Assembly (NCBI GenBank): GCA_007378985.1
Contig: VMHB01000001.1
Coordinates: forward strand, 192,252 to 256,251
Direction: 5' to 3'
Source of the DNA: Parcubacteria group bacterium Greene0714_7
Lineage (GTDB): Bacteria; Patescibacteriota; Minisyncoccia; Phycocordibacterales; Phycocordibacteraceae
DNA length: 64,000 nucleotides
The notes under the pieces were generated by a model, which worked only from the letters and a program-made list of their open reading frames with translations, did not search any database and was not told the origin of the DNA. Every line of letters starts with the position of its first letter. Within the stretch, counting starts at the first letter, position 1. A program made the position numbers and the translations under genes. This document shows, piece by piece, positions 1 to 64,000 of the stretch.

Positions 1-2
1 AC

Positions 3-995
3 ATGCGTCATCGTCCAGTAGGTTTGGGTGTAGGCGGATTCCAAGATGCTTTGTACCAACTCAACATTGATTTCGCATCTGAGGCATGTGTGCAGTTTGC
101 TGATGAAAGTATGGAAATTCTTTCCTACTACTCAATCCTCGCTTCTACTGATTTGGCTCGAGAAAGGGGGGCCTATGAATCTTTTGTTGGTTCAAAATGG
201 GATCGAGGGCTTTTGCCAGTAGATACTATTCGACTTCTTGAGGATGAGAGGGGTGAAACTATTGATGTTGCTCGTGACACAAGACTTGATTGGAATGCTG
301 TACGTGACGCGATAAAGAAATACGGTATGCGCAATTCTAACTGTATGGCAATTGCTCCAACTGCTTCAACTTCAAATATTGTTTCAGTAGTGCCATCCGT
401 TGAACCTGTCTACAAAAATATTTATGTTGAGTCCAACATCAGCGGAGACTTTACTGTAGTAAATCCTTACCTTGTTGAAGACTTAAAGAAATTAAATCTC
501 TGGAACGATGCGATGTTGAACGAGCTTAAATATCAAGATGGTTCACTAGGAAAAATTGCTGGTATTCCGCAAGCTCTCAAGGATAAATATAAAGAAACAT
601 TTGAAATAGATATGCGTTGGATAATCAAAGCAGCTGCGTATCGTGGAAAGTGGATTGACCAATCACAGTCATTGAACATTTTCTTCCGTGGTTCATCAGG
701 TAAGGAGCTTTCTGAAATCTACTTCTACGCATGGGAGATGGGCTTGAAAACAACGTATTATCTTCGTTCGCTTGCCGCAACACAGGTTGAAAAATCAACA
801 GTCTCAACTAAAGAATTTGGTTCCACTCATACTCGTGATCAAAATGCTGGTGTAGATGCTAATGATGCTATGTCTATGACTAAGCCTGCTTCAACGGTGA
901 CTCCCGCACAAGCACCTGTTGCTGCTCTCGAGACAGCCCCACGAACCTATGTGTTACATCGAGCTCTTGCTGCTGCGTGTGAGTCGTGTGAGTAA
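3..995 (+). CDS. nrdA: Class I ribonucleotide reductase alpha subunit, C-terminal part (5' end lies outside the window)
   Basis: The translation has class I RNR alpha C-terminal motifs (NCMAIAPTASTS, YYLRSLAA) and a C-terminal CESCE Cys pair. nrdB follows immediately. Confidence 0.85.
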   Translation: MRHRPVGLGVGGFQDALYQLNIDFASEACVQFADESMEILSYYSILASTDLARERGAYESFVGSKWDRGLLPVDTIRLLEDERGETIDVARDTRLDWNAVRDAIKKYGMRNSNCMAIAPTASTSNIVSVVPSVEPVYKNIYVESNISGDFTVVNPYLVEDLKKLNLWNDAMLNELKYQDGSLGKIAGIPQALKDKYKETFEIDMRWIIKAAAYRGKWIDQSQSLNIFFRGSSGKELSEIYFYAWEMGLKTTYYLRSLAATQVEKSTVSTKEFGSTHTRDQNAGVDANDAMSMTKPASTVTPAQAPVAALETAPRTYVLHRALAAACESCE

Positions 996-1033
996 GTAAA
1001 TTGTTATGAGCGAAGCGAATTACAAGTTACTTA

Positions 1034-1083
1034 CCCTGTTAAATAGCCGTCAGACGGCTCCTGGTAGCCAGGATTTAACAGGG
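1034..1083 (+). other. 50-nt perfectly nested three-way-junction element in the nrdA-nrdB spacer
   Basis: The outer 11-bp stem is CCCTGTTAAAT/ATTTAACAGGG. It encloses two hairpins, AGCCG-TCAGA-CGGCT and CCTGG-TAG-CCAGG, with no unpaired junction nucleotides. Confidence 0.5.
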
Positions 1084-1128
1084 TGTAAGGTTTTCTGAAC
1101 TCATTATTATTCGTTAACAAAACCTAAC

Positions 1129-2163
1129 ATGGCAATCCAGAGAAACGCAAAGCCCGTCGATATTAACCAGCGCCGTGTCATTAACGGTCTTGAAGCTGAT
1201 GTTATTCAGCTTTACCCAATGAAGCATAAGTTTGCGTGGGAGTACTACAACGCAGCAAACTCAAACCACTGGCTACCAACAGAAATTTCCATGCAGCTCG
1301 ACATTGAGCAGTGGAAATCACCAACTGCACTCTCGCAAGATGAACGACATGCCTTTGAAACCATTCTTGGATTTTTCACAACCGCTGATTCAATCGCCGC
1401 AAACAATATTGTCATCGGTTTCTACAAGCATGTGACCTCGCCTGAGATTCGTATGTACTTGCTTCGTCAGGCCTACGAAGAGGCGATTCATACCCATGCA
1501 TATCAATATATTGTTGAGTCTTTGGGAATGGATGAGTCAAAAATATTCAACATGTATCGTGAGGTTGATGCTCTCTACAACAAGGAAGCATTCATCCTTT
1601 CCTTCAATGAAGGTGTCTTTGATCCAGCATTTAAAACAGGAACGTTTGAAGCCGATCAAAAATTCTTGGAAAACTGGGCAGTATTTTCACTCATCTTGGA
1701 AGGTATCTTTTTCTATTCGTCATTTGCAGTTATGTTTGGTTTCCAACGCCAGCACAAGCTCACTGGCTCTGCAGAGCAAATTCAGTACATCATGCGTGAT
1801 GAATCAATGCACTTGAACTTCGGTCTTGAAATCATCAATGCAATTCGCGAAGAAAATCCAGAGCTCTGGACACAGAAGTTTCAAGATCGCATCATCGAGC
1901 TTGTACATCAAGCTGTGAAACTTGAATATGAGTATGCACGGGATGTGTTTCCAACAGGAATCTTTGGACTTAACGCTGATGGATTCAAGGAATACATTCA
2001 GTTTATTGCGGACAGGCGACTTGAGCGTGTAGGACTCCCTGCGCAGTTCCACTCACAAAATCCGTTCCCATGGATGAGTGAAGCTATCGACCTTGCTAAG
2101 AAAAAGAACTTCTTCGAGACTAGAGTTACTGAATACAAAACAGGTGGGGCTCTCAATTGGTAA
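1129..2163 (+). CDS. nrdB: Class I ribonucleotide reductase beta subunit (di-iron/tyrosyl radical)
   Basis: Ferritin-like RNR small subunit signature (EEAIHTHAY, MRDESMHLNFG). It sits directly downstream of nrdA. Confidence 0.85.
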   Translation: MAIQRNAKPVDINQRRVINGLEADVIQLYPMKHKFAWEYYNAANSNHWLPTEISMQLDIEQWKSPTALSQDERHAFETILGFFTTADSIAANNIVIGFYKHVTSPEIRMYLLRQAYEEAIHTHAYQYIVESLGMDESKIFNMYREVDALYNKEAFILSFNEGVFDPAFKTGTFEADQKFLENWAVFSLILEGIFFYSSFAVMFGFQRQHKLTGSAEQIQYIMRDESMHLNFGLEIINAIREENPELWTQKFQDRIIELVHQAVKLEYEYARDVFPTGIFGLNADGFKEYIQFIADRRLERVGLPAQFHSQNPFPWMSEAIDLAKKKNFFETRVTEYKTGGALNW

Positions 2164-2193
2164 AGGGTCGCTCAGTTCCAGCATTGGAGAAAC

Positions 2194-2222
2194 AAAAAGC
2201 CCCTCCTGCGGGGGCTTTTTTC
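2194..2222 (+). terminator. Rho-independent terminator after nrdB
   Basis: GC hairpin AGCCCC-TCCTGCG-GGGGCT followed by a T6 run. Confidence 0.7.
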
Positions 2223-2368
2223 GTCCTCAACTGGATTCTGCCTGAGGCAGGCAGACCAAGCAATCCAGTTTGCGAATGTTCTCCAATGCAGGAGCCTCGC
2301 TTAAATGGAAAAGAGTGCTGGTTTCTGCGTTCATTGACAAAATAGTTTATCTGTTGTACTATTAATCT

Positions 2369-2563
2369 ATGGCTATGGAAAAAACCTGTTCTGCTTGCTA
2401 CGGTGCTGGTGGAAAAAAATGCGGGCCGTGCAATGGCATGGGTAGAATTGGAGGTAATCCTTTTTATCGTGGAACTTCGAGTGACCTCTCGCCGTGCTCC
2501 AACTGCCATGGAGTAGGGCGAATTGGTCTTTGTTCATTGTGTGGTAAAAAAGCGAGTCCATAA
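2369..2563 (+). CDS. Small DnaJ-type zinc-finger protein (four CxxCxGxG-like motifs), 64 aa
   Basis: The motifs CSACYGAG, CGPCNGMG, CSNCHGVG and CSLCGK match the DnaJ cysteine-rich repeat pattern. It is a stand-alone small ORF. Confidence 0.5.
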   Translation: MAMEKTCSACYGAGGKKCGPCNGMGRIGGNPFYRGTSSDLSPCSNCHGVGRIGLCSLCGKKASP

Positions 2564-2572
2564 GATTGATTC

Positions 2573-2791
2573 TTGATTGTTATTCGAAAATTTGACAGGA
2601 AATTGTCGTATGTTTTTATGTTCTATATGCATATAAAAACGCCAGAAGTTAGGCATCTTTTCCCAGTACATGAATATCATCACGGCGCTGTGTTTAAAGA
2701 GCGTGGTGTGCTTATGCGTTACTGTGCTTTTTGTAAAATAAAAATGGCAGATGTGCTGTGGCGAGAGCACCTAAAAGAAATGAAGCATTAA
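2573..2791 (+). CDS. Hypothetical small protein with a C-x2-C...H-x5-H zinc-finger-like tail
   Basis: An ORF of up to 72 aa followed by a perfect palindromic terminator. No family could be recognised. Confidence 0.25.
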   Translation: MIVIRKFDRKLSYVFMFYMHIKTPEVRHLFPVHEYHHGAVFKERGVLMRYCAFCKIKMADVLWREHLKEMKH

Positions 2792-2821
2792 TTATGAAGA
2801 TTGTGGATGAAAACAGGGTCT

Positions 2822-2847
2822 AAAAACTCTCATGCATGAGAGTTTTT
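2822..2847. terminator. 26-bp perfect palindrome hairpin with A-run and T-run flanks (possible bidirectional terminator)
   Basis: AAAAACTCTCATG/CATGAGAGTTTTT. Confidence 0.6.
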
Positions 2848-2895
2848 GTTTATATGTCCCTAGCTCCTAAGCGTTAAACGCTATACACTGTTTAA

Positions 2896-4362
2896 ATGCT
2901 GGGATTTTTGAAAAAATCGACTGAACGATTACCTCTCTTTCTCTACAACACACTCTCTAAAACAAAAGAGGAATTTAAGACAATAAGTGGCAAAAAGGTA
3001 AAGATGTATACCTGTGGTCCCACGGTGTATGACTATGCACATATTGGAAATCTACGTGCCTACGTATTTGCTGATACGCTTCGGCGAACACTTGAATACG
3101 CTGGTCTCTCAGTGAAGCAGGTGATTAACATCACTGATGTTGGGCATCTGGCGCAGGATTCCGATGATGGAGAAGATAAGATGACCAATGCATTGAAGCG
3201 TGAAGGCAAAGAACTCACCATTCCGAACATGAAGCTTTTAGGAGAAAGCTACACTTCGCTTTTTATAGAAGACTTGAAGGCGCTCAATGTTGAAATGCCA
3301 TTCGTATTTCCACGAGCTACCGCACATATTCACGAGCAAATTGCATTTATTTCTTCGCTCTTTCAGAAAGGATATGCGTATAAAACCTCAGACGGCATAT
3401 ATTTTGATACAGCCAAGTTTCCGTCCTATGGTGCACTCGGTGTGTCTGACGGAGGACAGGCTTTGCCTTCTTTAGGTCAAGCACGCATAGTGGCAAACCC
3501 CGAAAAGCACGACCAGCGAGACTTCGCACTTTGGAAGTTTGATAGCTCTCTTGGTTTCGAAGCGCCGTGGGGAAAAGGGTTCCCCGGGTGGCACATTGAA
3601 TGTACTGCCATGGCAACCAAGTATCTTGGAAAAAGTTTTGATATACATACTGGTGGCGTTGATCACATTGCCATTCATCACAATAATGAAATTGCACAAG
3701 CAGAAGCAGTGTCGGGTAAAAGATTCGTGAACTATTGGATGCACGGGGAATTTATTACCATTGAAGGAAAACGCATTGGAAAGTCAGAAGGAAATGCGAT
3801 TCGCTTATATCAACTTCGTGAACGTAATGTAAGTCCAACTGCATATAGGTATTTATTGCTCACTGCTCATTACCGTTCGCTTTTGAATTTCACATGGGAA
3901 GCTGTACTTGGAGCGCAAACTGCACTTCAGAGGGCTCAACGCATGTTTGCGGATTTTCCAGCGGGTGGACATATTGCAACTCTCTATCGCACAAAGTTTG
4001 GGACGGCGATTAATGATGATTTGAATATACCAATCGCAATTGCGGTGATGTGGGAGCTTTTGAAAGATGATTCGGTTACACCTGCCGATAAGCGGGCGAC
4101 AATTCTCGATTTTGATCGTGTATTTGGGTTAGGCTTTGGTACAGGATCGCTTTCTGAGAGCTCTAAAGTTTCGGTCACTGCGTTATCTGATGTACCGACG
4201 GAGGTAGCGTCTTTGGTTAAAGAGCGTGAAGAGGCCAGGGGATCTAAGGATTGGGCACGCGCTGATGCACTAAGGCTTTCCATTGAAGAGCAAGGGTTTA
4301 CAGTTGAAGATGCCCCAGAAGGGCCGATCGTGCATAAAACGTCCGAAGGGTTTAAGGGATAG
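2896..4362 (+). CDS. cysS: Cysteinyl-tRNA synthetase
   Basis: Class I aaRS HIGN motif (AHIGNLRAY), a CysRS-like catalytic core and an anticodon-binding C-terminus. Confidence 0.9.
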   Translation: MLGFLKKSTERLPLFLYNTLSKTKEEFKTISGKKVKMYTCGPTVYDYAHIGNLRAYVFADTLRRTLEYAGLSVKQVINITDVGHLAQDSDDGEDKMTNALKREGKELTIPNMKLLGESYTSLFIEDLKALNVEMPFVFPRATAHIHEQIAFISSLFQKGYAYKTSDGIYFDTAKFPSYGALGVSDGGQALPSLGQARIVANPEKHDQRDFALWKFDSSLGFEAPWGKGFPGWHIECTAMATKYLGKSFDIHTGGVDHIAIHHNNEIAQAEAVSGKRFVNYWMHGEFITIEGKRIGKSEGNAIRLYQLRERNVSPTAYRYLLLTAHYRSLLNFTWEAVLGAQTALQRAQRMFADFPAGGHIATLYRTKFGTAINDDLNIPIAIAVMWELLKDDSVTPADKRATILDFDRVFGLGFGTGSLSESSKVSVTALSDVPTEVASLVKEREEARGSKDWARADALRLSIEEQGFTVEDAPEGPIVHKTSEGFKG

Positions 4363-4465
4363 TAGGTAGCCGCACAGGTGTTGAATTTTGTAGTTTTTTC
4401 CCTAAAACCTAGTCCCTAGCACCTACCTCTGTGGTATCCTGTTTTTATTAACTAAGCATTTTTTT

Positions 4466-4993
4466 ATGAACAGTAAAAACATCAACGTTATCATCATATT
4501 GGCAATTGCAGTTGTTGCTATTTTCATCGGACTTGGATTCTTTGGTTTCGGTGGACTTGGTACTACAGGTGCTCCAAAAACTGAACAAAATGGCGCGCAA
4601 GCAATTCTTGCTGAAATTCAACAGACAGGAACAGTTGCAGATCTTCGAGTTCAAGAAATTACTGACGGGGCCGGCGAAGTAGTTGCCCCCGGAGATACGC
4701 TCACCGTTCAATACATTGGCGTTTTACCTGATGGTACAGTTTTTGATTCAACTGATGCACATGGTGGTACGCCCTTCGTATTTACTATTGGAGCTGGAAA
4801 GGTTATTCAGGGGTGGGAAAGAGGTCTTCTTGGTATGAGAGAAGGGGGCCGTCGCTTACTTGCAGTGCCACCGGCGTTAGGATACGGCGCACAGGCAAAT
4901 GGTGTGATTCCTGCAAATTCCACGTTGATATTTGATGTGCAACTTTTGAAACGGGTTCCCGCAGGCACTCCTGTCGCACCAGCGATTCCATAA
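4466..4993 (+). CDS. FKBP-type peptidyl-prolyl cis-trans isomerase with an N-terminal transmembrane anchor
   Basis: FKBP domain (VQYIGVLPDGTVFDST...GWERGLLGMREGGRRLLAVPPALGYG) after an N-terminal hydrophobic helix. Confidence 0.85.
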   Translation: MNSKNINVIIILAIAVVAIFIGLGFFGFGGLGTTGAPKTEQNGAQAILAEIQQTGTVADLRVQEITDGAGEVVAPGDTLTVQYIGVLPDGTVFDSTDAHGGTPFVFTIGAGKVIQGWERGLLGMREGGRRLLAVPPALGYGAQANGVIPANSTLIFDVQLLKRVPAGTPVAPAIP

Positions 4994-6235
4994 GTGGTAA
5001 TGTCTGTAGGTCCTTTCTCGTTTAAGATAGAGCACGCGCTTCGAATTGGAGCGCGTGTTGGCATTGTAGAGACTCCCCATGGTTCGTTTGAAACTCCTGC
5101 GTTTGTGGTGGTGGGGACAAAAGCAACAGTGAAATCTGTGTTGCCTGATGATTTGCGTATGCATGCCGGTGTGGATGTTGCTCTTGCAAACACGTATCAT
5201 CTTTTTCTTCAGCCAGGCGAAGATATTGTAGCGTCCGCTGGAGGTCTGCATGCGTTTATGGGTTTCGATGGGCCACTCTTCACTGATTCGGGAGGGTTTC
5301 AAGTTTTTTCGTTGGGTGTAGGTTTTGGAAAAGGTGTTTCAAAACTTGTTCCACGTAAGGATGACGTGGAACCTACGAGCTCCCACATGCCGACAGTGTT
5401 TGATGAAGATGTTCGTTCACAACATGGGAAGCTGGCCATTGTTGATGATGAGGGAGTTTCCTTTACTTCCCACATTGATGGAACGCTCTATCGATTTACA
5501 CCTGAGCGATCAGTCGAAATTCAACACAAGCTCGGGGCTGATATCTTTTTTGCATTTGATGATTTTGTTTTACCGGACGCTCCTCGCGAAGAGCAAATAG
5601 CTTCAATGCGTCGAACGCATGCATGGGCAGAGCGATCTCTCGCGACGCATCGCGCAAATCTTGAAGCGAGAAAACGGCAAGCGATTTTTGGCATTGTGCA
5701 GGGTGGGCGATATGCTGATTTACGTGCAGAGAGTGCGAAGATAATTGGGGAAATGGAGTTTGACGGTTTTGGTATTGGTGGAACTTTTTCTAAGGCGGAT
5801 TTAGGAGAAACTCTTCGTGTTGCCATAGATAATCTTCCATTCCTAAAGCCCCGACATCTTTTGGGTATCGGAGAACCTGAGGATATTTTTGAAGCGGTGT
5901 CACAGGGTATAGATACTTTCGATTGTGTACAGCCAACACGGCTTGCACGAACTGGAATGATTTATACGGCTCGAGGCAAGGTTAATCTTTTGAATGAAAG
6001 ATACATTCGTGACTTCTCACTACTCGATGTAGAAACAGGAGGGTATGCTTCAGAGCACTTCTCAAAGGCGTATGTTGCACATCTCTTTCGTGCAAAAGAA
6101 ATGCTTGGCGCTACAATAGCCTCAATTCATAATTTATATTTTCTCACTTCTTTGATGAAAAATATCCGCAATTCAATCCTTGAAGATAGGTTTGATGCCT
6201 TTCGAGAAGATTTTCTAAAAAAATATCTGGCGTAA
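4994..6235 (+). CDS. tgt: Queuine tRNA-ribosyltransferase
   Basis: TGT family N-terminus (ETPHGSFETPAFVVVGTKATVK) and a TIM barrel with an insertion. 413 aa. Confidence 0.85.
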   Translation: MVMSVGPFSFKIEHALRIGARVGIVETPHGSFETPAFVVVGTKATVKSVLPDDLRMHAGVDVALANTYHLFLQPGEDIVASAGGLHAFMGFDGPLFTDSGGFQVFSLGVGFGKGVSKLVPRKDDVEPTSSHMPTVFDEDVRSQHGKLAIVDDEGVSFTSHIDGTLYRFTPERSVEIQHKLGADIFFAFDDFVLPDAPREEQIASMRRTHAWAERSLATHRANLEARKRQAIFGIVQGGRYADLRAESAKIIGEMEFDGFGIGGTFSKADLGETLRVAIDNLPFLKPRHLLGIGEPEDIFEAVSQGIDTFDCVQPTRLARTGMIYTARGKVNLLNERYIRDFSLLDVETGGYASEHFSKAYVAHLFRAKEMLGATIASIHNLYFLTSLMKNIRNSILEDRFDAFREDFLKKYLA

Positions 6236-6321
6236 TTTCTAAATTTCTACTCCTCTCGAATTTCTAACTCTTAGAAAGAACTGTGTGAGAAAATTTTTCC
6301 GCAATACCTTTATAAACTCAT

Positions 6322-6357
6322 CCTCTAAACACTATCATATATGATAGTGTTTAGAGG
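6322..6357. promoter_or_regulatory. 36-bp perfect palindrome (operator-like) ending at the start codon of the TrpR-like gene
   Basis: CCTCTAAACACTATCATATATGATAGTGTTTAGAGG. A TATAAA box lies about 6 nt upstream. Confidence 0.6.
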
Positions 6358-6786
6358 ATGAAGGTTAAACCAAAAAAACTCACAAAAGATCAAATTATTG
6401 AAACTCTTGATGCTTTATATACAGCGGCAGGGTCACTACGAGGGCGTGCCACTATGAAATTATTTCTTCGCGATCTTCTGACCGAAGGAGAGAGGGTGAT
6501 GCTTGGTAGACGCATTCTGATTGCAAGACATCTTTTACGGGGTGAAAGCTATATCAGTATTCAACGTACTCTTGGCACAAGTCCTGTAACAATACGAAAT
6601 GTAGAGAAATGGTTAGACGATCAAATGCCGGGGTACGAGACAGCGATTAAGGGTATGCAAGCAACTTTTGCAAAGCGAAAACAAAAAAGCGCATCCATTG
6701 GCACATTTGCTTACTTAAAGAAGCGTTACCCGTTGCACTTTCTCCTCTTTCCGTGGCCAAAAGGGTATCGTACGGAAGATCAGTAA
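6358..6786 (+). CDS. TrpR-like DNA-binding protein (YerC/YecD family), paralog 1
   Basis: Conserved family segment LYTAAGSLRGRATMKLFLRDLLTEGERVMLGRR. It is paralogous to the ORF at 52390-52782. Confidence 0.8.
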   Translation: MKVKPKKLTKDQIIETLDALYTAAGSLRGRATMKLFLRDLLTEGERVMLGRRILIARHLLRGESYISIQRTLGTSPVTIRNVEKWLDDQMPGYETAIKGMQATFAKRKQKSASIGTFAYLKKRYPLHFLLFPWPKGYRTEDQ

Positions 6787-6793
6787 TATAAAC

Positions 6794-6813
6794 CACTATC
6801 ATATATGATAGTG
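6794..6813. promoter_or_regulatory. 20-bp perfect palindrome with the same core as the upstream operator, between the TrpR-like gene and rarA
   Basis: CACTATCATATATGATAGTG. Confidence 0.5.
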
Positions 6814-6882
6814 ATAATGAACACAGAGTAGAAGTTTGTTAAGTATGTGGAAGGGGTGTATGTGTCGCACATAAAAGATACA

Positions 6883-8022
6883 ATGATACACATGGAACCT
6901 TTGGCAGCAAAAATCAGACCAAAAAATCTTGATGAATTCATTGGGCAGGAGCATTTAGTAGGAGCTGGAAAACCTTTCCGTGTTGCCATAGAAGGTAAAC
7001 ACCGATTTTCTTTTGTGCTCTGGGGACCACCAGGGGTAGGAAAGACAACTTTGGCACGCATTTATGCAGACTCATTAGACGCTACTTTTTTTGAACTTTC
7101 GGCTGTTGCGGTTGGAAAAGAAGATATTAGGAAAGTAATAGCTACTGACACAGGCGGAAAACCAAAAGTTTTATTTCTTGACGAGATTCATAGATTTAAT
7201 AAAGCTCAGCAAGATTTTCTTCTTCCTTTTGTAGAGAAAGGCGACCTAACATTAATTGGAGCAACTACTGAAAATCCTAGTTTTGAAGTTATTCCTGCTC
7301 TTTTGTCTCGCGCTCGGGTATTTGTATTGCAGTCCATATCGGCAGAAAATATGGAAAAGATAATTGGGCGCACTGGCATGAAGATTGATTCAGAAGCGAT
7401 TGAGTGGGTCGTTGCCTATGCGAACGGTGATGCTCGAGCTGGAATCACTATAATTGAGAATGCTGAGCGTTTGTATGGAGAGGTAACTCAAAAGACACTA
7501 CAAGAATCACTCCAATCAGGGCGTCTTCGTTATGACAAAAAAGGTGAGGAGCACTACGATACTATTTCCGCATTTATAAAAAGTATGCGCGCAAGTCAGC
7601 CTGACGCCGCGATGTATTATCTTGCCCGTATGCTTGAAGGTGGAGAAGATCCCGTGTTCATTGCACGGCGTATGGTGATTTTTGCAAGTGAGGATATCGG
7701 GCTCGCACAGCCAACAGCACTAGTGGTAGCAAATGCGGTGTTTGATGCTGTTCGCTCAATAGGAATGCCTGAGGCTGGAATAAATCTTGCTCATGGTGTT
7801 GCCTATCTCTCGAACTCAAAAAAAGACCGATCAGCCTATGATGCACTCCGAGGAGCTCAGGCGGATGTTCAGACAACAGGTAATCTGCCTATCCCTATGA
7901 ATGTGCGTAATGCACCAACAAAGCTTATGAAGGAGTTGGGATACGGCAAGGATTATACAAAATATGACACAGAGAGTTATTTGCCTGAAAAGTTAAAAAA
8001 GAAGAAATATTTTGATTCTTGA
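6883..8022 (+). CDS. rarA: Recombination factor RarA/MgsA (AAA+ ATPase)
   Basis: Walker A (GPPGVGKTT), AAA+ core and a MgsA C-terminal domain. The start is taken at an internal Met of the ORF-track call. Confidence 0.85.
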
Positions 8023-8137
8023 CAGAATTTTTGAAAAGAGTATTTTGGATATATGGCAACTGTAGCTCAGAGCTTTGGCCTTCTTCTCGTCGTCAGCCTA
8101 CGCTAACGGAGGGAATTTGAGTTATATACAAAACAAA

Positions 8138-8163
8138 CCCCTCCCTAAAACGGAGGGGTTTTT
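8138..8163 (+). terminator. Rho-independent terminator downstream of rarA
   Basis: CCCCTCC-CTAAAAC-GGAGGGG followed by TTTTT. Confidence 0.7.
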
Positions 8164-8392
8164 AAAAATAAATATCATGAGTATAGATAATGGGGAGAGG
8201 AGTCATCGCAGATTTTTAGGTTCACGACAGCATGTTGAACGCAAAACTGTACATCCTGGATGTTTTTGTCAAATGAAACTTTCATCTGAAAATTCTACCC
8301 CTACGCATAAGCGTTATGTGTGTATTTTTGAAGGATGTAATGAGGGTAGGTGGGAGCGGAAAATATAATTTTGAGTTTTTTGTTATAGTGCC

Positions 8393-8500
8393 ATGATGAG
8401 CGGATTTAAACTTAAATCAGAATATAGTCCTGCAGGGGACCCCAGTACCAGACGCTCTTGCGTCGGTACGGGGCAGGTCATCCTTCATATAAAAACATGA
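8393..8500 (+). other. 35-codon upstream ORF that repeats the UvrB N-terminus and contains hairpin module A. Its TGA overlaps the uvrB ATG (ATGA).
   Basis: The uORF begins MMSGFKLKSEYSPAGD. The real UvrB begins MSGFNLKSDYKPAGD. Most codons differ only at synonymous positions. Confidence 0.45.
8438..8477 (+). repeat. GC-rich hairpin module A of the GACCCCAGT...ACGGGGCAGG family
   Basis: GACCCCAGTACCAGACGCTCTTGCGTCGGTACGGGGCAGG. The outer stem is CCCC(A)GTACC/GGTACGGGG and the inner stem is GACGC-TCTT-GCGTC. Confidence 0.6.
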
Positions 8501-10581
8501 GTGGTTTTAATCTCAAATCTGACTACAAACCAGCTGGCGATCAACCGCGAGCCATCGAGGCGTTGGTTAAGGGTGTGAAAGACGGGGAGTCACATCAGAC
8601 ACTTCTTGGGGTTACCGGCTCGGGTAAAACATTCACTGTTGCAAATGTTATACAGCAGATTCAAAAGCCAACCTTAGTCATTGCACACAATAAAACACTC
8701 GCAGCGCAACTTACACAAGAGTATCGAGAATTTTTCCCTGAAAATGCGGTGCACTATTTTGTTTCTTACTACGACTACTATCAGCCAGAGGCATACATGC
8801 CGATGACTGATACCTACATTGAAAAAGAGGCTCAAATTAACGCTGAAATTGATCGTTTGCGCCATGCTTCTACTCAGGCACTTTTAACTCGGAGTGATGT
8901 CATTATTGTGGCATCCGTTTCCGCTATCTACGGTCTTGGTTCTCCTGAGCAATATAAAAGAGTCCATAGGAATATTAGGGTGGGTGAAAAATTCGAGCGT
9001 GCAGAATTTGTACGTGCTCTCATTGGGCTCCAGTTTGAGCGTACAAACGCCGACTTAACTCCGGGGACATTTAGAGCGGTAGGTGCGAACGTTGAGCTTA
9101 TGCCAGTCAATGAAGTAGCGGTGTACCGTATTCATCCAGAGCAAGGAAGAATCGCACACATTAGTAAGCTCAATGCTGTTTCCCGGGCTCTTGTTGACGA
9201 GCCAAAAGAATTTTTTCTTTTTCCTGCAAAACATTATGTTACCGATGAAGCTGATAGAGGAAGGGCGGTAGCAGATATACAAAAAGAACTTGATGTTCGT
9301 TTGGTCCAGCTTGAAGCTGAAGGAAAAATGCTGGAGGCAGAACGCCTGCGGAGGCGTACTCGCTACGACCTCGCCCTCATTCGTGAAATTGGATACTGCA
9401 ACGGCATTGAAAATTATTCTCGCCACTTTGATGGACGCAAAGCTGGAGAGCCTCCGTATACGCTTCTTTCGTATTTTCCACACAAAGCAGATGGAACGCC
9501 AGATTTCCTTACGGTCATTGATGAGTCACACGTCACTATTCCTCAGCTCCGTGCCATGTATGCAGGAGACCAGTCACGAAAAAAGATGCTGGTTGATTAC
9601 GGGTTTCGTTTGCCATCTGCTGCGGACAATCGCCCTTTAACATTTGCGGAATTTGAGAAAAGAGTTGGAGAAAAAGTGTATACCAGTGCAACGCCAGGAG
9701 TGTATGAGTTTGAGCATTCGGGTACACCAATCGAGCAAGTCATTCGACCTACGGGACTCATTGACCCTGAAATAATAATTCGCCCCGTAACGGGCACCAG
9801 TTCATCGAGTAGTCAGGTAGTTGATTTCATACAGGAGACCGTCTCGGTAGTAAAAGGAGGAGGGCGAGTGCTTGTCACTACACTGACGAAGAAGATGGCG
9901 GAAGACTTGTCGGAATTCTTAAAAGAAAAAAATATAAAAGCTGAGTATATTCATAGTGATATTAAAACGATTGACCGCATTACTATTCTCACTGAATTTC
10001 GCAAAGGGACCTTTGATTGCTTGGTTGGTGTGAACCTACTTCGTGAAGGGCTCGACCTACCTGAAGTTGAGCTTGTGGGAATACTTGATGCCGATAAGGA
10101 GGGATTTCTTCGCTCCGATACATCACTCATTCAGACTATTGGTCGCGCAGCTCGAAATGTTAATGGTCGGGTTATTCTCTATGCCGATGGAATGACTGGC
10201 TCTATGGAGCGTGCCATTGGAGAGACTAATCGTAGGCGTGCGGTACAGCTTGCCTACAATACAAAGCACGGCATCACACCAAAAACCATTCATAAGAACA
10301 TTAAAGACATTACGGAAACACTGCAATCAGAGAGAGCTGCGGCTATTACTATGCTTTTGGCAGTTGATGAGGATCGTACGCATGATCCTAAAGCCTTGAA
10401 GGCTCTTATTAGCGAGAAACGCCAGCAAATGGAAGATGCGGTTGAGGTTCTTGATTTTGAGACTGCCGCACTGCTGCGAGATGAGGTCTATAAACTTGAA
10501 GAAAAACTACCCGTGCCGAAAAAGCCTAAGCGTAAACCCAAATGGCCCAAGAAAGGTATGGTAATTGATTTAGAAGATTAG
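8497..10581 (+). CDS. uvrB: Excinuclease ABC subunit B
   Basis: UvrB helicase motifs (GVTGSGKTF, DESH) and a C-terminal UvrB/UvrC interaction helix. The start is taken at the MSGFNLKSDY Met, not the TTG of the ORF track. Confidence 0.9.
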   Translation: MSGFNLKSDYKPAGDQPRAIEALVKGVKDGESHQTLLGVTGSGKTFTVANVIQQIQKPTLVIAHNKTLAAQLTQEYREFFPENAVHYFVSYYDYYQPEAYMPMTDTYIEKEAQINAEIDRLRHASTQALLTRSDVIIVASVSAIYGLGSPEQYKRVHRNIRVGEKFERAEFVRALIGLQFERTNADLTPGTFRAVGANVELMPVNEVAVYRIHPEQGRIAHISKLNAVSRALVDEPKEFFLFPAKHYVTDEADRGRAVADIQKELDVRLVQLEAEGKMLEAERLRRRTRYDLALIREIGYCNGIENYSRHFDGRKAGEPPYTLLSYFPHKADGTPDFLTVIDESHVTIPQLRAMYAGDQSRKKMLVDYGFRLPSAADNRPLTFAEFEKRVGEKVYTSATPGVYEFEHSGTPIEQVIRPTGLIDPEIIIRPVTGTSSSSSQVVDFIQETVSVVKGGGRVLVTTLTKKMAEDLSEFLKEKNIKAEYIHSDIKTIDRITILTEFRKGTFDCLVGVNLLREGLDLPEVELVGILDADKEGFLRSDTSLIQTIGRAARNVNGRVILYADGMTGSMERAIGETNRRRAVQLAYNTKHGITPKTIHKNIKDITETLQSERAAAITMLLAVDEDRTHDPKALKALISEKRQQMEDAVEVLDFETAALLRDEVYKLEEKLPVPKKPKRKPKWPKKGMVIDLED

Positions 10582-10652
10582 AGGTCGTCTAGCGTTAGTC
10601 ATCGAGAGACGGTAGTATGAGGGTACCGCCGGTTCGGCGGTTATTCCTATAT

Positions 10653-13316
10653 ATGGCAAAAGAAAAATCGAAAGATATCCACGACTCTGATGTAGGTCTC
10701 GACAAGATTGTTGTTCGAGGTGCCAAGACACACAATTTGAAGAATGTCTCTTTAGAGATACCTCGAAACAAACTCGTGGTATTTACGGGACTTTCTGGCT
10801 CAGGAAAATCATCGCTCGCATTTGATACTATTTTTGCTGAAGGGCAGAGACGATATGTGGAATCGCTTTCCGCATACGCTCGGCAGTTTTTAAATCAGAT
10901 GGCAAAGCCTGATGTGGAGGAAATTACTGGCCTTTCGCCTGCAATTGCCATCGACCAGAAGAGTCGTTCCAACAACCCTCGTTCTACCGTTGCGACTATC
11001 ACTGAAATTTATGACTACATGCGTATTTTGTATGCCCGTGTAGGTCAGCCGTACTGTACACAAGACGACACTCCAATTCAGAAACTCTCAAAAGAGGAGA
11101 TTATGAAAATAATTCTTCGCACCGTTGAGGTTGTGGATTTGAAGGCAACTGCAAAGCGGGCAATGGGAGTCGCATATAACGATTTGAAAATTCGTATTTT
11201 GGCCCCTGTAGTTGTGGGCAGAAAAGGCGAATACTATCAGCTTCTGTACGATTTACTTGGTAAAGGATATGAAAAGGTAATTGTTGATGGAAAAGAACAC
11301 TCGCTTCGAGAAAGAATTACAATTGAAAAAAACAAAGCGCACGACATTGATGTTGTGGTGGATGAAATTTTTGTTACTGAATTTGATCCCATCGGAAACG
11401 CAAAGCGTTCCAAGGAGCTTGGAAAATCAAAGGTGAACGATGCGAGAGAGCGGTTAAGTGAAGCGATTGAGCTTGCCCTCAAAGAGTCAAATGGTCTTAT
11501 AAAGATTGAAAATCCACTCAAAGAAGTACGCATTCTTTCGGCAAAGTTTATCTGCCCGCTAGACGGTTCATCGTTTCCTGAGGTCGAACCTAGACTATTC
11601 TCATTCAATAGTCCCTATGGTGCATGTCCTGAATGTCATGGGCTCGGAACAGTAGGGTTCTTTAATCTCGATGTTTGTACAGTATGTGAAGGCAAGCGCC
11701 TTCGACCTGAAGCGCTTCGTGTATTTTTAGGAGGCACTGAAAACAAACTCGGTATTTCAATCGTGGACCTTACGAGACTTTCTATCATTGATGCTAAAGT
11801 ATTTATTGAAAATCTAAAGCTCACCAAAAAACAGGAAGAAATTTCAAGTGCAATACTCAAAGAAATTCTTGCACGCTTGCAATTTATGATTGATGTAGGT
11901 ATCGGGTACTTGACGCTCGACCGCACCGCCAACACGCTTTCTGGTGGTGAGGCACAGCGCATTAGGCTCGCATCACAGCTCGGAAGCGGTCTTGTGGGAG
12001 CACTCTACGTTCTCGACGAGCCTACTATCGGACTTCACCAAAAAGATAATGACCGCCTCGTTAAAACACTGCTGAGGCTTCGTGATTTAGGTAATAGCAT
12101 CATCGTAGTGGAACATGACGAAGATACAATTTTCTCTTCGGACTTTATTGTGGACATTGGTCCAGGAGCTGGTGTGCATGGTGGTGAGATCGTCGTGGCT
12201 GGCTGGCTCGACAAACTTCTCACCGCTAAACGAAATGACTCAGGCTCTTTGACCCTCTCGTATCTTCGTGGAGAAAAAAAGATTCCAATTCCCGATGAGC
12301 GACGCACTGAGCAAAAAGGTGCTTTGAAAGTAAGACAGGGAAATGTCTTTAACATCAAAAATATGGATGTTGATGTTCCGCTAGGAAGACTGATTTGTGT
12401 CACTGGCGTATCTGGTTCAGGTAAATCATCTTTCATGTATGAGCTTTTATATAAAAATCTTCGAGGGAAGTTGGAGCGAAATTACAGAACAACCAAGCTG
12501 TATAACTGCACTAGCTTTTCAGGCTCTGAATATTTGAGTCGTGTAATTCTTATTGACCAATCATCGATTGGGCGTACACCCCGCTCTAACCCTGCAACAT
12601 ACACCGGTGCGTTTTCACATATTCGAGATATGTTTGCTGCAACGACTGAGGCTCGTGCACGAGGATGGAAAGGTGGACGGTTTTCTTTCAATGTAAAGGG
12701 AGGGCGATGTGAAGCGTGTCAAGGAAACGGCACCATAGCGGTTGAAATGCATTTCTTGCCAACGGTGTATGTGACCTGCGATGTGTGTGATGGTAAGCGG
12801 TTTATGAAGGAAACCTTGGAAGTTGAGTATCGAAAGAAAAATATACATCAAGTACTTTCTATGACGGTGGAAGAGGGACTTGAGTTCTTTAATGATATTC
12901 CTGCGATTCATGACCGCTTAAAAACCCTTTCAGAAGTAGGCTTGGGTTACTTGAAGCTAGGGCAATCAGCAACAACGCTTTCAGGTGGAGAAGCACAGAG
13001 AGTCAAAATCTCCTCGGAGCTGTATCGAAGACATACTGAGAAGACCATCTATCTTTTAGATGAGCCAACCATAGGTCTTCACTACGAAGATGTTCGAAAG
13101 CTTATTGATATTTTGCAAACCCTTGTGAATAAGGGCAATACCGTCATGGTTATTGAACACAATATGGAGCTTATAAAGAGCTCTGACTTTGTGATTGACA
13201 TAGGTCCTGACGGGGGAGTCGATGGCGGAAAAATCGTCGCTAAAGGCACTCCAGAGGAAGTTGCTCGCACCAAAGGTTCATATACCGGCGAATATTTAAA
13301 GCCTCTTTTGAAATAA
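10653..13316 (+). CDS. uvrA: Excinuclease ABC subunit A
   Basis: Two ABC ATPase modules (GLSGSGKSS, GVSGSGKSS) with zinc-finger CxxC inserts. The start is taken at MAKEKSKD. Confidence 0.9.
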   Translation: MAKEKSKDIHDSDVGLDKIVVRGAKTHNLKNVSLEIPRNKLVVFTGLSGSGKSSLAFDTIFAEGQRRYVESLSAYARQFLNQMAKPDVEEITGLSPAIAIDQKSRSNNPRSTVATITEIYDYMRILYARVGQPYCTQDDTPIQKLSKEEIMKIILRTVEVVDLKATAKRAMGVAYNDLKIRILAPVVVGRKGEYYQLLYDLLGKGYEKVIVDGKEHSLRERITIEKNKAHDIDVVVDEIFVTEFDPIGNAKRSKELGKSKVNDARERLSEAIELALKESNGLIKIENPLKEVRILSAKFICPLDGSSFPEVEPRLFSFNSPYGACPECHGLGTVGFFNLDVCTVCEGKRLRPEALRVFLGGTENKLGISIVDLTRLSIIDAKVFIENLKLTKKQEEISSAILKEILARLQFMIDVGIGYLTLDRTANTLSGGEAQRIRLASQLGSGLVGALYVLDEPTIGLHQKDNDRLVKTLLRLRDLGNSIIVVEHDEDTIFSSDFIVDIGPGAGVHGGEIVVAGWLDKLLTAKRNDSGSLTLSYLRGEKKIPIPDERRTEQKGALKVRQGNVFNIKNMDVDVPLGRLICVTGVSGSGKSSFMYELLYKNLRGKLERNYRTTKLYNCTSFSGSEYLSRVILIDQSSIGRTPRSNPATYTGAFSHIRDMFAATTEARARGWKGGRFSFNVKGGRCEACQGNGTIAVEMHFLPTVYVTCDVCDGKRFMKETLEVEYRKKNIHQVLSMTVEEGLEFFNDIPAIHDRLKTLSEVGLGYLKLGQSATTLSGGEAQRVKISSELYRRHTEKTIYLLDEPTIGLHYEDVRKLIDILQTLVNKGNTVMVIEHNMELIKSSDFVIDIGPDGGVDGGKIVAKGTPEEVARTKGSYTGEYLKPLLK

Positions 13317-13337
13317 TGATTTTGGTATAGTGATTCT

Positions 13338-14567
13338 GTGGAGAAGAAAGATCTAGATTTTTCAAAGATTCCTGATACGCCAGGCATTTATATTTTTCGA
13401 AAAGGAAAGAAGATTTTGTATATAGGTAAAGCAACCTCACTTAGAAGTAGGGTCCGTAGTTATTTTGTTGATGCTATAGCTGATATCCGCAGTCCCTTGA
13501 TTGCAAAGATTGTTGCGGACGCGGGAGTGGTTACTTGGGAAGAAACTGATTCAGTTTTAGAGGCATTCCTTTTGGAGTCCAAGCGAATAAAAGAATATCA
13601 GCCAGTAGGAAATACAGATGCTAAAGATAATAAGAGTTGGAATTATTTAGTGGTTACCAATGAAACCTTTCCTCGTTTTCTTGTTGTTCGTGAAAGAGAA
13701 CTTACTTCTAAATTTTCTCCATCTCTCATCAAGCATCTCTTCGGACCTTTTCCGAGTGGAGCAATGCTCAAGAGTGCTTTAAAAATAATTCGGAGAATTT
13801 TTCCTTTCTTTGATACCAAGTTTCCTTTAGACGGTCATTTAAGTCCTGCGAATGACAAGACGTTCCACTTTAATCAATCCATCGGGCTTTATCCGCGCGA
13901 GCTCAATGAAACTGAATATAAAAAAACAGTTCGGAATATCGTGCTTCTTTTTGAAGCAAAGAAATCAACTCTTTTGAAAACATTGGAGCGAGAAATGATG
14001 AGATCAGCAAAAGCTGAGGATTTTGAAGAAGCAGAAAAACTAAAACGACAAGTGTTTGCCTTAAAGCACATTCAAGACATTAGTTTAGTAAAAGAAGAGC
14101 TCCGTGCTCCTGATAGCTCCGAATTTCGTATCGAAGCCTATGACACGGCTCACATTCGTGGCAGTGCTCCGCGTGGGGTTATGTCGGTCATAGTGGATGG
14201 GGAAGCTGTTCCCGCTGAATATCGAATATTCACGATTCGAGATGCAAAGGCAGGTGATGATTTTGCAGCCCTTACAGAAATCATCACACGAAGAGCTAAT
14301 CATCCAGAATGGCCTTTCCCAAAATTAGTAGTTATTGATGGAGGAAAAACGCATCTGAATATGGCAAAGAAGGTGCTTGTGAAAGTGGGTATTGATGCGG
14401 ATGTTGTTTCTGTAGTGAAAGACGAACGACATCGTCCACGAGAAATTTTAGGCGGTACTGCGCTCGCTGTAACACATGAATCCAGCATTCTTCTTGCAAA
14501 TAGCGAGGCTCATCGTTTCGCTATTTCTCGCCATAGAAGGGCATTACGGAAGTCTCATATACAGTAA
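13338..14567 (+). CDS. uvrC: Excinuclease ABC subunit C, short form (409 aa, GIY-YIG plus C-terminal endonuclease domain, no HhH tail)
   Basis: GIY-YIG motif (GIYIFRKGKKILYIGKATSLRSR) followed by an RNase H-like C-terminal nuclease region. Confidence 0.8.
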   Translation: MEKKDLDFSKIPDTPGIYIFRKGKKILYIGKATSLRSRVRSYFVDAIADIRSPLIAKIVADAGVVTWEETDSVLEAFLLESKRIKEYQPVGNTDAKDNKSWNYLVVTNETFPRFLVVRERELTSKFSPSLIKHLFGPFPSGAMLKSALKIIRRIFPFFDTKFPLDGHLSPANDKTFHFNQSIGLYPRELNETEYKKTVRNIVLLFEAKKSTLLKTLEREMMRSAKAEDFEEAEKLKRQVFALKHIQDISLVKEELRAPDSSEFRIEAYDTAHIRGSAPRGVMSVIVDGEAVPAEYRIFTIRDAKAGDDFAALTEIITRRANHPEWPFPKLVVIDGGKTHLNMAKKVLVKVGIDADVVSVVKDERHRPREILGGTALAVTHESSILLANSEAHRFAISRHRRALRKSHIQ

Positions 14568-14608
14568 CTTTGAAACCTATTTTCTGAAGGTGCGGTACAA
14601 TATTTAAC

Positions 14609-15574
14609 ATGATAACTGTTGCTGTACTTCGCGGAGGCCCTAGTAATGAACACGATGTCTCTTTAAAGTCGGGAGCCAATGTTTTAAGTCACTTACAAAG
14701 AGAGCCATATCGCGCGATAGATGTATTTATAGATAAGAAAGGCGTGTGGCATGTTCGTGGTGTTCCTATTGACCCTGAGAGGGCACTCAGCTCTGTGGAC
14801 GTGGCATTTAATGTCATTCATGGGCATTACGGAGAAGATGGCACCCTACAGAGGATATTAGACAGGATTGGCATTCCCTACACCGGAGCGAACGCTTTGT
14901 CAGCAGGTTTATCTATGAACAAAGTGCTAACGAAAGATATGCTTGCTTCTTCTGGTATCAAAATGGCACATCATGCAACTTTGAATGTGTCACCGACTTT
15001 GGATAAAGACATATTCGAGCTGTTCAGAAGATTCCCTCAGCCTTCGGTAATAAAACCAAATGCGTCTGGTTCGTCTGTGGGTGTTACTATTGCTCGCAGT
15101 TTTGATGATTTTAAGGAAGGTATTAAAAAAGCTTTTGCTCATTCCACTCAGGTATTAGTGGAGGAGTTTATACAAGGCAAAGAAGCGACCGTTGGTATTG
15201 TTGAAGGGCTCCGTGGCAAGAAACACTATGATCTTCTACCTGTTGAGATTGTGCCACCACCGGATGCTGATTTCTTTGATTACGAATTTAAGTACAATGG
15301 TCAAACGACTGAACGAGTTCCTGGAAATTTTACTCGGGATGAAACAGGTGAGCTTCAGCGACTTGCCGCGCTAGCGCATGAGAAGATTGGACTTCGTCAC
15401 TATTCCCGCTCTGACTTTATTGTGTCCCCTCGAGGTATCTATTTCCTTGAAGTAAACAGCGCTGCTGGTGTTGGATTAACCGAGCAGTCGCTTCTACCGA
15501 AAGCTCTTTCCGCAGTGGGTATTTCCATGGATGAATTTTTAGATCATGTTATTCAAGAAACATTAAAGAAGTAA
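14609..15574 (+). CDS. ddl: D-alanine--D-alanine ligase
   Basis: ATP-grasp Ddl signature (VAVLRGGPSNEHDVSLKSG, HGxxGEDG). Confidence 0.9.
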   Translation: MITVAVLRGGPSNEHDVSLKSGANVLSHLQREPYRAIDVFIDKKGVWHVRGVPIDPERALSSVDVAFNVIHGHYGEDGTLQRILDRIGIPYTGANALSAGLSMNKVLTKDMLASSGIKMAHHATLNVSPTLDKDIFELFRRFPQPSVIKPNASGSSVGVTIARSFDDFKEGIKKAFAHSTQVLVEEFIQGKEATVGIVEGLRGKKHYDLLPVEIVPPPDADFFDYEFKYNGQTTERVPGNFTRDETGELQRLAALAHEKIGLRHYSRSDFIVSPRGIYFLEVNSAAGVGLTEQSLLPKALSAVGISMDEFLDHVIQETLKK

Positions 15575-15577
15575 TCT

Positions 15578-15997
15578 GTGAACATTCACCTTACCGATAA
15601 AAAGTGTGTTGCATGCGAGGGAGGTATTCCGCCACTTATGGAAGCGGAAATTTTAACTTTCAAACCTCAAGTGCCCGCTTGGAACATAACCAGAACTGCT
15701 TCTGGTTTGTTCCGGTCCGATGAAATCGGAACGACCGATGCTCGGGCTTCGGAGCAGGTCGTAGGAGGAATAGTGGAATCCATCCCTCAATCAATTTCAC
15801 GAAAATTTGTATTTAAAGATTTCAAAGAGGCTCTTGCTTTCGTGGATAAGGTTGGTGCCATAGCTGAAGAAGAAGGACATCACCCTGATATGAATTTGTT
15901 TGGTTTCAAGAATGTACTCATTACACTTTCCACCCACGCAATAGGAGGTCTCTCTGAGAATGATTTTATTGTCGCTGCAAAAATTGATTTACTGTAA
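15578..15997 (+). CDS. Pterin-4a-carbinolamine dehydratase-like protein
   Basis: PCD/DCoH signature EEEGHHPD...HAIGGLSENDFIVAAKID. Confidence 0.7.
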   Translation: MNIHLTDKKCVACEGGIPPLMEAEILTFKPQVPAWNITRTASGLFRSDEIGTTDARASEQVVGGIVESIPQSISRKFVFKDFKEALAFVDKVGAIAEEEGHHPDMNLFGFKNVLITLSTHAIGGLSENDFIVAAKIDLL

Positions 15998-16016
15998 GAG
16001 TAAATCGTAAGTGTAT

Positions 16017-16090
16017 GTGGACCGTGCCGGTTTCGAACCGGCTGCCTCCGCATTGCAAATGCGGCGCTCTACCAATTGAGCTAACGGCCC
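16017..16090 (-). tRNA. tRNA-Ala (anticodon TGC)
   Basis: The reverse complement folds as a cloverleaf with a G3:U70 pair, anticodon loop TTTGCAA and T-loop GGTTCGAAACC. Confidence 0.85.
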
Positions 16091-16345
16091 TCACTGAGAA
16101 AGAGAGTATCATACAACTCTTTGTATGTACTCTTTTCGAAGAGGGCGGCCGAAAACTTTGTTTACAGGCCCTCGACGAGAAAGAGGATAGCATACGAGAT
16201 TCTCATATGTACCTCTCTCAATGAAGAAGAGAATACCATGAGTGGGGAATCTATGCACCTCTCAGATAGGTCGAATATATAGGTTGAGGGTCATATTTCG
16301 ACATAAGGGCCTCGGTTGTTATACTAGCCGTATACGTATATTTAA

Positions 16346-17257
16346 ATGAAAAAAACACCTGCGCCTATTGTTGTGAAAGGAACTTTCAAACTCAAGTCGG
16401 GTTTGGCTGACATGCTAAAGGGCGGTGTCATTATGGATGTCGTAAATGTAGAGCATGCAAAGATTGCAGAAGATGCCGGGGCTGTTGCGGTGATGGCCCT
16501 CGAGCGGGTGCCGTCTGATATTCGTGCCATGGGTGGTGTAGCTCGTATGTCTGATCCAAAAATGATTAAAGGCATACAGTCTGCTGTTACCATTCCTGTA
16601 ATGGCAAAGTGCAGAATAGGGCACTTCGTGGAGGCACAGGTACTCGAAGCTCTGGCTGTGGATTTCATTGATGAAAGCGAAGTGCTTACTCCTGCAGACG
16701 AACAATTTCATATTTCAAAAGAAAATTTCACCGTGCCGTTTGTGTGTGGCGCCCGTGATTTAGGGGAGGCTCTCAGAAGAATCTCTGAAGGAGCCGCAAT
16801 GATACGAACAAAGGGTGAAGCGGGTAGTGGAAATATTGTGGAAGCAGTACGGCACATTCGTGCGATGCAAGCAGGTATTACTGAGCTTGTCGACCTTCTT
16901 AAGAAAAAGAATACAAAAAAATTACAAACGCTTGCTCGTGAGTATAGGGTTTCATATGAATTGGTTTTAAAAGTAGTGAAGCTGGGACGATTGCCGGTAG
17001 TTAATTTTGCAGCGGGAGGCATTGCAACTCCAGCGGACGCAGCGCTCTGTATGCAACTTGGTGTTGATGGTGTGTTTGTAGGTTCAGGGATATTTAAGAG
17101 TTCAAATCCTAAAAAAACAGCGAGGGCTATTGTTGACTCCGTTGCTCACTTTAATGATGCAAAAAAGATTGCACTAGCAAGTGAAGATGTAGGAGAGGCT
17201 ATGAAGGGGCAAGAAATTTCAGCTCTCCAAACTCGTTTAGCAAGTCGTGGTATTTAG
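16346..17257 (+). CDS. pdxS: Pyridoxal 5'-phosphate synthase lyase subunit
   Basis: PdxS/SNZ signature ([22 protein letters not shown]). Confidence 0.9.
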
Positions 17258-17264
17258 TGCTTCC

Positions 17265-17867
17265 ATGCGCTCTCTCACGGTAGGTGTTCTCGCGCTTCAA
17301 GGCGATGTGAGTGAGCATATAGAAGCAACCAAATCGGCAGGGACTCTTTTAAAGATTCCAATCACCGTTATATCTGTTCGTATAGCGGGTGATTTGGAAA
17401 CACTTGACGCTCTTATTATTCCTGGGGGTGAAAGCACCACACTGCAAAAACTGTGCGAAAGGGAAGGAATGTTTCAGAAAATGAAAAAAGTGAAGAATAT
17501 ATTTGGCACCTGTGCTGGGGCAATTCTTCTAGCAAAAGAAGTTTTACATAAAACATCAGACCAAAAAACTCTAGCTCTTATGAATATAGAGGTGGATAGA
17601 AATGCCTATGGTCGCCAGAATGAATCTTTCGAAAGGGTAATTGAGACGGAATTTGGACAAATGAATGCGGTTTTTATTCGTGCTCCAAAAATACGAACCG
17701 TTGGAAAGAAACTAAAGGTACTTGCTAGAAATGGAACTGAAATAGTTGCCTGTGAGGAACGAGATGGAGGCAGATACTACTTAGCCACGTGTTTTCATCC
17801 AGAGTACACCTCTGGCGCTTTCCATAAATATTTTTTAGAGCAGACTTTGCGAGAGGTAGTTGGGTAG
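17265..17867 (+). CDS. pdxT: Pyridoxal 5'-phosphate synthase glutaminase subunit
   Basis: Class I glutamine amidotransferase (GVLALQGD, catalytic Cys in GTCAG). It overlaps the pdxS stop. Confidence 0.85.
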   Translation: MRSLTVGVLALQGDVSEHIEATKSAGTLLKIPITVISVRIAGDLETLDALIIPGGESTTLQKLCEREGMFQKMKKVKNIFGTCAGAILLAKEVLHKTSDQKTLALMNIEVDRNAYGRQNESFERVIETEFGQMNAVFIRAPKIRTVGKKLKVLARNGTEIVACEERDGGRYYLATCFHPEYTSGAFHKYFLEQTLREVVG

Positions 17868-17868
17868 T

Positions 17869-18930
17869 TTATTTCCCCTGACCGTAATATTGCTTGAGAA
17901 GAGCAACGTGCTCCTTGTAGGTTGCGGTACAGTGGAAACCTCCTTTTTTATCGTGGAAGTAGAAAATGCAATTCGTTTTTTTAGGATTAAGTGCTGCAAT
18001 GACAGCGGCAACAGAGGGGTTTGCAATAGGGGTTGGTGGCAATCCAGGATTTAGGTATGTGTTGTAGCTTGATTTAATATATTTATCTTTTGGTGCAACT
18101 TTAGGCCACCATATATCGTTTTTCCCTTTGTTTGCAGAACTTTTTGCATATTGAAGTGTCGCGTCAATTTGGAGATTCATGTCATTCCAAATGCGATTCC
18201 AGATTATGCCTGAAATTATTCGCATTTCATCAGGGTCACTTGTCTCACGCTCTAAGAGTGATGCAATTGTTAGTGCTGTTTCGAGTGGCACGATTTGAGC
18301 AGTGGAAGTCGCATATCGAGAAAGTATTGTGTTATGAAAACGTTCATCCAAGGTGCGTTTGATAGCATCAATATCGTCGCCGGCATTGACTTCGTATGTC
18401 CCTGGAGCAAATTTCCCCTCACCTAAAGTTGGGGCTTCCGTATTTGTGTGTGTAAGAAACTCTGCACGTTCTTCCTTATTCCAATCTAGTGTTTTTCCAA
18501 AAGCTCGCGCAACTTCTTCTTGTCTATATCCTGGGTAAATAGTGACGAACTGCATTCCAGCAGCTCCGACAAGTGCATAGCCAGGCACGGAAGCGATAAT
18601 ACTAGCGATAGTGCCCAATATTCCTTTCGCCTTAATAGAGGCAGCAGATATTGAGGGGTTTTCATTGGTGAAGAAGGCATCAACTTCTGCATTTTCGTTG
18701 ATAGATCTTCCTTGAGGGTTAACGCTGACGGGGAACGGCTTAATTGTAGGGGTTACGATTTCTTGTTCTTGGTGTATTTGGAAAGAAAAAAATGAAGGAA
18801 ATGAAAGAACTGCACCACCTATAATTAGGGCAAATGCCACACCCCACAACACGAGTGATTTTTTATTTGGCATTTTTTTCTTACCTCTAATTTTTTGCAC
18901 CAAAGGTTTTGATGCTGAAGAACTTGCCAT
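17869..18930 (-). CDS. mltG: Endolytic murein transglycosylase MltG/YceG-like, membrane anchored
   Basis: YceG motifs (YNTY...GLPPTPIANP) and an N-terminal transmembrane helix. Confidence 0.75.
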   Translation of the reverse strand: MASSSASKPLVQKIRGKKKMPNKKSLVLWGVAFALIIGGAVLSFPSFFSFQIHQEQEIVTPTIKPFPVSVNPQGRSINENAEVDAFFTNENPSISAASIKAKGILGTIASIIASVPGYALVGAAGMQFVTIYPGYRQEEVARAFGKTLDWNKEERAEFLTHTNTEAPTLGEGKFAPGTYEVNAGDDIDAIKRTLDERFHNTILSRYATSTAQIVPLETALTIASLLERETSDPDEMRIISGIIWNRIWNDMNLQIDATLQYAKSSANKGKNDIWWPKVAPKDKYIKSSYNTYLNPGLPPTPIANPSVAAVIAALNPKKTNCIFYFHDKKGGFHCTATYKEHVALLKQYYGQGK

Positions 18931-18959
18931 ACGATATAGTATAACGCTAGGAATGCTCT

Positions 18960-19916
18960 CTAGTCAGTTTCAAAAAGCTCACTCAAAGATTCGCCATTAT
19001 TAAGGCGATTTATAGCATTGCCAAAAATTTCACCCACAGAAATAATTTCTATCTTTTGAGATAATGCTTGTGTTGGGAGAACGCTATCAGTTATGAATAT
19101 TTTTTTAACGGGCGAACGATCAATAGAGGCCATGGCATTTCCTGAAAGTATTCCGTGCGTTGCGGCAGCGTAGACTTCTTTTGCACCATTCTCCATAAGC
19201 AAAGCAGAGGCTTTTTCAAGAGTTCCGCAGGTATCAAACATGTCATCAATGATGAGTGCAATCTTTCCTTTTACATCACCGACAAGTTTCATGGCCGTTA
19301 CCTGATTTGGAATTTCTCGTTGCTTGTGAATAATTGCAAGATCCACATTTTTTGTTAGTCGTTTTGCGTATGATTGTGCACGACTTACACCGCCAACATC
19401 TGGGGAAACAACCACAAGCTCTTCTTTTGCTAATGCATCAGCAAAGAAGGATTGGAAGAAAGAAATAAATACAGGTCGTGCGTATAAATAATCAACATTT
19501 GTGTCTCTAAAGAATCCGCCGATGGCATCTGTATGTAAGTCCATTGCTAAAATTTTGTCAGTACCGAGCGTTTCAAGAAGCACCGCCACTACTCGAGCGG
19601 AAATTGGTTCACGAGGCTTTGCTTTCCTCTCCTGTCTGGCATATCCCATATACGGGAGTACGACTGTGATTTCCCTGGCAGATGCACCGCGTGCAGCTTC
19701 AACGGCGAGGAATAAGCGCATCCAATTTTCAGCAGGTGGGTTAGTGGACTGAACAAGAAATACACTCTTCCCACGAAGGTTCTCCATAAACTGCACATGC
19801 TGTTCGCCATCAGAGAATGTTTTCAGTTTTATTTTCCCCAAGGAGGTGCCGAGCTTTGATGCAATTTTTTCAGCAAGAGGGTCGTTCGAGCCGAGGCTGA
19901 AAATTGCGTAGTCCAT
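18960..19916 (-). CDS. prs: Ribose-phosphate pyrophosphokinase
   Basis: PRPP synthetase motifs (DLHTDAIGGFF, PRPP-binding loop VSPDVGGV). The start is taken at MDYAIFSLGSN. Confidence 0.85.
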   Translation of the reverse strand: MDYAIFSLGSNDPLAEKIASKLGTSLGKIKLKTFSDGEQHVQFMENLRGKSVFLVQSTNPPAENWMRLFLAVEAARGASAREITVVLPYMGYARQERKAKPREPISARVVAVLLETLGTDKILAMDLHTDAIGGFFRDTNVDYLYARPVFISFFQSFFADALAKEELVVVSPDVGGVSRAQSYAKRLTKNVDLAIIHKQREIPNQVTAMKLVGDVKGKIALIIDDMFDTCGTLEKASALLMENGAKEVYAAATHGILSGNAMASIDRSPVKKIFITDSVLPTQALSQKIEIISVGEIFGNAINRLNNGESLSELFETD

Positions 19917-20180
19917 CCGGTTGTGAGTTTTGGCGTCATGCCCGCAGTCGTCCGTAGAGATTGAAGTGTGCCCCATATATTTAGATGAAGTGGACTATAC
20001 CACTGCCGTTATGGGCATAAAAGACCGCAACGCCAAAATCTACAACGGGATCCATTAGTGGGGAGTATATCAAGAACTGTGTCTAATGTGTAACATTTTC
20101 CTCCTTGCATGGGTTTATGTATTCAGCACTAGGATACATGCGTAAAGGAGTCCTGTGTCTTATACTGCTTTAATACACCA

Positions 20181-20609
20181 ATGATTAACGTAAACCAACT
20201 CACTGAGGCTTCAGAGCAAAACATACAGGAACTAGAGCTTCTCTCGGGTATGTTGCATGGCGATGAACGAAAATCATCGGCAGACGAAATTGCCCGTATA
20301 CTCAGTAACCCCTCTGTTATTTTTGTTGTTGCAAAAGATGGGGAACGTATTATTGGGATGGGTGCGCTCTATATACATCAGAAAGTTGGTAAAATAGGGT
20401 CATATATAGAAGATGTCATTGTTGATAGTGCGTACCGTGGGAAAGGATTAGGTAAAGAAATAGTACAAGCTCTCATTGATGGAGCACGCGAGCGGGGGGT
20501 AGTATCAGTTTCACTTACCTCACGACCAGAAAGAATTGCAGCGCATACTTTGTATGAAAAACTTGGTTTTAAAAAATATGACACAAATGTTTTTAGAATT
20601 ACCCTCTAA
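20181..20609 (+). CDS. GNAT family N-acetyltransferase
   Basis: GNAT acetyl-CoA binding motif (VDSAYRGKGLGKEIV). Confidence 0.75.
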   Translation: MINVNQLTEASEQNIQELELLSGMLHGDERKSSADEIARILSNPSVIFVVAKDGERIIGMGALYIHQKVGKIGSYIEDVIVDSAYRGKGLGKEIVQALIDGARERGVVSVSLTSRPERIAAHTLYEKLGFKKYDTNVFRITL

Positions 20610-20621
20610 TAGATAGCTCTA

Positions 20622-21767
20622 ATGTCACGGGTAAAAATTACGGAGTATAGAGCTAAGAAACTTATACTTGGGGACGCATATGCGGGTCGTTCCTTGTCGG
20701 GTATTTCTGATGTTGGGTTTACGAAACCCAACATGGTGGTGAAGGTTGATCAAGGGATTAAGAAGCGTTTTAAGCAGGGGCTTGTTGCGGTCAATGTTTC
20801 TTCAAAGGAGGCAGGGCAGAAAGTAAGGGAATGGGAAAAGCGAGGTTTTTCTCATTTTCTTGTTGAGCCGTATGTATCGCATGAGGAGTCTGAAGAGCAG
20901 TACCTTTTTTTAGAGCGGGTACGCACGGGGATACGAGTTCTACATGCTTCTTCGGGTGGTATTGATATCGAGGCACACCCAGAACTAGTGAAAACATATC
21001 TCATAAACCCGGCACTATCATATATGGTAGTGCCGGGCATCCCAGAAAAATTCTTGAAACATCTTGTGGAGGTGTTTGAAAAAAACTTTTTCTCTTTTCT
21101 TGAAATTAATCCACTTGTTGTTCGGGGAGATGAGGTATATATCCTCGATGCAGCGGTGCTCGTCGACAGCGCGGGAATATTTTTCGTCAAAAATGGATGG
21201 AACGAAGAAGACGTTGTTGAGGGAAAGGTACGACATATTGCTGAAGAAAAAGTACAGGCACTTCAAAAAACTACCCCTGCCTCCCTGAAACTCACCATTT
21301 TGCACCCTGATGGAGGTTTGTTTTTTCTGCTTTCAGGTGGTGGTGGAAGTATTGTTATTGCAGATGAGGCAGAACTTAATGGTGTGGGTCGCTCCATTGG
21401 TAATTATGGAGAATATAGCGGTGGTCCAACTCGAGAAGAAACACATCTCTACGCACGAGAGGTGATTCAGCTATTACTTAATTCACCTGCAAAGAAGAAG
21501 GCGCTCGTGATTGCTGGAGGTATTGCAAATTTTACTGATGTTAAGTCAACATTTAAGGGTATTGTTGATGCCTTGTCAGAGTGCGCGAGCACTCTTCGAG
21601 GAAAAGGTGTAAAAGTATTTGTGCGTCGTGGCGGACCGAATGAAATTGAAGGGCTTCTTTTTATGGAAGAGTATTTAAAAAAAGAAAAATTATTTGGTTC
21701 AGTGTATGGTTCTGGTGCAGTAATTACGAGTGCAGTTGATGATGCCATTGCATTTATAAAAAAATGA
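20622..21767 (+). CDS. aclB: ATP-citrate lyase beta subunit (ATP-grasp, SucC-like)
   Basis: Blocks match the N-terminal half of ATP-citrate lyase: VVKVDQGIKKRFKQGLVAVN, FLEINPLVV, ASLKLTILHPDGG, GNYGEYSGGP, ALVIAGGIANFTDVKSTFKGIV and VFVRRGGPN. Confidence 0.8.
   Translation: MSRVKITEYRAKKLILGDAYAGRSLSGISDVGFTKPNMVVKVDQGIKKRFKQGLVAVNVSSKEAGQKVREWEKRGFSHFLVEPYVSHEESEEQYLFLERVRTGIRVLHASSGGIDIEAHPELVKTYLINPALSYMVVPGIPEKFLKHLVEVFEKNFFSFLEINPLVVRGDEVYILDAAVLVDSAGIFFVKNGWNEEDVVEGKVRHIAEEKVQALQKTTPASLKLTILHPDGGLFFLLSGGGGSIVIADEAELNGVGRSIGNYGEYSGGPTREETHLYAREVIQLLLNSPAKKKALVIAGGIANFTDVKSTFKGIVDALSECASTLRGKGVKVFVRRGGPNEIEGLLFMEEYLKKEKLFGSVYGSGAVITSAVDDAIAFIKK
21011..21034. promoter_or_regulatory. 24-bp near-perfect palindrome inside aclB that matches the TrpR-like paralog-1 operator core (19/20)
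   Basis: GGCACTATCATATATGGTAGTGCC versus operator CACTATCATATATGATAGTG. Confidence 0.4.
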
Positions 21768-21813
21768 ACCCCGTTAGAAATACCACCTGCACAGATTTCT
21801 AAAATATTTATAT

Positions 21814-23652
21814 ATGAAAAAGCGCATTGATAAAATTTCTAACGGGGTGAACATACTTGAATTAACACGGAGTGGAAGAGCAAGAGTTCTCGTCATAGGG
21901 AATCATTCAGGCATTATTCAGTCAATGCTCGATTTTGATTTTCTTTCAGGCAAGGAAATTCCTTCTGTATTGGGGATAGTTGCAGGGAATCGTAAGGCAG
22001 AAAAATATTTTTTTGGGACTAAAGAAATTTTGTTGCCATGCTATAAGAATATTCAAATTGCTTCGGAGGCCTTAGGTTCAAAGGTCGACTGGATGCTTAA
22101 TCTTCAGTCGGGACGGCGTACATTTGAATCAACGGTTTCCTTTTTTGATTTTTTCCCAAAATCGCTTGGGGCACACATATTTGCAGAAAATGTTCCAGAA
22201 AGTCACGCAACTGAGCTCATTTCTCGTTTTGGTAAGAAGTATTTTATCGTAGGGCCTTCAGGAGTTGGATTGTTGATACCAGGCGCTTTGAAGCTTGGCG
22301 CCATTGGTGGTGTTGATGCGGTTCAAATTAAATCTGGAGCACTGACAAACGCTGGAAATATTGCGGTTGGTTCAACTTCTGGAGGAATGACTAATGAGCT
22401 GATTCATGCAGTTGCGCGTGCTGGGAAAAGACTCTCGTTTGCAATAGCTATTGGCGGAGACAGGTTTCCTGTAGTTTCTTTGACGCAGATATTTGCGCTT
22501 GCTGAAGCAGATTCTCAAACAGAAGGATTTGTATATTTTGGAGAGCTTGGCGGTGTAGATGAATATGAAATTATTGAGCTCATTAAGGCAAAAAAGTTCA
22601 CCAAACCTCTTGTTGCGTATATTGCGGGAATTATAGATGAAGCATTTGATGAACATGTACAATTTGGGCATGCAAAGGCATTGGTGCAGACAATGGATGA
22701 AAGTGCTCGTGCAAAGCGTGAGGCACTTCGCGAGGCTGGTGTTATTGCTCCTGATACATTTCCTCAGTTTCTTGATGCGCTTCAAAAACTTCCCGGAGGC
22801 GCGTATACTGCTGAGGAAATGGATATAGAGCCGCTTCAAGGACGACAGAAAAGTATTCTTTCGACGAGAAAGGTTTCAGACATAGATGAAGGTCGTATTT
22901 TTGTAAAAGGAAAAAAACTTTCGAAAGGCAAAGAAAATGCATTTGTGGACGCTACGTTAGTTGCACTTCTTGGAAAGCCTGTACAGTCTCCAATAACACG
23001 AGCCTTTACCGAAGCTGTGTTTGAAATGCTTATAGACCACGGAGGAAATGTTTCAGGGGCAGTAAATACCATGATTACCGCTCGTGCTGGTAAAGATCTT
23101 GTTTCATCCCTTGCCTCAGGCCTTCTCACTGTTGGTCCCCGTTTTGGTGGAGCAATAAACGAAGCAGCTCGTTTGTGGATTTCGGGTGTTGTATCGCAAA
23201 AAACAGGTTTGGAATTTGTAGCTGAAAAAGCAAAGGCAGGTGAGTTGATTTTAGGCATTGGGCACAAGAAATACCGCGTTGGGCTCCCAGATCCTCGAGT
23301 GAAAGCTCTTGCTGAATTTGCAACGCTTCTTAAAGTACATCCACATTATGATTTCGCACGGAGCGTAGAGAAAGCAACAACTTCAAAAAACGGGAAATTG
23401 ATTTTAAATATCGACGGCGCTATTGCAGCGTTACTCTTAGACATCTTGAGTGAATGCGAAGGGATGAGTCAGCGCGAACTTCAAGAGCTTGCTGATGCTG
23501 AATTCTTTAATGCATTTTTTGTTATTCCTCGCTCTGTAGGTTTCATTGCACATTTCATGGAACAAAAGAAAAATGATGAAGGTTTGTTTCGTCTTCCTGA
23601 TGAACTACTGTTTGTGAGAGCAGAGACTCCAAAGAAAACTAAGAAGAAATAA
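21814..23652 (+). CDS. aclA: ATP-citrate lyase alpha subunit (CoA-binding SucD-like domain plus citrate-synthase-like domain)
   Basis: MLDFDFLSGKEIPSV, ARAGKDLVSSLASGLLTVGPRFGG, GIGHKKYRVGLPDPR (a citrate synthase-type motif) and PRSVGFIAHFMEQ all match the ACLY C-terminal half. Confidence 0.8.
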   Translation: MKKRIDKISNGVNILELTRSGRARVLVIGNHSGIIQSMLDFDFLSGKEIPSVLGIVAGNRKAEKYFFGTKEILLPCYKNIQIASEALGSKVDWMLNLQSGRRTFESTVSFFDFFPKSLGAHIFAENVPESHATELISRFGKKYFIVGPSGVGLLIPGALKLGAIGGVDAVQIKSGALTNAGNIAVGSTSGGMTNELIHAVARAGKRLSFAIAIGGDRFPVVSLTQIFALAEADSQTEGFVYFGELGGVDEYEIIELIKAKKFTKPLVAYIAGIIDEAFDEHVQFGHAKALVQTMDESARAKREALREAGVIAPDTFPQFLDALQKLPGGAYTAEEMDIEPLQGRQKSILSTRKVSDIDEGRIFVKGKKLSKGKENAFVDATLVALLGKPVQSPITRAFTEAVFEMLIDHGGNVSGAVNTMITARAGKDLVSSLASGLLTVGPRFGGAINEAARLWISGVVSQKTGLEFVAEKAKAGELILGIGHKKYRVGLPDPRVKALAEFATLLKVHPHYDFARSVEKATTSKNGKLILNIDGAIAALLLDILSECEGMSQRELQELADAEFFNAFFVIPRSVGFIAHFMEQKKNDEGLFRLPDELLFVRAETPKKTKKK

Positions 23653-23702
23653 TTCCTGTTCCGTAGCCACTTGTTCTGAGTTATTATTGTCCCTACAGTA
23701 TC

Positions 23703-23775
23703 GGGCGGTTAGCTCAGTTGGTAGAGCGTTCCCTTCACACGGGAGAGGTCACAGGTTCGAATCCTGTACCGCCCA
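23703..23775 (+). tRNA. tRNA-Val (anticodon CAC)
   Basis: Cloverleaf with D-loop AGCTCAGTTGGTAGAGC, anticodon loop TTCACAC and T-arm GGTTCGAATCC. Confidence 0.8.
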
Positions 23776-23798
23776 CACATGATTTATTATTGTTAGTT

Positions 23799-23869
23799 CG
23801 GGGCGGAGTATGCCGGTAGTACATACGATTCGGGTTCGTATAGACCGAGTTCGATTCTCGGCGCCCCGA
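23799..23869 (+). tRNA. tRNA-Pro (anticodon CGG)
   Basis: Acceptor CGGGGCG/CGCCCCG, anticodon stem TACGA/TCGTA, loop TTCGGGT with G37, and T-arm CCGAG-TTCGATT-CTCGG. Confidence 0.7.
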
Positions 23870-24004
23870 CTGAACAAAGTGAAGGAGGAAGAACAGACCG
23901 ACTGCTCGGTCTGTGTCCGGAATCGAAAGTCGGAGTCATGCCGTTAGGCAGACGAGACCGGGTAGAAACCACTTAGCGAGTCCTCGAGCGGAGTTCGTTG
24001 ACGC

Positions 24005-24023
24005 CGATTCTCGGCGCCCCGAC
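24005..24023 (+). repeat. Direct repeat of the tRNA-Pro 3' end (19 nt, followed by an encoded CCA), a possible att-like remnant
   Basis: CGATTCTCGGCGCCCCGAC is identical to 23852-23870. The downstream copy continues with CA (ACCA) while the intact tRNA continues with CTG. Confidence 0.6.
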
Positions 24024-24126
24024 CATAGAGGTCAAATATATTTTTTATTCATGGGCCTATAAGCAAAGCTTTTAGGCTCCTCTCTCGAAAAAAGTAGACA
24101 TACATGCCATACTTTCTTTCTCGTTC

Positions 24127-24197
24127 GGGCCTATAGTCTAGTGGTACGACGCTACATTCGCATTGTAGAGGCGCGAGTTCGATTCTCGCTAGGTCCA
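24127..24197 (+). tRNA. tRNA-Ala (anticodon CGC)
   Basis: G3:U70 acceptor pair, anticodon loop TTCGCAT and T-arm GCGAG-TTCGATT-CTCGC. Confidence 0.75.
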
Positions 24198-24208
24198 CAG
24201 AAACAAGG

Positions 24209-24257
24209 ATCTCCCTCCGAAGGAGAAAATCCAGGTTCGACTCCTGGTGAGAGCACC
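24209..24257 (+). pseudogene. tRNA 3' fragment (anticodon arm with CCG, T-arm and acceptor 3' strand, but no 5' half). Possible relic of tRNA-Arg(CCG).
   Basis: TCTCC-CTCCGAA-GGAGA and CCAGG-TTCGACT-CCTGG are present. No matching D-arm or 5' acceptor strand is found. Confidence 0.4.
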
Positions 24258-24323
24258 TTTCGACTCCATGACTCACTCAGAGCAAGCACCCGTGGACTAT
24301 TTTTCTAAACACTACAAAAGAGC

Positions 24324-24365
24324 CAGTATAGTATAAGTTAACGACCGTTAAATTATACTATACTG
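24324..24365. promoter_or_regulatory. 42-bp AT-rich near-palindrome P1 (20-bp arms, AC centre)
   Basis: CAGTATAGTATAAGTTAACG-AC-CGTTAAATTATACTATACTG. Confidence 0.5.
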
Positions 24366-24409
24366 ATTGAAACTGCTTTTATTTTAGAATTAATTTTTTA
24401 CTCAATTTT

Positions 24410-24721
24410 TTATTTGGCCTTTTTTAAAAATTTGACGCTCAAAGGTGAAATGTTTGGATAGAGGCGTGCTAATTCTGTCGGGTCAGATTTATACGGTGTG
24501 AATGCTTCAATAGTTGCATCTGATGCGGTGCCTGGTCCAAGCCATACAGTATCCCCACCTTCATCAGTATGTCTTTCAATGTGAAATACTCGGTAGACAA
24601 TGCCGGGGAAAAAATGAGGAGCAAGAGAAATAAAGTCTTGCGCTGAGAGGGCTCGTAGTTTCACCCGATCTCCTTTTTGAAGAAAGAGATGTTCAGGTTT
24701 TCGGTGGTCTTTTTCTGACAT
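24410..24721 (-). CDS. Hypothetical protein (103 aa) bracketed by palindromes P1 and P2
   Basis: The ORF is intact but has no recognisable domain. Confidence 0.45.
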   Translation of the reverse strand: MSEKDHRKPEHLFLQKGDRVKLRALSAQDFISLAPHFFPGIVYRVFHIERHTDEGGDTVWLGPGTASDATIEAFTPYKSDPTELARLYPNISPLSVKFLKKAK

Positions 24722-24797
24722 AGATGCCGTTTATTATATCATTTTGATTTTTTAACTCTTCAGTAATGTAATTTTTAAGTATTATTAACCAATTGCC

Positions 24798-24837
24798 TGT
24801 ATAGTATAATTTAACGACCGTTAAATTATACTATACA
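24798..24837. promoter_or_regulatory. 40-bp near-palindrome P2, same family as P1, in the divergent spacer between the 103-aa gene and the NUDIX gene
   Basis: TGTATAGTATAATTTAACG-AC-CGTTAAATTATACTATACA. Confidence 0.5.
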
Positions 24838-24876
24838 CCTTAATACTACTTAGCTTAGGCGGTATATAATAAAAAA

Positions 24877-25455
24877 ATGAAAGACCGATCGTACAGAAAA
24901 CCTCTGATGCCTGAAAATGCGAAGCGTGTTTTTGAAGGTGAGATTTTTGACATGTATCAGTGGGAACAAGAGCTCTACGATGGAACTTCTGCAACTTTTG
25001 AAAAAGGTTCTCGTCCCGACACTGCTATCGTGTTTCCAATTACTGAGACTGGAGAGATTCTTATAATCGAAGATTCACAACCTCATAGAGAAACTGTTTT
25101 GACTTCAGTGAGTGGGCGAATAGAGTCAGGCGAGACTCCCGAAGAAGGAGCGAGACGGGAACTCTTGGAAGAGACAGGCTATGAAGCAAATACATGGGAA
25201 TCTTTTTACACCAGTACACCAGTAGAGAAACTCGATTGGGTTAATTATGTTTTTATTGCAAAAGGATGCAAGAAAATAAAAGACGCCAAGCCTGACGCAG
25301 GAGAAAAAATAGTTATCCGTTCGGTCACGTTTGATGAACTTATTTTACTTGCTTCAGAAGGGAAGTTACGAGGAAAGGATTTCAGCATCATGGTGCTTCA
25401 GGCGATGCTGAATCCTGAAAAAATGAAAGATTTACGAAAGAAGTTTACGCCCTAG
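24877..25455 (+). CDS. NUDIX hydrolase
   Basis: Nudix box GRIESGETPEEGARRELLEETG. Confidence 0.8.
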   Translation: MKDRSYRKPLMPENAKRVFEGEIFDMYQWEQELYDGTSATFEKGSRPDTAIVFPITETGEILIIEDSQPHRETVLTSVSGRIESGETPEEGARRELLEETGYEANTWESFYTSTPVEKLDWVNYVFIAKGCKKIKDAKPDAGEKIVIRSVTFDELILLASEGKLRGKDFSIMVLQAMLNPEKMKDLRKKFTP

Positions 25456-25484
25456 TAGAAATTCGCTTTATTTTATAAATATTT

Positions 25485-25988
25485 TCACCACACCCATTTT
25501 ACTGATACAAAAGCAATTGCGAGAACACTAAGAAGTGTGATTCCTTGTAGTGCCATTAATATATATTTATGTGAACGTGCGACATGTGATTTTCTTTTAA
25601 GATATGCACGCCAACCTTGATGAATTAAAATTATATTCCCAGTTAGTGCAAAAATAAGTATTAATGCAGAGGTGTTGGTGGTGAACGCTAATGCGTCAAA
25701 CCCGTAGAGAGCTACACTCGCCCCCACTCCAACAAATAGTATGTCCAGTAGTGCATTTTCTGCATCCTCTACGAGGCCAGCCCCAAACTCAAGAGCTTCG
25801 TAGAGTACTGCTCCACCAGTGATTGCTATAAAAGCGTAGAGAGTGGACACCTCTAGAAACCACGCGAATGCTCCGAATGTTAATCCAGAAAATAGGTGCA
25901 CGAGCGACCAGAAATCAGCATAGCGACCATGCGCCCACCCGAAGTTTACGAGTTTTGAAGCTGTGCGTTCAAAGTTTAATTTCAGCAT
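25485..25988 (-). CDS. Hypothetical integral membrane protein
   Basis: Four or five predicted transmembrane helices. An SD-like GGGAGAAG precedes the chosen ATG. Confidence 0.5.
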   Translation of the reverse strand: MLKLNFERTASKLVNFGWAHGRYADFWSLVHLFSGLTFGAFAWFLEVSTLYAFIAITGGAVLYEALEFGAGLVEDAENALLDILFVGVGASVALYGFDALAFTTNTSALILIFALTGNIILIHQGWRAYLKRKSHVARSHKYILMALQGITLLSVLAIAFVSVKWVW

Positions 25989-26061
25989 CTTCTCCCTAGT
26001 ATACCTTTCCATCTTAAAATATCGTGGTATTCTTTGCGCGTATTCTAAAGAAGAAATACCT

Positions 26062-26580
26062 ATGGACGAAAAACAATTGAACGGGGAGATACGCACTGAA
26101 AAGACTCCACGCACGGTGTATTTTTTTGAGTACCTGACGCGTTGGACGGGTTCCATCCCATCATTGATTGTTCACACAATTCTTTTCGGTGGTGCTTTTG
26201 CTCTTGGGTTCTTTCATGTAGCTCCGTGGGATTCTGTGCTTTTGGTATTGACGACATTAGTTTCTTTAGAAGCAATCTATCTTTCTTTGCTCATACAAAT
26301 GACTGTCAATAGACACTCAGAAAGCTTGAAGGAGGTTGGAGAAGACGTTGAGGGGATTCAGGAAGACATTGAAGAAATTACCGAAGACGTTGAGGGAATT
26401 CAGGAAGACATTGAAGAAATTACCGAAGACGTTGAGGGAATTCAGGAGGATGTTGAAGAAATGACCGAAGAAGATGCTGAAGACGCAGAATTAGAAAAGC
26501 GTCATCTCGTGAGCCTAGAGCAGTTAACAAAAGATGTACAACGGGTTTTACAGGACTTGGAGAAATTCAAGAAACAGTGA
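26062..26580 (+). CDS. DUF1003-like membrane protein with an acidic C-terminal tandem repeat
   Basis: Two transmembrane helices (FGGAFALGFFHVAPW...) are followed by three copies of a 14-aa repeat VEGIQEDIEEITED. Confidence 0.55.
   Translation: MDEKQLNGEIRTEKTPRTVYFFEYLTRWTGSIPSLIVHTILFGGAFALGFFHVAPWDSVLLVLTTLVSLEAIYLSLLIQMTVNRHSESLKEVGEDVEGIQEDIEEITEDVEGIQEDIEEITEDVEGIQEDVEEMTEEDAEDAELEKRHLVSLEQLTKDVQRVLQDLEKFKKQ
26347..26472 (+). repeat. Three tandem copies of a 42-bp in-frame repeat inside the DUF1003-like gene
   Basis: GTTGAGGGAATTCAGGAAGACATTGAAGAAATTACCGAAGAC x3, with a few substitutions in copies 1 and 3. Confidence 0.8.
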
Positions 26581-26707
26581 GCTATAGATTAGTGTATAGC
26601 GTTTAGTGGTTAGGGGAATTCAATTCAAGAAAACTAAACCCTAAACGCTAGACCCTAAACCCTATTTAAGCTAGCCCCGAGAGGTTCGAAGTGTTAAAGT
26701 ATTTGCG

Positions 26708-27460
26708 ATGGAATCTAAAATTCATATCTCGCTGAAAGCGGATTCGTTTGGAACTTTGTGGGGTATGCCCATCACGAGCAGTCTGCTTATGACATGGCTG
26801 GCAATGGGAATTCTCTTCCTTTTCGTGTTTCTGTTTAGGCGCTCCATTGCACTCATACCGGGAAAGCTGCAAGCAATGCTTGAGTGGGCTATTGAAGGCG
26901 CCCTGTCGTACATGACCGAGACCCTTGAGGATGCGAAGCTTGCTCGACGTTTTTTCCCACTCATAGCAACGCTCTTTCTCTTTATTCTGACTATCAACGA
27001 ACTCGCGTTCTTCCCTGGTGTAGGAAGCGTAGGGTTCTTTACTGAGCACGGATTCGCGCCACTACTCCGCCCTTCAACTGCCGACCTCAATACAACGCTC
27101 GCTCTTACCCTCATCTCAGTTATTATTGTTGAAATCACCGGTGTGGTAGCGTTGGGATTTTTCCGTTATACAGGGAAATTCATAAATTTCTCGTCACCAC
27201 TTAATTTTGTTGTTGGTTTAATTGAGTTAGTGAGCGAACTGGGACGCTTGGTATCGTTGTCGTTTCGTCTTTTCGGTAACATATTTGCGGGTGAGGTTTT
27301 GATCGCGGTGATTGCGCTGTTCGTGCCGTATATTATGCCTATCCCATTTATGCTCTTCGAAATTTTTGTTGGCTTTGTTCAAGCTGTTATTTTCTCTCTA
27401 CTGACTTTGTTTTTCATCAAACTTGCGGTTACGCCTCCTCATGCGAGCGAAGCTCATTAA
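26708..27460 (+). CDS. atpB: F-type ATP synthase subunit a
   Basis: Conserved a-subunit helix with the essential Arg (LSFRLFGNIFAGE). Confidence 0.85.
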   Translation: MESKIHISLKADSFGTLWGMPITSSLLMTWLAMGILFLFVFLFRRSIALIPGKLQAMLEWAIEGALSYMTETLEDAKLARRFFPLIATLFLFILTINELAFFPGVGSVGFFTEHGFAPLLRPSTADLNTTLALTLISVIIVEITGVVALGFFRYTGKFINFSSPLNFVVGLIELVSELGRLVSLSFRLFGNIFAGEVLIAVIALFVPYIMPIPFMLFEIFVGFVQAVIFSLLTLFFIKLAVTPPHASEAH

Positions 27461-27568
27461 AACTGAGGAAAAACAGCCTCAATTGCTAGCCTAGTGAGGG
27501 GAAATTGGTGTATACTAGCGAGGTAATTATCAAGCCGTAAGGCATTATTTTGTATTAATTAACTATAT

Positions 27569-27774
27569 ATGGACATTGATTCTGCAAAACTGATTGGTAT
27601 GGCACTCGCCGCAGGTTTGGGTGTGCTTGGACCTGGTATTGGTATTGGTCTTATTGGAGGACGAGCCCTGATGCATCAGGCAAGATTATTCCAAACATGA
27701 TCCTTGCTATTGTTTTCACCGAAGCCTTGGGTATTCTCGCTTTGGTTGTGGCCTTTATCATCAAGTTCGTCTAA
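27569..27774 (+). pseudogene. atpE: F-type ATP synthase subunit c with an apparent internal frameshift and a short deletion in the polar loop
   Basis: The N-terminal helix MDIDSAKLIGMALAAGLGVLGPGIGIGLIGGRAL is in frame 1. The C-terminal helix GKIIPNMILAIVFTEALGILALVVAFIIKFV is in another frame. The ARQPE loop is missing and frame 1 ends at a TGA at 27698. Confidence 0.45.
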
Positions 27775-27802
27775 TTGAGTTGATTTAGAAGGAATCTAAA
27801 AT

Positions 27803-28249
27803 ATGGGAGAGCTATTTGCTACATTCGGTCTTGATGTACGACTGCTTGGTATACAGGCAGTCAACTTTGGGATTACACTCGTTGTACTCTGGTACTTTTT
27901 GTATCGACCACTTCTTCGCATAATTAGCGAGCGAAAAGAGAAGATTGCGAAAGGTGTCCGTGATGCCGAAGCAGCAGCTCTCGCTGTTACAGAAATTGAA
28001 GAAAAGCGCACTTCAATGCTTTCTGCCACAGAGCGTGAGGCACAAGGCTTGGTTGAGCGTGCAACTCTCGAAGGTAAGGATGAGCGTGCAAAAATCATAA
28101 AAACTGCACAAGAAAGAAGCGACGCAATACTTGCCGATGCTAAAGCGGAGGCTGTGGAAATGCAACGCCGTGCTCTTGCTGAGTCTGAAAAGGAAATGAC
28201 TCGTTTGGCAGTGCTTGCTGCAGAAAAAATTCTTCGAAAACAATCATAA
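27803..28249 (+). CDS. atpF: F-type ATP synthase subunit b
   Basis: An N-terminal transmembrane helix is followed by a long charged coiled coil. Its position in the operon supports the call. Confidence 0.75.
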   Translation: MGELFATFGLDVRLLGIQAVNFGITLVVLWYFLYRPLLRIISERKEKIAKGVRDAEAAALAVTEIEEKRTSMLSATEREAQGLVERATLEGKDERAKIIKTAQERSDAILADAKAEAVEMQRRALAESEKEMTRLAVLAAEKILRKQS

Positions 28250-28255
28250 ACCACC

Positions 28256-28639
28256 ATGTCACTTGCTAATGCCTATGCTTCAGTTATCAATGAAACTCCA
28301 CAAGAGCTTCAAAATGCTGATTTTACTCTGAAGTTGCTTGCGTTTATGCGTGCACGAGGACATATGTCACTTCTTTCTGAGATTGTGCAAATACTGGAAA
28401 ATAAACCAAAAGAGGCTGACGCAGTAGTGACTGTCGCTCACGGGGCAGATTTGAAAGAATTTGCATCTGAAATAAAATCCGCTCTCTCTACATTAGGGGC
28501 GGATGCAAAAATACACCGCACCATCGTTGATGCTCGTGCTGTGGGTGGCTATTCAGTGCGTGCAGGTTCTCAGATAATTGATAACACTTTCAGAACAGCG
28601 CTTGTCGACATTTATCAAAAAACGGTAGGTAGTAGATAA
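28256..28639 (+). CDS. atpH: F-type ATP synthase subunit delta (short)
   Basis: An OSCP-like protein placed between b and alpha. 127 aa. Confidence 0.65.
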   Translation: MSLANAYASVINETPQELQNADFTLKLLAFMRARGHMSLLSEIVQILENKPKEADAVVTVAHGADLKEFASEIKSALSTLGADAKIHRTIVDARAVGGYSVRAGSQIIDNTFRTALVDIYQKTVGSR

Positions 28640-28714
28640 TCGGTAGCGCACTTTAAGCTCGTTACTTACCATTTACTACGTACTTTAAACTTGTTACTAA
28701 CTTACTAATCTCAT

Positions 28715-30274
28715 ATGGACATCAGCATCATTGAACGCCTCAAGAAAGAAATTGAATCCTTTGCACCAAATGCAAAACCAACTGAAACGGGCATCGTGCG
28801 CAAGGTGGGTGATGGCATTGTTGAGATAGAAGGTTTGGATGAAGTGTCGATGGCCGAGATGGTTCGTTTTGACGAGGGTTCGGTATCTGATGTGAAAGCA
28901 ACTATTGCACATGAGGATACACTCTATGGTGTTGTATTGAACTTGGAAGAGAATACCGTAAAGGCAATCATCCTCGGGGATTCGTCACGCATTAAAGAGG
29001 GAATGCTTGTGCATCGCACAAAGAAACTTCTTTCAATTCCTGTAGGAGACGCGGTTATTGGTCGCATTGTTGATGCACTCGGAGTTCCTATAGATGGGAA
29101 AGGGCCAATCAAAGCAGATGCCACAAGTCCTATTGAGCGCGAAGCGTACGGCGTTATCGATAGAGGCCCAGTAAATGTACCAATGCACACCGGCATTAAA
29201 GCAATTGATTCATTAATTCCTATTGGTCGTGGACAGCGTGAACTCATCATTGGCGACAGAGGCACTGGTAAAACAACAGTTGCTATCGATGCAATTTTGA
29301 ACCAACTTAATGAACCAAAGGAGACACGCCCTATTTGTGTATATGTTGCTATTGGTCAAAAAGAATCAAAGACTGCCCGCATTGCAGCGATGCTTAAAGA
29401 GCGCGGTGCGATGGATTACACCATTGTGGTATCGGCTCCAGCATCAGCTTCAGCAGCATTCCAATTCTTGGCACCGTACGCTGGCGTAACTTTGGGTGAG
29501 TATTTCATGGACAAAGGCAGAGATGTTTTGGTTATCTACGATGATCTTTCCAAGCAAGCTGTTGCGTACCGACAACTTTCGCTCCTCCTTCGTCGTCCCC
29601 CTGGACGCGAGGCATATCCTGGAGACATTTTCTATCTCCACTCAAGACTTTTGGAACGAGCCGCAAAACTTTCTCCTGAAAAAGGAGGAGGCTCTCTTAC
29701 GGCGCTTCCTATTATTGAAACGCAAGAAGGCGACATCTCGGCGTACATTCCAACCAATGTTATTTCCATTACTGACGGTCAAATGTTCCTCGAGGCTGAT
29801 CTCTTCAATAAAGGAACACGCCCTGCAATCAATGTAGGTATTTCAGTTTCTCGTGTCGGTTCTGCCGCTCAAACAAAAGCTATGAAGAAGGTGTCGGGAC
29901 GCATCAAGCTCGACCTCGCACAGTTCCGTGAACTTGAAGCATTCATGCAATTCTCACAAGATCTCGATGCTGAAACGAAGAAGACCATTGATGGAGGTCG
30001 TCGTCTTTCGGCAATTCTGAACCAAAACAAAAACGCCCCAATTCCATTTGAGCGACAGGTTGTTGTTATGTATGCAGTCACTAACGGCTTCTTCGATACA
30101 TTTGGTGCTGAACAGATGAGTGAAATAGAAGCAAAGTTCCTCGCGTATTTGGATAGGGAAGCTAAAGGCGTTCTTGACGCTATTCGTACATCAAAAGAAA
30201 TAGCTAAAGACACGGAGGAGAAACTTAAGACTGCCATTCAGTCGTTTGTTTCAACTGTAGATGTGAAAAGCTAA
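28715..30274 (+). CDS. atpA: F-type ATP synthase subunit alpha
   Basis: Walker A GDRGTGKT and the alpha-specific C-terminal domain. Confidence 0.95.
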   Translation: MDISIIERLKKEIESFAPNAKPTETGIVRKVGDGIVEIEGLDEVSMAEMVRFDEGSVSDVKATIAHEDTLYGVVLNLEENTVKAIILGDSSRIKEGMLVHRTKKLLSIPVGDAVIGRIVDALGVPIDGKGPIKADATSPIEREAYGVIDRGPVNVPMHTGIKAIDSLIPIGRGQRELIIGDRGTGKTTVAIDAILNQLNEPKETRPICVYVAIGQKESKTARIAAMLKERGAMDYTIVVSAPASASAAFQFLAPYAGVTLGEYFMDKGRDVLVIYDDLSKQAVAYRQLSLLLRRPPGREAYPGDIFYLHSRLLERAAKLSPEKGGGSLTALPIIETQEGDISAYIPTNVISITDGQMFLEADLFNKGTRPAINVGISVSRVGSAAQTKAMKKVSGRIKLDLAQFRELEAFMQFSQDLDAETKKTIDGGRRLSAILNQNKNAPIPFERQVVVMYAVTNGFFDTFGAEQMSEIEAKFLAYLDREAKGVLDAIRTSKEIAKDTEEKLKTAIQSFVSTVDVKS

Positions 30275-30308
30275 AACCTGATACCTGAAAGTTGACACCT
30301 AAAACCCC

Positions 30309-30413
30309 ATGTCTCTCAAAGATATCAAACTCAAAATAAAATCTGTTGACCCCAGTCGTAGAGCTGGAACAGCTCACAACGGGGCAGGCCGTACTCACAT
30401 ACTATGTCGTTAA
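30309..30413 (+). other. 34-codon upstream ORF that repeats the AtpG N-terminus and contains hairpin module C. Its TAA overlaps codons 3-4 of atpG.
   Basis: The uORF begins MSLKDIKLKIKSVD, identical to AtpG residues 1-14, yet 8 of 14 codons differ at synonymous positions. Confidence 0.45.
30348..30388 (+). repeat. GC-rich hairpin module C of the GACCCCAGT...ACGGGGCAGG family
   Basis: GACCCCAGTCGTAGAGCTGGAACAGCTCACAACGGGGCAGG. The inner stem is GAGCTG-GAA-CAGCTC. Confidence 0.6.
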
Positions 30414-31321
30414 AGGATATTAAATTGAAAATAAAGTCCGTGGACAGAACACGGAAAGTTACGAAGGCAATGGAATCTGTTTCTGCGGTGAAGATGCGCA
30501 AAAGTCAGATACGCGCAATTACCTCGAGGCCCTACGCTTCTTCCGCGCTCTCCATTCTGGAGCGCATGAGTGTTTCTCTCGCGTCTCTTAAACATCCGTT
30601 AACTGTTGTGCGACCTGTCAAAAAAGCAGCAATAGTTGTGGTTACCAGCGACAAGGGACTCTGCGGCATATTAAATGCAGCTGTTGTGAAATCTGCCTAC
30701 ACTCTTGCAGAATCATTGGAACTCCCTCGTGAAGCAATTTCTATCTACGCTTTTGGACGCAAAGGGGCTGAGTTTTTTGATCGCCGTGGATATCAAATTT
30801 TAGGAAAGTTTGAAAACGTTTCTGACGATGTTTCTGTTGCTGACCTAGCTCTTGTCTCAAATGATATCGCCCGTGCATTTCTAAATAAAGAATTTGACCG
30901 TGTTGATGTTGTATATACCAACTTTAAATCTACGTTTGAGCAAAGTGCTATTGCCCATAAAGTACTTCCACTCTCCATTGAAACAGTATCTGAAATAGTG
31001 AGCGGTATTGTGCCAGTAAAAGGAAAGTTTGCTGTGGTAGAGCGAGTGAAAGGTCCTGCATCATACACGGCAGAGCCATCTACTGAAGTTGTCGTAGACG
31101 CCCTCATTCCACGCCTTGTCAGTGTACTTTTCTTCCACGCACTTTTGGAGTCAAAAGCGTCAGAGCATTCAGCTCGTATGGTTGCCATGAAGAATGCGTC
31201 AGATAAATCTCGAGATCTTTCTAAGCTACTGACAAGAAAATACAACAAAGCTCGTCAGGCGCTTATTACCAGAGAAGTTTCCGAGATTGTTGGAGGTATC
31301 GAGGCCATGGCAACGAGTTAG
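30404..31321 (+). CDS. atpG: F-type ATP synthase subunit gamma
   Basis: Gamma subunit N- and C-terminal coiled-coil helices (MSLKDIKLKIKSV...ITREVSEIVGG). Confidence 0.9.
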   Translation: MSLKDIKLKIKSVDRTRKVTKAMESVSAVKMRKSQIRAITSRPYASSALSILERMSVSLASLKHPLTVVRPVKKAAIVVVTSDKGLCGILNAAVVKSAYTLAESLELPREAISIYAFGRKGAEFFDRRGYQILGKFENVSDDVSVADLALVSNDIARAFLNKEFDRVDVVYTNFKSTFEQSAIAHKVLPLSIETVSEIVSGIVPVKGKFAVVERVKGPASYTAEPSTEVVVDALIPRLVSVLFFHALLESKASEHSARMVAMKNASDKSRDLSKLLTRKYNKARQALITREVSEIVGGIEAMATS

Positions 31322-31354
31322 AAAGAATAGAAGAATTAAGGTAAAATCAAAAAC

Positions 31355-31528
31355 ATGACACTTCTAGCTGAAAGAGTACATAGAAAAAATTCTGACAAAG
31401 GATTGAAAACAGTGGTGGAAACTGACGGAGTTCGAAAAAGTTCGTGGCGTCTTACTGAGGCTGAGCAGGCTATCTTAAGGGTATTAAATGGCGAGGCAAC
31501 TGTAGGGCCTGTTTGGGATATAAAATAA
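31355..31528 (+). CDS. Small ORF (57 aa) in the atpG-atpD spacer, below the ORF-track threshold
   Basis: ATG...TAA is open. MTLLAERVHRKNSDKGLKTVVETDGVRKSSWRLTEAEQAILRVLNGEATVGPVWDIK. Confidence 0.3.
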   Translation: MTLLAERVHRKNSDKGLKTVVETDGVRKSSWRLTEAEQAILRVLNGEATVGPVWDIK

Positions 31529-31532
31529 AAAT

Positions 31533-31724
31533 ATGGCATCACCAGAAAGAAAGGGAAGATTAGACATTAGTGAGGTTCCATTTCGTGGGCGCCTTGCTTC
31601 CGCTGGTGGTTTTGATGGGAGAGGTCGAGGTGGCGGAGGTAGACTTGAGGATGAGAAATTTAGACCTCGCCTCCTTCAAGGAGGATTAAGTTCATCTTCA
31701 GATCCGGAAAATCAAAAAGAATAA
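31533..31724 (+). CDS. Small Arg/Gly-rich ORF (63 aa) in the atpG-atpD spacer
   Basis: RGG-like tract FDGRGRGGGGRLEDEKFRPR. It is on the same strand as the operon. Confidence 0.3.
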   Translation: MASPERKGRLDISEVPFRGRLASAGGFDGRGRGGGGRLEDEKFRPRLLQGGLSSSSDPENQKE

Positions 31725-31770
31725 AAGAAATTAATATATTAAAAGTTGCAACCTATAACCTGACACCTAA

Positions 31771-33156
<1,386 letters not shown>

Positions 33157-33316
33157 CTTCCTATGGCTTTACTCAATCAGGCAGAAAGTTTGCGGGCTCC
33201 TCAAAAGCACACGGGGGGTGGTAACTGGCTAGAGGCATATCTAAATATGTTGTTTAAGGTGTCAGGACCGATGATGGATTTTCTCTTACTAACTACTCCA
33301 AAAAAGAATTAGGCTT

Positions 33317-33547
33317 ATGTTGGTTGTTATTGCAAAAGTTCATGAGAATCTTTTTTCAGGGGAAGCACTCTCGCTTTCTGCTATGACCACAGAAGGGAAG
33401 CTCACTATACTCCCCAAGCACGAGCCCTTTGTGGCGAATTTGAAGGCGGGAGAGGTGACAGTAAAGACAACATCAGGAGAGCAAAAATTTGATATTACTG
33501 GTGGTGTTCTTGAAGTTTCCAACAATCAGGTAACGGTGCTTTTGTAA
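33317..33547 (+). CDS. atpC: F-type ATP synthase subunit epsilon (N-terminal beta-sandwich only, 76 aa)
   Basis: Epsilon N-domain pattern, last gene of the operon. Confidence 0.75.
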   Translation: MLVVIAKVHENLFSGEALSLSAMTTEGKLTILPKHEPFVANLKAGEVTVKTTSGEQKFDITGGVLEVSNNQVTVLL

Positions 33548-33548
33548 T

Positions 33549-33740
33549 ATGGCTAAGCGTGCAACTGCTGTAGAGGCAAATTTGGCGGATTTTTGGAGTG
33601 TAGTTAGCCATCCTCTCAATTTCGAAAATCCAGCTACACGAGACACTGTTCGAAAAATTGCTTTCAGTGCCATGAAGAAATGTAATAGAGAAGATGCTCT
33701 AAAAATACAAGCTTTTTTGGATGAGTATAACTGTGGTTGA
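33549..33740 (+). CDS. Small hypothetical ORF translationally coupled to atpC
   Basis: Its ATG lies 2 nt after the atpC stop. 63 aa, no recognisable domain. Confidence 0.3.
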   Translation: MAKRATAVEANLADFWSVVSHPLNFENPATRDTVRKIAFSAMKKCNREDALKIQAFLDEYNCG

Positions 33741-33770
33741 CAAAATTGTATTTTGGAGTATAAATAAGAA

Positions 33771-33935
33771 ATGGCAAGTAAGAAACCAAGAGAAGCTCGG
33801 GAAAAAATATCCTGGTGTGCACAGCTATATTGTCTGCTTCCGGGTCAAGTAGTTTGTATTCATTGCAGAGATATATACTGTTTCTTTCATTATGCTATTC
33901 ACCGAGCAATCAGTAGTTGTTCAGTAAAATTCTAA
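33771..33935 (+). CDS. Cys-rich small protein (54 aa, 7 Cys) with its own promoter-like boxes and terminator
   Basis: TTGACA at 33737, TAAATA at 33761, ATG at 33771. MASKKPREAREKISWCAQLYCLLPGQVVCIHCRDIYCFFHYAIHRAISSCSVKF. A terminator follows at 33954. Confidence 0.4.
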   Translation: MASKKPREAREKISWCAQLYCLLPGQVVCIHCRDIYCFFHYAIHRAISSCSVKF

Positions 33936-33953
33936 GATGAGGCATTGCTAGTA

Positions 33954-33981
33954 CGACATCACTGATGTGATGTCGTTTTTT
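33954..33981 (+). terminator. Rho-independent terminator
   Basis: CGACATCAC-TGAT-GTGATGTCG followed by TTTTTT. Confidence 0.7.
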
Positions 33982-34078
33982 AATTATTTTTTTGAAACAC
34001 TAACCTTCGTTATTAAGAAGGATTCCAGAATTGTTTGTAGTGCGAGGGGAGTCCTCATGCTACATAAGTGTAAGTTTT

Positions 34079-37000
34079 TTAGAGAGGGGAAGAAGGGTTC
34101 CAGAATTGTTTCCCCGGGTTTCGGTAGACGAGGATTGGTGTGAGTACGAGTGTCAGAATCATTGCAAATGAGAGACCAAACATAATAGCGAAGGCAAGAG
34201 GTCCCCATAGTGCAGATGCGCCAGCGAGAGGAATCATACCAATGACGGTAGTGATGGTAGTGAGAACAATTGGTCGAAGCCTGCTTGCTGAACCGTCAAC
34301 AACTACCTCCTCCAGTGTCTTTCCTTCGGGATTCTTCATGCGGATTATGATTGAGTCCACAAGAATTATGGCGTGGTTGATTATGACACCAGCAAGTGCA
34401 ATGACACCTAAGAGAGATGAGAACGAGAGCGGTTGTCCCGTAAGTGCAAGGCCACCTAATACTCCAATGAGAGAAAGAATGACGAGCATGAGGAGATAGA
34501 ACGAATAGCGGAATGAATTGAATTCGAGTACTAGAACTGCAAGCATAAGCACCAAACCAGCGAGGAAGGCAATTCCCATTTCGCTGAATGACTTATTTAC
34601 ATCTTCCGTTTCGCCTCCGATTTTCATTACGACACCAGTAGGCAAAGTTTCTTTTTCAATAGCTTTTTTGAATGCGGTAGATACCTCAACAGCTGTTGCT
34701 CCTCCTGCAGTGTAGCTAGAGACAGTAGCAATGTTTTTTTGGTCTTGGCGCCTAATAACTGCGTTTGATTTTTCAATAGAAGGGGAGAGAATTGAGCCTA
34801 ACAGTACTGTGCCTCGAGGCGTTTTTACAGAGAGGTTTAAGAGCGTATTGATATCTGCTTTTGTAGTATCTTCCGGTTCTTGCCAAGAAGGGTTGAGGTT
34901 TGTGGAGACAAGAACGTCGATGTCCTCGGTGTCATTTTTTATAGTGGTTGCAACAACACCTGAGACTGCAGTTCGGAGAATGCTTGCTACCTGTAGAGGA
35001 GAGAGCCCCACTTGTGATGCCTTGGCGCGGTCAATAGTGAGGGCAAACTGTGTTCCATCGTCCTTAATAGATGTAGCTACTTCAGCAGTACCTTTAATGG
35101 AGCGCATTATTTTTTCGCCTGTAGCTACTGAGCGCTCTAAGTCATCAAGATTGTCTCCAGAGAAGGTTATAAGAACTGGGGCGCCTGAAGGTGGTCCGCC
35201 AGCTGGCTCGAATGCATTTACAGAAAATTCATGGAAAACAGAAACTTTGTTTCTGAGCTCTTCAGTAATTTGTGTTGAAGTTTGTTTTCGATCTTCTTTC
35301 GGTACAAGCTTGATGGTGATGTTTGCGTATTTGGCACCGCTGGATTGATTTTGACTTAATCCTGATGAGGCACCAACAGTTGTTACAAATGAGCTGATAC
35401 GCGAATCGTTATAAAGAAGCTCTTCTACACCTCGGGTGGCAAGATCAGTCACTTCAAGTGGTGTGCCTTGCTTTGCTTCTACTTCAAGATATACATAATC
35501 GGCATCCTCTGATGGGAAAAAGAGCACTTTCACAATGCCTGACACTGGTAAGAGAATTGCTACGACGAGAGCGAGACCCAATCCAAGCATGAATCTATTT
35601 TGGAATTTTCTATTTTTCAAAACTCCCGTAAGAAAGCTTCGGTACCATACTTGCGCTTTGTTGTTCCACTCTTCTTGTATGATTTGAAGTTTGCCAGTGC
35701 TTCGCTTGGTGAGATTTATTGCAATTAATGGCACTAAACCGAGTGCTACAAAAATCGAAGCAATAAGAACGGTAATGATTGTAAAGGGGATTGATTGAAT
35801 GTATTGACCTACAATACCTGAAATAAAGAAGAGTGGCGCAAACATAACGACAGTCGTCATAGTGCCTGCGGTTAGGGGCCTGGCATATTCGCGAATCGCT
35901 TCTTTTGCTGCACGAATTGGATCCCCAAATTTCTGATAGCGCGTGTGAATTGCTTCCGTCACCACGATGCCAGAATCAACAAGAATGCCGATTGCAAGAA
36001 TGAGTGCAAAGAGGGAGACGAAATTTATGGTGTTACCTGAAGCGTTCAGTCCTATGAATGCAATAACGAAAGAAAGAGGAATTGAAAGTCCTGCAACGAG
36101 AGATTCTCGCCAGCCAATTGTTAACACAAGACAGATCATGACGAGAGCGATTGTTTCTAAGCCAACTTTAGTAAGTTCGCTCAAACTTTTCTGAACTTCT
36201 TCTCCAAGGTCAATCGAGATATCGGTAGTAATACCCAAAAGCATTGTTCCCGAGAGCGAGTTTAGTTTTTCTTTTGCTGCTGATGCTGTTTTGAAAATAT
36301 TTCCTCCAGCTTTTTTATATACTGAAAGGGTAATTGCAGGCTCTGCTGGAGCGCCTTTAGTAGAAACGCGAGATACACTTTTTGCTTTCTCAAGACCGTT
36401 AACGATGTCCGCTACATCGCGAAGATAAATTGGGTTGCCATCTAAATTCCCGATACTTGTTTGCGCGAGTTCTTCTGGATCATTCAAATCGCCCTTAAAG
36501 GCAACAGAATACTCAATGGCATCGACAGTTATAGTGCCAACAGGTAAAGAACTATTGGACGCACTTAGGGCAGATACTACGTCCGTAAGTGATAGTCCGT
36601 ATGATTGTAAAGCTTCTTTGCGAACTATTATGTTCGCTTCTCGTTCGCGGGTACCGCTGATTTCCACTCTGGACACACCAGATACTTGTTCAAGTTCATC
36701 CTGCACATCTTTGGCAAGACGAGTAAATTCTGTTGGTGGAAGTCCGCCAGAAAGAGACACTATAAAAATTGGTTGATCGTTCGCTGTGATGCGGAGTACT
36801 ACAGGTTCGTCTGCATCTTTAGGAAGTTTTGGTTTTGCACGGTCAACCGCATCTTTAACATCCTGAATTGATTTATCAATATTTGCCGATGCTTCAAATT
36901 CAGCACTCACTACAGAGACTCCCTCGCGAGAAGAGGAAGTGAGTTTGTGAAGGTTCTCAACAGTGCCAACCTCTTTCTCTATTTCCTTTGTTATGAGTTT

Positions 37001-37183
37001 TTCAGTGTCTGCCGCGGAGGCACCACGAAGCGTTGTTTGAATAATGGCAATAGGAATTGTTACCTCTGGGGCATTCTCTTTTGGTATTGCTAAAACGGCT
37101 ACAAATCCCGCCACCACAAGAGCGATTATCACTAGAATAGTGAACTGCCTGCGTTCAATGAAAAAGTTCCAAAATTTATGCAT
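34079..37183 (-). CDS. RND family efflux transporter (AcrB/HAE1-like), 1034 aa
   Basis: Twelve transmembrane helices plus large periplasmic loops, typical of AcrB/CzcA. Confidence 0.9.
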   Translation of the reverse strand: MHKFWNFFIERRQFTILVIIALVVAGFVAVLAIPKENAPEVTIPIAIIQTTLRGASAADTEKLITKEIEKEVGTVENLHKLTSSSREGVSVVSAEFEASANIDKSIQDVKDAVDRAKPKLPKDADEPVVLRITANDQPIFIVSLSGGLPPTEFTRLAKDVQDELEQVSGVSRVEISGTREREANIIVRKEALQSYGLSLTDVVSALSASNSSLPVGTITVDAIEYSVAFKGDLNDPEELAQTSIGNLDGNPIYLRDVADIVNGLEKAKSVSRVSTKGAPAEPAITLSVYKKAGGNIFKTASAAKEKLNSLSGTMLLGITTDISIDLGEEVQKSLSELTKVGLETIALVMICLVLTIGWRESLVAGLSIPLSFVIAFIGLNASGNTINFVSLFALILAIGILVDSGIVVTEAIHTRYQKFGDPIRAAKEAIREYARPLTAGTMTTVVMFAPLFFISGIVGQYIQSIPFTIITVLIASIFVALGLVPLIAINLTKRSTGKLQIIQEEWNNKAQVWYRSFLTGVLKNRKFQNRFMLGLGLALVVAILLPVSGIVKVLFFPSEDADYVYLEVEAKQGTPLEVTDLATRGVEELLYNDSRISSFVTTVGASSGLSQNQSSGAKYANITIKLVPKEDRKQTSTQITEELRNKVSVFHEFSVNAFEPAGGPPSGAPVLITFSGDNLDDLERSVATGEKIMRSIKGTAEVATSIKDDGTQFALTIDRAKASQVGLSPLQVASILRTAVSGVVATTIKNDTEDIDVLVSTNLNPSWQEPEDTTKADINTLLNLSVKTPRGTVLLGSILSPSIEKSNAVIRRQDQKNIATVSSYTAGGATAVEVSTAFKKAIEKETLPTGVVMKIGGETEDVNKSFSEMGIAFLAGLVLMLAVLVLEFNSFRYSFYLLMLVILSLIGVLGGLALTGQPLSFSSLLGVIALAGVIINHAIILVDSIIIRMKNPEGKTLEEVVVDGSASRLRPIVLTTITTVIGMIPLAGASALWGPLAFAIMFGLSFAMILTLVLTPILVYRNPGKQFWNPSSPL

Positions 37184-37213
37184 AAGAGTTAGCTAATGGC
37201 TATACCCTAAAAC

Positions 37214-38815
37214 CTATTGGCTAATAATTACTTCTTCACCATCCTTCAGGCCTCGTGCATCTTTAACTATTCTCATGTCGGAAGTTATTCCTGAAGTTAC
37301 TGCAATTCTAGAACCTGCAAGCGTTCCGACGATCACAGGGTGAGGGACAAGGATTCCATTTTCACTAACAGTGAAAACAATTGTCCCTTCAGGGGTAATT
37401 TTGAGTGCAGATAAAGGCAGAGTGAGGAGGGTATCTTTTACGGATGTTTTAGTTGTTCGCGCAATGGAGACAGATGCACTTGATCCAGAAACTAGCGAAG
37501 TGTTTTGAGGAATAGAGATACGAACTTCAGCCTTTTTTGTTATAGGATCAAGGGCGTTTGCCAGTCTTGCAACTTTTCCTGTGACGGATTTTCCAACCAC
37601 TACAGTTGCTCCAACGGAAATATCAGCAATATCACGCTCAGAAACGAATACGACAACTTCAAGGCCTCGCGCGTTCGTTATATACACAACAGGCACTGAC
37701 GCGTTCACGAAAGACCCCACCTCAAGATCAAGGCGGTTGATAGTGCCTCCAATTGGTGCGCGGATGATAGTTTTTTCTAAGTTAGCTTTCGCCACTTGAA
37801 GATTAGCCTCTGCTCCGCGTACATCTGAATTTTGTGATGTGCCCCCAGAAAGATTTTCTGTTGATACTTGCACTGCGGCAGTTTTTGCCTTTAGATTTTC
37901 AATCGCACTGTTAACTGCGGACGCAGCACCGTTTACGTTTGAAAGTGCTAGAGATACATCGGCACGATATCCTGCAATTGCAGCATCAGTAACTGAGCCA
38001 GACGCAATTGCTTTATTGAGAGCTGAAACCGTTGCAGAGAGAAGGTCGCGAACTTTATTGATGTCACTTCTGAGAGTCTCAAGCTCAGCCAAGGCGCTTG
38101 TGGCATCAGTTGGAGTTTCTGCTTTTTCTTCTCGTGCTAAAACTGTCTGTATTGCAAGGCGTTTACTTTCAACAGTGAGAACAGCCTGAGAATTTGAAGT
38201 TGATACTATAAATTTAGGTTGTGAGCCGTTTGGATTAGAAAATACCCCATCTAATTTTTTACTCACTGCATCATCGAGTGTCGCATACGTTCCGAGGATA
38301 GTATTTTTCGCTGAATTAATTGCTGAAGTGAGACTGTCTTCTGCGGACCCAAGACCGATACCGGTTATTGTTGCACCTGTCTTTGCTTTATCGAGGGCTG
38401 CTTCCGCTTGAGCTACTCCTGCGCGTTGTGAATCATTCTTTAGGTCTGCAATGACTGCTCCAGCACCAACTGTGTCACCGAGTGATCGGTAGACGTGAGC
38501 GACGGTGCCCGATACGTCAGGAGCTACATTGGCTTCGCTTACGGAGCGAACTTCACCAATTAGAGATATAGGTTCTGGTGCGGAAAGATCACTGGCTGAA
38601 AGCAAGGTCACTTGTCGTCTTCCATCTGTAGCACCTTCAAGTTTTGATTTAAAAAAATAAGATATACCCACACTCCCTGCAATAAGGGCAACAATAATAC
38701 CAAGGGAAATGAGTTTATGTGCTTTTGCTACGATAAAAAATTCTTGTGAAGCTTTCCAAATAAATATCAATCCTCCCCGAAGAAAAGTGAGTGCACGTAT
38801 AAGATGTTCATTCAT
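37214..38815 (-). CDS. Efflux periplasmic adaptor (HlyD/AcrA-like membrane fusion protein) with a long coiled coil
   Basis: N-terminal anchor, extended alpha-hairpin and a C-terminal beta-barrel/lipoyl-like region. It sits upstream of the RND gene. Confidence 0.8.
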   Translation of the reverse strand: MNEHLIRALTFLRGGLIFIWKASQEFFIVAKAHKLISLGIIVALIAGSVGISYFFKSKLEGATDGRRQVTLLSASDLSAPEPISLIGEVRSVSEANVAPDVSGTVAHVYRSLGDTVGAGAVIADLKNDSQRAGVAQAEAALDKAKTGATITGIGLGSAEDSLTSAINSAKNTILGTYATLDDAVSKKLDGVFSNPNGSQPKFIVSTSNSQAVLTVESKRLAIQTVLAREEKAETPTDATSALAELETLRSDINKVRDLLSATVSALNKAIASGSVTDAAIAGYRADVSLALSNVNGAASAVNSAIENLKAKTAAVQVSTENLSGGTSQNSDVRGAEANLQVAKANLEKTIIRAPIGGTINRLDLEVGSFVNASVPVVYITNARGLEVVVFVSERDIADISVGATVVVGKSVTGKVARLANALDPITKKAEVRISIPQNTSLVSGSSASVSIARTTKTSVKDTLLTLPLSALKITPEGTIVFTVSENGILVPHPVIVGTLAGSRIAVTSGITSDMRIVKDARGLKDGEEVIISQ

Positions 38816-38818
38816 ATG

Positions 38819-39070
38819 TTACGACCGTTCAGTTTTTTTAAGTACCGAGCGAATATTTTTTAAATTGCCTGCTAAATGCGCTGCGAATTTTTCAACATTG
38901 GCAAGCTTAGTAAATGCAATCATATCGCATCCCATACCAAAAACGAGTAATTTTTCACCGTCTTTAAGGTTCATTGCTTTGCGTGCTTCGGCGGGAATTA
39001 CAACCTGCCCTTTAGCGCCCACTGTGGTGGCGCCATAAAACTCTTTTTGAGTAGTGTGTGGTTTTATCAT
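38819..39070 (-). CDS. AbrB/SpoVT-family transcriptional regulator, first gene of the efflux operon
   Basis: Swapped-hairpin motif GQVVIPAEARKAMNLKDGEKLLVF. The start is approximate (internal Met of the ORF-track call). Confidence 0.6.
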   Translation of the reverse strand: MIKPHTTQKEFYGATTVGAKGQVVIPAEARKAMNLKDGEKLLVFGMGCDMIAFTKLANVEKFAAHLAGNLKNIRSVLKKTERS

Positions 39071-39181
39071 AAGCATTCGGAATCGTATCATGAATATCCT
39101 AATACATACAAGTATGAAATGTAAGAATATCAGCAAGCTCGTCCACATACATCTTTAGATAAAAAATAAAGGAAAGATTGT

Positions 39182-39790
39182 ATGTCTGCTAGAATAGGCG
39201 ACATGACTTCGAGCAAGAAAAAAATATTTATCCTCATGGGAAATCCCGACAGCGATTCTCGTACAGGACACCTTGCTGATGCATATGAACTCGGAGCTCT
39301 TGAGGCGGGGCATGAAGTGAGGCGCCAAAATGTAGGCGAAATGCATTTTGACCCAATACTCCATAAGGGATATAAGGTTATTCAGGAATTAGAGCCTGAT
39401 TTAAAAACATTTCAGGAGAATGTACGCTGGGCAGATCATTTGGTGGTGCTATATCCAAACTGGTGGTCTACGATGCCCGCACTTCTAAAAGGACTCATTG
39501 ATCGAGCGTGGCTTCCGGGGTTTGCGTTTCGTTTTCATAAAACCGATGTCTGGTGGGACGGTCTCCTCAAAGGTAAAAGTGCACGAATCATAATTCTAGC
39601 CAATACACACCCATGGTTTGCGTGGCTTATGTTTGGCGAGTTCACCAATGAACTTGCTCGCGCAACGCTGGCATTTTCAGGTATAGCCCCAATTTTTATA
39701 AATGTACTTACTCCATCTGAAAAAGTTTCTGAAACCAAATGGAAAAAATGGGTGCAGATGGTGCAAGAGATGGGTTCCCGTGCTACTTGA
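39182..39790 (+). CDS. Flavodoxin-like NAD(P)H-dependent oxidoreductase (KefF/MdaB/azoreductase-like)
   Basis: Flavodoxin_2 pattern (KIFILMGNPDSDS...HLVVLYPNWWSTMPALLKGLIDR). Confidence 0.7.
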   Translation: MSARIGDMTSSKKKIFILMGNPDSDSRTGHLADAYELGALEAGHEVRRQNVGEMHFDPILHKGYKVIQELEPDLKTFQENVRWADHLVVLYPNWWSTMPALLKGLIDRAWLPGFAFRFHKTDVWWDGLLKGKSARIIILANTHPWFAWLMFGEFTNELARATLAFSGIAPIFINVLTPSEKVSETKWKKWVQMVQEMGSRAT

Positions 39791-39815
39791 CAAAAATAGT
39801 TACATGGTATATAAT
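39787..39815 (+). promoter_or_regulatory. Sigma-70-like promoter (TTGACA-N17-TATAAT)
   Basis: An exact consensus -35 and -10 with a 17-bp spacer lie 22 nt upstream of a small ORF at 39838. Confidence 0.5.
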
Positions 39816-39837
39816 ATGCAGTACATTAAAAAATTAT

Positions 39838-40011
39838 ATGAGCGAAGAATCACTAAAACAAATTGGACTTACTCCTGATCAGCGGGCAATTATACAACAA
39901 TTCAGAGAAAGAGGTATTATTCCAAATGCAGCACTTAAGATGCTTGAGCGACTGATGATAGACGCTAAACTCGATGCTGAGGCTACAGTTAGACACTTTA
40001 AGAGGGGTTGA
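39838..40011 (+). CDS. Small hypothetical protein (57 aa)
   Basis: The ORF lies downstream of a consensus promoter. MSEESLKQIGLTPDQRAIIQQFRERGIIP... Confidence 0.3.
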   Translation: MSEESLKQIGLTPDQRAIIQQFRERGIIPNAALKMLERLMIDAKLDAEATVRHFKRG

Positions 40012-40185
40012 GAATTGCTGATTGAAGTCGAGTGTTTCATACACTAACTAGCCAATTTTTTATTTAGGAGATATTAGAAAAAAGAAAAATGGAAACAGTG
40101 GGTTGATATAGTTCAACAAATAGGAAGTAGGGCAAAATAAATTAGGACCCTCTAATAATTAATGCCCCGTGTCTCCGAAAAACAC

Positions 40186-40227
40186 CTGTATAGTATAAAA
40201 TCACGGTCGTGATTTTATACTATACAG
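40186..40227. promoter_or_regulatory. 42-bp near-palindrome P3 (same family as P1/P2, with compensatory arm changes) upstream of ychF
   Basis: CTGTATAGTATAAAATCACG-GT-CGTGATTTTATACTATACAG. Confidence 0.5.
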
Positions 40228-40287
40228 GGTTTTAAATTTTTTTTTTAGGCTAGCCACTAAAGCCTAAACCCTATACACTGCTCCTTT

Positions 40288-41385
40288 ATGGGTTTATCTA
40301 TTGGAATTGTTGGACTGCCAAATGTCGGGAAATCCACGCTTTTTAATGCGCTCACCGCAAAAGGTGTTCCTGCAGAGAATTATCCGTTTTGTACCATCGA
40401 TCCATCGGTGGGTATTGTGCCCGTGCCTGATCCTCGTCTTCAAAAACTCGCAACGCTTTCGAGCTGTTTTAAGATTATTCCTGCGGTTATCGAATTCGTT
40501 GATATTGCAGGCTTGGTAAAGGGTGCCTCTGAAGGCGCAGGTTTAGGAAATCAGTTTCTCCAACATATTCGCGAGACCGATGCGATTTTGGAAGTGGTCC
40601 GTATTTTTGATGACGCCGATATTACACACGTTGAGGGGGAGGTTGATCCTGTTCATGATATTGAAGTCATCAATTTAGAGCTTGTCCTTACCGACCTTTC
40701 TGCGGTAGCGAAGAGACTTCAGAGTGTTGAACGTGATGCTAAACGAGGTGTAAAGGAGGCAATTTTAGAGCAAGCAACATTACAGAAAGTTGACCAAACT
40801 CTTTCGGAAGGGAAACTCGCTTCAACAACACCTCTGACAAGTGAAGAGCGCCACGCAATACGCGCGTTGCAACTTCTAACCATGAAGCCAATTATGTACG
40901 CCCTCAATAAAAAAGCGGGAGGACACAATCTTGATGAGATGAATGATGGCAGGTATCAGAAACTGATTGAATTTTTAGATGGTATGGGTGCTGAATACGC
41001 CACTGTGGATGCAGGCATTGAAGGGGAGCTTCGTGATGTGGCAGGTGAAGACAAAGAAACACTTAGACGAGAGTTTGGGGTTTTAGACGATGGGCTGGAC
41101 GGGCTTATTCGTGCAGGATATCGATTACTTGGATTAATGACATTTCTTACCACTGGTGAAGTTGAAACAAGAGCTTGGACAGTGAAGATTGGTTCAACGG
41201 CACCTGAGGCGGGAGCTGCTATTCATACTGATTTCAGGGATACATTTATTAGGGCGGAGGTGGTTGCCTATGACAAACTCATTGAAGCTGGTTCATACGC
41301 TACAGCTCGCGAAAAAGGGTGGGTTCGGACAGAAGGCAAGGAGTATATTGTTAAAGACGGGGATGTTATTGAGTTTAAGGTTTGA
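40288..41385 (+). CDS. ychF: Ribosome-binding ATPase YchF
   Basis: G1-G4 motifs (GLPNVGKST, DIAGLV), a TGS domain and the Obg-family YchF C-terminus. Confidence 0.9.
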   Translation: MGLSIGIVGLPNVGKSTLFNALTAKGVPAENYPFCTIDPSVGIVPVPDPRLQKLATLSSCFKIIPAVIEFVDIAGLVKGASEGAGLGNQFLQHIRETDAILEVVRIFDDADITHVEGEVDPVHDIEVINLELVLTDLSAVAKRLQSVERDAKRGVKEAILEQATLQKVDQTLSEGKLASTTPLTSEERHAIRALQLLTMKPIMYALNKKAGGHNLDEMNDGRYQKLIEFLDGMGAEYATVDAGIEGELRDVAGEDKETLRREFGVLDDGLDGLIRAGYRLLGLMTFLTTGEVETRAWTVKIGSTAPEAGAAIHTDFRDTFIRAEVVAYDKLIEAGSYATAREKGWVRTEGKEYIVKDGDVIEFKV

Positions 41386-41399
41386 GTTACTGTGTGCCA

Positions 41400-41427
41400 T
41401 TGACACTATTCAAAAATTCTATATAAT
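41400..41427 (+). promoter_or_regulatory. Sigma-70-like promoter (TTGACA-N16-TATAAT)
   Basis: Consensus boxes. A possible 46-codon ORF or sRNA follows before the membrane-protein gene. Confidence 0.45.
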
Positions 41428-41663
41428 TTTTTCTTAGTAAAAATAACACTAAATATATGGGTAACATAGAAGGTTCAGGTGCCCTTGCTCTTCTGGGCGT
41501 ATTGAATACTAGAAAACCAAAACCAGACTCCCTTCCGCCGTATTGTTCAGAATGTGAGCGCAGGCATGTAGGGTCTTGTCGCAAGTTGTGGGGTTAGTTT
41601 TTGACTCCCATTGTTTTATCCATGTTAGGCTGAAGTAAGCATTATTGTCTTATATTTTTTCCT

Positions 41664-42617
41664 ATGGATACAACAACTCAAGTTAAAGCCAAAGTTACTG
41701 CAAAAGACTTCTTTTTGTGGCTTGGCGCGATGGTCGCGCTGTATGTTTCAGCAACATCGCTCATTCTTTTAGTGCATCAGTATATAAATGTATTTTTTCC
41801 TAATGCCCTAGACTACGCAGCTTCGTACTCCAGTTCGATGCGATTCGCGATAGCGTCTCTCGTTGTGTTTTTCCCGCTCTATGTGTGGCTTACACGGATG
41901 CTCCACGAAGACATTCGGCACACACCTTTGAAGCAAGAACTCTGGGTTCGCAAATGGCTCATCTTTCTCACGCTCTTTGTTGCAGGTATAACCATGGCAA
42001 TCGATTTAGTGATGCTCGTCAATACATTCTTAAATGGTGATATAACAACTCGCTTCATCCTCAAGGCGCTCACAATACTCGTCGTTATTGGTGGTGGTTT
42101 TTGGTACTACCTTAATGAATTGAAAGGAAAGTGGGAGGAAAAGAAAAAAGAATCTACTGTTGTCGCTTTTGTTGTTTCTGGCATTGTCCTCGCAACGATA
42201 GTTAGCGCTTTCTTCATAATAGGCTCTCCACAAACGGAGCGTTTGGCACGCTTTGATGAGCAGAAAACTTATGATTTGCAGAGCATTCAGTGGCAGATAG
42301 TAAGTTACTGGCAACAAAAAGAAAAATTACCAGTAGGTATTTCAGATCTTGAAGATCCATTAACCGGCTTTGTTGCTCCGAAAGATCCTCAAACTGGAGC
42401 TTCATACACTTATGAGTCAACAGGCGCAATGTCATTTAAGCTTTGTGCCGATTTTAACGCACCAAGTCGCGACATGGTCGTGGATGGGAAAAGTAGACCT
42501 GCTGTTCCTCAGCCAGTAGGAAGTGAACTCGCTAATGAAAATTGGAAACACGACAAAGGCACTGTTTGTTTTGACCGAACCATTGATCCAGAGCGTTTTC
42601 CTGTTTTCAAGAAATAG
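41664..42617 (+). CDS. Hypothetical membrane protein (N-terminal multi-transmembrane region, C-terminal soluble domain)
   Basis: Four or five hydrophobic helices. No confident family assignment. Confidence 0.5.
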   Translation: MDTTTQVKAKVTAKDFFLWLGAMVALYVSATSLILLVHQYINVFFPNALDYAASYSSSMRFAIASLVVFFPLYVWLTRMLHEDIRHTPLKQELWVRKWLIFLTLFVAGITMAIDLVMLVNTFLNGDITTRFILKALTILVVIGGGFWYYLNELKGKWEEKKKESTVVAFVVSGIVLATIVSAFFIIGSPQTERLARFDEQKTYDLQSIQWQIVSYWQQKEKLPVGISDLEDPLTGFVAPKDPQTGASYTYESTGAMSFKLCADFNAPSRDMVVDGKSRPAVPQPVGSELANENWKHDKGTVCFDRTIDPERFPVFKK

Positions 42618-42653
42618 CTTTCAGCTTGGAGTTTTCAGTCGTATAATCCCTAC

Positions 42654-42755
42654 ATGGGAAGTTACGACCGCCCCAGTACCACCGGGCTCCGCATGGCTAC
42701 GGGGCAGGAAGTGGTTCGATATATAATCGTGTTTTTGACATTTTCAGTACCCTAA
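42654..42755 (+). other. 33-codon upstream ORF with a LeuRS-like start (MGSYD versus MQSYD) that contains hairpin module B and ends 6 nt before the leuS ATG
   Basis: ATG GGA AGT TAC GAC then CGCCCCAGT... The TAA lies at 42753. Confidence 0.4.
42666..42708 (+). repeat. GC-rich hairpin module B of the GACCCCAGT...ACGGGGCAGG family
   Basis: GACCGCCCCAGTACCACCGGGCTCCGCATGGCTACGGGGCAGG. Confidence 0.55.
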
Positions 42756-42761
42756 ATCTGC

Positions 42762-45173
42762 ATGCAATCATACGACCACAAAAAAATAGAGAAAAAATGG
42801 CGAAAGCTTTGGGAAGAGTCAGGTATTTACAAGACTAGTGAAAATTCATCAAAGCCAAAGCACTATGTTCTGGACATGTTTCCGTACCCATCGGCGTTAG
42901 GTCTTCACACTGGTCATGTTGAAGGGTATGCGGCGACCGATATTTACAGTCGTTTTAAACGAATGAAGGGGTTCAGTGTGCTCCATCCTATGGGATGGGA
43001 TGCGTTCGGTCTCCCTGCAGAAAACTATGCAATAAAAACAAATACGCCACCTCGAGAAACTACAAATAAGGCAATTGATAACTTCCGCAATCAAATCCAA
43101 CGCTTAGGCCTTTCGTATGACTGGTCACGAGAAATAGGCACTCACAATCCTGACTATTATAAGTGGACACAGTGGTTGTTTTTGTTCTTGTTTGAAAATG
43201 GTCTTGCGGAAAAACGCATGGGTAAGGTGAATTGGTGTCCCACCGACCAAACAGTGCTCGCCAATGAACAAACAGTGAGTGAGAGTGGAGAAAAGGGTGT
43301 GTGTGTTCGTTGCGGTACAAAAATAATTCAACGCGAACTTTCACAGTGGTTTTTCAAAATTACTGATTTTGCTGATGTATTAATTGATGATTTGAATGGT
43401 GTTGATTGGCCAGAGTCTACAAAAATAAATCAACGAAATTGGATTGGTAGAAAAGAAGGAGTCATTGTTACTCATAAAGTGAAAGGGCTGGATGTATCGC
43501 TCGACACGTTTAGTGCCTATCCTGCATGGCTTTTTGCGGATACCTATATGGTACTTGCTCCTGAGCACCCAATAGTAAAAACTCTTGTGGAAGGTACTGA
43601 AGTACAAAAGAGTGTTGAGGATTTTGTGAAGTGTATGCAGGAGGTCACAACGATTGATCGCACAAACGCAACAACGGAGAAAGAGGGTATTTTTACAGGA
43701 CGCTTCGCTATTGACTCTCTCTCCGGTAAAGAATTTCCTATTTGGATTGCTAACTTTGCTTTGATGGATTTTGGAACAGGTATTATTCGTTGCTCTTCAC
43801 ACGATATCCGCGACCTTACATTTGCTAAAAAATACGGAATCCCTTTGAGTGAGGTAGTCGAGAGAGAAAGTCCTGATATGCCCGTTGATGCCCATGCTAA
43901 TAAGGGTGTTTTGAAAGACTCGGGTCCGTTCACTGGTCGCACTATTAATAATGAGTTAATTCAAGAAATAATTGCGTGGATAGAAAGTAATGGATATGGG
44001 CATGCACAGACTACATACCGTCTTCGTGATTGGCTTATTTCTCGTCAACGATATTGGGGGGCGCCTATTCCAGTAGTGTATGACCCAGAAGGGAAAGCGC
44101 ATGGAGTTCCCAAAGAGCACTTGCCGTGGCTCCTTCCTGAAGATGTAGAGTATTTACCGAAGGGAACTTCACCGCTCGGAACCTCAAAGGAACTTTTGGA
44201 ACGAACAGAGAAAATATTTGGGAAAGGGTGGAAGCCAGAGATCGACACTATGGACACTTTCGTGTGTTCTTCGTGGTATTTTCTTCGATTTGCCGATCCA
44301 CATAATGAGATTGAGTTTGCGTCGAAAGAAGTAGTAAAAAAATGGCTTCCCGTTGACCTCTACATGGGAGGTGCTGAACATACAGTTTTGCATCTTATGT
44401 ACGCCCGCTTTATTACCAAGGCCCTGCAGAAGTTTGGATACATAGAGTTTGGTGAGCCATTCTCCAAGCTCCGTCACCAAGGGATGATTCTTGCTGAAGA
44501 TGGAACCAAGATGTCTAAGTCGAAAGGTAATGTCATAAACCCTGACGAAATTAGTGAACTCTACGGTGCGGACACGCTACGAATTTATGAAATGTTCATG
44601 GGTCCTCTTGAAGCTATGAAGCCATGGAGCACCAAAAATATTATTGGCTCACGGAGATTTTTGGAGCGTGTCTGGAGGGTACAAGAAAAGGTGAGTCAAG
44701 GTGCAACTTTGAGTGCAAGCGCTGATGCCACTCTACAGCAAACAATTAAAAAAGTAGCTGAAGATATCGAGCTCCTTAGTTTAAACACGGCAGTGAGTCA
44801 GATGATGATTTGTGTTAATGCTTTTGAAAAAGAAGAAAAAATACCTGCTGAAAGCTATGAGAGCATGCTGTTGGTACTTGCCCCGTTTGCACCTCATATG
44901 ACAGAAGAATTATGGGAAACTTTGGGTCATACTTCTTCAATTCATCAAGAAAATTGGCCAGTGTTTGATGAAAGTAAGCTCGAAAAAAATGAAGTAGTAA
45001 TGGCTGTTCAGGTTGGTGGGAAAGTAAAGGGCACCATTGTCATTCCTCGCGGAGCTACAGAAGAAGAAGTAATTGAGTTAGTACGAAAAGACGTCAAACT
45101 TGGTGGGGTAGTTCCTCAAAACCCATCCCGCATGATATTCGTTCCCAATAGGGTCGTTAACTTCATACCCTAG
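42762..45173 (+). CDS. leuS: Leucyl-tRNA synthetase
   Basis: HIGH-region equivalent (HTGHVEGY), KMSKS, and the CP1 editing and anticodon-binding domains. Confidence 0.95.
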   Translation: MQSYDHKKIEKKWRKLWEESGIYKTSENSSKPKHYVLDMFPYPSALGLHTGHVEGYAATDIYSRFKRMKGFSVLHPMGWDAFGLPAENYAIKTNTPPRETTNKAIDNFRNQIQRLGLSYDWSREIGTHNPDYYKWTQWLFLFLFENGLAEKRMGKVNWCPTDQTVLANEQTVSESGEKGVCVRCGTKIIQRELSQWFFKITDFADVLIDDLNGVDWPESTKINQRNWIGRKEGVIVTHKVKGLDVSLDTFSAYPAWLFADTYMVLAPEHPIVKTLVEGTEVQKSVEDFVKCMQEVTTIDRTNATTEKEGIFTGRFAIDSLSGKEFPIWIANFALMDFGTGIIRCSSHDIRDLTFAKKYGIPLSEVVERESPDMPVDAHANKGVLKDSGPFTGRTINNELIQEIIAWIESNGYGHAQTTYRLRDWLISRQRYWGAPIPVVYDPEGKAHGVPKEHLPWLLPEDVEYLPKGTSPLGTSKELLERTEKIFGKGWKPEIDTMDTFVCSSWYFLRFADPHNEIEFASKEVVKKWLPVDLYMGGAEHTVLHLMYARFITKALQKFGYIEFGEPFSKLRHQGMILAEDGTKMSKSKGNVINPDEISELYGADTLRIYEMFMGPLEAMKPWSTKNIIGSRRFLERVWRVQEKVSQGATLSASADATLQQTIKKVAEDIELLSLNTAVSQMMICVNAFEKEEKIPAESYESMLLVLAPFAPHMTEELWETLGHTSSIHQENWPVFDESKLEKNEVVMAVQVGGKVKGTIVIPRGATEEEVIELVRKDVKLGGVVPQNPSRMIFVPNRVVNFIP

Positions 45174-45175
45174 AG

Positions 45176-45202
45176 CATGTGGGACCTCGGAGGTCCCACA
45201 TG
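45176..45202 (+). terminator. Strong 11-bp-stem hairpin after leuS (no clear U-tract)
   Basis: CATGTGGGACC-TCGGA-GGTCCCACATG. Confidence 0.5.
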
Positions 45203-45210
45203 GGGGTGGC

Positions 45211-45351
45211 CCCCGCACTAAAACTTGGCGTTATAGCTTGCTGTACTGATATATGAGATTATTTATACTACTGTTGCCACTATTGCACTCCGTGTAATGC
45301 GTTATACTCACGCTTCGCTATGAGGTACGACGCCAAGTTCTAGTGACGGGG
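45211..45351. repeat. About 140-nt element bounded by imperfect 21-bp inverted repeats with CCCCG...CGGGG ends
   Basis: CCCCGCACTAAAACTTGGCGT ... ACGCCAAGTTCTAGTGACGGGG. Confidence 0.4.
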
Positions 45352-45440
45352 TGGGGATAAGTATTTGACGGTTTGACGGGATTTAAAATATGTGCTATAA
45401 GAAGTGGACACAGTAATCAATAAAAATACGGCTCATATTT

Positions 45441-46469
45441 ATGATCAAACTTCCTTTCAAGCCTGTTCAAGTGAGCAAACGACTTGTTGCAGTACTACCT
45501 GAGCGTTCACGCGATGTTGTAGTGAGCCGTTATGGCTTAGGTTCAAAAGCTCGCGGAGAAACTCTTGATGCTATTGGAAAGCGATATGGCATTACACGAG
45601 AACGCGTTCGCCAAATTGAAAACCACGCAACAAAACTCATACAAGATTCTCCAGCACTTACAAAAGAAGCTTCTTCTTTTGTCTGGCTTGAGAATGCTAT
45701 TCGTGAATTAGGGGGCGTACTGTCAGAGAGTATGTTGCTTGATGAGTTTGCAAAGGACACTGAAACACGAAACCATCTTTATTTTTTACTCGTTGTTGGA
45801 CAGCCATTTATTTCTGCAAAAGAAACTCCTGACTTTAAAGCTCGCTGGTCTGTTGATCCAGAGCTCACCAAGGCAGTTGAATCTGCTTTGAAGCAAGTTC
45901 ATGGAACCGTTAAACACTCTGATGTTTTATCTGAAGATAAACTTGTTGAGCATGTCATGAGTTGCCTCACTAAGGTCAACACTAAATATCGCTCTAAAGA
46001 TACTGTCCGTAGATGGCTAGAGCTTTCAAACTGTATTATGCGAAATCCTTTAGGTGATTGGGGACGCGCATCGGCACCAGGAATTAGAGTAAAAAATATT
46101 CGCGACCATGCGTATCTTGCCTTGAAGCGTCATGGCTCACCAATGCATTTTCGTGAAGTCGCAAAATCAATCGAGAAACTTTTTGGAAAGAAAGCTCACG
46201 AAGCAACAACGCATAATGAGCTTATTAAAGATGGCCGTTTTGTGTTAGTGGGTAGAGGTATCTACGCTCTCAAGGAGTGGGGATATCGAATTGGTCCAGT
46301 GGTTGAAATAATTAAACACATTCTGAAGGAATCAGGACCTTTAACTCGTGAGGAAATCATGAAGCGTGTTTCTAAAGAGCGTTATGTGAAGCCAAACACT
46401 ATCATTGTGAACTTGCAAAATTCATCATTCACAAAAAAAGACGGGAAGTATTCATTGAAGGGAACATAA
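45441..46469 (+). CDS. Protein with an N-terminal sigma-70 region-4-like HTH and a large unknown C-terminal domain
   Basis: Region 4 signature (VSRYGLGSKARGETLDAIGKRYGITRERVRQIE). Confidence 0.55.
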   Translation: MIKLPFKPVQVSKRLVAVLPERSRDVVVSRYGLGSKARGETLDAIGKRYGITRERVRQIENHATKLIQDSPALTKEASSFVWLENAIRELGGVLSESMLLDEFAKDTETRNHLYFLLVVGQPFISAKETPDFKARWSVDPELTKAVESALKQVHGTVKHSDVLSEDKLVEHVMSCLTKVNTKYRSKDTVRRWLELSNCIMRNPLGDWGRASAPGIRVKNIRDHAYLALKRHGSPMHFREVAKSIEKLFGKKAHEATTHNELIKDGRFVLVGRGIYALKEWGYRIGPVVEIIKHILKESGPLTREEIMKRVSKERYVKPNTIIVNLQNSSFTKKDGKYSLKGT

Positions 46470-46726
46470 TATACATATGTATGCCTAGGCATGAAAAACC
46501 TCAATTGAAGCTCATTCAAGGGGGATTAGCAGAAGCTCCATTCCCTCCCACTTCTAAGTTTTTTACTAGACCACCTCAGTCTTCTCCGTTTTCACTCACT
46601 GATTTTAAACTCCCTGACGACGAATTTGTTCTCTCGATAGAAATTCTCAACGGCCTAAGAGAAAGATTTGATCTAGATTGAGAGATAAGAGTATCGGCCT
46701 TAGGTTGGGTCTTATTGTGATATATT

Positions 46727-47959
46727 TTGATAATGTCTCGTCGCTACACAGTGCAATTTCTCGTTATTTTTGCACTCCTTGCGGTTCCAGTTCTCATTTA
46801 TTTTGCTCCATCTTTTGTAGCTTTTCTTTATCACACTCTTACTTTTTTAGCCCCTCTATGGCTCCCTGTCGCACTTCTAGCGATTGCTTGGCCTCTCTGG
46901 CTCAATGTCATTCGCTCTAGATTCGTTGATTCAATTTCTTATGTCACGCTCGAATTAAAGCCGGGTGATGAAACGCCTTCTACTGCAAAAGCAATGGAGC
47001 TTGTTTTTTATTCTCTGTATCATCGGACAAACATTTCTCGAATAGATGCCTATTTCCATGGCAAAGTTCGTTCATCTTGGTCGTTTGAAGTATATGCACA
47101 CAATGGTCGTGTACGATTTTTTGCCCATGTGCCAGAAAGTTATCGTGTATTACTCGAAGGACGAATCCAAGCGGAATATCGCGATATTGATATTCATGAA
47201 GTGCGTGATTATTCAAGAGAACTTCACTTCGATCCCCTCCATATGCGACTTTCTGCACGCGAATACACTCTCGCAAAACCAGATCCGTATCCACTAAAAA
47301 CCTACGTCTCATATGAAGGTGGGCAGGGGAAACGAGATGTCTTTGGTGAAATTGTAGAAGGGTTAGCGCATACCAATACACATGAACATGTGTTTCTTTC
47401 AATAATAATGCGACCGCATCAACGGGATCGTTACAATATTTTTGAAAATCCACGAGACACGCTTCATGAGGCAGCACACATTGAAATTAAAAAATTAGTT
47501 GGTGCACAAGGTGAAATGAGTAAGCTTGCACCAACAACTAAAACTATAGTGAGTGCTATAGAGTCAGCGTTAAACAAGCCTTCTTTCGATTGTGGCATAC
47601 GGTCTCTTTATATTGCAGACAGAGATCATTTTGATGAATCATATGAACAAAAACTCACACGTTTGCTCGACCCTTTAAACGACAATGATTTGAACAGCTT
47701 TGTTGCGTATGACCCCAATCACCGTCCTGGTTTTGTATTGTCTGAGATCTTTGGTGCAGTACCCATACTCGCCTCATCGCACCTTCTAAATTTATATCGT
47801 CGTCGAGCATTTTTTGCCCCACCGTACTATGGGAAAGCATTTGTGCTTAATACTGAAGAATTAGCAACATTATTTCACTTACCACACGCAAGCAGAGGTA
47901 GTGCACTGGCCCGTATGCGTGGTCTTACGCTGGAACCGCCTGAGAATTTGCCAGTTTAG
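46727..47959 (+). CDS. Hypothetical membrane-anchored protein (410 aa)
   Basis: Two N-terminal transmembrane helices and a large soluble domain with no recognised motifs. Confidence 0.5.
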   Translation: MIMSRRYTVQFLVIFALLAVPVLIYFAPSFVAFLYHTLTFLAPLWLPVALLAIAWPLWLNVIRSRFVDSISYVTLELKPGDETPSTAKAMELVFYSLYHRTNISRIDAYFHGKVRSSWSFEVYAHNGRVRFFAHVPESYRVLLEGRIQAEYRDIDIHEVRDYSRELHFDPLHMRLSAREYTLAKPDPYPLKTYVSYEGGQGKRDVFGEIVEGLAHTNTHEHVFLSIIMRPHQRDRYNIFENPRDTLHEAAHIEIKKLVGAQGEMSKLAPTTKTIVSAIESALNKPSFDCGIRSLYIADRDHFDESYEQKLTRLLDPLNDNDLNSFVAYDPNHRPGFVLSEIFGAVPILASSHLLNLYRRRAFFAPPYYGKAFVLNTEELATLFHLPHASRGSALARMRGLTLEPPENLPV

Positions 47960-47979
47960 AAGAAGGTTCTAGTTTTTAG

Positions 47980-48948
47980 GTGCTAGCTTTTAAAATGGAA
48001 AAAAATACTAAAAAAATAATCTATAGCATTTCGGGAGTTCTGATTGTTTTTCTTTTTGCTACCTACGGTGCATTTTTTGCACCTCCACTTAGTTTTCAGA
48101 AAGATTCCATTGTCACAATTTCCTCAGGGACGGGCGTACAAGAGGCTGGGGAATTGTTGAAAGCAAAGAGTGTTATTCAATCTCCATTCGTGTTTTCAAT
48201 ACTTGTTCGATTTATCTACCCCTCAGGTATTATCGCTAACCACTATTCGTTTTCTAAGCCCCAGTCAGTATTGACTGTTGCGTACCGTCTTGCAAAAGGG
48301 AAAACAGATTTGGTGCCCCTTAAAGTAACTATCCCAGAAGGCTCTAGTTCTTTCGAGATTTCAAACATCCTTGAGGGCACACTTAAGGATTTTGATTCGG
48401 TAACTTTCAAGGCACTCGCAAAATCACAAGAGGGATACTTGTTTCCTGACACCTACTTTTTCTTACCAGGAACCACACCCGACGTAGTGATTGATACGAT
48501 GCGTAAAAACTTTGATGAAAAAATAAAACCACTTGAGAGCGATATTGTTATATTTGGGAAACCAATGAGTGAGATACTCACAATGGCTTCTATTCTTGAA
48601 AGGGAAGCACGTCAGAGTGAAACTAGGAGAATGGTCGCGGGAATATTGTGGAAGCGAATATCTATTGGCATGCCACTTCAGGTTGACGCAGTGTTTGGCT
48701 ATATTTTTCAAAAGAGTGGCTATGCTCCAACGCTCACTGATTTACAAACTGATTCTCTCTACAATACATATTTACATAGAGGACTTCCACCAATGCCCAT
48801 TGGTAACCCTGGTCTTGAGGCAATACAGGACGCCGTCACGCCTACAAAAAATCCTTACCTCTATTACTTAACTGATACAGATGGGAATATATACTATGCA
48901 AAGACATTTGCGGAACATCGGCTCAACAAACTAAAAGCCAGAAACTAA
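47980..48948 (+). CDS. MltG/YceG-like endolytic transglycosylase, second paralog
   Basis: YceG motifs (DSLYNTYLHRGLPPMPIGNPG...YLYYL) and an N-terminal transmembrane helix. Confidence 0.7.
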   Translation: MLAFKMEKNTKKIIYSISGVLIVFLFATYGAFFAPPLSFQKDSIVTISSGTGVQEAGELLKAKSVIQSPFVFSILVRFIYPSGIIANHYSFSKPQSVLTVAYRLAKGKTDLVPLKVTIPEGSSSFEISNILEGTLKDFDSVTFKALAKSQEGYLFPDTYFFLPGTTPDVVIDTMRKNFDEKIKPLESDIVIFGKPMSEILTMASILEREARQSETRRMVAGILWKRISIGMPLQVDAVFGYIFQKSGYAPTLTDLQTDSLYNTYLHRGLPPMPIGNPGLEAIQDAVTPTKNPYLYYLTDTDGNIYYAKTFAEHRLNKLKARN

Positions 48949-48960
48949 CAAGAAATTTCC

Positions 48961-49000
48961 CCATTTCTTATATATCGATTAATCGATATATAAGAAATGG
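48961..49000. promoter_or_regulatory. 40-bp perfect palindrome immediately upstream of a consensus promoter
   Basis: CCATTTCTTATATATCGATTAATCGATATATAAGAAATGG. Confidence 0.6.
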
Positions 49001-49007
49001 ACATGGG

Positions 49008-49036
49008 TTGACAAAATATGATTAAGCTAGTATATT
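49008..49036 (+). promoter_or_regulatory. Sigma-70-like promoter (TTGACA-N17-TATATT) for the 49043-52307 gene string
   Basis: Consensus boxes lie 7 nt upstream of the ATG at 49043. Confidence 0.5.
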
Positions 49037-49042
49037 ACACAG

Positions 49043-49315
49043 ATGGCAGGAGAAGATTATATAGGAGATCGGGTTCGTAGGGGAATCCCTGTTTTAAAGG
49101 CAACTGAGGCTTTGGCAGTAGTTGCTGGTGTTTCTGTACCTGTAGCAGTGGGGCACTTACTTATAGCAGGATTACTTACTCCACCTCTCGGAGCTATTGC
49201 TGCCGGTACTTTTGCGACTTCAGCACTTGTTTTTTGGTTAGCACGAGGATACAGAAAAGGTAGAGAGAGCGTTCTTGATCATTGGAACAAATGGCCAGTC
49301 AGACCCGGTAAATGA
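49043..49315 (+). CDS. Small membrane protein (90 aa, two transmembrane helices)
   Basis: A hydrophobic ORF placed first in the operon. Confidence 0.4.
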   Translation: MAGEDYIGDRVRRGIPVLKATEALAVVAGVSVPVAVGHLLIAGLLTPPLGAIAAGTFATSALVFWLARGYRKGRESVLDHWNKWPVRPGK

Positions 49316-49344
49316 TACTAAAATCGACTTTAAAGTAATATTTT

Positions 49345-49533
49345 ATGTCTTCAGGAAAAAGAGAAACACTTCGAATACAAGGTGAGCGCAATTTTGCGAG
49401 ACTTGTAGATAACATAAGAAGCGCAACTAGTAGAGCTCTGGAGCAGATGACCGAAGACTGGAGTTGCACTGTCTGTGGGCTTGCAGGAATACCTGAAGGT
49501 AGTAGATGTCCAACTTGTAATCCATATAAATAA
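49345..49533 (+). CDS. Small zinc-ribbon protein (62 aa)
   Basis: CTVCG...CPTC Cys4 ribbon at the C-terminus. Confidence 0.4.
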   Translation: MSSGKRETLRIQGERNFARLVDNIRSATSRALEQMTEDWSCTVCGLAGIPEGSRCPTCNPYK

Positions 49534-49581
49534 TTTTTCTTAAAACTGGAAGACTGGGGCTTGAGGCTATAGACTGTCTTC

Positions 49582-50610
49582 ATGGATACTGTTTTTGTAG
49601 GACTCTCTGGAGGTGTTGATTCTGCAGTTTCCGCGTATCTTTTGAAGAAGCAAGGATACAAAGTAGTGGGCGCTTTTATAAAGGGCTGGGAACCTGATTT
49701 TTTGCCATGCACCGGTGTTCGTGATCGTTTGGAAGCAATGAGGGTGGCAGCTCACCTCGGCATTCCATTCGTTACTTACGACTTGTCAGAAGAATATAAG
49801 CGGGGAGTCGTTGATTATTTTGTTAGTGAATACAAGCTCGGTAGGACACCTAATCCTGATGTCATGTGTAATCGAGTTATAAAATTTGGTGCATTTTGGG
49901 AAAAAGCAAAAGCAGATGGAGCCAATCTAATTGCAACCGGCCATTACGTCCAAAAGAAGATGGCAGATGGCAGTTTTCAGATGGCAGTCTCGGAAGATAT
50001 GGAGAAAGATCAAACATATTTTTTGTGGACATTGACACAAGAGGATCTTAGTCATTCTTTCTTTCCAGTAGGTGGACTTGAAAAAAGTGAAGTCAGGCGA
50101 CTTGCACTTGAAGCAAATCTACCAAATGCCTCACGCGCCGACTCGCAAGGGCTTTGTTTTTTAGGGCATGTTGATATGCACGCATTTTTAAAGCGATATC
50201 TACCAACTGAAATAGGTGTTGTGCGAGATGAAAATGGAAAGTCTATTGGTAGTCATGATGGAATTTGGTTTTATACTCTTGGTCAACGGCACGGCTTCGG
50301 TTCTCTTGGAGGTGAACGTTTGTATGTGGTAGCAAAAGATCGTACGAAAAACGAATTAATTGTTTCTACAAGTCCTCTTGGAGAAAATGCGGAGAAATCA
50401 TTTGCATTAACTAATGAGAGTTCGGTAGATGGCTCTCCACTAGTAGGGAAATATTTGGGTCGCTATCGGTATCGTCAGACATTATTGCCTGTGGAAATTC
50501 ATGACGGACAGGCTTCTTTTGACACTCCGCAACGGATAGCCTCTGGGCAGTCGCTCGTGGTGTATGACGAGAGAGGGGAAATAATGCATGGTGGTGCTAT
50601 TATTGAGTAA
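49582..50610 (+). CDS. mnmA: tRNA-specific 2-thiouridylase
   Basis: PP-loop SGGVDS, and catalytic cysteines in PNPDVMCN and DSQGLCF. Confidence 0.9.
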   Translation: MDTVFVGLSGGVDSAVSAYLLKKQGYKVVGAFIKGWEPDFLPCTGVRDRLEAMRVAAHLGIPFVTYDLSEEYKRGVVDYFVSEYKLGRTPNPDVMCNRVIKFGAFWEKAKADGANLIATGHYVQKKMADGSFQMAVSEDMEKDQTYFLWTLTQEDLSHSFFPVGGLEKSEVRRLALEANLPNASRADSQGLCFLGHVDMHAFLKRYLPTEIGVVRDENGKSIGSHDGIWFYTLGQRHGFGSLGGERLYVVAKDRTKNELIVSTSPLGENAEKSFALTNESSVDGSPLVGKYLGRYRYRQTLLPVEIHDGQASFDTPQRIASGQSLVVYDERGEIMHGGAIIE

Positions 50611-50612
50611 CT

Positions 50613-51446
50613 ATGTCGTTGCCTATTATTATAAAAGGAGATGGAAACAAAGAGTCTTTTGCAATAGAAAAACTTACCGAATCTCTGCGTCGCTCAGGAA
50701 CAGATGAGCATTTAGCAGAAGCTGTAGCAAAGCGCGTTGGTGCGACCGTTAAAGACGGTATGACTACTACCGCTATTTACCAAGAAGCTTTCAAAGTACT
50801 CCGCAAGGAGGAGCGTGTTTCAGCAGCCCGATATTCAATGCGCCGAGCTATTCTTGATTTAGGGCCTACTGGTTTTCCATTTGAGAAATTTGTTGCCGCG
50901 CTCATGCATGCAAAAGGATACGAAACTTCGTATGGCATCACGGTGCAGGGAAGATGTATTGATCATGAAGTTGATGTAGTAATGCGAAAAGATGGAAAGG
51001 CAATTGGCGCTGAATTAAAATTTCATAATACCCCCGGATTTAAAACAGATCTAAAGACCGCACTCTATGTGCGTGCAAGATATTGGGATATTCAATGGGG
51101 GGCTGAAGACAGGGAAGAGAAGGCTGGTATTGACGAAGGATGGCTTGTGACGAATACAAAGTTTACTTCGAAAGCTATCCAATATTCAAATTGTTCGGGC
51201 ATTAAACTTCTTGGGTGGAGTTATCCTGATGGCGCCAGTCTTTCTGACTTTATTCGAGAGACGGGTGTCTATCCCATAACGATCTTAACGACACTCTCAC
51301 AAGCAGAAAAAAATCGACTTCTTCAGTCTGGCGTAACAATGTGTCACATGGTAATGAGTGATCCCGATTCACTAAAGCGAATTGGTATTCCAGCAAAAAA
51401 ACAAAGTGAGGTAGTTGCAGAGAGTAAGGCAATTTGTCAGCTGTAA
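50613..51446 (+). CDS. ATP-cone domain protein fused to an Mrr-like PD-(D/E)xK restriction endonuclease domain
   Basis: N-terminal ATP-cone (IIKGDGNKESFAIEKLTESLRRSG). C-terminal Mrr_cat-like D...EVD...ELK core. Confidence 0.65.
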   Translation: MSLPIIIKGDGNKESFAIEKLTESLRRSGTDEHLAEAVAKRVGATVKDGMTTTAIYQEAFKVLRKEERVSAARYSMRRAILDLGPTGFPFEKFVAALMHAKGYETSYGITVQGRCIDHEVDVVMRKDGKAIGAELKFHNTPGFKTDLKTALYVRARYWDIQWGAEDREEKAGIDEGWLVTNTKFTSKAIQYSNCSGIKLLGWSYPDGASLSDFIRETGVYPITILTTLSQAEKNRLLQSGVTMCHMVMSDPDSLKRIGIPAKKQSEVVAESKAICQL

Positions 51447-51470
51447 CATTGTATTTTTTCACAAAGCATT

Positions 51471-52307
51471 ATGTCGCAATACTATAAGCCACACCGTAAA
51501 GTTGATTGGAATTATGGAGGGCCTAGGTGGCGTCTGTCGCGTTCAAAAATAGATCTCTTCATTCAGTGTCCTCGTTGTTTTTATATTGATAATAAGCTTG
51601 GTACTGCACGACCTCCTGGATTTCCATTCAATTTGAACTCAGCCGTCGACAAACTTTTAAAAAAAGAGTTTGATATTCACCGAAATTCAAAAAGTACTCA
51701 TCCATTAATGAGTAAGTATGGTGTTGATGCTATCCCCTTTGAGCATAAAAAGATGGATACATGGAGAGAAAATTTTAAAGGGATTGATTGCTTCCATGCA
51801 CCTACTGGATTCACTGTTTCGGGCGCCATAGATGATGTATGGGTTAGTCCAAAAGGTGAGTTACACATTGTTGATTACAAGGCTACGAGTAAAGATGAGG
51901 AAGTAACCCTTGATGCCGAGTGGCAGGATGGATACAAGCGTCAAATGGAAGTGTACCAATGGCTATTTCGTCAAAACGAGTTCACTGTCTCTGACATGGG
52001 GTATTTTGTGTATGCGAACGGAAGAACAGATACCGAGGCATTCGATGGCAAGCTTGAGTTCGATGTAAAGGTAATCCCGTACGTCGGCAAAGCGGATTGG
52101 ATTGACGGGACTCTTTTGGAAATTAAAGCGTGCCTAGATGCCGATGTAATTCCAAAAACAGGCGAAGCGTGCGATTACTGTACGTACCGCAAAGCAGTTG
52201 GGGAAGTTCTTCAGCCATTTATAAAAAAAGATGTAGGCAGTTCAAAAATAAGTAAGGCAAAATCAAAAGATAGTGAAGATTCACATGAGCAATCCCTTTT
52301 TAGATAA
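51471..52307 (+). CDS. Cas4-like/RecB-family PD-(D/E)xK nuclease with N- and C-terminal Cys pairs (probable Fe-S cluster)
   Basis: Motifs IVDYKAT and QMEVYQWLF (QhxxY), plus the Cys pairs CPRC (N-terminal) and CDYC (C-terminal). Confidence 0.65.
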   Translation: MSQYYKPHRKVDWNYGGPRWRLSRSKIDLFIQCPRCFYIDNKLGTARPPGFPFNLNSAVDKLLKKEFDIHRNSKSTHPLMSKYGVDAIPFEHKKMDTWRENFKGIDCFHAPTGFTVSGAIDDVWVSPKGELHIVDYKATSKDEEVTLDAEWQDGYKRQMEVYQWLFRQNEFTVSDMGYFVYANGRTDTEAFDGKLEFDVKVIPYVGKADWIDGTLLEIKACLDADVIPKTGEACDYCTYRKAVGEVLQPFIKKDVGSSKISKAKSKDSEDSHEQSLFR

Positions 52308-52351
52308 TTTTTTAAATTAACGACTAGTGTCTACAAATTTCTTTTTTGCAT

Positions 52352-52395
52352 GACTGAGAAACTTATTTCCATATATGGAAATAAGTTTCTCAGTC
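52352..52395. promoter_or_regulatory. 44-bp perfect palindrome over the 3' end of the second TrpR-like gene. It is followed on the plus strand by a T-run, so it probably also terminates the Cas4-like gene.
   Basis: GACTGAGAAACTTATTTCCATATATGGAAATAAGTTTCTCAGTC followed by TAATTTTTTCTTTTTT. Confidence 0.6.
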
Positions 52396-52782
52396 TAATT
52401 TTTTCTTTTTTGGTTCTGGAAATAGAAGAAAATGCAACGGGTATTTGCGTTTAAGTGCTCTGAAAGAAAATGGACCATAGTTCGCCTCAAAAAGGTTTTC
52501 CCTCTTTTTGAATTCTTTATCCATGCTTTTGATTGCTTCCTCGAATCCAGGAAATTGATCTTGAAGCCATCGTTCTACTCGGTATATGGTTGCCAATCCA
52601 ACGCGTAGTTTTGTGGCGATGTCATTAGCTCGTTCGCCTTGGATAAGGAGTCGAGCTATCCAAATTCGCCTTCCAAGCATGATTCTCTCGCTTTCAGTGA
52701 GAAGATCGCGCAGGAAGAGTTTCATTGTGCTTCGTCCGCGAACTGATCCCGCTGCAGTGTAGAGAATATCTAGTGTTTTCAT
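52390..52782 (-). CDS. TrpR-like DNA-binding protein (YerC/YecD family), paralog 2
   Basis: MKTLDILYTAAGSVRGRSTMKLFLRDLLTESERIMLGRR matches paralog 1. A strong SD (AAGGAGGAG) precedes the internal ATG chosen as start. Confidence 0.8.
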   Translation of the reverse strand: MKTLDILYTAAGSVRGRSTMKLFLRDLLTESERIMLGRRIWIARLLIQGERANDIATKLRVGLATIYRVERWLQDQFPGFEEAIKSMDKEFKKRENLFEANYGPFSFRALKRKYPLHFLLFPEPKKKKLD

Positions 52783-52875
52783 TTTCTCCTCCTTTCCAAG
52801 GTCGCTAGATTTTCTTTTCATACTGAACATATTTTCATATATGGAAATATCTGCACGAAAACATGGTGTATAACT

Positions 52876-52917
52876 TCACTCACATGTATTTCCATATATG
52901 GAAATACATGTGAGTGA
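52876..52917. promoter_or_regulatory. 42-bp perfect palindrome in the divergent spacer between TrpR-like paralog 2 and the MGMT-like gene. An imperfect copy lies at 52849-52868.
   Basis: TCACTCACATGTATTTCCATATATGGAAATACATGTGAGTGA. The core TTTCCATATATGGAAA is shared with the 52352 palindrome. Confidence 0.6.
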
Positions 52918-52969
52918 ACAGATTTGGGCGTGCAAGATGAGCTAGGCAAAAGGGTGGTATATTTGATAA

Positions 52970-53257
52970 ATGGTGCAGGTATTTTCAAAGAAGTTCAAAG
53001 ATGATTTCAGGGCTCGAGTGGTGGCGGTGGTAAAGAAAATACCGCGCGGAAAAACTATGAGTTATGGGCAGGTTGCTCTGGCAGCTGGGCGTCCAAATGC
53101 AGGAAGGGCAGTTGGAACTATTATGGCGGGAAATCAGGATAAGGGCGTGCCGTGTCACCGAGTGATTCGCTCTGATGGGAAAATTGGGGGCTACAACGGT
53201 CTTCGAGATGGTTTGAGTAAGGAAGAACTTTTAAGAAAGGAAGGGGCGATTAAATAG
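52970..53257 (+). CDS. MGMT-family (O6-alkylguanine alkyltransferase) DNA-binding domain protein, short (95 aa)
   Basis: PCHRV active-site motif and a helix-turn-wing region (MSYGQVALAAGRPNAGRAVG). Confidence 0.7.
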   Translation: MVQVFSKKFKDDFRARVVAVVKKIPRGKTMSYGQVALAAGRPNAGRAVGTIMAGNQDKGVPCHRVIRSDGKIGGYNGLRDGLSKEELLRKEGAIK

Positions 53258-53325
53258 ATTCAAGGTACAGGATTCAAGAAGCAAGAATTAAAAAACCTTT
53301 ACTCCTGAATCGCGAATCTTACTTC

Positions 53326-54009
53326 TTGAATGCAAGGCATATGGAAATACGCATTGAGCAATCTTGGAAAGAAAAATTGAAAGAGGAATTTGAAAAGCCA
53401 TATTTCAAAACACTGATTTCATTTGTTAAAGATGCCTATACAAAAGGTTCGGTATACCCACATCCAAAAAATATCTTCCGTGCGTTTGATTTATGTCCAT
53501 TTGGTGCGGTTAAGGTAGTTATCTTGGGTCAGGATCCGTATCACGGAGAAGGCCAGGCAAATGGCCTTTCGTTTGCAGTAGAGGAAGGAGTACGACCACC
53601 GCCATCGCTTCAAAATATTTTCAAAGAAATTCAATCAGATATTGGTAAGCCTCTTGTTCATACGAACGGTGACTTATCAAGGTGGGCAACGCAGGGAGTA
53701 CTACTTTTAAACGCAACGCTCACTGTGCAAGCGAATACGGCAGGCTCGCATCAGGGTAAAGGTTGGGAAGAGTTTACTGATGCGGCAATTAAATTACTTT
53801 CAGAAGAACGTGAACACCTAGTGTTTATTCTTTGGGGTAATTATGCCAAAGCAAAAGGTGCGCATATTGATCGCACTAAACATCTTGTTATTGAATCGCC
53901 ACACCCATCACCTTTCTCGGCCTTTAGTGGATTTTTTGGAAGTAAACCTTTCAGTAAAACAAACACGTATCTTATGGTTAAGGGACACGCTCCTATTGAT
54001 TGGCTCTGA
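53326..54009 (+). CDS. ung: Uracil-DNA glycosylase (family 1)
   Basis: Catalytic motifs GQDPYH and HPSPLS-like (SPHPSPFSA). Confidence 0.9.
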   Translation: MNARHMEIRIEQSWKEKLKEEFEKPYFKTLISFVKDAYTKGSVYPHPKNIFRAFDLCPFGAVKVVILGQDPYHGEGQANGLSFAVEEGVRPPPSLQNIFKEIQSDIGKPLVHTNGDLSRWATQGVLLLNATLTVQANTAGSHQGKGWEEFTDAAIKLLSEEREHLVFILWGNYAKAKGAHIDRTKHLVIESPHPSPFSAFSGFFGSKPFSKTNTYLMVKGHAPIDWL

Positions 54010-54079
54010 ATGTTATCCACTTATGTTCTACTTGTACCCGTAATCAATTTATGTGGGTGATACAAATAAAAAGTAAGTT

Positions 54080-54301
54080 ATGGGTGCACACTGTTCAGAA
54101 CGTCATCTGGTGGATAAATTGAGAGATTTAGGATTTGAAGGGCCTGTCCCCGGTGGCCATCATAAGAAAATGACGAGAGATGGAAAAACAGTTGCAATAC
54201 CGAACACACATGGGAGCGGTCAACTCGACATTTGCGCAAAACTTCTTTTTAAAATTTTACGAGAGGGAGGGGTTACAAAAGATGAGTGGCGTCAGAATTA
54301 A
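54080..54301 (+). CDS. hicA: HicA-like (YcfA) mRNA interferase toxin with no adjacent HicB
   Basis: HicA pattern GGHHKKMTRDGKTVAIPNTHGSGQLDICAKLLFKIL. Confidence 0.5.
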   Translation: MGAHCSERHLVDKLRDLGFEGPVPGGHHKKMTRDGKTVAIPNTHGSGQLDICAKLLFKILREGGVTKDEWRQN

Positions 54302-54318
54302 TTCCTTAATTAATACCT

Positions 54319-56298
54319 TCACCAAACTTTTGCACGTTTGTTTTTAGGACGATACAAAGCATCCTCTTTTTGGACTTTAAATGCAGAGTAGAACTCTTCA
54401 AAATTTGAAACGGGACCATTTACACGGCATGGCGCTGGAGAATGGGGGTCAGTGAGTGCTGCCATTTTCAAAAATTCTGGACGCGCAATTTCTCGCTCTG
54501 CCTGAGCAAACCCTAAGAAAAACCGTTGTTCAGGAGTGAGTCCATCAATATTTTTTCTGCCAGTTACTCTGAGACGTTTTTGATACGCATCGTATGCGAT
54601 GGAGAGTCCTCCAAGGTCGGCTATGTTTTCTCCCAAGGTTAATTTTCCATTTACCTGCACACCCGCTGCCGCTTCGTACTGGTCGAATTGTTTAGCAATA
54701 AGCGATGCTCTTTTAGCAAATTGCTTTTCATCCTTTTTTGTCCACCAACTTTTCATGTTGCCGTTTCCATCAAACTTTGAACCCTGATCATCAAAACCAT
54801 GTGTCATTTCATGCCCTATGACCGCGCCAATGCCCGCATAGTTTATTGCGTCATCTGCATTTTCATCAAAAAATGGTGCCTGAAGAATGGCAGCAGGGAA
54901 AACAATTTCATTTAAATTAAAACTGCAGTATGCGTTTACTGTCTGCGGAGTCATAAACCATTCTTTACGGTCAACGGGGCGACTCAGCTTCCGTACTTCA
55001 CGATTATGAGCTTGTTCATGAGCGCGAATAATGTTTCCAAAGTAGTCGGTCGGGTCTACTTTGAGTCCTCTATACGTTCTGAAACGTTTTGGGTACCCAA
55101 TTTTGCGGTTCATTTTTCGAAGTTTCAGAATTGCTTTCTTTTTTGTTTGTGCACTCATCCAATCAAGGGCACGAATTCTGTCTTCATATACAATAAAAAG
55201 ATCGCTAACGAGTGCATACATTCTTTTCTTTGCCGATTGTGGAAAATAGCGCTCAACATAGAGTTTCCCGAGCGCTTCTCCAATTGTTCCATTCACAGTG
55301 CCGAGCGCACGGCGCCAGAGTGGTTTCATTTTCTTTGCTCCACTGAGTACTGTGCCGTAGAAAGCAAAGTTCTCTTTCACAAATTTTTCTGAAAGTAGTG
55401 ACGCCGTATCGTTTATGAGGTGCCACGAGAAGTATGTTTTCCAGTCATCTATAGAGATAGTTTCAAGCATTCGAGAAATTTCTTTAAAGAAGTTTGGTGT
55501 GGCCACAATAACTGTCGAAACATTTTTAATGCCTGAATTTTTAAAGTAATGCTTCCAATTAATGCTCGGAGAGAGATAACCGAGAGAGGAAAGGTTCATT
55601 TTGTTGTAGGTCTTTTCAACATCACGGGTATCTTCTTTATTCATTGATGCGCGCGCGAGACGAGTTTCTATTTCTAGTACCACACGAGAAATATGAGCTC
55701 GTTCTTCAGCTGTTTTTCCATGAAGCTTTAGAAGGGCATCAATGTGTGCAAGATATGCACCCCGAACACGCTTCTGCTCCGCTTCATTTTTAAGGTAATA
55801 ATCACGCTCAGGCATACCCAAGCCTCCTTGATACAAATGCAGTATGTATGAGTCACTCTTTTTTGAATCCTGATCTACCGAGCTATTCCATAGAGCTGAA
55901 ATACCGACGCGGTGTGCTTTGGTAATGTAATTGAGTAAATCTTTAGTATTGGAGATATCTTCAACTACTCTCTGCCATTTGATTATTGGTGTGGTGTCGA
56001 GCTTGTTTCGGAGTGGCATATCAACGGCTGACCTATATAGGTCCCTGACAAGCTTTTCTGGACCCTCCTTAATTCTTGATGCTTTCAGAAGTTCATTTAG
56101 GAGCGTGTGCTGTTGATAGTCTGTTTTATGTCGAAGCATAATAAAACTTCCCCAACGAGATTCATCGGAGGGGAGTTTTGTCTTTTTTATCCATCCACCG
56201 TTCGCAAACAAAAAGAAATCATCCTGAGGACGCACTGAAGAATCAATTGTCTTAGGGTTAAAACCCCAGCCAGTCTTTTTTCCCTTTACGGTGTTCAT
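54319..56298 (-). CDS. M13 family zinc metallopeptidase (PepO/neprilysin-like)
   Basis: HEXXH (VIGHEMTHGFD), the ENIAD motif, and the typical length of about 660 aa. Confidence 0.85.
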   Translation of the reverse strand: MNTVKGKKTGWGFNPKTIDSSVRPQDDFFLFANGGWIKKTKLPSDESRWGSFIMLRHKTDYQQHTLLNELLKASRIKEGPEKLVRDLYRSAVDMPLRNKLDTTPIIKWQRVVEDISNTKDLLNYITKAHRVGISALWNSSVDQDSKKSDSYILHLYQGGLGMPERDYYLKNEAEQKRVRGAYLAHIDALLKLHGKTAEERAHISRVVLEIETRLARASMNKEDTRDVEKTYNKMNLSSLGYLSPSINWKHYFKNSGIKNVSTVIVATPNFFKEISRMLETISIDDWKTYFSWHLINDTASLLSEKFVKENFAFYGTVLSGAKKMKPLWRRALGTVNGTIGEALGKLYVERYFPQSAKKRMYALVSDLFIVYEDRIRALDWMSAQTKKKAILKLRKMNRKIGYPKRFRTYRGLKVDPTDYFGNIIRAHEQAHNREVRKLSRPVDRKEWFMTPQTVNAYCSFNLNEIVFPAAILQAPFFDENADDAINYAGIGAVIGHEMTHGFDDQGSKFDGNGNMKSWWTKKDEKQFAKRASLIAKQFDQYEAAAGVQVNGKLTLGENIADLGGLSIAYDAYQKRLRVTGRKNIDGLTPEQRFFLGFAQAEREIARPEFLKMAALTDPHSPAPCRVNGPVSNFEEFYSAFKVQKEDALYRPKNKRAKVW

Positions 56299-56345
56299 TC
56301 AGAGGATGATACCGTACCCTTAAGAAAATTGGTAAGATACCACCT

Positions 56346-58253
56346 ATGACCGTAAACGAACTGCGATCCAAATATCTTGAATTTTTTAGGCAAAGAGGGC
56401 ACCGGGTAATTCCTTCGGTTTCACTAGTGCCTGAGAATGACCCAACCACCCTGTTCGTTTCTTCGGGTATGCAACCTTTGTTGCCGTACTTTTTGGGAAT
56501 TCCACATCCGATGGGTAGCCGTGTTACTAACTCGCAGAAATCTCTCCGCACACAAGACATTGAAGAGGTAGGCGACAACCGCCATACGACGTTTTTTGAG
56601 ATGCTCGGTAATTGGTCTTTTGGAGATTACTTCAAGGCAGAACAATTGCCATGGTTTTTTGAATTTTTAACTGATGTGGTGGGGCTCGACCCGGCACGTT
56701 TGTATGTAACTACATTCATCGGAGACGAAAGTTTAGGAATCCCACGGGATACCGGGTCGGCAGAGATTTGGAAGAAACTTTTTAGCTCGAAGGGGGTAGA
56801 GGCAAAAGATGTTGCTTTAGGCTCCGAAGAAAACGGTGGAACCAAAGGTATGCAGGGTGGGCGTATTTTTTACTACGACGCAAAGAAAAACTGGTGGAGC
56901 CGCGCCGGAGCCCCGTCTCTCATGCCAGCGGGCGAGCCTGGTGGTCCTGACTCTGAAGTCTTTTATGACTTTGATCCAACAGGGGTAATGCACGACGTGA
57001 AATTTGGGAAAGAGTGTCACCCTAATTGTGATTGCGGAAGATTCATGGAAATAGGCAATTCTGTTTTCATGGAGTACATCAAGAAAGAGGATGGCAGTTT
57101 CGAACCTCTTCCCAATAAAAATGTGGATTTTGGTGGGGGGTTAGAACGCATTGCAGCAGCTCGTGAAGGGGGTGGTGACGTGTTTCTTTTGGATGCGTTT
57201 ACTCCGCTTATTTCCGTCCTTGAAAAAGCAGGCACAAAAAAATACAAAGAGGCAACAAAATCATTTCGTGTCGTGTTAGATCACATTCGTGCTGCGACAT
57301 TCATGCTTGGCGATGGAGTCACCCCTTCAAATACTGAGCGAGGGTACATTGCACGCCGGCTCATTCGTCGTGCGGTGCGTCATGTTGATGTACTCGGCGC
57401 ACCACAGGGAACCCTCGCTCTACTCGCTACTGCCGTTATTGAGTATTTCAAAGAGCATTATCCCGAACTCAAATCAGCTGAAACGATAATCCAAGAAAAT
57501 ATTAATATCGAGGAAGATAAATTCCGGAAAACTTTAACGCAAGGCATGCGAGAATTTGAGAAACTCTCGAAAGAGGGACCACTTCGTGGAGAAGATGCAT
57601 TTACACTCTTTACAACCTTCGGATTTCCTTTTGAAGTTACAGAAGAACTAGCAAAAGAGAGAGGTCTAGCTTTTGATAGTGCTGGTTTCAAGCAAAAAAT
57701 GGAGGAACATCAAAAACTTTCTCGTGCTGGTGCGGCACAAAAATTTGCAGGAGGTTTGGCGGATCATTCAGAGCAAACAGTTCGTTATCACACCACGCAT
57801 CACATCCTTCTAAAAGCTTTGCAAGTAGTCCTGGGTCCTGAAGTGCATCAGCGAGGATCAAATATCACCTCCGAGAGACTCCGTATCGACTTTTCGTACC
57901 CAACCAAAATGACACCAGAGCAAAAAGCGGAAGTGGAAAAAATTGTGAACGAAAAAATAGCAGAAAAGCTTCCTGTTATGCGTACCGTTATGCCAAAGGG
58001 AGAAGCTGAGAAATTTGGAGCGGAGCACGAGTTTGGCGTGAAATATCCTGAAATGGTATCTGTTTACTCTGTAGGACCAAAGGGAGCGGTTGAAGGTAAT
58101 CCGCAAATTGAGAGCGCATTCTCAATAGAGTTTTGCGGAGGTCCTCATGTAAACAACACACAAGAAATTGGCGACAACGGCAGAATCTTTAAAATTCAAA
58201 AAGAAGAAGCGGTAGCATCAGGAGTTCGAAGAATAAAAGCGGTGTTAGTGTAA
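56346..58253 (+). CDS. alaS: Alanyl-tRNA synthetase, short form (catalytic, tRNA-recognition and editing-core domains, 635 aa)
   Basis: Class II AlaRS N-terminal motifs (FFRQRGHRVIPSVSLVPENDPTTLFVSSGMQP, NVDFGGGLERI) and an HxxxH...CGGPH editing site. Confidence 0.85.
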   Translation: MTVNELRSKYLEFFRQRGHRVIPSVSLVPENDPTTLFVSSGMQPLLPYFLGIPHPMGSRVTNSQKSLRTQDIEEVGDNRHTTFFEMLGNWSFGDYFKAEQLPWFFEFLTDVVGLDPARLYVTTFIGDESLGIPRDTGSAEIWKKLFSSKGVEAKDVALGSEENGGTKGMQGGRIFYYDAKKNWWSRAGAPSLMPAGEPGGPDSEVFYDFDPTGVMHDVKFGKECHPNCDCGRFMEIGNSVFMEYIKKEDGSFEPLPNKNVDFGGGLERIAAAREGGGDVFLLDAFTPLISVLEKAGTKKYKEATKSFRVVLDHIRAATFMLGDGVTPSNTERGYIARRLIRRAVRHVDVLGAPQGTLALLATAVIEYFKEHYPELKSAETIIQENINIEEDKFRKTLTQGMREFEKLSKEGPLRGEDAFTLFTTFGFPFEVTEELAKERGLAFDSAGFKQKMEEHQKLSRAGAAQKFAGGLADHSEQTVRYHTTHHILLKALQVVLGPEVHQRGSNITSERLRIDFSYPTKMTPEQKAEVEKIVNEKIAEKLPVMRTVMPKGEAEKFGAEHEFGVKYPEMVSVYSVGPKGAVEGNPQIESAFSIEFCGGPHVNNTQEIGDNGRIFKIQKEEAVASGVRRIKAVLV

Positions 58254-58258
58254 GGGGA

Positions 58259-58287
58259 TTGACTTACTGTATCAACTAATGTATAAT
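58259..58287 (+). promoter_or_regulatory. Sigma-70-like promoter (TTGACT-N17-TATAAT). The expected start site coincides with an ATG, giving a leaderless mRNA.
   Basis: The -10 box ends 6 nt before the ATG at 58294. Confidence 0.5.
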
Positions 58288-58293
58288 ATATCT

Positions 58294-58464
58294 ATGAGTG
58301 AAAGACCAGCGAGCGCATCAAGACAAGAAACTCAAAGAGCTCTGAGAGAAGACTCGCTATTTGAGGAGTTTTTGCAAGATATAGGAGTTACTGATTGGAA
58401 TAGAATTCTTAAAATCGATGCCGAGAAATTAGTTGACCGACTTTTTGGTGTTGATAAAAAATAG
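58294..58464 (+). CDS. Small hypothetical protein (56 aa), probably translated from a leaderless transcript
   Basis: The ORF is MSERPASASRQETQRALREDSLFEEF... The ORF-track start at 58279 lies inside the promoter spacer, so the start is moved. Confidence 0.3.
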   Translation: MSERPASASRQETQRALREDSLFEEFLQDIGVTDWNRILKIDAEKLVDRLFGVDKK

Positions 58465-58514
58465 AAGTTTTTTTAAGCTAAGGCTTCATTTCATAGGTTA
58501 CAATAATCTGTGAA

Positions 58515-59630
58515 ATGAAAAAGAGTAGAACTGAGTTAATTTTAGATATCGGCAGTGCTTCTGTTGGAGCATGTGTGGCAACTTTTACAAAAGGCGAAAA
58601 AATAGTAATGCACCACTCTGAGAGGGTTGCCATTCAAAATGATTCAGGAGATGCAGTTGGTGGTATTCAAACACTAACTCTTCAGGCATTAAAGAAAGCT
58701 CTTGACACGGTGGCACGTACTACGCACCTAGATCTAGTGCATGTTGTTTTTGCTGCTCCTTGGTATGCGTCAGAGATAAAGGTTGTACTCTCAGAATCTA
58801 AAAAACCTTTAAAAATTACACAGGCAACAGTGTCGCATGCTTTGAAAACAGAGCGTTTAGAAAATTCAAGAAATCGTCGCACAGGGCGTCATCCACTTGA
58901 GTCGGTGGTTAGTCAAATATATGTTAATGGATACCTCACCACTTTGGATTCTGCAGTTCAAGGGACTGAACTAAAAGTGCATTTGTACGAAAGTGAAGCC
59001 GATTCTGCTTTTGTACAAGGAGTCACCGAGCTTATTAAGAGTGCTTTCCCGCACATTCACATTAGTTTTCAAACGTTCCCTTTTATAGCATTTTCCATGC
59101 TCCAAGCCACCCGCGAAGAAGAAAATTTTATGGTTCTCGATATCGGAGGTGAAATAACTGATTGTCTCATTGGTGATAGGGGGGCTCTTTCTTTTATGAG
59201 TTCATTCCCAAAAGGTACACGCTCATTTGTTCGTGAGATTGCAGGTGCAGGAAGTATTACCGACGCACTGTCCAGGCTTACATTATTCGCACGAGGAGAG
59301 CTGAGTCCGGAGCAGACAGAAGCTTTTTCAAAGGTTTTTAGAGATGCGAGTGCTTCATGGATTAAAGGCTACGAGCGTGTTATTGAATTAGCTCGTGAGA
59401 GTACCCCAGTTCCTCGGACGATATTCTTAATGGCCGATAAAGAGGCGTTGCCGTGGTTTGAGAAGATTTTTTCACTGGGGATTCCGAATTCTGTAGTAAA
59501 TACAATCTTAGTCACACCTAATTTTTTTGAAAAATATATCACACTTGGAAAAGATACAATTCACGACCCATTTCTTTCTGTCGAGGCTCTTTTTGCAAGT
59601 GTGAATGATGGCGAGATATCCAAAATCTAG
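58515..59630 (+). CDS. Actin-fold ATPase (FtsA/PilM-like)
   Basis: Phosphate-1-like ILDIGSASVG and phosphate-2-like MVLDIGGEITDC motifs with actin-like spacing. Confidence 0.45.
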   Translation: MKKSRTELILDIGSASVGACVATFTKGEKIVMHHSERVAIQNDSGDAVGGIQTLTLQALKKALDTVARTTHLDLVHVVFAAPWYASEIKVVLSESKKPLKITQATVSHALKTERLENSRNRRTGRHPLESVVSQIYVNGYLTTLDSAVQGTELKVHLYESEADSAFVQGVTELIKSAFPHIHISFQTFPFIAFSMLQATREEENFMVLDIGGEITDCLIGDRGALSFMSSFPKGTRSFVREIAGAGSITDALSRLTLFARGELSPEQTEAFSKVFRDASASWIKGYERVIELARESTPVPRTIFLMADKEALPWFEKIFSLGIPNSVVNTILVTPNFFEKYITLGKDTIHDPFLSVEALFASVNDGEISKI

Positions 59631-59706
59631 TTCCTGCTCATTTTGTACACAGGTATAGCAATAAGGGGAGATTGGGTTTGCGTGAAAGAGGGGTATACTT
59701 TACGGA

Positions 59707-60984
59707 ATGGATCAGCATCGCAGCATTCAAGATATTATTCCACCTGCCCGTTCAAAGCCTATAAGAAGTTCTATGCCTGGAACTTCAGAAACTACACCAC
59801 CACCACGATCAACACCACCAAAAAGCATGCCTGTTAATCCTAAACGACCAAGTGGCTTCTTCGGATTCGCTGTCGTGGCGGGAATTGTTGCGGTACTGCT
59901 CGTTGTCGGTGTTGTAGTCATTAGTACGGTTTTCTACCGAGCATATATTACTGTGACCCCAGTCTCTTTCAGCGTCCCTGTACAAGCTTCTTTCGAGGCA
60001 TCTCTTACGAGTACAGAACTTCCATATCAAAAAATTGCCGTTTCTGATACCGCGTCTAAGAGTGTGCCTGCTACAGGAACACAGCATGTTGAAAATCATT
60101 CTTCGGGAACGATTACTATCTACAATGCGTATACTGCGACACCCCAGCGTCTCATTACAAATACTCGTTTTGCAACAAAAGATGGGCTAGTTTTCCGAGT
60201 GCATGCGCCAGTTGTAATCCCTGGTTACACAATGAAGGCCGGTATTAAGGTACCAGGCTCTGTAGATGTCCTTGTATATGCTGATGAAGCAGGAGAGAAA
60301 TACAATATCAGTCCTACCGACTTCACTATCCCCGGCCTTAAGGCATCTAAGCAATACACTCTTATATATGCGAAATCAAAAGGATCTACAACGGGAGGAT
60401 TTATAGGCGAACAGGCCGTTGTAGACTCAACTGTTCGTTCGGAAACTGTTGCAGGTTTAAAGGCAGAAGTTGAACGCTCTCTTCGTGCAAAGATGCTCGT
60501 GGCACTGCCCGCAGGGACATTGGTTTTTAATGACTCTGTTTCCATCATCTATGTAGAAGCTCCTGACGCTGTTGATGGTAGTAATGCAGTAATCTCTATT
60601 TCTGGCACGGCTTCGGCACCGGCGGTCAATGAAAATGCACTGGCTCGTTCAATCGCCACTACAGGGCAAGTTTCGTACGATGGGTTATTGGGCATTGCAA
60701 ATCCTAATGATTTCCGTGTTGTAGTGGATGTTCCTGAGTCGTTAGGCACAGATACGCCTATACACCTGAATGTTTCTGGGACGGCAAAATTGGTTGCACT
60801 TTTCGATATTAACGCTCTAACTAAAGATCTTACGGGTATACAAAAAAAGGACATAAAGGTTGTTTTGCCTAACTATCCATCGATTTCAAACATCGATGTC
60901 AAGGTATATCCTTTCTGGAGAGGGGGCATGCCTAATGACCCAAAGAAGCTCAAAATAACAGTGTCCGAGACATCCACAAACTAA
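59707..60984 (+). CDS. Hypothetical single-pass membrane protein with a Pro-rich N-terminal tail and a large extracytoplasmic domain
   Basis: A Pro/Ser/Thr-rich cytoplasmic tail, one transmembrane helix (FFGFAVVAGIVAVLLVVGVVVI), then a soluble domain. Confidence 0.45.
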   Translation: MDQHRSIQDIIPPARSKPIRSSMPGTSETTPPPRSTPPKSMPVNPKRPSGFFGFAVVAGIVAVLLVVGVVVISTVFYRAYITVTPVSFSVPVQASFEASLTSTELPYQKIAVSDTASKSVPATGTQHVENHSSGTITIYNAYTATPQRLITNTRFATKDGLVFRVHAPVVIPGYTMKAGIKVPGSVDVLVYADEAGEKYNISPTDFTIPGLKASKQYTLIYAKSKGSTTGGFIGEQAVVDSTVRSETVAGLKAEVERSLRAKMLVALPAGTLVFNDSVSIIYVEAPDAVDGSNAVISISGTASAPAVNENALARSIATTGQVSYDGLLGIANPNDFRVVVDVPESLGTDTPIHLNVSGTAKLVALFDINALTKDLTGIQKKDIKVVLPNYPSISNIDVKVYPFWRGGMPNDPKKLKITVSETSTN

Positions 60985-61000
60985 CCTGTGAGTTCTTCTT

Positions 61001-61137
61001 GACCCCGTTGTAGATGTTGGTGATATTCAATTAATGATTTAAAAAACGTTGAAAAACATGATTAAAATGAACTCGCTCACTTTGCAAAAACTATCTCAAG
61101 TGGATAACTTTTCACCAACATTCACAACGGGGTTGAC
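61001..61137. repeat. 137-nt element bounded by 20-bp inverted repeats with GACCCC...ACGGGG ends. It is related to hairpin modules A-C, and its 3' arm overlaps the -35 of the infA operon promoter.
   Basis: GACCCCGTTGTAGATGTTGGTG ... CACCAACATTCACAACGGGGTTGAC. It shares CACAACGGGG with module C. TTGACG-N17-TACTAT follows. Confidence 0.45.
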
Positions 61138-61195
61138 GTCTGATACTTATTTCTGGTACTATAGCTAAGTCCAATTCAGATACTGATTCGCTCAA

Positions 61196-61414
61196 ATGGT
61201 ACGCACGAAAGACACTGAGGAAAAGCTTGGTACAGTTACCGAGTCACTCCCAAATGCTCTATTTCGAGTAATCCTTGAAGGCGGAGAGGAAGAGATGCTT
61301 GCATATCTTGCAGGTAAAATGAGACTCCATCGCATTCGCGTGTTGGTGGGGGATCGCGTTTCTCTTGTTCTGGATCCGTACGGCGGACGTGCACGAATAG
61401 TGCGACGTCTATAA
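61196..61414 (+). CDS. infA: Translation initiation factor IF-1
   Basis: S1-like OB fold ([26 protein letters not shown]). Confidence 0.9.
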
Positions 61415-61438
61415 TTTTTTACACACACATGAAGGTTC

Positions 61439-61555
61439 TAGCATCCGTAAAGAAGCAGCAAGCAGGCGATATTCTCGTCCGCAGGCGTGGTCGCTTGTAC
61501 CGGATCAACAAGAAGAACCCTCGTCGTAAAGCTCGCCAAGGATAAGCGTTTCAAA
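61439..61555 (+). CDS. rpmJ: Ribosomal protein L36, Cys-less variant (38 aa, below the ORF-track threshold)
   Basis: [38 protein letters not shown], located between infA and rpsM. Confidence 0.8.
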
Positions 61556-61591
61556 ATAAATTCAATCTACTAAAAATATTCTCTATTAATT

Positions 61592-61972
61592 ATGCGTGTC
61601 GCTGGTATTACCATCCCTGATAACAAACATCTTTCTATCGCTCTTACTGCGGTGTATGGAGTTGGTCGGGTACGTGCAAGCACAATACTTGCAAGGGTTG
61701 GTGTTTCTGGCACAACGGTCGCAAAAGATCTTTCTCCTGAAAAAGAGTTAGAAATAAGAACACTCATTGAATCGTTTACTATTGAAGGAGATCTCAGAAG
61801 AGAAATTGGCGGTAACGTAAAACGCCTAAAAGATATCAAGGCATTTCGCGGTATTCGTCATCTTAAAAGCCTTCCTGCTCGAGGACAGCGCACCAAGACA
61901 AACTCACGAACTGTTCGTGGCAATGTCAGAAAGACCATGGGTTCAGGCCGTCGTAAACTAGAAAAAACATAA
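61592..61972 (+). CDS. rpsM: Ribosomal protein S13
   Basis: MRVAGITIPDNKHLSIALTAVYGVG. Confidence 0.95.
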   Translation: MRVAGITIPDNKHLSIALTAVYGVGRVRASTILARVGVSGTTVAKDLSPEKELEIRTLIESFTIEGDLRREIGGNVKRLKDIKAFRGIRHLKSLPARGQRTKTNSRTVRGNVRKTMGSGRRKLEKT

Positions 61973-61978
61973 AATATC

Positions 61979-62413
61979 ATGGGTAAAAGACGAATATTAA
62001 AGAAACAAGGTAGTGGTGTTGATTCCGGAAAGCGGGATCGCACTCTTTCAAAGATCTCGAAAAGACATATTGATCGAGCTATTTTGCATATTGAGTCAAC
62101 ATTCAATAACACTCGTGTCAGTCTTACTGATAAGGAGGGTGGCATGCTTATGTGGTCATCATCGGGATCTATGGGATTCACTGGGAATCGTAAATCAACT
62201 CCATTCGCTGCTGCAAAAGTCGGCGAAGTCATAGGAGAAAAATCTGTAACCATTGGTGTTAAGGAAGTAGAAGTGTTCATTAAGGGGGTTGGTTCTGGTC
62301 GCGAATCAGCACTCCGTGCTTTTGCTGGCAAAGGTATCCAGATCCTTGCTATCCACGACATAACGCCAGTTCCTCATAATGGTCCACGACCTTGTAAGCC
62401 TCGTCGCGTATAA
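61979..62413 (+). CDS. rpsK: Ribosomal protein S11
   Basis: AILHIESTFNNTRVSLTDKEG. Confidence 0.9.
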   Translation: MGKRRILKKQGSGVDSGKRDRTLSKISKRHIDRAILHIESTFNNTRVSLTDKEGGMLMWSSSGSMGFTGNRKSTPFAAAKVGEVIGEKSVTIGVKEVEVFIKGVGSGRESALRAFAGKGIQILAIHDITPVPHNGPRPCKPRRV

Positions 62414-62429
62414 TCAATAAATAATTTTT

Positions 62430-63038
62430 ATGATACTCGGACCTAGATACAAAATCTGTAAACGCCTTGGCTCTTCCATTTTTGAGAAGTGTCAGACACA
62501 AAGCTTCGCTCTTTCAAAGCAACGCTCTGATGCAAATAAGAAGAAGGGACGCCGAAATGTTTCTGACTATAATCGTCAGCTCATCGAGAAGCAGAAGCTT
62601 CGTCTTTTGTATGGTCTTACTGAAAAACAATTTTCTACGTATGTAGAAAAAGCGCTTGAAAGTAAAGCGAATCCACAGGCAACACTTTTCGGTTTCCTTG
62701 AAAGCAGGCTCGATTCGGTTGCGTATCGCATGGGTCTTGCTTCAACGCACCGCATGGCACGCCAAATGGTCTCTCATGGCCACCTCGTAGTGAATGGCAA
62801 GCGCGTTACCGTACCTTCATACCGTGTCTCTCCGGGAGACAGTATTACTATCCGCGTAGGAAGTAAGGATAGTGGTTTGTTCCAAACACTTGGCGAAAAA
62901 TTGAAAGAGGCTCGCACACCATCATGGATTTCTTTTGATCCAAGCGTTATGGAAGGGAAGTTGAAAACTACTCCGGTATTTTCTGATCAGGATACAGCCG
63001 TTGACATTGGTGCTGTGTTTGAATATTACACACGTTAA
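62430..63038 (+). CDS. rpsD: Ribosomal protein S4
   Basis: S4 N-terminal and S4-domain signature. Confidence 0.9.
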   Translation: MILGPRYKICKRLGSSIFEKCQTQSFALSKQRSDANKKKGRRNVSDYNRQLIEKQKLRLLYGLTEKQFSTYVEKALESKANPQATLFGFLESRLDSVAYRMGLASTHRMARQMVSHGHLVVNGKRVTVPSYRVSPGDSITIRVGSKDSGLFQTLGEKLKEARTPSWISFDPSVMEGKLKTTPVFSDQDTAVDIGAVFEYYTR

Positions 63039-63065
63039 TAATTAGCCAATAATCACTTAATCACT

Positions 63066-64000
63066 ATGGATTACTCCATTACATTGCCATCAAAGCCACG
63101 AATCGTTTCTGAGGAAGGAACTACCGGTATCTATGAAATCGATGGCTTGTACCCTGGCTACGGACATACACTCGGCAATTCACTTCGCCGAATTATTCTT
63201 TCTTCTATCCCAGGAGCTGCAATCACATCAGTGAAAATTGAGGGTGCATCGCATGAGTTTTCAACTATGGCAGGTGTCAAAGAGGACACTATTGGTGTTA
63301 TTTTGAACCTTAAAAAAGTTCGTATTCGCATCTTCGATAATCAACCACATACTCTCTCTATCAATGTAAAGGGTATAAAAACACTTACAGCAAAAGACAT
63401 CACTGTTCCTGGTCAGGTTGAAATATTAAATCCTGATCAACACATTGCTGAGCTCACTGATAAAAATGCACATTTTGAGTCTGAATTGATAGTAGACACA
63501 GGACTTGGTTACGTACCAAAAGAAATTACTCAGAAAGACCGAGTAGACATTGGCATGATTGCACTTGATGCAATATTTACACCAATTCGTCGTGTTAACT
63601 ACGAAGTTGAGAACATGCGTGTTGGTGATCGTACCGATTTCAATCGTTTGCGTATTGTTATTGAAACAGACGGCACTCTTTCACCAAGAGAAGCATTGGA
63701 GCGCTCTGTTGCAACAATGATTCAGCAGTTGAAAGCTGTCGTTGGTTTTAAAGAAGATGCTCCAGTACCTTCAGAGGCTGAGTCTGTTGCAATGGGTGAC
63801 GAAGCGAGAGAGGATGTCATGAAGACTCGTATTGAGTCACTTGAACTTTCAACAAGAACTGCAAACGCGCTTACTGGTGCTGGTATTCGTACACTTGGAG
63901 GACTCGCTCGAAAGACTCCTGAAGATATTCTTGCACTTGAAGGTATCGGAGAAAAAGCAGTTGAGGAAATAAAAGAAGCTCTCTCACATTTCGGTATTTC
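63066..64000 (+). CDS. rpoA: DNA-directed RNA polymerase alpha subunit (3' end lies outside the window)
   Basis: Alpha N-terminal domain motifs (GYGHTLGNSLRRILLSSIPGAA). Confidence 0.9.
   Translation, partial: MDYSITLPSKPRIVSEEGTTGIYEIDGLYPGYGHTLGNSLRRIILSSIPGAAITSVKIEGASHEFSTMAGVKEDTIGVILNLKKVRIRIFDNQPHTLSINVKGIKTLTAKDITVPGQVEILNPDQHIAELTDKNAHFESELIVDTGLGYVPKEITQKDRVDIGMIALDAIFTPIRRVNYEVENMRVGDRTDFNRLRIVIETDGTLSPREALERSVATMIQQLKAVVGFKEDAPVPSEAESVAMGDEAREDVMKTRIESLELSTRTANALTGAGIRTLGGLARKTPEDILALEGIGEKAVEEIKEALSHFGI

Follow-up and report, generated by a model that had tools for sequence, protein, structure and literature searches.

In Escherichia coli, the TrpR dimer binds a palindrome over the −10 element of its own promoter, which results in autorepression. 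The YerC protein of Bacillus subtilis is HisR, which represses in response to histidine and has palindromic operators of 20 bp (PMC9413887). TrpR, whose operator motif is quoted in the same study, also uses a 20-bp palindrome, and in vitro work with the R. gnavus orthologue confirmed the HisR motif (PMC9413887). The specificity of the HisR operators lies in the outer 6–7 bp of each half, and autoregulation of HisR was found in about half of the genomes studied; the HisR proteins are shorter than 100 aa, with one copy per genome, and their targets are his and transporter genes (PMC9413887). The statement of the earlier note on this DNA that the YerC/YecD proteins have no established function is thus outdated, because YerC is HisR. 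Our literature search found no study on regulation by the TrpR/YerC-like family in candidate-phyla-radiation bacteria, including Parcubacteria. These bacteria are uncultivated, the regulator family is widespread among them and gene regulation in Parcubacteria is largely unstudied. The DNA analysed here also comes from an uncultivated groundwater bacterium.

In the window (i.e., the whole 64,000-nt stretch that was analysed), the gene of paralogue 1 (6358..6786, + strand; stop codon TAA at 6784–6786) encodes an HTH protein of the TrpR/HisR(YerC) type, 142 aa in length, that carries the conserved C-terminal motif KYPLHFLLFPWPK and has 100% identity to a protein from Parcubacteria group bacterium Greene0714_7. 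The TrpR-like assignment proposed earlier agrees with a match above cut-off to Pfam PF01371 (Trp_repressor; 41.2 bits, cut-off 27, residues 16–99), which is present in all homologues listed (at least 120). Its only other domain matches were weak ones to HTH_23 and HTH_28, and the scores with the NCBIfam models TIGR02531 (yecD_yerC; 27.9 bits, cut-off 42.2) and TIGR01321 (TrpR; 19.2 bits, cut-off 67.25) were below cut-off. The closest solved structures found by profile search were the YerC/HisR-type proteins 3FRW, 3KOR and 3G1C (E-values of 7e-11 to 7e-8, 3FRW being the best with 7e-11), while E. coli TrpR, which belongs to the same Pfam family, matched weakly (E-value ~2e-3). The AF2 model was all-helical (residues 10–28, 30–40, 43–60, 65–72, 76–89, and 93–108; mean pLDDT of 69), with the HTH as helices D and E as in the solved TrpR and YerC structures, and its top Foldseek matches were 3FRW, 3KOR, and 1TRO, with weak E-values. 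By sequence and fold, the HisR proteins are therefore the nearest relatives. In contrast to HisR, the Parcubacterial proteins are 131–170 aa long and contain an additional conserved C-terminal module (residues 100–135) with invariant K121, Y124, P125, H127, F128, L129, F131, P132, and P134. Given this module and the score below the cut-off of the YerC model, paralogue 1 is best placed as a distinct Parcubacterial branch of the TrpR/HisR(YerC) family. A first homologue search yielded 903 relatives. The number of confirmed genomic stretches was 170, and there were often several per genome. Unlike the single-copy HisR, the Parcubacterial regulators include several paralogues with private specificities.

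Paralogue 1 is bracketed by two exact copies of the 20-bp palindromic core CACTATCATATATGATAGTG, located at 6330–6349 and 6794–6813. The putative upstream operator (6318..6361) is a perfect 44-bp palindrome, TCATCCTCTAAACACTATCATA|TATGATAGTGTTTAGAGGATGA, whose centre lies 18 nt 5′ of the ATG at 6358. The perfect 36-bp palindrome at 6322–6357 described in the earlier note is present, but its full length is 44 bp, as it runs into the ORF and takes in the first four ORF bases, ATGA. The putative downstream operator (6794..6813) begins 7 nt past the stop codon and is located 78 nt 5′ of the start codon (ATG 6892) of the neighbouring gene rarA/mgsA (6879..8022, + strand). The 26-bp site of paralogue 1 is CACTATCATA|TATGATAGTG. 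A third site of this type was found inside aclB (21008..21037); this 30-bp palindrome has one mismatch, and its core (21013–21032) differs by one mismatch from that of paralogue 1. With up to 3 mismatches allowed, the window contained exactly these 3 sites, at the positions reported before, compared to 0.01 expected from shuffled sequences, which rules out a chance origin. The cores are preserved in the orthologues L001 and L205 (three orthologous loci in all), while the flanks have diverged. A T-run was sought at the sites flanking paralogue 1 and was absent in all three orthologues; without it, the downstream site does not appear to be an intrinsic terminator.

Paralogue 2 (52390..52821, − strand), encoded in the same window, is 58% identical to paralogue 1, so that the earlier label "paralog 1" was justified; its start was placed at the ATG at 52821 by family alignment. 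Its locus contains three copies of a palindrome unlike that of paralogue 1, with the core TATTTCCATATATGGAAATA and the 26-bp site TATTTCCATA|TATGGAAATA. No copy was expected by chance, and a chance origin was again ruled out. The putative proximal upstream operator (52829..52850; ATATTTCCATA|TATGAAAATAT, one mismatch) is centred 18 nt 5′ of the ATG, the same geometry as in paralogue 1. The putative distal upstream operator (52875..52918) is a perfect 44-bp palindrome with the core TATTTCCATATATGGAAATA, ~50 nt upstream of a divergent gene, mgmt (52970..53257, + strand), for an O6-alkylguanine-DNA alkyltransferase-like protein of 95 aa whose PCHRV motif was read directly from the sequence; mgmt is the most plausible candidate for a local gene co-regulated with paralogue 2. 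Another perfect 44-bp palindrome, the putative downstream operator (52352..52395), covers the stop codon of paralogue 2 (TGA, 52390–52392). Its + strand continues into TAATTTTTTC, which resembles a terminator for the convergent PD-(D/E)XK gene.

The same layout was found among 82 Parcubacterial loci of the regulator gene, in which a cognate palindrome was present upstream in 64, downstream in 62, on both sides in 57 and on at least one side in 69; it was absent from the other 13. This bears on the earlier suggestion that absence of the palindrome from relatives would speak against its role, and the proposed reading was not refuted. The density of sites in the gene-flanking zones was 225-fold that of the remaining 434 kb. 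The half-site is locus-specific and the same on both sides of the gene, as of 7 variable positions the upstream and downstream copies had 6.5 in common within a locus and 3.4 between loci. The family palindrome of ~26 bp reads aAA-N6-[C/G]ATA|TAT[G/C]-N6-TTt, with an invariant centre, ATA|TAT. Some of the Parcubacterial half-sites (e.g., CACTTTGATA) resemble the HisR consensus, cacTTTAnnnnnnTAAAgtg. Unlike HisR operators, the Parcubacterial sites have the invariant centre, occur on both sides of the gene and have no linkage to his genes, none of which was found among 281 neighbour proteins or near any site in the window. E. coli TrpR also differs in that it has no downstream operator.

Because two copies of its own operator flank each regulator gene, the locus has a built-in key from which a residue-to-base code can be read. 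Half-site bases covary with HTH residues 66, 76, 77, and 80. At half-site position 7, G accompanied Asp77 in 37 of 38 cases, and C accompanied other residues; Arg66 was associated with G at position 2 (21/21), Arg76 with G at position 3 (9/10), and Trp80 or Gly80 with T at position 5. The changes had many independent origins: when the tree was built with the HTH columns left out, the code states changed at least 7–14 times and 62–67 of 69 taxa were concordant. This repeated covariation strongly indicates direct recognition, and it is very probable that the regulator binds its cognate palindrome directly, as the earlier note had claimed; the flanking palindromes in 69 of the 82 loci also support this. 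The covariation places recognition at residues 66 and 69 in the first HTH helix and, in the recognition helix, at its positions 1, 2, and 5 (residues 76, 77, and 80). Covariation of 20-bp palindromes with HTH residues, as seen from sequences alone, fits the binding of ~20-bp operators by dimers that is a trait of the TrpR family.

The right arm of the upstream palindrome of paralogue 1 contains TG-A-TAGTGT, followed by 7 nt and the ATG, which is probably an extended −10 layout for a leaderless mRNA. TAGTAT is the commonest gene-proximal outer hexamer among the upstream sites of the family, and the spacing to the start codon peaks at 6–7 nt. An A at hexamer position 5 was found in 74% of upstream vs. 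49% of downstream sites (p = 0.001), and a −35-like hexamer was commoner at the upstream sites. A generic sigma-70 scan of the region gave matches that were not above those in shuffles. Judged by consensus geometry, the upstream site overlaps the −10 element and start point of a probable leaderless promoter, which is consistent with autorepression and with the geometry pointed out in the earlier note. Repression of its own gene by the protein is likely on this basis. We propose that the regulator is a dimeric HTH repressor, with each paralogue reading a private palindrome, and that binding of the upstream copy, over the −10 element and start point, would shut off its own gene, plus the divergent neighbour where one is present. 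The downstream copy would be a second cognate operator of the regulator gene itself, and the few further cognate sites would form a small additional target set, comprising the aclB site and, elsewhere, sites in terminator-like hairpins with A-tracts and T-tracts. Taken as a whole, this model is probably correct.

The downstream copy had been suggested to be an operator of rarA. This was rejected after comparison of the loci, since the copy trails the stop codon of the regulator gene (by 7–94 nt) regardless of what follows, a convergent gene comes next in 57 of 76 loci and rarA carries its own conserved element, TACAAT-7 nt-ATG, ~75 bp beyond the palindrome. With convergent neighbours in 75% of the loci, the downstream site is assigned to the regulator gene and not to rarA. 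In phage lambda, OR and OL flank cI-rexAB, and lac O1/O2 and gal OE/OI form loops. As in these systems, where cognate operators lie on either side of a repressor gene or promoter, the two Parcubacterial operators could cooperate by looping, here through a loop of ~460 bp and perhaps via the additional C-terminal module. Oligomerisation domains have been demonstrated for the lambda CI, lac, and gal repressors, whereas tetramerisation through the Parcubacterial module is a conjecture and the distances between upstream and downstream sites (445–586 bp) have no clear helical phasing; looping is for these reasons advanced only tentatively. Alternatively or in addition, the downstream copy might block polymerases that come from the usually convergent neighbour, and such a roadblock or insulator role is possible to about the same degree.

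The palindrome inside aclB, which encodes ALSYMVVPG, was mentioned in the earlier note as a possible target. It is retained in five orthologues through paired changes in the two arms (TAT/GTA, TAC/ATA, TCC/GGA, and ACC/GGT), and its maintenance costs amino-acid changes. Because these compensatory changes keep the palindrome in five orthologous aclB genes, the view that it is a genuine target of the regulator is supported. An origin of this site as an inserted palindromic element, like the RPEs of Rickettsia, was rejected, because no insertion is seen when the region is aligned to human ACLY. An odd aclB site in P0122 had been tied to the genome with a further regulator, paralogue-b (see below); this was wrong, as that genome (L209) has a paralogue-1-type aclB site.

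Metagenome copies of the exact core are mostly not beside a regulator gene, and these copies raise the question whether the palindromes act mainly as RNA hairpins, i.e., as intrinsic, often bidirectional terminators or as stabilising stem-loops that insulate a lone antisense gene, with recognition by the protein being secondary or absent. The orphan copies do look like bidirectional terminators for the most part: in 83 distinct contexts, at least 6 T in 8 positions were found on either side in 51% and on both sides in 30%, compared to 8% at random positions; over half have unique perfect arms of 14–27 nt, and 21 copies lie between convergent genes vs. 4 between divergent ones. This preference for convergent junctions and the T-runs are atypical for promoter operators. 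Hairpin energies are as low as −30 kcal/mol, the 44-mer downstream of paralogue 2 was scored as a terminator of the convergent gene, and terminators made of an A-tract, a hairpin and a T-tract are used elsewhere in the genome (e.g., 8135–8161 and 2821–2848). Hairpins need no set sequence, however, yet the apical 20 bp is locus-specific and the same at both gene ends, and its bases covary with HTH residues in pairings that make chemical sense (Arg with G; Asp with C opposite G). T-runs are also rare at the self sites (14% upstream and 19% downstream) and absent from those of the three orthologous paralogue 1 loci, and the upstream sites are in promoter positions rather than at 3′ ends. We therefore regard a mainly RNA-based role as improbable. 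It should be noted that perfect palindromic arms of up to 31 nt extend beyond the 20–26 bp that a dimer can contact in 15 of 66 upstream and 21 of 63 downstream sites, and that binding alone does not account for them. A reading that takes in both protein and hairpins is that the family consists not of ordinary promoter repressors but of diversifying sequence-specific roadblock or insulator factors for transcription, in which each paralogue clamps private palindromes at gene ends (among them the two ends of the antisense-embedded gene that encodes it, and the apices of terminator hairpins with A-tracts and T-tracts) and sets termination and read-through in both directions, with a module that can be gained at new places; we consider this unlikely, although slightly less so than the RNA-based role. 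Tus-TerB/RTP and roadblock terminators such as mTERF are site-specific DNA binders with a site adjoining their own gene and further polar or bidirectional blocking sites. They have unrelated folds and one protein per genome, and their sites cluster at the replication terminus.

Two studies describe REP/REPIN-RAYT systems, in which a single-copy gene is flanked by cognate palindromic repeats that differ between clades, REP copies are dispersed extragenically, often at 3′ ends, in tens to hundreds, and the RAYTs are HUH tyrosine transposases (PMC3116915; PMC3337134). The Parcubacterial palindrome-gene-palindrome unit could likewise be a selfish or mobile module that seeds palindromes across the genome: its gene is bracketed by cognate repeats with dispersed extragenic copies (although only ~1 per 21 kb), genomes contain multiple paralogues, whose repeats are private, in 35 of 62 loci the gene lies antisense to the genes on its two sides (vs. 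18% of other genes) and the neighbours are very diverse (281 proteins in 198 clusters). In a close relative, an extra module (paralogue-b) was gained between a 75-aa ORF and uvrC; it is absent from the window and two other relatives, and its exact borders are undefined, as the flanks are too divergent to align. Unlike a RAYT, the Parcubacterial protein is a bare HTH protein, and nuclease, recombinase and HUH/Y1 domains were absent in the domain search of paralogue 1. The copy number is low, identical paralogues and target duplications were not seen, the aclB copy is not an insertion, and synteny is stable over deep divergence (secA/gene/ychF-gatB in ~12 loci and tgt/gene/rarA in 3). The flanks of the dispersed copies are unique, so that the copies share only ~20–26 bp and no element longer than ~26 bp. 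A mobile module is hence quite unlikely. Least probable is that another factor binds the sites, or that they are bidirectional promoter elements, next to which the TrpR-like gene lies incidentally. The invariant ATA|TAT and the TAGTAT-like outer hexamers do resemble −10 elements on both strands, but an element of a generic kind would be the same for all paralogues of a genome and would neither match on the two sides of each gene nor covary with its recognition helix, and the downstream and aclB copies are outside promoter positions.

The recognition code could be used for target prediction in any Parcubacterial genome, the site in the ATP-citrate lyase gene being one such target, and the family represents a naturally occurring set of orthogonal repressor/operator pairs. 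The conserved downstream operator, the lone antisense gene, the labile perfect extensions and the terminator-like dispersed copies hint at more than simple autorepression; if the roadblock or insulator reading were true, bacteria with minimal genomes would have a terminator system programmed by proteins.

A 103-aa orphan in the window was considered as a second bracketed gene but does not provide another clear case, as only its downstream palindrome was conserved in its two homologues. A DNA-repair regulon, suggested by the window neighbours rarA-uvrB-uvrA-uvrC, mgmt-udg, and the PD-(D/E)XK nuclease gene, did not generalise; the neighbours in 80 loci were mainly housekeeping genes, such as secA, ychF, gatB, and those for aminoacyl-tRNA synthetases and GAPDH.

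Paralogue 1, a TrpR-like helix-turn-helix (HTH) gene at 6358-6786 (+), is preceded by a perfect palindrome that takes in the first 4 bases of its ORF; the earlier note had this palindrome in the right place but at 36 bp, and its true length is 44 bp (6318-6361). The upstream palindrome contains the core CACTATCATATATGATAGTG (6330-6349), an exact second copy of which lies at 6794-6813, 7 nt past the stop codon and 78 nt ahead of the rarA ATG at 6892. A third copy with one mismatch is found at 21013-21032 in aclB, within a 30-bp palindrome (21008-21037); both additional copies had been reported previously and were found where they had been placed. At up to 3 mismatches, only these three sites match the core in the 64 kb, compared to 0.01 expected.

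The encoded protein of 142 aa matches a protein of Parcubacteria group bacterium Greene0714_7 at 100% identity, which assigns the window to that bacterium. It passed the Pfam Trp_repressor model (41.2 bits; cut-off 27), and passed neither the NCBIfam YerC/YecD model (27.9 vs. 42.2) nor the NCBIfam TrpR model. A profile of 21 family members identified the YerC/HisR-type structures 3FRW, 3KOR, and 3G1C as the best structural relatives (E 7e-11 to 7e-8) and matched E. coli TrpR at only ~2e-3. The same structures were the top fold matches of the AlphaFold model, which is all-helical (mean pLDDT 69) with the HTH at residues 65-72 and 76-89. Members of the family share a conserved basic N-terminus (MKVxxKxLTK) and a conserved C-terminal module ending in LKKKYPLHFLLFPWPK, both of which are absent from TrpR and HisR. 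The first homologue search returned 903 relatives, and all source names that named an organism pointed to Patescibacteria/Parcubacteria.

The nearest characterised relative of these Parcubacterial regulators is HisR. The earlier view of YerC proteins as having no established function is outdated because B. subtilis YerC has been characterised as HisR, a histidine repressor of the TrpR family that has 20-bp palindromes, whose motif was confirmed in vitro with the R. gnavus orthologue and which controls its own gene in about half of genomes (PMC9413887). The Parcubacterial proteins probably recognise DNA as TrpR and HisR do, but they score under the YerC model cut-off and differ from HisR/YerC in length and regulon. 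Literature searches found no published work on this Parcubacterial TrpR/HisR branch.

Paralogue 2 (52390-52821, minus strand) is 58% identical to paralogue 1 and is also bracketed by its own palindrome, with the core TATTTCCATATATGGAAATA. Perfect 44-mers are found at 52875-52918 and at 52352-52395, the latter overlapping the stop codon, and a one-mismatch copy at 52829-52850 has its centre 18 nt ahead of the start codon, as in paralogue 1. The centre CATATATG is the sole part common to the palindromes of the two paralogues. DNA-repair genes were noticed around both, rarA-uvrB-uvrA-uvrC at 6847-14567 and genes for an Mrr-like nuclease, a PD-(D/E)XK nuclease, mgmt and udg at 50613-54009; this neighbourhood was not repeated in 80 other loci.

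Flanking palindromes were surveyed in 82 loci, 80 fetched from Parcubacterial genomes plus the two window genes, with a site defined as N7-ATATAT-N7 with at least 9 of 10 pairs, located ≤120 nt upstream of the start or within ~120 nt after the stop. Absence of the palindrome at orthologous genes would have counted against its link to the regulator; it was instead present upstream in 64 loci, downstream in 62 and on both sides in 57, and the hypothesis survived. The flanking zones (22.8 kb) held 130 sites and the remaining 434 kb held 11, a 225-fold enrichment. At the seven variable half-site positions, upstream and downstream sites agreed at 6.5/7 within a locus vs. 3.4/7 between loci, with at least 20 different half-sites used across loci and two or three paralogues in several assemblies. 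Some loci departed from the common centre: in L056, L066, and L077, the half-sites GTATGATA and TATCATAC are separated by 8 extra bp (TTATGTAA) on both sides of the gene, and the centres TATATA-C-ATATATA and CTTA-TAAG were found in L068 and L053. Such variants may mark sub-branches with different dimer geometry.

The protein columns that share the most mutual information with half-site positions lie in the HTH. Asp at residue 77 goes with G at position 7 (37/38) and any other residue with C (30/31); Arg at residue 66 goes with G at position 2 (21/21), and Asp or Glu with A (31/35). Similarly, Arg at residue 76 goes with G at position 3 (9/10), and Tyr, Pro, His or Phe mostly with C, while Trp or Gly at residue 80 mostly accompanies T at position 5, and Glu, Arg, Gln or His accompanies A. 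In the recognition helix predicted by the AlphaFold model, residues 76, 77, and 80 take positions 1, 2, and 5, at which HTH proteins canonically contact bases. On a neighbour-joining tree of 69 taxa, built with columns 60-90 left out, every one of the covarying residue and base states had a minimum of 7-14 changes, with 62-67 of the 69 taxa concordant; thus, the association is not a single inherited split. This covariation makes it very likely that the encoded protein directly recognises its flanking palindromes, as had been proposed.

The position matrix extends the motif to ~26 bp (aAA-core-TTt). On the gene-proximal side of upstream sites, TAGTAT is the commonest outer hexamer (+6 to +11), with A at hexamer position 5 in 74% of upstream vs. 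49% of downstream sites (p = 0.001), and the distance from hexamer to start codon peaks at 6-7 nt. The arm of paralogue 1 reads TG-A-TAGTGT, 7 nt, ATG, with identical spacing in paralogue 2, and -35-like hexamers at 16-18 nt accompany 15/45 upstream vs. 5/46 downstream sites. A generic promoter scan at the paralogue-1 region gave no enrichment over shuffles. Geometrically, the upstream arm would correspond to the extended -10 of a leaderless-mRNA promoter, and a leaderless mRNA would also account for the apparent Shine-Dalgarno AGAGG abutting the ATG. An operator over the -10 and start point is the classical arrangement of autorepression, and the predicted upstream operator would cover both; the autorepression suggested earlier is therefore retained as the probable reading of the layout of predicted operator, -10 and start codon. 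The upstream neighbour is divergent in 50/73 loci, so that the upstream site could control it too. Our observations suggest that leaderless transcription is widespread in this lineage. The paralogue-1 layout recurs at neighbouring genes: a conserved TACAAT, 7 nt, ATG was seen at rarA (6879-6894), and TGGTATAGT followed within a few nt by GTG at uvrC (window 13320-13345; 17712-17740 in L205, a locus of a related genome), where it is kept in relatives.

The downstream copy had been read as a rarA operator. Its centre lies +7 to +94 from the regulator stop codon whatever gene comes next, and in three orthologous tgt/gene/rarA loci the downstream core is kept with diverged flanks and rarA has its own promoter-like element ~75 bp beyond it. 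The site therefore belongs to the regulator's unit, and the rarA reading was abandoned. The next gene is convergent in 57/76 loci, and the regulator is antisense to both neighbours in 35/62 loci, an arrangement shared by 18% of the remaining genes there (p = 6e-9). In the secA/gene/ychF-gatB synteny group (~12 loci), the half-site varies by genome (TACTACCATA, AACCTCCATA, CACTATCATA, and TACTTTCATA), and both palindrome copies changed along with the protein; selection on the two copies is implied. Two roles would be the most likely for the downstream site: it may cooperate with the upstream site by looping across ~460 bp, and/or stop transcription that is convergent or reads through. Upstream-to-downstream distances across loci showed no clear helical phasing. 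In its layout, the bracket may be likened to lambda OL/OR looping; it also recalls REP-RAYT units, but a defining feature of these, the HUH transposase gene, is lacking here.

The palindrome in aclB is kept in five orthologous genes, with changes paired between arms: CACTATCATA/TATGGTAGTG in the window, CACTACCATA/TATGATAGTG in L209 (whose genome also has an 88% orthologue of paralogue 1), the perfect CACTCCCATA/TATGGGAGTG in L212 and CACACCCATA/TATGGGTGTG in L211, and CACATCCATA/TATGAGTGTG with two mismatches in L201. All five have identical outer arms (GGCAC/GTGCC) and near-identical flanking CC/GG pairs, and the paired changes come with amino-acid substitutions (Ser/Val vs. Pro/Gly). That the palindrome persists at this cost is good evidence that the intragenic site is under selection, and the site fits paralogue-1 specificity in both genomes with a known regulator; the proposal of aclB as a target thus stands as probable on comparative grounds. 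An insertion was ruled out, as the region aligns with human ATP-citrate lyase without one. The ATP-citrate lyase pair (20622-23652) comprises an aclB-like protein of 381 aa and an aclA-like protein of 612 aa, with a GNAT acetyltransferase ahead; 1830 homologous proteins were found at E ≤ 1e-60, many labelled Patescibacteria. Parcubacteria are thought to be without a TCA cycle.

An exact-core scan of public metagenomes gave at least 120 stretches. Among the matches listed, only 37 of 156 sites (≤2 mismatches) flanked a family gene, and 81 distinct contexts were without one; by rough ORF calls on these matches, 28 dispersed contexts were within ORFs, 24 between co-directional genes, and 21 at convergent vs. 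4 at divergent junctions (p = 0.0009). Also among the matches listed, a T-run (≥6/8) adjoined half of the dispersed copies on one side or more and 30% on both sides, compared to 8% of random positions and 14-19% of self sites; more than half had unique perfect arms of 14-27 nt; and extra sites numbered ~1 per 21 kb with the ascertained match discounted, a density equal to that of the window. The dispersed copies look like putative A-tract/hairpin/T-tract bidirectional terminators with the operator core as hairpin, and ordinary terminators of like build are found at 8135-8161 and 2821-2848. They may be regulated terminators, decoys or neutral by-products. The exact 20-mer also occurs, encoding LSYMIV, inside reverse-transcriptase-like ORFs (L132, L142, L144, and L183), which by eye we take to be of the group II intron type; through a mobile element, these may inflate the count of dispersed copies. 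It was likewise seen at a conserved position in MutY/EndoIII-like genes of three genomes (L090, L113, and L115).

In 15/66 upstream and 21/63 downstream sites, the arms exceed the 10-nt half-site by 4 nt or more. The extension is labile: upstream/downstream arms are 22/10 nt in paralogue 1 and 9/20 nt in its 89% orthologue L001. In both, the arm under constraint (the start-codon region in one, the coding-sequence end in the other) has its reverse complement in the intergenic arm. Either mutation templated by a hairpin or selection for one would fit.

In the relative represented by L205 and L209 (one contig; 88% identity in paralogue 1), tgt/gene/rarA-uvrB-uvrA is kept, and an extra 148-aa TrpR-like paralogue (L205 16859-17734), antisense between a 75-aa ORF and uvrC, has its own palindromes of the TTCACCCATA type. 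This paralogue is absent in L211 and L212, where the 75-aa ORF is present, and the window is without both, its uvrA-uvrC gap being 22 bp; thus, such modules are gained and lost. Around the extra paralogue, the flanks have diverged too far to align and so mark no module borders. No catalytic domain was found in the palindrome-gene module.

Another ~40-bp palindrome, TGTATAGTATAAtTTAACG-nn-CGTTAAaTTATACTATACA, has three copies in the window. Those at 24324-24365 and 24798-24837 are separated by 473 bp and lie on either side of a 103-aa orphan gene (24410-24721, minus strand) with no Pfam match and only 2 homologues; in the two homologous contigs, the conserved copy is only that downstream of the gene. 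The third copy (40180-40233) lies upstream of ychF. In addition, a perfect 40-bp palindrome, CCATTTCTTATATATCGATT/AATCGATATATAAGAAATGG, is located at 48961-49000 just past a yceG/mltG-like gene, and an imperfect inverted repeat, TTAGTGTATAGCGTTTAGTGGTTAG/CTAAACCCTAAACGCTAGACCCTAA, at 26589-26658 has 25-nt arms that are 84% complementary and 20 nt apart.

Follow-up and report, generated by a model that had tools for sequence, protein, structure and literature searches.

Three genes of Parcubacteria group bacterium Greene0714_7, uvrB, atpG and leuS, are each preceded by a small GC-rich hairpin, here termed E, that lies between a relic of the native gene start and a second, complete start of the working gene. 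All three loci are on the plus strand of the 64-kb stretch of DNA that was analysed, which is referred to as the window. E is a member of a dispersed, structure-conserving hairpin family that is widespread and was previously uncatalogued, and it is best read as a non-coding, REP/MITE-like mobile DNA hairpin. The arrangement is probably explained by insertions of this hairpin into gene ends that survive only with a replacement end from another lineage.

The motif CCCCAGT-N21/22-ACGGGGCAGG has exactly three matches in the 64-kb window, all on the plus strand, at positions 8440-8477 (site A, uvrB), 30350-30388 (site B, atpG) and 42671-42708 (site C, leuS). None were expected, and none of 100 shuffled sequences gave a match. 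A covariance model built on 53 family members and run on the window with filters off recovered the same three sites only (47.2, 46.7 and 42.1 bits for A, B and C, with E-values of at most 3e-8), the next-best match having an E-value of 1.2. The element is formed by CCCC, a bulged A, a GU...AC stem-loop and GGGG, followed by an unpaired CAGG(C) tail, giving a total of 34-45 nt. The RNA minimum free energies at A, B and C are -24.3, -18.0 and -18.0 kcal/mol, with z-scores of -4.0, -2.7 and -1.1, respectively. It had been proposed in the initial annotation that pairing is kept despite changes in the hairpin core, and this is borne out by the 53 copies: both sides have changed in 7 of the 13 stem pairs (117 cells), which was reached by 0 of 500 shuffles, and sliding the pairing partner along E lowers pairing from 89% to 34-47%. 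G-U pairs are rare in the stems (5 of 687 cells), as expected if both DNA strands matter.

A search for the motif beyond the window, as the initial annotation had suggested, places the family in many genomes, with at least 120 loci from one scan of species-representative genomes and 20 from viral contigs. The 53 distinct hairpin copies come from Patescibacteria, Desulfobacterota, Cloacimonadota, Planctomycetota and viral contigs, and within the Patescibacteria the copies conserve two bulged A residues. That the 17-nt core is invariant across the wider family is partly by construction, since the core was demanded by the collection scan; a member with a variant core exists (L223). Most members are without a flanking repeat and, where repeats exist, they are diverged and 6-72 nt in length. 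Other copies reside in intergenic DNA or in frame inside genes, with in-frame translation of E in dnaG (L011, L108) and in a holB-like gene (L101). Matches to a 43-nt motif in high-GC genomes belong to a conserved coding motif (ArsC-like, judged by eye only) and were excluded from the family. Rfam gave no family match for E, either in the window at the gathering threshold or at eight loci at E-values of up to 1. The literature, searched by topic and by core sequence, held nothing relevant to E, the nearest item being a survey of REP elements (PMC3733652). One copy compared by BLAST with annotated plasmids and phages returned chance partial matches only. Integron attC sites are 57-141 nt in length and carry 5'-RYYYAAC...GTTRRRY-3' boxes. 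This class was rejected for E, which is 34-45 nt, carries such boxes (GTTAAAT...ATTTAAC), where present, in reversed order and has no Rfam match at an E-value of 1 or below.

The three sites with an upstream ORF repeating the N-terminus, a hairpin and the real gene were all found where they had been described, with small corrections, and the ORFs of 33-35 aa end at or near the real start as claimed. At site A, the relic ORF (8393..8500, plus strand, 35 aa) consists of native uvrB codons 1-16 and continues through E to a TGA that overlaps the uvrB ATG as ATGA. This copy of E (8440..8477, plus strand) is laid out as CCCC, a bulged A, 5 bp, a second bulged A, 5 bp, a loop and GGGG with the unpaired CAGG tail. 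The empty uvrB allele of L230 reads ATG GTG AGC GGA TTT AAA CTT AAA TCA GAA TAT AGT TCT GCA GGA GAT CAG... and runs unbroken into uvrB. Aligned with it, E is a simple insertion after the GA of codon 16, and the native sequence resumes 3′ of E at 8478..8484 (plus strand; TCATCCT against native TCAGCCT, 6 of 7 matching in the expected register). The hairpin had been described as beginning at or just after an Asp GAC codon. The GAC is present, but it is formed by GA and the first C of E, so that the Asp codon at the hairpin base follows from the position of E after a GA dinucleotide.

The replacement block of site A (8485..8553, plus strand) is a divergent tract of 12 nt of upstream sequence and the first 19 codons of the working uvrB gene (8497..10581, plus strand, 694 aa), which is a 100% match to P0121, ‘excinuclease ABC subunit B, Parcubacteria group bacterium Greene0714_7’. 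The two N-termini read MSGFKLKSEYSPAGD and MSGFNLKSDYKPAGD, and the earlier count of nine synonymous and three non-synonymous codon differences between them is confirmed. Compared with L230, the tract differs at 19 of 57 nt, including six non-synonymous codons, against 29 of 900 nt over the next 300 codons (p = 8e-13). Its N-terminus resembles that of L231/P0123, i.e., the type of another lineage. The upstream copy differs from the empty allele at 4 of 45 nt and directly adjoins conserved upstream DNA. Empty uvrB sites are seen in L230 and L231; a metagenome scan for UvrB relatives gave only loci of at most 67% identity, all without E, and did not serve the empty-site comparison.

At site B, the relic ORF (30309..30413, plus strand, 34 aa) contains native atpG codons 1-14, E, and native codons 15-17, now out of use, and ends with a TAA located 9 nt into atpG. 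The 39-nt element (30350..30388, plus strand) has an identical allele in L227, L228 and L229. An assembly artefact is ruled out, as the atpG allele with E is identical in four independent assemblies. Native atpG resumes immediately after E as CCGTACTC (30389..30396, plus strand), identical at 8 of 8 positions to the sequence that follows GA in the empty allele, where GA runs directly into CCGTACTC (L226: ...TCTGTTGACCGTACTCGTAAAGTT). The divergent tract that forms the replacement block (30397..30454, plus strand) comprises 7 nt of upstream sequence (ACATACT) and codons 1-17 of the working gene (30404..31321, plus strand, 305 aa; PF00231; 100% match to P0001). Both copies encode the N-terminus MSLKDIKLKIKSVD, with 10 nucleotide differences that are all synonymous. 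Against L226, the tract differs at 14 of 51 nt, again all synonymous, compared with 6 of 339 downstream (p = 1.6e-9), whereas the upstream copy is identical at 42 of 42 nt and adjoins conserved upstream DNA. Empty atpG sites are seen in L226, L145, L144, L141 and L143 (98-84% amino acid identity).

At site C, the relic ORF (42654..42755, plus strand, 33 aa) is in the leuS frame and is made up of native leuS codons 1-5/6, E (42671..42708, plus strand, 38 nt) and a spacer, with a TAA 6 nt before the leuS ATG. The replacement block (42709..42851, plus strand) holds 53 nt of upstream sequence, whose final ~24 nt share homology with the region upstream of native leuS (TTTTCAGT...), and codons 1-30 of the working gene (42762..45173, plus strand, 803 aa), a 100% match to P0241, the leucyl-tRNA synthetase of Greene0714_7. 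The N-terminal copies read MGSYD(R) and MQSYD(H), and the empty alleles of L232 and L233 are continuous (ATG GG(T/C) AGT TAC GAC CA(T/C) AAA...). The tract differs from L232 at 28 of 90 nt, against 47 of 810 downstream (p = 1.4e-11), with nine synonymous and nine non-synonymous codons, including a Ser AGT->TCA switch. The upstream copy, which adjoins conserved upstream DNA, differs from the empty allele at 1 of 15 nt. The native sequence does not clearly resume after E at this site, which makes the reading of a simple insertion weaker at leuS. Elsewhere in the family, native bases resume 3′ of E at ~17 of 20 positions in L022 and 6-10 of 13 in L034. The conserved flanks had been said to fall in different reading frames; the 5′ flank is in the same frame (xxC CCC AGT) at the three sites, and it is the 3′ flank that differs, because copy B is 1 nt longer.

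For the empty-site comparison, the loci of relatives were found through protein look-ups. The alignment of orthologous loci, also put forward in the initial annotation, finds the module absent at all three genes in relatives of 94-98% protein identity, and the covariance model run over 104 kb of relatives' DNA found no E except the same atpG allele. E is polymorphic between close relatives. The working starts are sharply bounded tracts with 24-33% difference within DNA that is otherwise ~97% identical, the DNA flanking the three tracts differing by ~2-6%. These alignments show the upstream copy to be the native gene start and the downstream copy to be a sharply bounded foreign-type tract, the latter being an allele of the same gene from another lineage and not a recoded duplicate. 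The upstream “mini-gene” is a relic of the native start and not a new translational device. The apparent synonymous recoding arises because two orthologous alleles are being compared. It had been attributed to selection on the upstream peptide, a view that is not sustained as the upstream copy is the native start (42 of 42 nt at atpG) and the differences sit in the downstream tract.

The identity between the window and its relatives is a mosaic in general, implying that recombination between diverged lineages is common here. Searches for donors of the three replacement tracts did not find a source lineage, the best LeuS N-terminus among 120 homologues matching at 21 of 30 positions. An exact search of viral contigs with the atpG and uvrB tracts gave no match, so a phage or viral carrier is not supported. 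Scans for promoter and terminator consensus sequences around the three sites gave nothing informative. A diversity-generating retroelement was rejected, as the differences between the copies are not adenine-specific.

The order relic, E (5′ to 3′), functional copy was observed in 11 of 11 cases. These are sites A, B and C, rplX (L034, L116), a smpB-like gene (L035), a typA-like gene (L120), an epimerase gene (L022), the uvrB gene with a variant E (L223), a tRNA-Thr gene on the opposite strand in which E lies within the anticodon loop of the relic (L071), and the 3′ end of a methylase-like gene on the opposite strand (L036). The polarity relative to E is fixed, whatever the gene strand or gene end. 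Its constancy at a tRNA gene and at an opposite-strand 3′ end points to a process at the DNA level, and it appears that the process acts on DNA.

According to the preferred explanation, three copies of E would have inserted into uvrB, atpG and leuS, each within the first 6-16 codons and with no duplication of the target. The interrupted native start would stay behind as a relic that is still readable as a short ORF, and a second, complete gene start 15-53 nt 3′ of E would keep the gene intact. Besides the first 17-30 codons, this second start would include upstream sequence, from a few nt to ~50 nt in length, and would rejoin the resident gene in register. An essential gene end with an E insertion would be viable only together with its replacement end. 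The divergence between the two copies would itself help the arrangement to persist, since identical repeats would recombine and delete E. As a weak guess, the coupling could involve a break or a stalled 3′ end a few nucleotides 3′ of E, with repair by copying a homologous gene end out of register from taken-up foreign DNA, and end joining. The leuS insertion should be lethal before rescue, which suggests that insertion and rescue were simultaneous or took place in a polyploid or heterozygous cell. The allele with E may instead be old, recombination with empty alleles having evened out its flanks but not the second copy, which stayed divergent. Neither a trans-acting transposase nor a recombinase was identified in the 64-kb window, and no transposase is present in the gene lists of the window and the relatives' short flanks. 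The mobile REP/MITE-like element at gene 5′ ends that had been postulated for these sites is upheld as regards the dispersed family and the empty sites, but the recoded target duplication attached to it is not.

Homology-facilitated illegitimate recombination, known from natural transformation, combines one homologous, in-register junction with one illegitimate, out-of-register junction. In its known form, the process mostly substitutes or removes DNA of the recipient, without a link to any particular repeat element. The present loci resemble it in that foreign DNA of a related lineage has been taken in beside a heterology, and the host group of the window genome relies on DNA uptake. They differ in that the illegitimate joint lies within 7-17 nt of the 3′ side of E and the outcome is a partial tandem duplication. 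A tentative proposal, to which we give clearly less than even weight, is that E is the cis-acting site of a DNA system in which the hairpin directs a nick or break to a position a few bases 3′ of E, and foreign DNA serves as the template from which the same gene end is copied to repair it. Every insertion would then bring in a mismatched replacement end acquired horizontally. Put another way, E and a homologous cargo would move between genomes as a homology-guided unit.

It is unlikely that the inserts are miniature or degraded site-specific integrative elements, integrated by a recombinase and carrying their own copy of the gene end, of which only E and a few dozen bases remain or move. Prophage e14 and phage 21 in icd, and islands in tRNA 3′ ends, supply a substitute gene end on integration. 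The present loci resemble these in several respects: diverged direct repeats of the gene end flank the insert, the incoming end is of foreign type, rich in synonymous differences and keeps the gene whole, the native end survives as a relic across the insert, the same pattern occurs at a tRNA gene (L071), and the polarity is fixed (11 of 11). The window also has a 134-nt insert with a perfect 19-nt repeat of a tRNA-Pro 3′ end. Set against this, native sequence lies on both sides of E (8 of 8 and 6 of 7 nt), and the novel joint is found 7-17 nt beyond it. No identical crossover core is common to the two junctions, and the right-hand, in-register boundary is variable, at 3 to ~24 codons beyond the point of insertion, in the manner of a homologous crossover. 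The 54-91 nt inserts have no integrase in or next to them, the adjoining genes being an AAA/MgsA-like gene, uvrA, atpA, atpD, a DUF5671 gene and a sigma-70 gene, and most E copies elsewhere are without flanking repeats. From the integration remnant suggested earlier, the replacement 5′ end holds as an outcome, while classical site-specific integration does not, given the native sequence on both sides of E and the lack of a core common to the junctions. Campbell-type integration of a small circle was rejected, as the native and foreign segments are not distributed in the way it would predict. The 134-nt insert itself, flanked by the perfect 19-nt repeat, looks like a true att duplication; Rfam gives no family for it.

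A selected expression device is more doubtful still. The relic ORF and hairpin would then act as a leader, through termination-reinitiation or melting of the hairpin by translating ribosomes, and be kept by selection. The relic ORFs run through E without interruption and terminate at the real ATG or close to it, with an ATGA overlap at uvrB and L116 and distances of -17 to +20 nt elsewhere, and the frame is the same in 7 of the 8 N-terminal cases (L022 uses another). At rplX, the insertion is common to two genomes that are ~80% identical in rplN and has compensatory changes in the E stems. The relic ATG there keeps its native 4-nt spacing after the rplN stop in the rplN-rplX operon, and the relic peptide is conserved. 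This long retention with a still-open relic ORF may leave room for a selected expression role. Conservation at orthologous loci, as for a leader peptide or regulatory uORF, is however seen at rplX only (L034 vs. L116), and all three genes of the window lack the device in relatives of 94-98% protein identity. The conservation of the upstream peptide is explained by its identity as the native start, and other copies of E lie between genes or, in frame, within them. Translational control had been offered as a possible origin, but the same architecture is found where translation is irrelevant, at a tRNA gene and at the 3′ end of an opposite-strand gene. Translational coupling of the relic ORF to the gene is a possible consequence and cannot be why the structure exists; present-day effects on expression, whether through such coupling or through a hairpin in the leader, would be a side effect.

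The model implicit in the earlier account, of an in-place tandem duplication that diverged slowly under purifying selection on both peptides, is very improbable. In its favour, most of the codon differences that separate the two copies are synonymous (10/0 at atpG, 9/3 at uvrB). Yet the atpG upstream copy differs from the empty allele at 0 of 42 nt and the downstream copy at 14 of 51, in DNA that is otherwise near-identical, so that all change would fall in the working gene and too fast for the flanks to change. The leuS tract also holds nine non-synonymous codons.

Programmed ribosomal bypass, with take-off at the hairpin-base codon and landing on its counterpart in the second copy, can be practically dismissed. 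In T4 gene 60 and the yeast mitochondrial ‘byp’ elements, the take-off codon is followed by a stop, the gap measures ~27-55 nt and the downstream part lacks a start of its own. A GC-rich hairpin of mobile origin within a coding region does begin here at a GAC/AAC codon, with a matching Asp/Asn codon downstream in several cases, but the gap of 101-108 nt is double that of known cases. The take-off codon is not followed by a stop, the relic ORF continuing for 17-27 codons beyond the first codon of the hairpin, and the downstream gene starts at an ATG of its own with its N-terminus complete. L022 is in another frame, the layout recurs at the tRNA and at the other-strand 3′ gene end, and in dnaG E is simply translated.

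Among described repeats, REP/REPIN elements are close in form. They are mobilised by RAYT Y1 transposases, whose gene is flanked by the repeats, and are present in many copies per genome, for the most part outside genes and 3′ of ORFs. They have an unpaired GTAG (or CGTC) tetranucleotide head, and REPs are sometimes intragenic, with genes of replication and repair (uvrA, uvrB and dnaE, for example) standing out (PMC3733652). E shares with them the form of an imperfect GC-rich palindrome of small size (20-45 nt), one end of which bears a conserved, unpaired tag; it forms sub-families with compensatory stem changes, lacks a target duplication for most copies, and is intragenic in uvrB, dnaG and the holB-like gene. 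It differs in its tag of invariant columns, CCCCAGT / ACGGGGCAGG(C), with GTAG only inside the stem of a subset, in the two conserved bulged A residues of the Patescibacteria copies, and in having the same core in several phyla. The three copies in 64 kb all lie within relic gene starts and not downstream of genes, and no RAYT was seen in the 64-kb window and the relatives' short flanks. PMC3733652 gives no account of coupling to a replacement gene end, and the word “duplication” has 0 occurrences in it. MITEs, with terminal inverted repeats, a fixed-length target-site duplication and a size of 70-300 bp, differ from E, which is 34-45 nt and mostly without flanking repeats. Rickettsia palindromic elements (RPEs) are ~100-150 bp (PMC3733652). 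E is likewise a selfish palindrome in a reduced genome that is translated in frame inside genes (dnaG, the holB-like gene, UvrB loops). It is unrelated to RPEs in sequence and size, so the resemblance is one of behaviour and not of membership. To our knowledge, RPEs have not been reported to leave a relic gene start and a foreign replacement start.

The family adds a new hairpin repeat, absent from Rfam and the searched literature, whose single 17-nt core recurs in several phyla of largely uncultured bacteria. In compact genomes, E can survive inside essential genes, either translated in frame or paired with a foreign replacement end. The replacement tracts provide direct evidence, resolved to single bases, for an exchange of 50-150 nt fragments among diverged lineages of Patescibacteria. 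They also illustrate that a synonymous excess between two neighbouring copies does not have to reflect selection on the pair, as alleles from different lineages suffice. Should the cis-site or homology-guided proposal be true, it would represent a new way for a tiny non-coding element to enter essential genes while the host survives, and a new sub-genic route of horizontal transfer in Patescibacteria and other anaerobic lineages. Relic ORFs and start codons within the hairpin are also a hazard to annotation, as they mislead gene callers. A mechanical ORF list places the uvrB start at a TTG inside E, and the public AtpG entries of the Greene0714_7 species are truncated to 293 aa.

A short DNA hairpin, here termed E, occurs at three gene starts in the window and represents a new family of REP-like mobile hairpins. 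The pattern CCCCAGT-N21/22-ACGGGGCAGG is found three times, always on the plus strand, against none expected: at uvrB (site A, 8440-8477), atpG (site B, 30350-30388) and leuS (site C, 42671-42708). The UvrB and LeuS proteins of the window are 100% matches to database entries of the Greene0714_7 MAG. In each copy, a CCCC/GGGG clamp encloses a 5-bp helix and, within that, an inner helix with its loop. One bulged A precedes the 5-bp helix and another follows it, and an unpaired CAGG tail comes after GGGG. The hairpin is enclosed by a short ORF of 35 aa (A), 34 aa (B) or 33 aa (C), whose start repeats the N-terminus of the next gene and whose stop lies at or adjoins the ATG of that gene. As motif, fold and short ORFs are all present as stated, the initial annotation described these sites accurately; its statement that the flanks lie in differing reading frames requires correction for the 5′ flank, which has the same frame (xxC/CCC/AGT) at all three. 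The element also disturbs start-codon annotation. A mechanical ORF list places the start of the uvrB frame on a TTG within E (8458), and the public AtpG entries of the species (P0009/P0010), at 293 aa, are N-terminally truncated.

Relatives with empty sites were retrieved for all three genes via protein homologues and their contigs. The atpG gene of contig L226 (98% aa and 93% nt identity) has no E and begins ...CCTAAAACCCCC ATG TCT CTC AAA GAT ATC AAA CTC AAA ATA AAA TCT GTT GAC CGT ACT CGT AAA GTT...; the gene is also free of E in L145, L144, L141 and L143. The upstream atpG copy of the window is identical to the L226 sequence (42/42). In L230 (97% aa identity in UvrB), the common upstream DNA leads directly into the gene start without interruption, and this start (ATG GTG AGC GGA TTT AAA CTT AAA TCA GAA TAT AGT TCT GCA GGA GAT CAG CCT AAG GCC...) is the upstream copy of the window. 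The leuS genes of L232 (94% aa identity) and L233 likewise have an uninterrupted native start. The upstream ORF is a relic of the native gene start, and E is mobile or polymorphic. An identical atpG allele with E is present in three assemblies of a 99% relative (L227, L228 and L229), and a covariance model run on 104 kb of relatives’ DNA detected no E besides this allele.

Between E and the resident gene lies a replacement block, a second and complete gene start, which is of foreign type and sharply bounded. Relative to the empty allele, 14 of 51 nt differ in the atpG tract and 6 of the next 339 (p = 1.6e-9). The corresponding values are 19 of 57 and 29 of 900 for uvrB (p = 8e-13), and 28 of 90 and 47 of 810 for leuS (p = 1.4e-11). 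The atpG tract carries only synonymous changes, extending three codons past the repeat (CGT ACT CGT to AGA ACA CGG). There are six non-synonymous codons in the uvrB tract, including a K to R change past the repeat, and nine in that of leuS, where one Ser is recoded from AGT to TCA. The N-terminus of the uvrB tract is of the type found in another sampled lineage (L231/P0123). Since the divergent tracts are so sharply bounded, the two copies are alleles of one gene start from different lineages, and this accounts for the “purified” look of the differences between them. That look had been read as selection on the upstream peptide; this inference fails. Compared with L226, L227, L230 and L232 across atpG, uvrB and leuS, the window has a strongly mosaic nucleotide identity, in which long difference-free runs alternate with tracts of 50-300 nt that are 15-30% different. 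Diverged lineages in this population therefore routinely exchange short tracts by homologous recombination.

As the junctions show, E has simply been inserted into the relic copy. The 8 nt that follow E at atpG (CCGTACTC) are the exact native continuation of GA/CCGTACTC; at uvrB, the 7 nt after E (TCATCCT) match the native TCAGCCT at six of seven positions. Native sequence also resumes 3′ of E in L022 (approximately 17/20) and in L034. The novel joint to the replacement block comes only after these resumed bases, 7-8 nt beyond E at two window sites, and the block includes 7, 12 or up to 53 nt ahead of the new ATG. Thus, the order is a native gene end enclosing E, the joint, and a complete foreign-type end in register with the resident gene. 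Flanking repeats are absent from most copies of the family elsewhere; E on its own thus generates no target duplication.

All three copies of E in the window are located in relics, and a local direct-repeat scan of the window found no gene-start relic lacking E. Insertion and replacement appear to be coupled, mechanistically or selectively, because chance alone cannot have placed three of three copies in about 150 nt of relic DNA. The arrangement probably persists better when the two copies have diverged, as recombination between identical repeats would regenerate the empty allele. The best guess for the coupling is a break healed with a homologous gene end from foreign DNA. A break or stalled end would form near the 3′ side of E, and the homologous gene end would be copied out of register from taken-up foreign DNA, together with end joining. 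An older E allele, the flanks of which have been homogenised by recombination, fits about as well as break healing. Classical integration of an element that brings its own gene end, as happens at icd or tRNA genes, would have a similar outcome but fails, as the junction anatomy does not fit and the inserts are not accompanied by an integrase gene.

The relic ORFs are open throughout E and end near the real ATG, and the relic in the rplN-rplX operon has retained the native coupling distance. Judged from these reading frames, a translational relay is plausible as a consequence of the arrangement. At native starts, -10-like hexamers (TATAGT, TATAAT) lie 3-7 nt upstream of the ATG, which may hint at leaderless mRNAs. 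The suggestion of a new decoding or control device is not borne out; the hairpins are REP-like mobile DNA with relic gene starts.

The relic lies on the 5′ side of E and the functional copy on the 3′ side in 11 of 11 cases. Besides the three window sites, this layout is seen at rplX in L034 and L116, where the insertions are orthologous and the E copies differ by compensatory changes, at an smpB-like gene (L035), a typA-like gene (L120), an epimerase gene in another reading frame (L022) and a uvrB with a variant E (L223). On the opposite strand, it occurs at the 3′ end of a methylase-like gene (L036) and at a tRNA-Thr (L071), where the 3′ half forms the relic and carries E in its anticodon loop; a complete tRNA follows 32 nt beyond E. 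Polarity is fixed relative to E. Since neither the strand of the gene nor the gene end involved alters it, its cause is at the DNA level and not in translation. Ribosomal bypass across the hairpin, proposed at low prior, is disposed of by this DNA-level polarity and by the genes’ own ATGs. A partly duplicated 3′ end of a minus-strand RND transporter gene is found at 34015-34111 of the window. It comprises a relic with the native stop as in L144 (34015-34036), the hairpin GTAGTGCGAGGGGAGTCCTCATGCTAC (34037-34063), 26 nt, and the working copy (34090-34111) with a C-terminus similar to that of the L227 allele. Relic, hairpin and functional copy follow one another as at the E sites, but this hairpin lacks the CCCC/GGGGCAGG clamp; the insert is absent from L227, L228 and L144.

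A family scan returned at least 120 loci in species-representative genomes and 20 further in viral contigs. With chance matches and a conserved high-GC coding motif taken out, 53 distinct copies fold with the CCCC/GGGG clamp. Their hosts are many Patescibacteria classes, Desulfobacterota, Cloacimonadota, Planctomycetota, an uncultured gammaproteobacterium and viral contigs. The stem interior varies among copies yet keeps its pairing, with both-sided change in 7 of 13 pairs; no shuffle reaches the observed covariation, and pairing is lost when the partner is slid. G-U pairing is very rare, at 5 of 687 cells. The invariance of the core is partly a product of the search design, and variant cores exist. 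The proposal of a mobile REP-like hairpin is upheld by this dispersed, covarying family and by the empty sites at all three genes. The family is large and uncatalogued: Rfam holds no family matching E, and literature searches by topic and by sequence found no description of it. The closest is a survey of tagged REP elements, which also notes REPs inside uvrA, uvrB and dnaE (PMC3733652). The finding is real and not ordinary, and the family has an unusual, recurrent means of survival within essential gene ends. The 43-nt pattern matches in high-GC genomes (L006, L014, L046, L047, L049, L063, L093, L097, L102, L109, L111, L117 and others) are false positives from a conserved protein-coding gene; their opposite strand encodes ...CPV.PGQP..AHWG, ArsC- or low-molecular-weight-phosphatase-like by eye.

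Copies of E also lie within genes. In DnaG of two lineages and a holB-like protein, E is translated in frame as a loop insertion of 12-14 aa. Several UvrB homologues have loop insertions such as ...ERSGPLGQV..., resembling a variant E read in frame. In P0196, P0198, P0205, P0209 and P0224, the loop preceding GQV.DFI is lengthened in frame by 20-50 aa that include ..(E/G)RSGPLGQV.., a motif that an CTGGGGCAGGT-type variant would encode; P0198 apparently has two. In such in-frame, translated copies, the family resembles the Rickettsia palindromic elements and intragenic REPs. Outside Patescibacteria (L067 Desulfobacterales, L030 Cloacimonadota, L106), other arrangements are seen. There are two direct copies about 775 nt apart, each before the same small ORF (MGGRFGKYGDAKRKAQLRK...), and, at another locus, two inverted copies with common flanks of about 15 nt bracketing about 320 nt. 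Repeat-rich spacers hold tandem or nested copies. At 5600-5950 of L025, where no tRNA was detected, E is flanked on both sides by a 72-nt repeat, the two copies of which are about 90% identical and contain a long hairpin of their own (CCATTTATGTAAGTCC...ACATAAATGG).

The window contains further repeats. An AT-rich hairpin followed by ACAGGCAA (24792-24835, minus strand) is a weak covariance-model match (10.1 bits, E-value 1.2) without the CCCC/GGGG clamp, in a region conserved in L227 and L144. Behind tRNA-Pro (23799-23870) is a 134-nt insert (23871-24004), after which 19 nt of the tRNA 3′ end recur without a mismatch (CGATTCTCGGCGCCCCGAC, 24005-24023). Inserts related to it lie behind tRNA-Val in L227 (about 3600-3760), where the window has none, and, in L144 (about 4330-4500), behind a different tRNA. 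They have a common 3′ part, CCACTTAGCGAGTCCTCGAGC..AGT..GACGC, their hairpins covary between copies, and no Rfam match was obtained. This would seem to be a second structured mini-element, one that targets tRNAs. At 16086-16195, a diverged 29-nt direct repeat (GGCCCTCACTGAGAAAGAGAGTATCATAC / GGCCCTCGACGAGAAAGAGGATAGCATAC) begins at the 5′ edge of the minus-strand tRNA-Ala, and a perfect 42-nt tandem duplication (CAGGAAGACATTGAAGAAATTACCGAAGACGTTGAGGGAATT twice) lies inside an ORF at 26359-26442.

Follow-up and report, generated by a model that had tools for sequence, protein, structure and literature searches.

A predicted two-subunit ATP-citrate lyase linked to GNAT acetyltransferase genes in Paceibacteria-type Patescibacteria

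The described ATP-citrate lyases (ACLs) that most resemble the enzyme reported here are ACLY-A/B of Methanosaeta (Methanothrix) concilii (6hxi, 6znw) and human ACLY (6poe, 6hxh). Our enzyme has the same domain order, aligns with them nearly end to end, and shares the phosphohistidine, Glu599, the citrate-binding residues and the lyase triad. However, it is just ∼36% identical to these proteins, its beta subunit is shorter (381 aa compared with 421–425) and has a ∼17-residue deletion after the first strand, and its host lacks the context of a TCA cycle. In addition, it is encoded by two genes, whereas eukaryotes make one fused polypeptide, and its phosphohistidine loop reads GHAKA (with a lysine that is invariant across the clade) rather than the human GHAGA. 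AclB/AclA of Chlorobium limicola (6hxj), the classical enzyme of the reductive TCA (rTCA) cycle, has the same domains and the same aclB-aclA two-gene layout but is markedly more distant, as AclA scored 192 bits in two separate stretches against 333 for human ACLY, and AclB scored 113 against 196. A Chlorobi-type ACL was ruled out on these lower scores. In Hydrogenobacter thermophilus, the same chemistry is spread over two enzymes, citryl-CoA synthetase (CCS; 6hxq) and citryl-CoA lyase (CCL; 6hxp), and all of their domains are homologous to those found here; in our enzyme, by contrast, the alpha subunit carries the lyase module as part of the same polypeptide, and the matches reach only 52–63 bits (6hxq) and 68 bits (6hxp).

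The stretch of DNA analyzed (the window, 64 kb) is 94–97% identical to MAG JAGOSG010000001, and its host is a Paceibacteria-type Patescibacterium. Apart from an F-type ATPase and an RND pump, the window contains only housekeeping genes. Both ORFs that the initial annotation had read as aclB and aclA were confirmed on the same strand (Table 1), as were the nearby GNAT gene, which is separated from aclB by 12 bp on the + strand, and prs, which lies further out; GNAT-aclB-aclA forms a putative operon with GNAT as its first gene. The UvrC and AlaRS described as reduced are indeed short (409 and 635 aa, respectively), and a Pfam search of the window found neither the helix-hairpin-helix tail of UvrC nor the DHHA1 tail of AlaRS. 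The two acl genes are adjacent and co-oriented in the window and in every locus that has both (38 of 38). In the close relatives L001, L002, and L035, the stop codon of aclB and the start codon of aclA overlap in the sequence ATGA. Such an overlap is characteristic of subunits that are translated together and supports AclB and AclA as an enzyme pair. Comparison with relatives places the ancestral aclA start at GTG 21847 (601 aa) rather than at ATG 21814 (612 aa): AclA homologues mostly have 590–605 aa, and the initial 11 codons of the 612-aa ORF lie in an insertion that the relatives lack.

Table 1. Positions of the features discussed, numbered from the first nucleotide of the window.
Feature	Position	Strand	Description
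TrpR/YerC-like paralog 1	6358–6786	+	PF01371, 41 bits (cut-off 27)
Palindromes flanking paralog 1	6318–6361, 6792–6815		Same core as the palindrome in aclB
prs	18960–19976	-	Beyond the GNAT gene
GNAT N-acetyltransferase	20181–20609	+	142 aa, family c4; Pfam Acetyltransf_1, 74.5 bits
aclB	20622–21767	+	Predicted ATP-citrate lyase beta subunit; ATP-grasp and citrate-binding domains; 381 aa
Palindrome in aclB	21008–21037		CCCGGCACTATCATATATGGTAGTGCCGGG; 30 nt, near-perfect, 13-bp stem, 4-nt loop
MITE-like element	21770–21847		78 bp; terminal inverted repeats CCCGTTAGAAAT/ATTTCTAACGGG, 12–13 bp
aclA	21814–23652	+	Predicted alpha subunit; CoA-binding and phosphohistidine domains fused to citryl-CoA lyase module; 612 aa

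The reading of these genes as a two-subunit ACL in the order aclB-aclA was upheld by all of the sequence tests that we applied. AclB matched the Pfam domains Citrate_bind (PF16114, 162 bits; cut-off 26.8) and ACL ATP-grasp (PF24948, 100 bits; cut-off 83), and AclA matched Ligase_CoA, Succ_CoA_lig and, at its C-terminus, the citrate-synthase domain Citrate_synt (PF00285, residues 380–593, 75.9 bits). The proposed block-wise correspondence with the two halves of ACLY was borne out in a search against solved structures, in which AclB residues 35–374 aligned to human ACLY 52–417 (E = 7e-57) and AclA residues 22–602 to human 496–1095 (E = 3e-98); AclA residues 24–599 also aligned to 14–606 of M. 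concilii ACLY-B (6hxi_B; E = 5e-97). The citrate-synthase-like motif GIGHKKYRVGLPDPR is present in the AclA ORF as claimed. The catalytic histidine and glutamate, whose absence would have spoken against an ACL, are both present: in the 612-aa numbering, H286 (in QFGHAKA) aligns to human H760 and E125 (in FAENVPE) to human E599. Likewise, AclA H409, H484, and D534 are the equivalents of the human lyase triad (H900, H975, and D1026), and AclB G267, N303, T305, and R336 are those of human G309, N346, T348, and R379, the citrate-binding residues of the 3MWD structure. All 11 of the functional residues examined are invariant, six of them (E125, H286, H409, H484, D534, and R573) in 41 Patescibacteria AclA sequences and five (K41, G267, N303, T305, and R336) in 38 AclB sequences. 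The genes are under strong purifying selection (dN/dS of 0.04–0.10 overall, with 0.08–0.10 for aclB against L032 and L003 and 0.04–0.07 for aclA). We thus conclude that aclB and aclA are predicted to encode a heteromeric ATP-citrate lyase (EC 2.3.3.8) with a complete domain set.

The pair is carried by 44 Patescibacteria species genomes, and among the 120 best homologues listed (64–99% identity), the source, wherever it is named, is Patescibacteria, Paceibacteria or Kaiserbacteria. In a neighbor-joining tree, the Paceibacteria ACLs form a group with a bootstrap of 100/100, as does a wider group including one Dojkabacteria sequence; the clade shares 32–38% identity with other ACLs (archaeal, plant, Aquificae, and fused eukaryote-type), with Thermovibrio ACL at 36%. 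The predicted enzyme therefore sits in a deep Patescibacteria-specific ACL clade. Of recent horizontal acquisition, which had been raised as a possibility, there was no sign: the composition of aclBA is ordinary (GC 0.42–0.43 as compared to 0.435 ± 0.017, and GC3 0.30–0.34 as compared to 0.36 ± 0.04), and together with the wide spread of the pair in Patescibacteria and its separate clade this leaves a recent transfer unsupported. The presence of ACL in CPR bacteria is not wholly new, having received brief mention in earlier papers. The aclAB genes are among those reported to be enriched in Ca. Saccharimonadia MAGs (PMC12577380), and a preprint describes citrate-cleavage enzymes of CPR and DPANN that are mis-annotated as succinyl-CoA synthetase (SCS) or citrate synthase (10.1101/2022.10.25.513756). 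The NCBI label on the AclA proteins studied here, ‘citrate/2-methylcitrate synthase’, is an instance of the same mis-annotation. Our literature search found no description of the Paceibacteria ACL clade, its GNAT linkage or a proposed role.

The initial annotation had also placed an operator-like palindrome inside aclB and related it to that of a TrpR-like gene elsewhere in the window; the palindrome is real, and so is the relationship. It covers aclB codons 129–139 (NPALSYMVVPG), has a core of the TrpR/YerC-operator type (CACTATCATATATGGTAGTG), is unique in the window, and was matched by 0 of 100 shuffles; the folding energy of the corresponding RNA is −24.3 kcal/mol (z = −5.9). Its 20-nt core is identical at 19 of 20 positions to the cores of the two palindromes flanking paralog 1, both of which are retained around the orthologue of that gene in L052 (88% identity). 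The operator of E. coli TrpR has the half-site GTACTAG. The two TrpR-like paralogs of the window resemble E. coli TrpR and YerC/YecD in having a PF01371 domain (41 and 49 bits; cut-off 27) and a long palindrome over their own start region, and the half-site in the window palindromes, G(C/T)ACTA, is similar to that of E. coli. Unlike the E. coli operator, the window palindromes are 24–44 nt long, have CATATATG at the center, and lie on both flanks of the gene, with one copy in a coding sequence. The NCBIfam TrpR and YerC models scored only 19–28 bits on the window paralogs, below their cut-offs of 42–67.

Among the loci compared, the palindrome in aclB is confined to a subclade made up of the window, L001, L002, L035, L032, L003, and L037. 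Within this subclade, two stem pairs have changed on both sides in a compensatory manner, with the encoded amino acids changing too. On the strength of the palindrome identity in this one genome and of the similar palindrome that locus L007 carries 34–55 nt upstream of aclB, the in-frame copy may link the operon to a TrpR/YerC-like regulator. It is quite possible, if short of probable, that the palindrome has no regulatory role and is instead a solo copy of the ends of a mobile TrpR-like cassette, selfish or mutationally maintained, and kept symmetric by template-switch repair instead of selection. Such an origin would fit its patchy distribution (L037 has one, whereas the closer L004 does not), its position in a variable loop where it takes the place of a segment three amino acids longer, the mismatches in the stem of 2 of the 7 palindrome-bearing sequences, and the fact that every TrpR-like gene has its own palindrome in one copy on either side; in L052, an extra TrpR-like gene with its palindrome (∼890 bp) is inserted between uvrA and uvrC. 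However, the same core overlaps the promoter and start of a TrpR-like gene, an arrangement usually read as autoregulation, and both the L007 palindrome and the resemblance of the half-site GCACTA to GTACTA of E. coli TrpR also speak for an operator.

The most constant neighbor of aclBA is a GNAT gene, which immediately precedes aclB on the same strand in 35 of 37 Patescibacteria loci. Clustering of neighboring ORFs assigned the occupants of this slot to two families, c4 (18 loci) and c7 (∼209 aa; 16 loci), with both present in one; in one further locus, a c4 GNAT lies directly downstream of aclA. Because these two families fall in separate clusters and are unrelated, yet occupy the same slot, it appears to be the acetyl-transfer function itself that is linked to ACL. 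The other neighbors vary completely (one group has prs and mltG; recO, aaRS genes, and others are found elsewhere). In a single-sequence search of the PDB, the top match of the c4 GNAT was 3fb3, presumably a GNA1-type enzyme of T. brucei although its PDB title is merely ‘N-acetyltransferase’, and 3t90 also scored high. With a profile of 16 sequences, the diamine acetyltransferase 6yug came first (65 bits) and GNA1s scored 36–60 bits among many other GNATs, so that diamine, GNA1-type GlcN-6-P, and N-terminal acetyltransferases matched at similar scores. Protein acetylation of related targets is known, as Pat acetylates acetyl-CoA synthetase and PCAF acetylates human ACLY, and the adjacent GNAT could conceivably regulate ACL by acetylating AclA/AclB lysines when acetyl-CoA is high. 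The adjacency kept across loci and the matches of the profile to protein N-acetyltransferases (3f8k, Naa30, and RimI) would agree with this, but we consider it fairly unlikely, since two non-clustering families swapping at one position are harder to reconcile with a specific protein-protein regulator and the top PDB matches (6yug and 3fb3) are small-molecule acetyltransferases.

By homology, AclB would bind ATP, through its ATP-grasp domain, and citrate; His286 of AclA would be phosphorylated and pass the phosphate on to citrate; attack by CoA would yield citryl-CoA; and the C-terminal lyase module (His409, His484, and Asp534) would cleave this to acetyl-CoA and oxaloacetate. Citrate from the host or the surroundings would in this way provide acetyl-CoA for acetyl-transfer, some of it being used by the neighboring GNAT. 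The GNAT-aclB-aclA module is, on balance, probably a functional ACL serving the supply of acetyl-CoA from citrate and not carbon fixation, a reading that we infer from the three-gene module and from the general lack of a TCA cycle in Patescibacteria, which have been reported to be without the full cycle (PMC9530719). No citrate transporter was found in the 64-kb window.

The enzyme might also operate in the opposite direction, as an ATP-yielding citrate synthase that converts acetyl-CoA, oxaloacetate, ADP, and Pi into citrate, ATP, and CoA, a mode that the ACL of Desulfobacter postgatei reportedly uses. The ACL reaction is near equilibrium, no sequence feature fixes its direction, and a fermentative cell would gain one additional substrate-level phosphorylation from reversal, which would be of use to energy-limited fermenters such as Patescibacteria (PMC9530719). 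Nevertheless, we regard reversal as unlikely, because, with the rest of the cycle missing, citrate would not be metabolized further and because a GNAT, which uses acetyl-CoA and is linked in 35 of the 37 loci, fits better with acetyl-CoA production.

The initial annotation had left the choice between the rTCA cycle and acetyl-CoA supply open; supply is much the better supported of the two, and it is very improbable that aclBA mark an rTCA cycle for autotrophic CO2 fixation, whether in the cell alone or jointly with a host. MAG surveys rely on ACL as the classical marker of this cycle (PMC12930757, PMC10811913), and a cycle split between symbiont and host has been proposed in a preprint (10.1101/2022.10.25.513756). 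Against this, the 64-kb window contains no other gene of the rTCA cycle, neither 2-oxoglutarate:ferredoxin oxidoreductase nor fumarate reductase nor pyruvate:ferredoxin oxidoreductase was found in the 64-kb window or within ±10 kb of the relatives' loci, the reported lack of a full TCA cycle in Patescibacteria applies here as well, the C. limicola and Thermovibrio comparisons above indicate no special kinship to Chlorobium/Aquificae-type ACLs, and the conserved partner is an acetyltransferase rather than a cycle enzyme. It is scarcely credible that the ORFs are subunits of an SCS (SucC/SucD) or CCS without lyase activity, as SCS models match them only weakly and far under the curated NCBIfam cut-offs (TIGR01016, 44 against 375; NF004230, 96 against 336), they possess the ACL-specific domain for citrate binding as well as a fused citryl-CoA lyase module whose His/His/Asp triad is intact, and the best PDB score of AclA is to ACLY (333 bits, compared with 63 for the small CCS subunit and 59–81 for SCS-alpha). 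This alternative is thus refuted at the sequence level, and a two-enzyme CCS/CCL system was rejected because AclA itself contains the lyase module and the NCBIfam citryl-CoA lyase model NF004869 reached 82 against a cut-off of 212; citrate synthase models likewise fell far below their cut-offs, and the ACLY score of 333 bits stands against 63–67 for CCS/CCL, so the check for a grouping with SCS or CCS gave none.

Since ACL is a routine marker of rTCA autotrophy in metagenome surveys, a large ACL clade in ultra-small, host-dependent Patescibacteria without the cycle would cause false autotrophy calls, and the NCBI name given to AclA would cause false ‘partial TCA cycle’ calls too. If GNAT-ACL is indeed the source of acetyl-CoA in these cells, citrate would be a concrete host-derived metabolite that these cells need, which would be useful for cultivation. 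The combined proposition, that GNAT-AclB-AclA is the main route to acetyl-CoA from host citrate and that aclB was remodelled in one subclade to host a TrpR/YerC-like operator or hairpin, kept by compensatory change in the ATP-grasp domain, is doubtful, and we advance it only tentatively. The lyase module of ACLY is said in the structural literature to be the proposed ancestor of citrate synthase, and the Patescibacteria clade, as a deep branch of the ACL family, is thus worth adding to the discussion of citrate synthase origins.

Finally, the aclB-aclA junction of this genome carries a MITE-like element, with terminal inverted repeats, a 5-bp target-site duplication (TGAAC at 21765–21769 and at 21848–21852), and a presence/absence polymorphism, as the same site is without the insertion in L001, L002, and L035 and only this genome has it. 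The element occurs once in the 64-kb window, and no further copies were found in 82 relatives' loci. The total insertion of 83 bp (21765–21852 region) splits the former ATGA overlap, leaving a 12-codon uORF at the old aclA start (ATG 21764 to TAA 21802); the native start becomes GTG 21847, and the insertion itself provides ATG 21814 in frame with aclA. This recent insertion may therefore have uncoupled the translation of aclA from that of aclB while damaging neither gene.

The two ORFs encode a two-subunit ATP-citrate lyase (ACL), as the initial annotation had proposed, and domain content, PDB matches, and NCBIfam cut-offs all confirm the assignment. In a search of all PDB chains, AclB matched residues 52–417 of human ACLY (E = 7e-57) and AclA matched residues 496–1095 (E = 3e-98), with the alpha-type subunit of Methanosaeta concilii (6hxi_B, E = 5e-97) nearly equal to the human enzyme as a match for AclA, whereas the Chlorobium limicola AclA and AclB chains were far weaker matches (192 and 113 bits) and Hydrogenobacter citryl-CoA synthetase and lyase were weaker still (52–68 bits). 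The possibility of a grouping with succinyl-CoA synthetase (SCS) or citryl-CoA synthetase was decided in favor of ACL, as the NCBIfam models for SCS, citryl-CoA lyase, and citrate synthase all fell far under their curated cut-offs and these identities were rejected. By every sequence criterion the enzyme qualifies as an ACL and hence as a member of a known family; in itself it is ordinary, and it is the setting that is moderately interesting.

Coordinates of the ACL genes and of the other features discussed in the text
Feature	Position	Strand	Description
Paralog 1, Trp_repressor-family gene	6358-6786		between palindromes 6318-6361 and 6792-6815
UvrC	13338-14567		409 aa; only UVR motif and RNase H-like endonuclease domain detected
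aclB ORF	20622-21767	+	381 aa; PF24948 (ACL ATP-grasp) 100 bits, PF16114 (citrate-binding, ACL-specific) 162 bits
aclB palindrome	21008-21037		30 nt; unique in window
78-bp element	21770-21847		12-13 bp terminal inverted repeats CCCGTTAGAAAT/ATTTCTAACGGG; duplicated TGAAC on each side
aclA ORF	21814-23652	+	612 aa; two CoA-ligase domains, then citrate-synthase-like C-terminal domain
Second palindrome family	24324-24365, 24798-24837, 40185-40228		intergenic
Second palindrome family, relatives	L001 12644; L002 15081, 15568; L028 6703; L032 13286; L035 12855		in loci fetched for comparison
Second TrpR/YerC-like paralog	52390-52830	-	two flanking palindromes, core differs from that of paralog 1
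AlaRS	56346-58253		635 aa; catalytic core and second additional domain, without C-terminal DHHA1 region

Catalytic positions were taken from HMMER alignments to human ACLY and then checked in 41 AclA and 38 AclB sequences of related loci; the functional residues of human ACLY are those known from its structures, and their alignment to the window proteins was computed here. The catalytic His and Glu, which had been singled out for checking, are both present: the phosphohistidine H286 (612-aa numbering, within QFGHAKA) aligns with human H760 and E125 aligns with Glu599, and these two residues and the lyase triad H409, H484, and D534 (human H900, H975, and D1026) are invariant in all 41 AclA. The citrate-binding residues G267, N303, T305, and R336 of AclB, aligned with human G309, N346, T348, and R379, are likewise invariant in the 38 AclB. 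Compared with relatives at 80–88% protein identity, both genes show dN/dS values of 0.06–0.10, and aclB and aclA are working genes.

The best 120 AclA homologues listed share 64–99% identity with the window protein, and the sources named among them are without exception Patescibacteria, Paceibacteria (“Pacebacteria”), Kaiserbacteria, or Liptonbacteria. When one genome per GTDB species was scanned, the aclB-aclA pair was found in 44 Patescibacteria MAGs; one of the fetched loci, L001 (JAGOSG010000001, Ca. Paceibacterota Gw_Eff_bin_311), has 94–97% DNA identity to the window across 21 kb. One protein of the window matches a protein of “Parcubacteria group bacterium Greene0714_7” at 100% identity. 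At the level of 50%-identity representatives the Paceibacteria AclA form a single cluster, followed by a handful of clusters at 40–51% identity, one of which bears the name of Dojkabacteria, a further class of the CPR, with all others at 32–38%. Named non-CPR references were supplied by a further homologue search; these (Odinarchaeia, Promethearchaeota, Thermoplasmata, Micrarchaeota, Aenigmatarchaeota, Syntropharchaeales, mosses, green algae, and Thermovibrio), are about equidistant from the window AclA. In a neighbor-joining tree of 581 columns, which was midpoint-rooted only and does not establish the position of the root, the Paceibacteria group and an extended CPR-like group both had full support (100 of 100 bootstraps), which points to a deep CPR-specific clade of ACL. 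ACL-like proteins of ∼1,000–1,040 aa from metagenome contigs (P0284–P0296 and P0130) carry the AclA-like part at the N terminus (residues ∼15–596), an order opposite to that of the eukaryotic ACLY fusion.

A possible horizontal acquisition had also been suggested. The GC content of aclB and aclA is 0.42–0.43 as compared to 0.435±0.017, both genes stay within about 1–1.7 sd of 37 other window genes in GC, GC3, and synonymous codon usage, and the GC profile of the window is flat; on these grounds recent horizontal transfer of aclBA was rejected, and we find no evidence for it. This verdict applies to recent transfer and not to an ancient one into the CPR ancestor. A mosaic patch at 20680–20830 (AclB residues ∼18–70; AGRSLSGISDVGFTKPNMVV...NVSSKEAGQ) resembles the more distant locus L032 and not L001, L002, or L035, and suggests allele exchange by recombination. 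A dN/dS of 0.35 against L001 is due to this patch; the corresponding value for aclA is 0.04.

To compare the neighbors of aclBA, all ORFs of the 44 loci were clustered. The neighbors vary from one subgroup to another (that of the window has prs, mltG, and pdxST; a Kaiserbacteria-like group has recO, metS, and argS upstream and glyS, tatD, rpsF, and ssb downstream; others have other sets), with the gene directly upstream of aclB as the sole exception. Among the 37 loci with enough upstream sequence, this slot is held by the GNAT family of the window gene (c4, 142 aa) in 18 and by a second family (c7, ∼209 aa) in 16, all 11 tested members of which match GNAT Pfam models, if weakly; one further locus has both families, another carries c4 immediately behind aclA, and L031, where aclB is broken, is the sole locus with neither. 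In that one locus without an adjacent GNAT, aclB is split into two overlapping ORFs (8609–10026), which may reflect a pseudogene or an assembly error. Because two GNAT families that do not co-cluster alternate in one slot beside an enzyme producing acetyl-CoA, there is good evidence that the link is functional. As for the GNAT itself, a single-sequence PDB search ranked two GNA1-type candidates high (3t90, and 3fb3, presumably a GNA1-type enzyme), an attractive match that was not sustained when a 16-sequence profile ranked a diamine acetyltransferase first, with the GNA1s in the midst of numerous other GNATs. Elsewhere the window is devoted to housekeeping (RNR, aaRS genes, UvrABC, Ddl, PdxST, Prs, MltG, F-type ATPase, an RND pump, YchF, and MnmA), no citrate transporter was found in its 64 kb, and a scan of 19900–24300 for sigma-70 promoters and terminators gave hits no more numerous than in shuffles.

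ACL converts citrate, ATP, and CoA to acetyl-CoA and oxaloacetate. The enzyme here is complete, evolves under purifying selection, is conserved throughout a class-level group of the CPR, and has an acetyltransferase as its fixed neighbor, and the GNAT-aclB-aclA module would most likely convert scavenged citrate to acetyl-CoA for acetyl-transfer reactions. Patescibacteria are host-dependent, with no full TCA cycle and with many biosynthetic pathways missing (PMC9530719), and some encode di/tricarboxylate transporters (PMC9868632). It is unlikely that the adjacent GNAT instead regulates ACL by acetylation, and about as unlikely that ACL runs in reverse, as a citrate synthase that yields ATP. A reductive TCA (rTCA) cycle, whether complete or shared, is very improbable: ACL is a marker of that cycle, but nothing here other than the marker itself speaks for it, and in these CPR organisms the marker probably does not carry its customary rTCA meaning. 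Supply of acetyl-CoA from citrate remains our preferred role, and we found no description of the Paceibacteria ACL clade, its GNAT linkage, or this role in the searchable literature. Enrichment of aclAB in Saccharimonadia bins has been described (PMC12577380), as has misannotation of the citrate-cleavage enzymes of CPR and DPANN as SCS or citrate synthase (bioRxiv 10.1101/2022.10.25.513756). The AclA proteins are named “citrate/2-methylcitrate synthase” or “hypothetical protein” by NCBI and ATP citrate (pro-S)-lyase by JGI; surveys relying on the NCBI names will overlook ACL and may list a citrate synthase that is not one. Reports of a “citrate synthase / partial TCA cycle” in CPR bins (PMC5220378, PMC11608272) may be partly due to the citrate-synthase-like domain of AclA.

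The junction of the two genes is peculiar to the window. In L001, L002, and L035 the aclB stop overlaps the aclA start (AAAAAAATGAACATA); the window alone carries 83 extra bases there (21765–21852), made up of the 78-bp element and a duplicated TGAAC, which split the ATGA overlap and bear the signature of MITE-like transposition, although neither the element nor its inverted repeats were found a second time in the window or the fetched loci. The former aclA start now opens a 12-codon uORF (ATG 21764 to TAA 21802), and the ancestral aclA start is now GTG 21847. Because the element brings its own in-frame ATG (21814), the 612-aa ORF has 11 extra N-terminal residues, and both genes remain intact despite the insertion.

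The palindrome inside aclB codes for NPALSYMVVPG within a variable ATP-grasp loop and as RNA has a predicted fold of −24.3 kcal/mol (z = −5.9). Its core, CACTATCATATATGGTAGTG, is identical but for one base to that of the palindromes flanking the TrpR/YerC-like paralog 1, the first of which overlaps the ribosome-binding site and start codon of that gene, so the relationship to the paralog-1 operator noted initially is correct. The palindrome is confined to a subclade (the window, L001, L002, L035, L032, L003, and L037); all others, among them L004 and L028, which are fairly close, carry at this position a segment that is 3 aa longer and not palindromic, and only L007 has a similar palindrome upstream of aclB, at 34–55 nt. 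Within the subclade the arms co-vary (A-T to C-G, T-A to A-T, T-A to G-C) and the encoded residues change along with them (L, H, or R; S or P; V, G, or I); in this small sample of 7 related sequences, pairing holds in 92% of cells, both sides change in two pairs, and 1 of 500 shuffles reached the observed covariation score. The variant cores of L032 and L003 recur beside TrpR-like genes elsewhere (L055 2110–2135 and L052 17654–17687). In none of the fetched loci is there a TrpR-like gene closer than 10 kb to aclA. In metagenomes a 28-nt pattern gave no hits and a relaxed 24-nt pattern gave 26, none of them in aclB or beside a TrpR-like or ACL gene and several resembling terminator hairpins of unrelated organisms. 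The aclB palindrome is a candidate operator or RNA hairpin that would tie aclBA to a TrpR/YerC-like regulator; about equally probable is that it is a solo copy of the ends of a mobile TrpR-like cassette, kept symmetric by template-switch mutation, a reading favored by L052, in which an extra TrpR-like gene with a 75-aa ORF and a palindrome (16825–17713) is inserted between uvrA and uvrC.

Such units of a TrpR-like gene and palindromes may be mobile cassettes. Each TrpR/YerC-like gene of the window (6318–6815 and 52352–52918) has its own perfect palindrome of 24–44 nt on both sides, with a CATATATG centre. A second, intergenic family of 38–48 nt, (C)TGTATAGTATAAnnTnACG / CGTnAnnTTATACTATACA(G), carries a TATAAT-like box in each arm, and long perfect intergenic palindromes also occur at 48961–49000 and 2822–2847 (CCATTTCTTATATATCGATTAATCGATATATAAGAAATGG and AAAAACTCTCATGCATGAGAGTTTTT). 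The reduced UvrC and AlaRS described initially agree with the lengths and domains found here. Finally, the ORF at 25963–26580, with only weak DUF948-like matches, contains a tandem acidic repeat (EDVEGIQEDIEEIT, three copies, about 26340–26470), the DNA of which self-matches in the comparison with L001.
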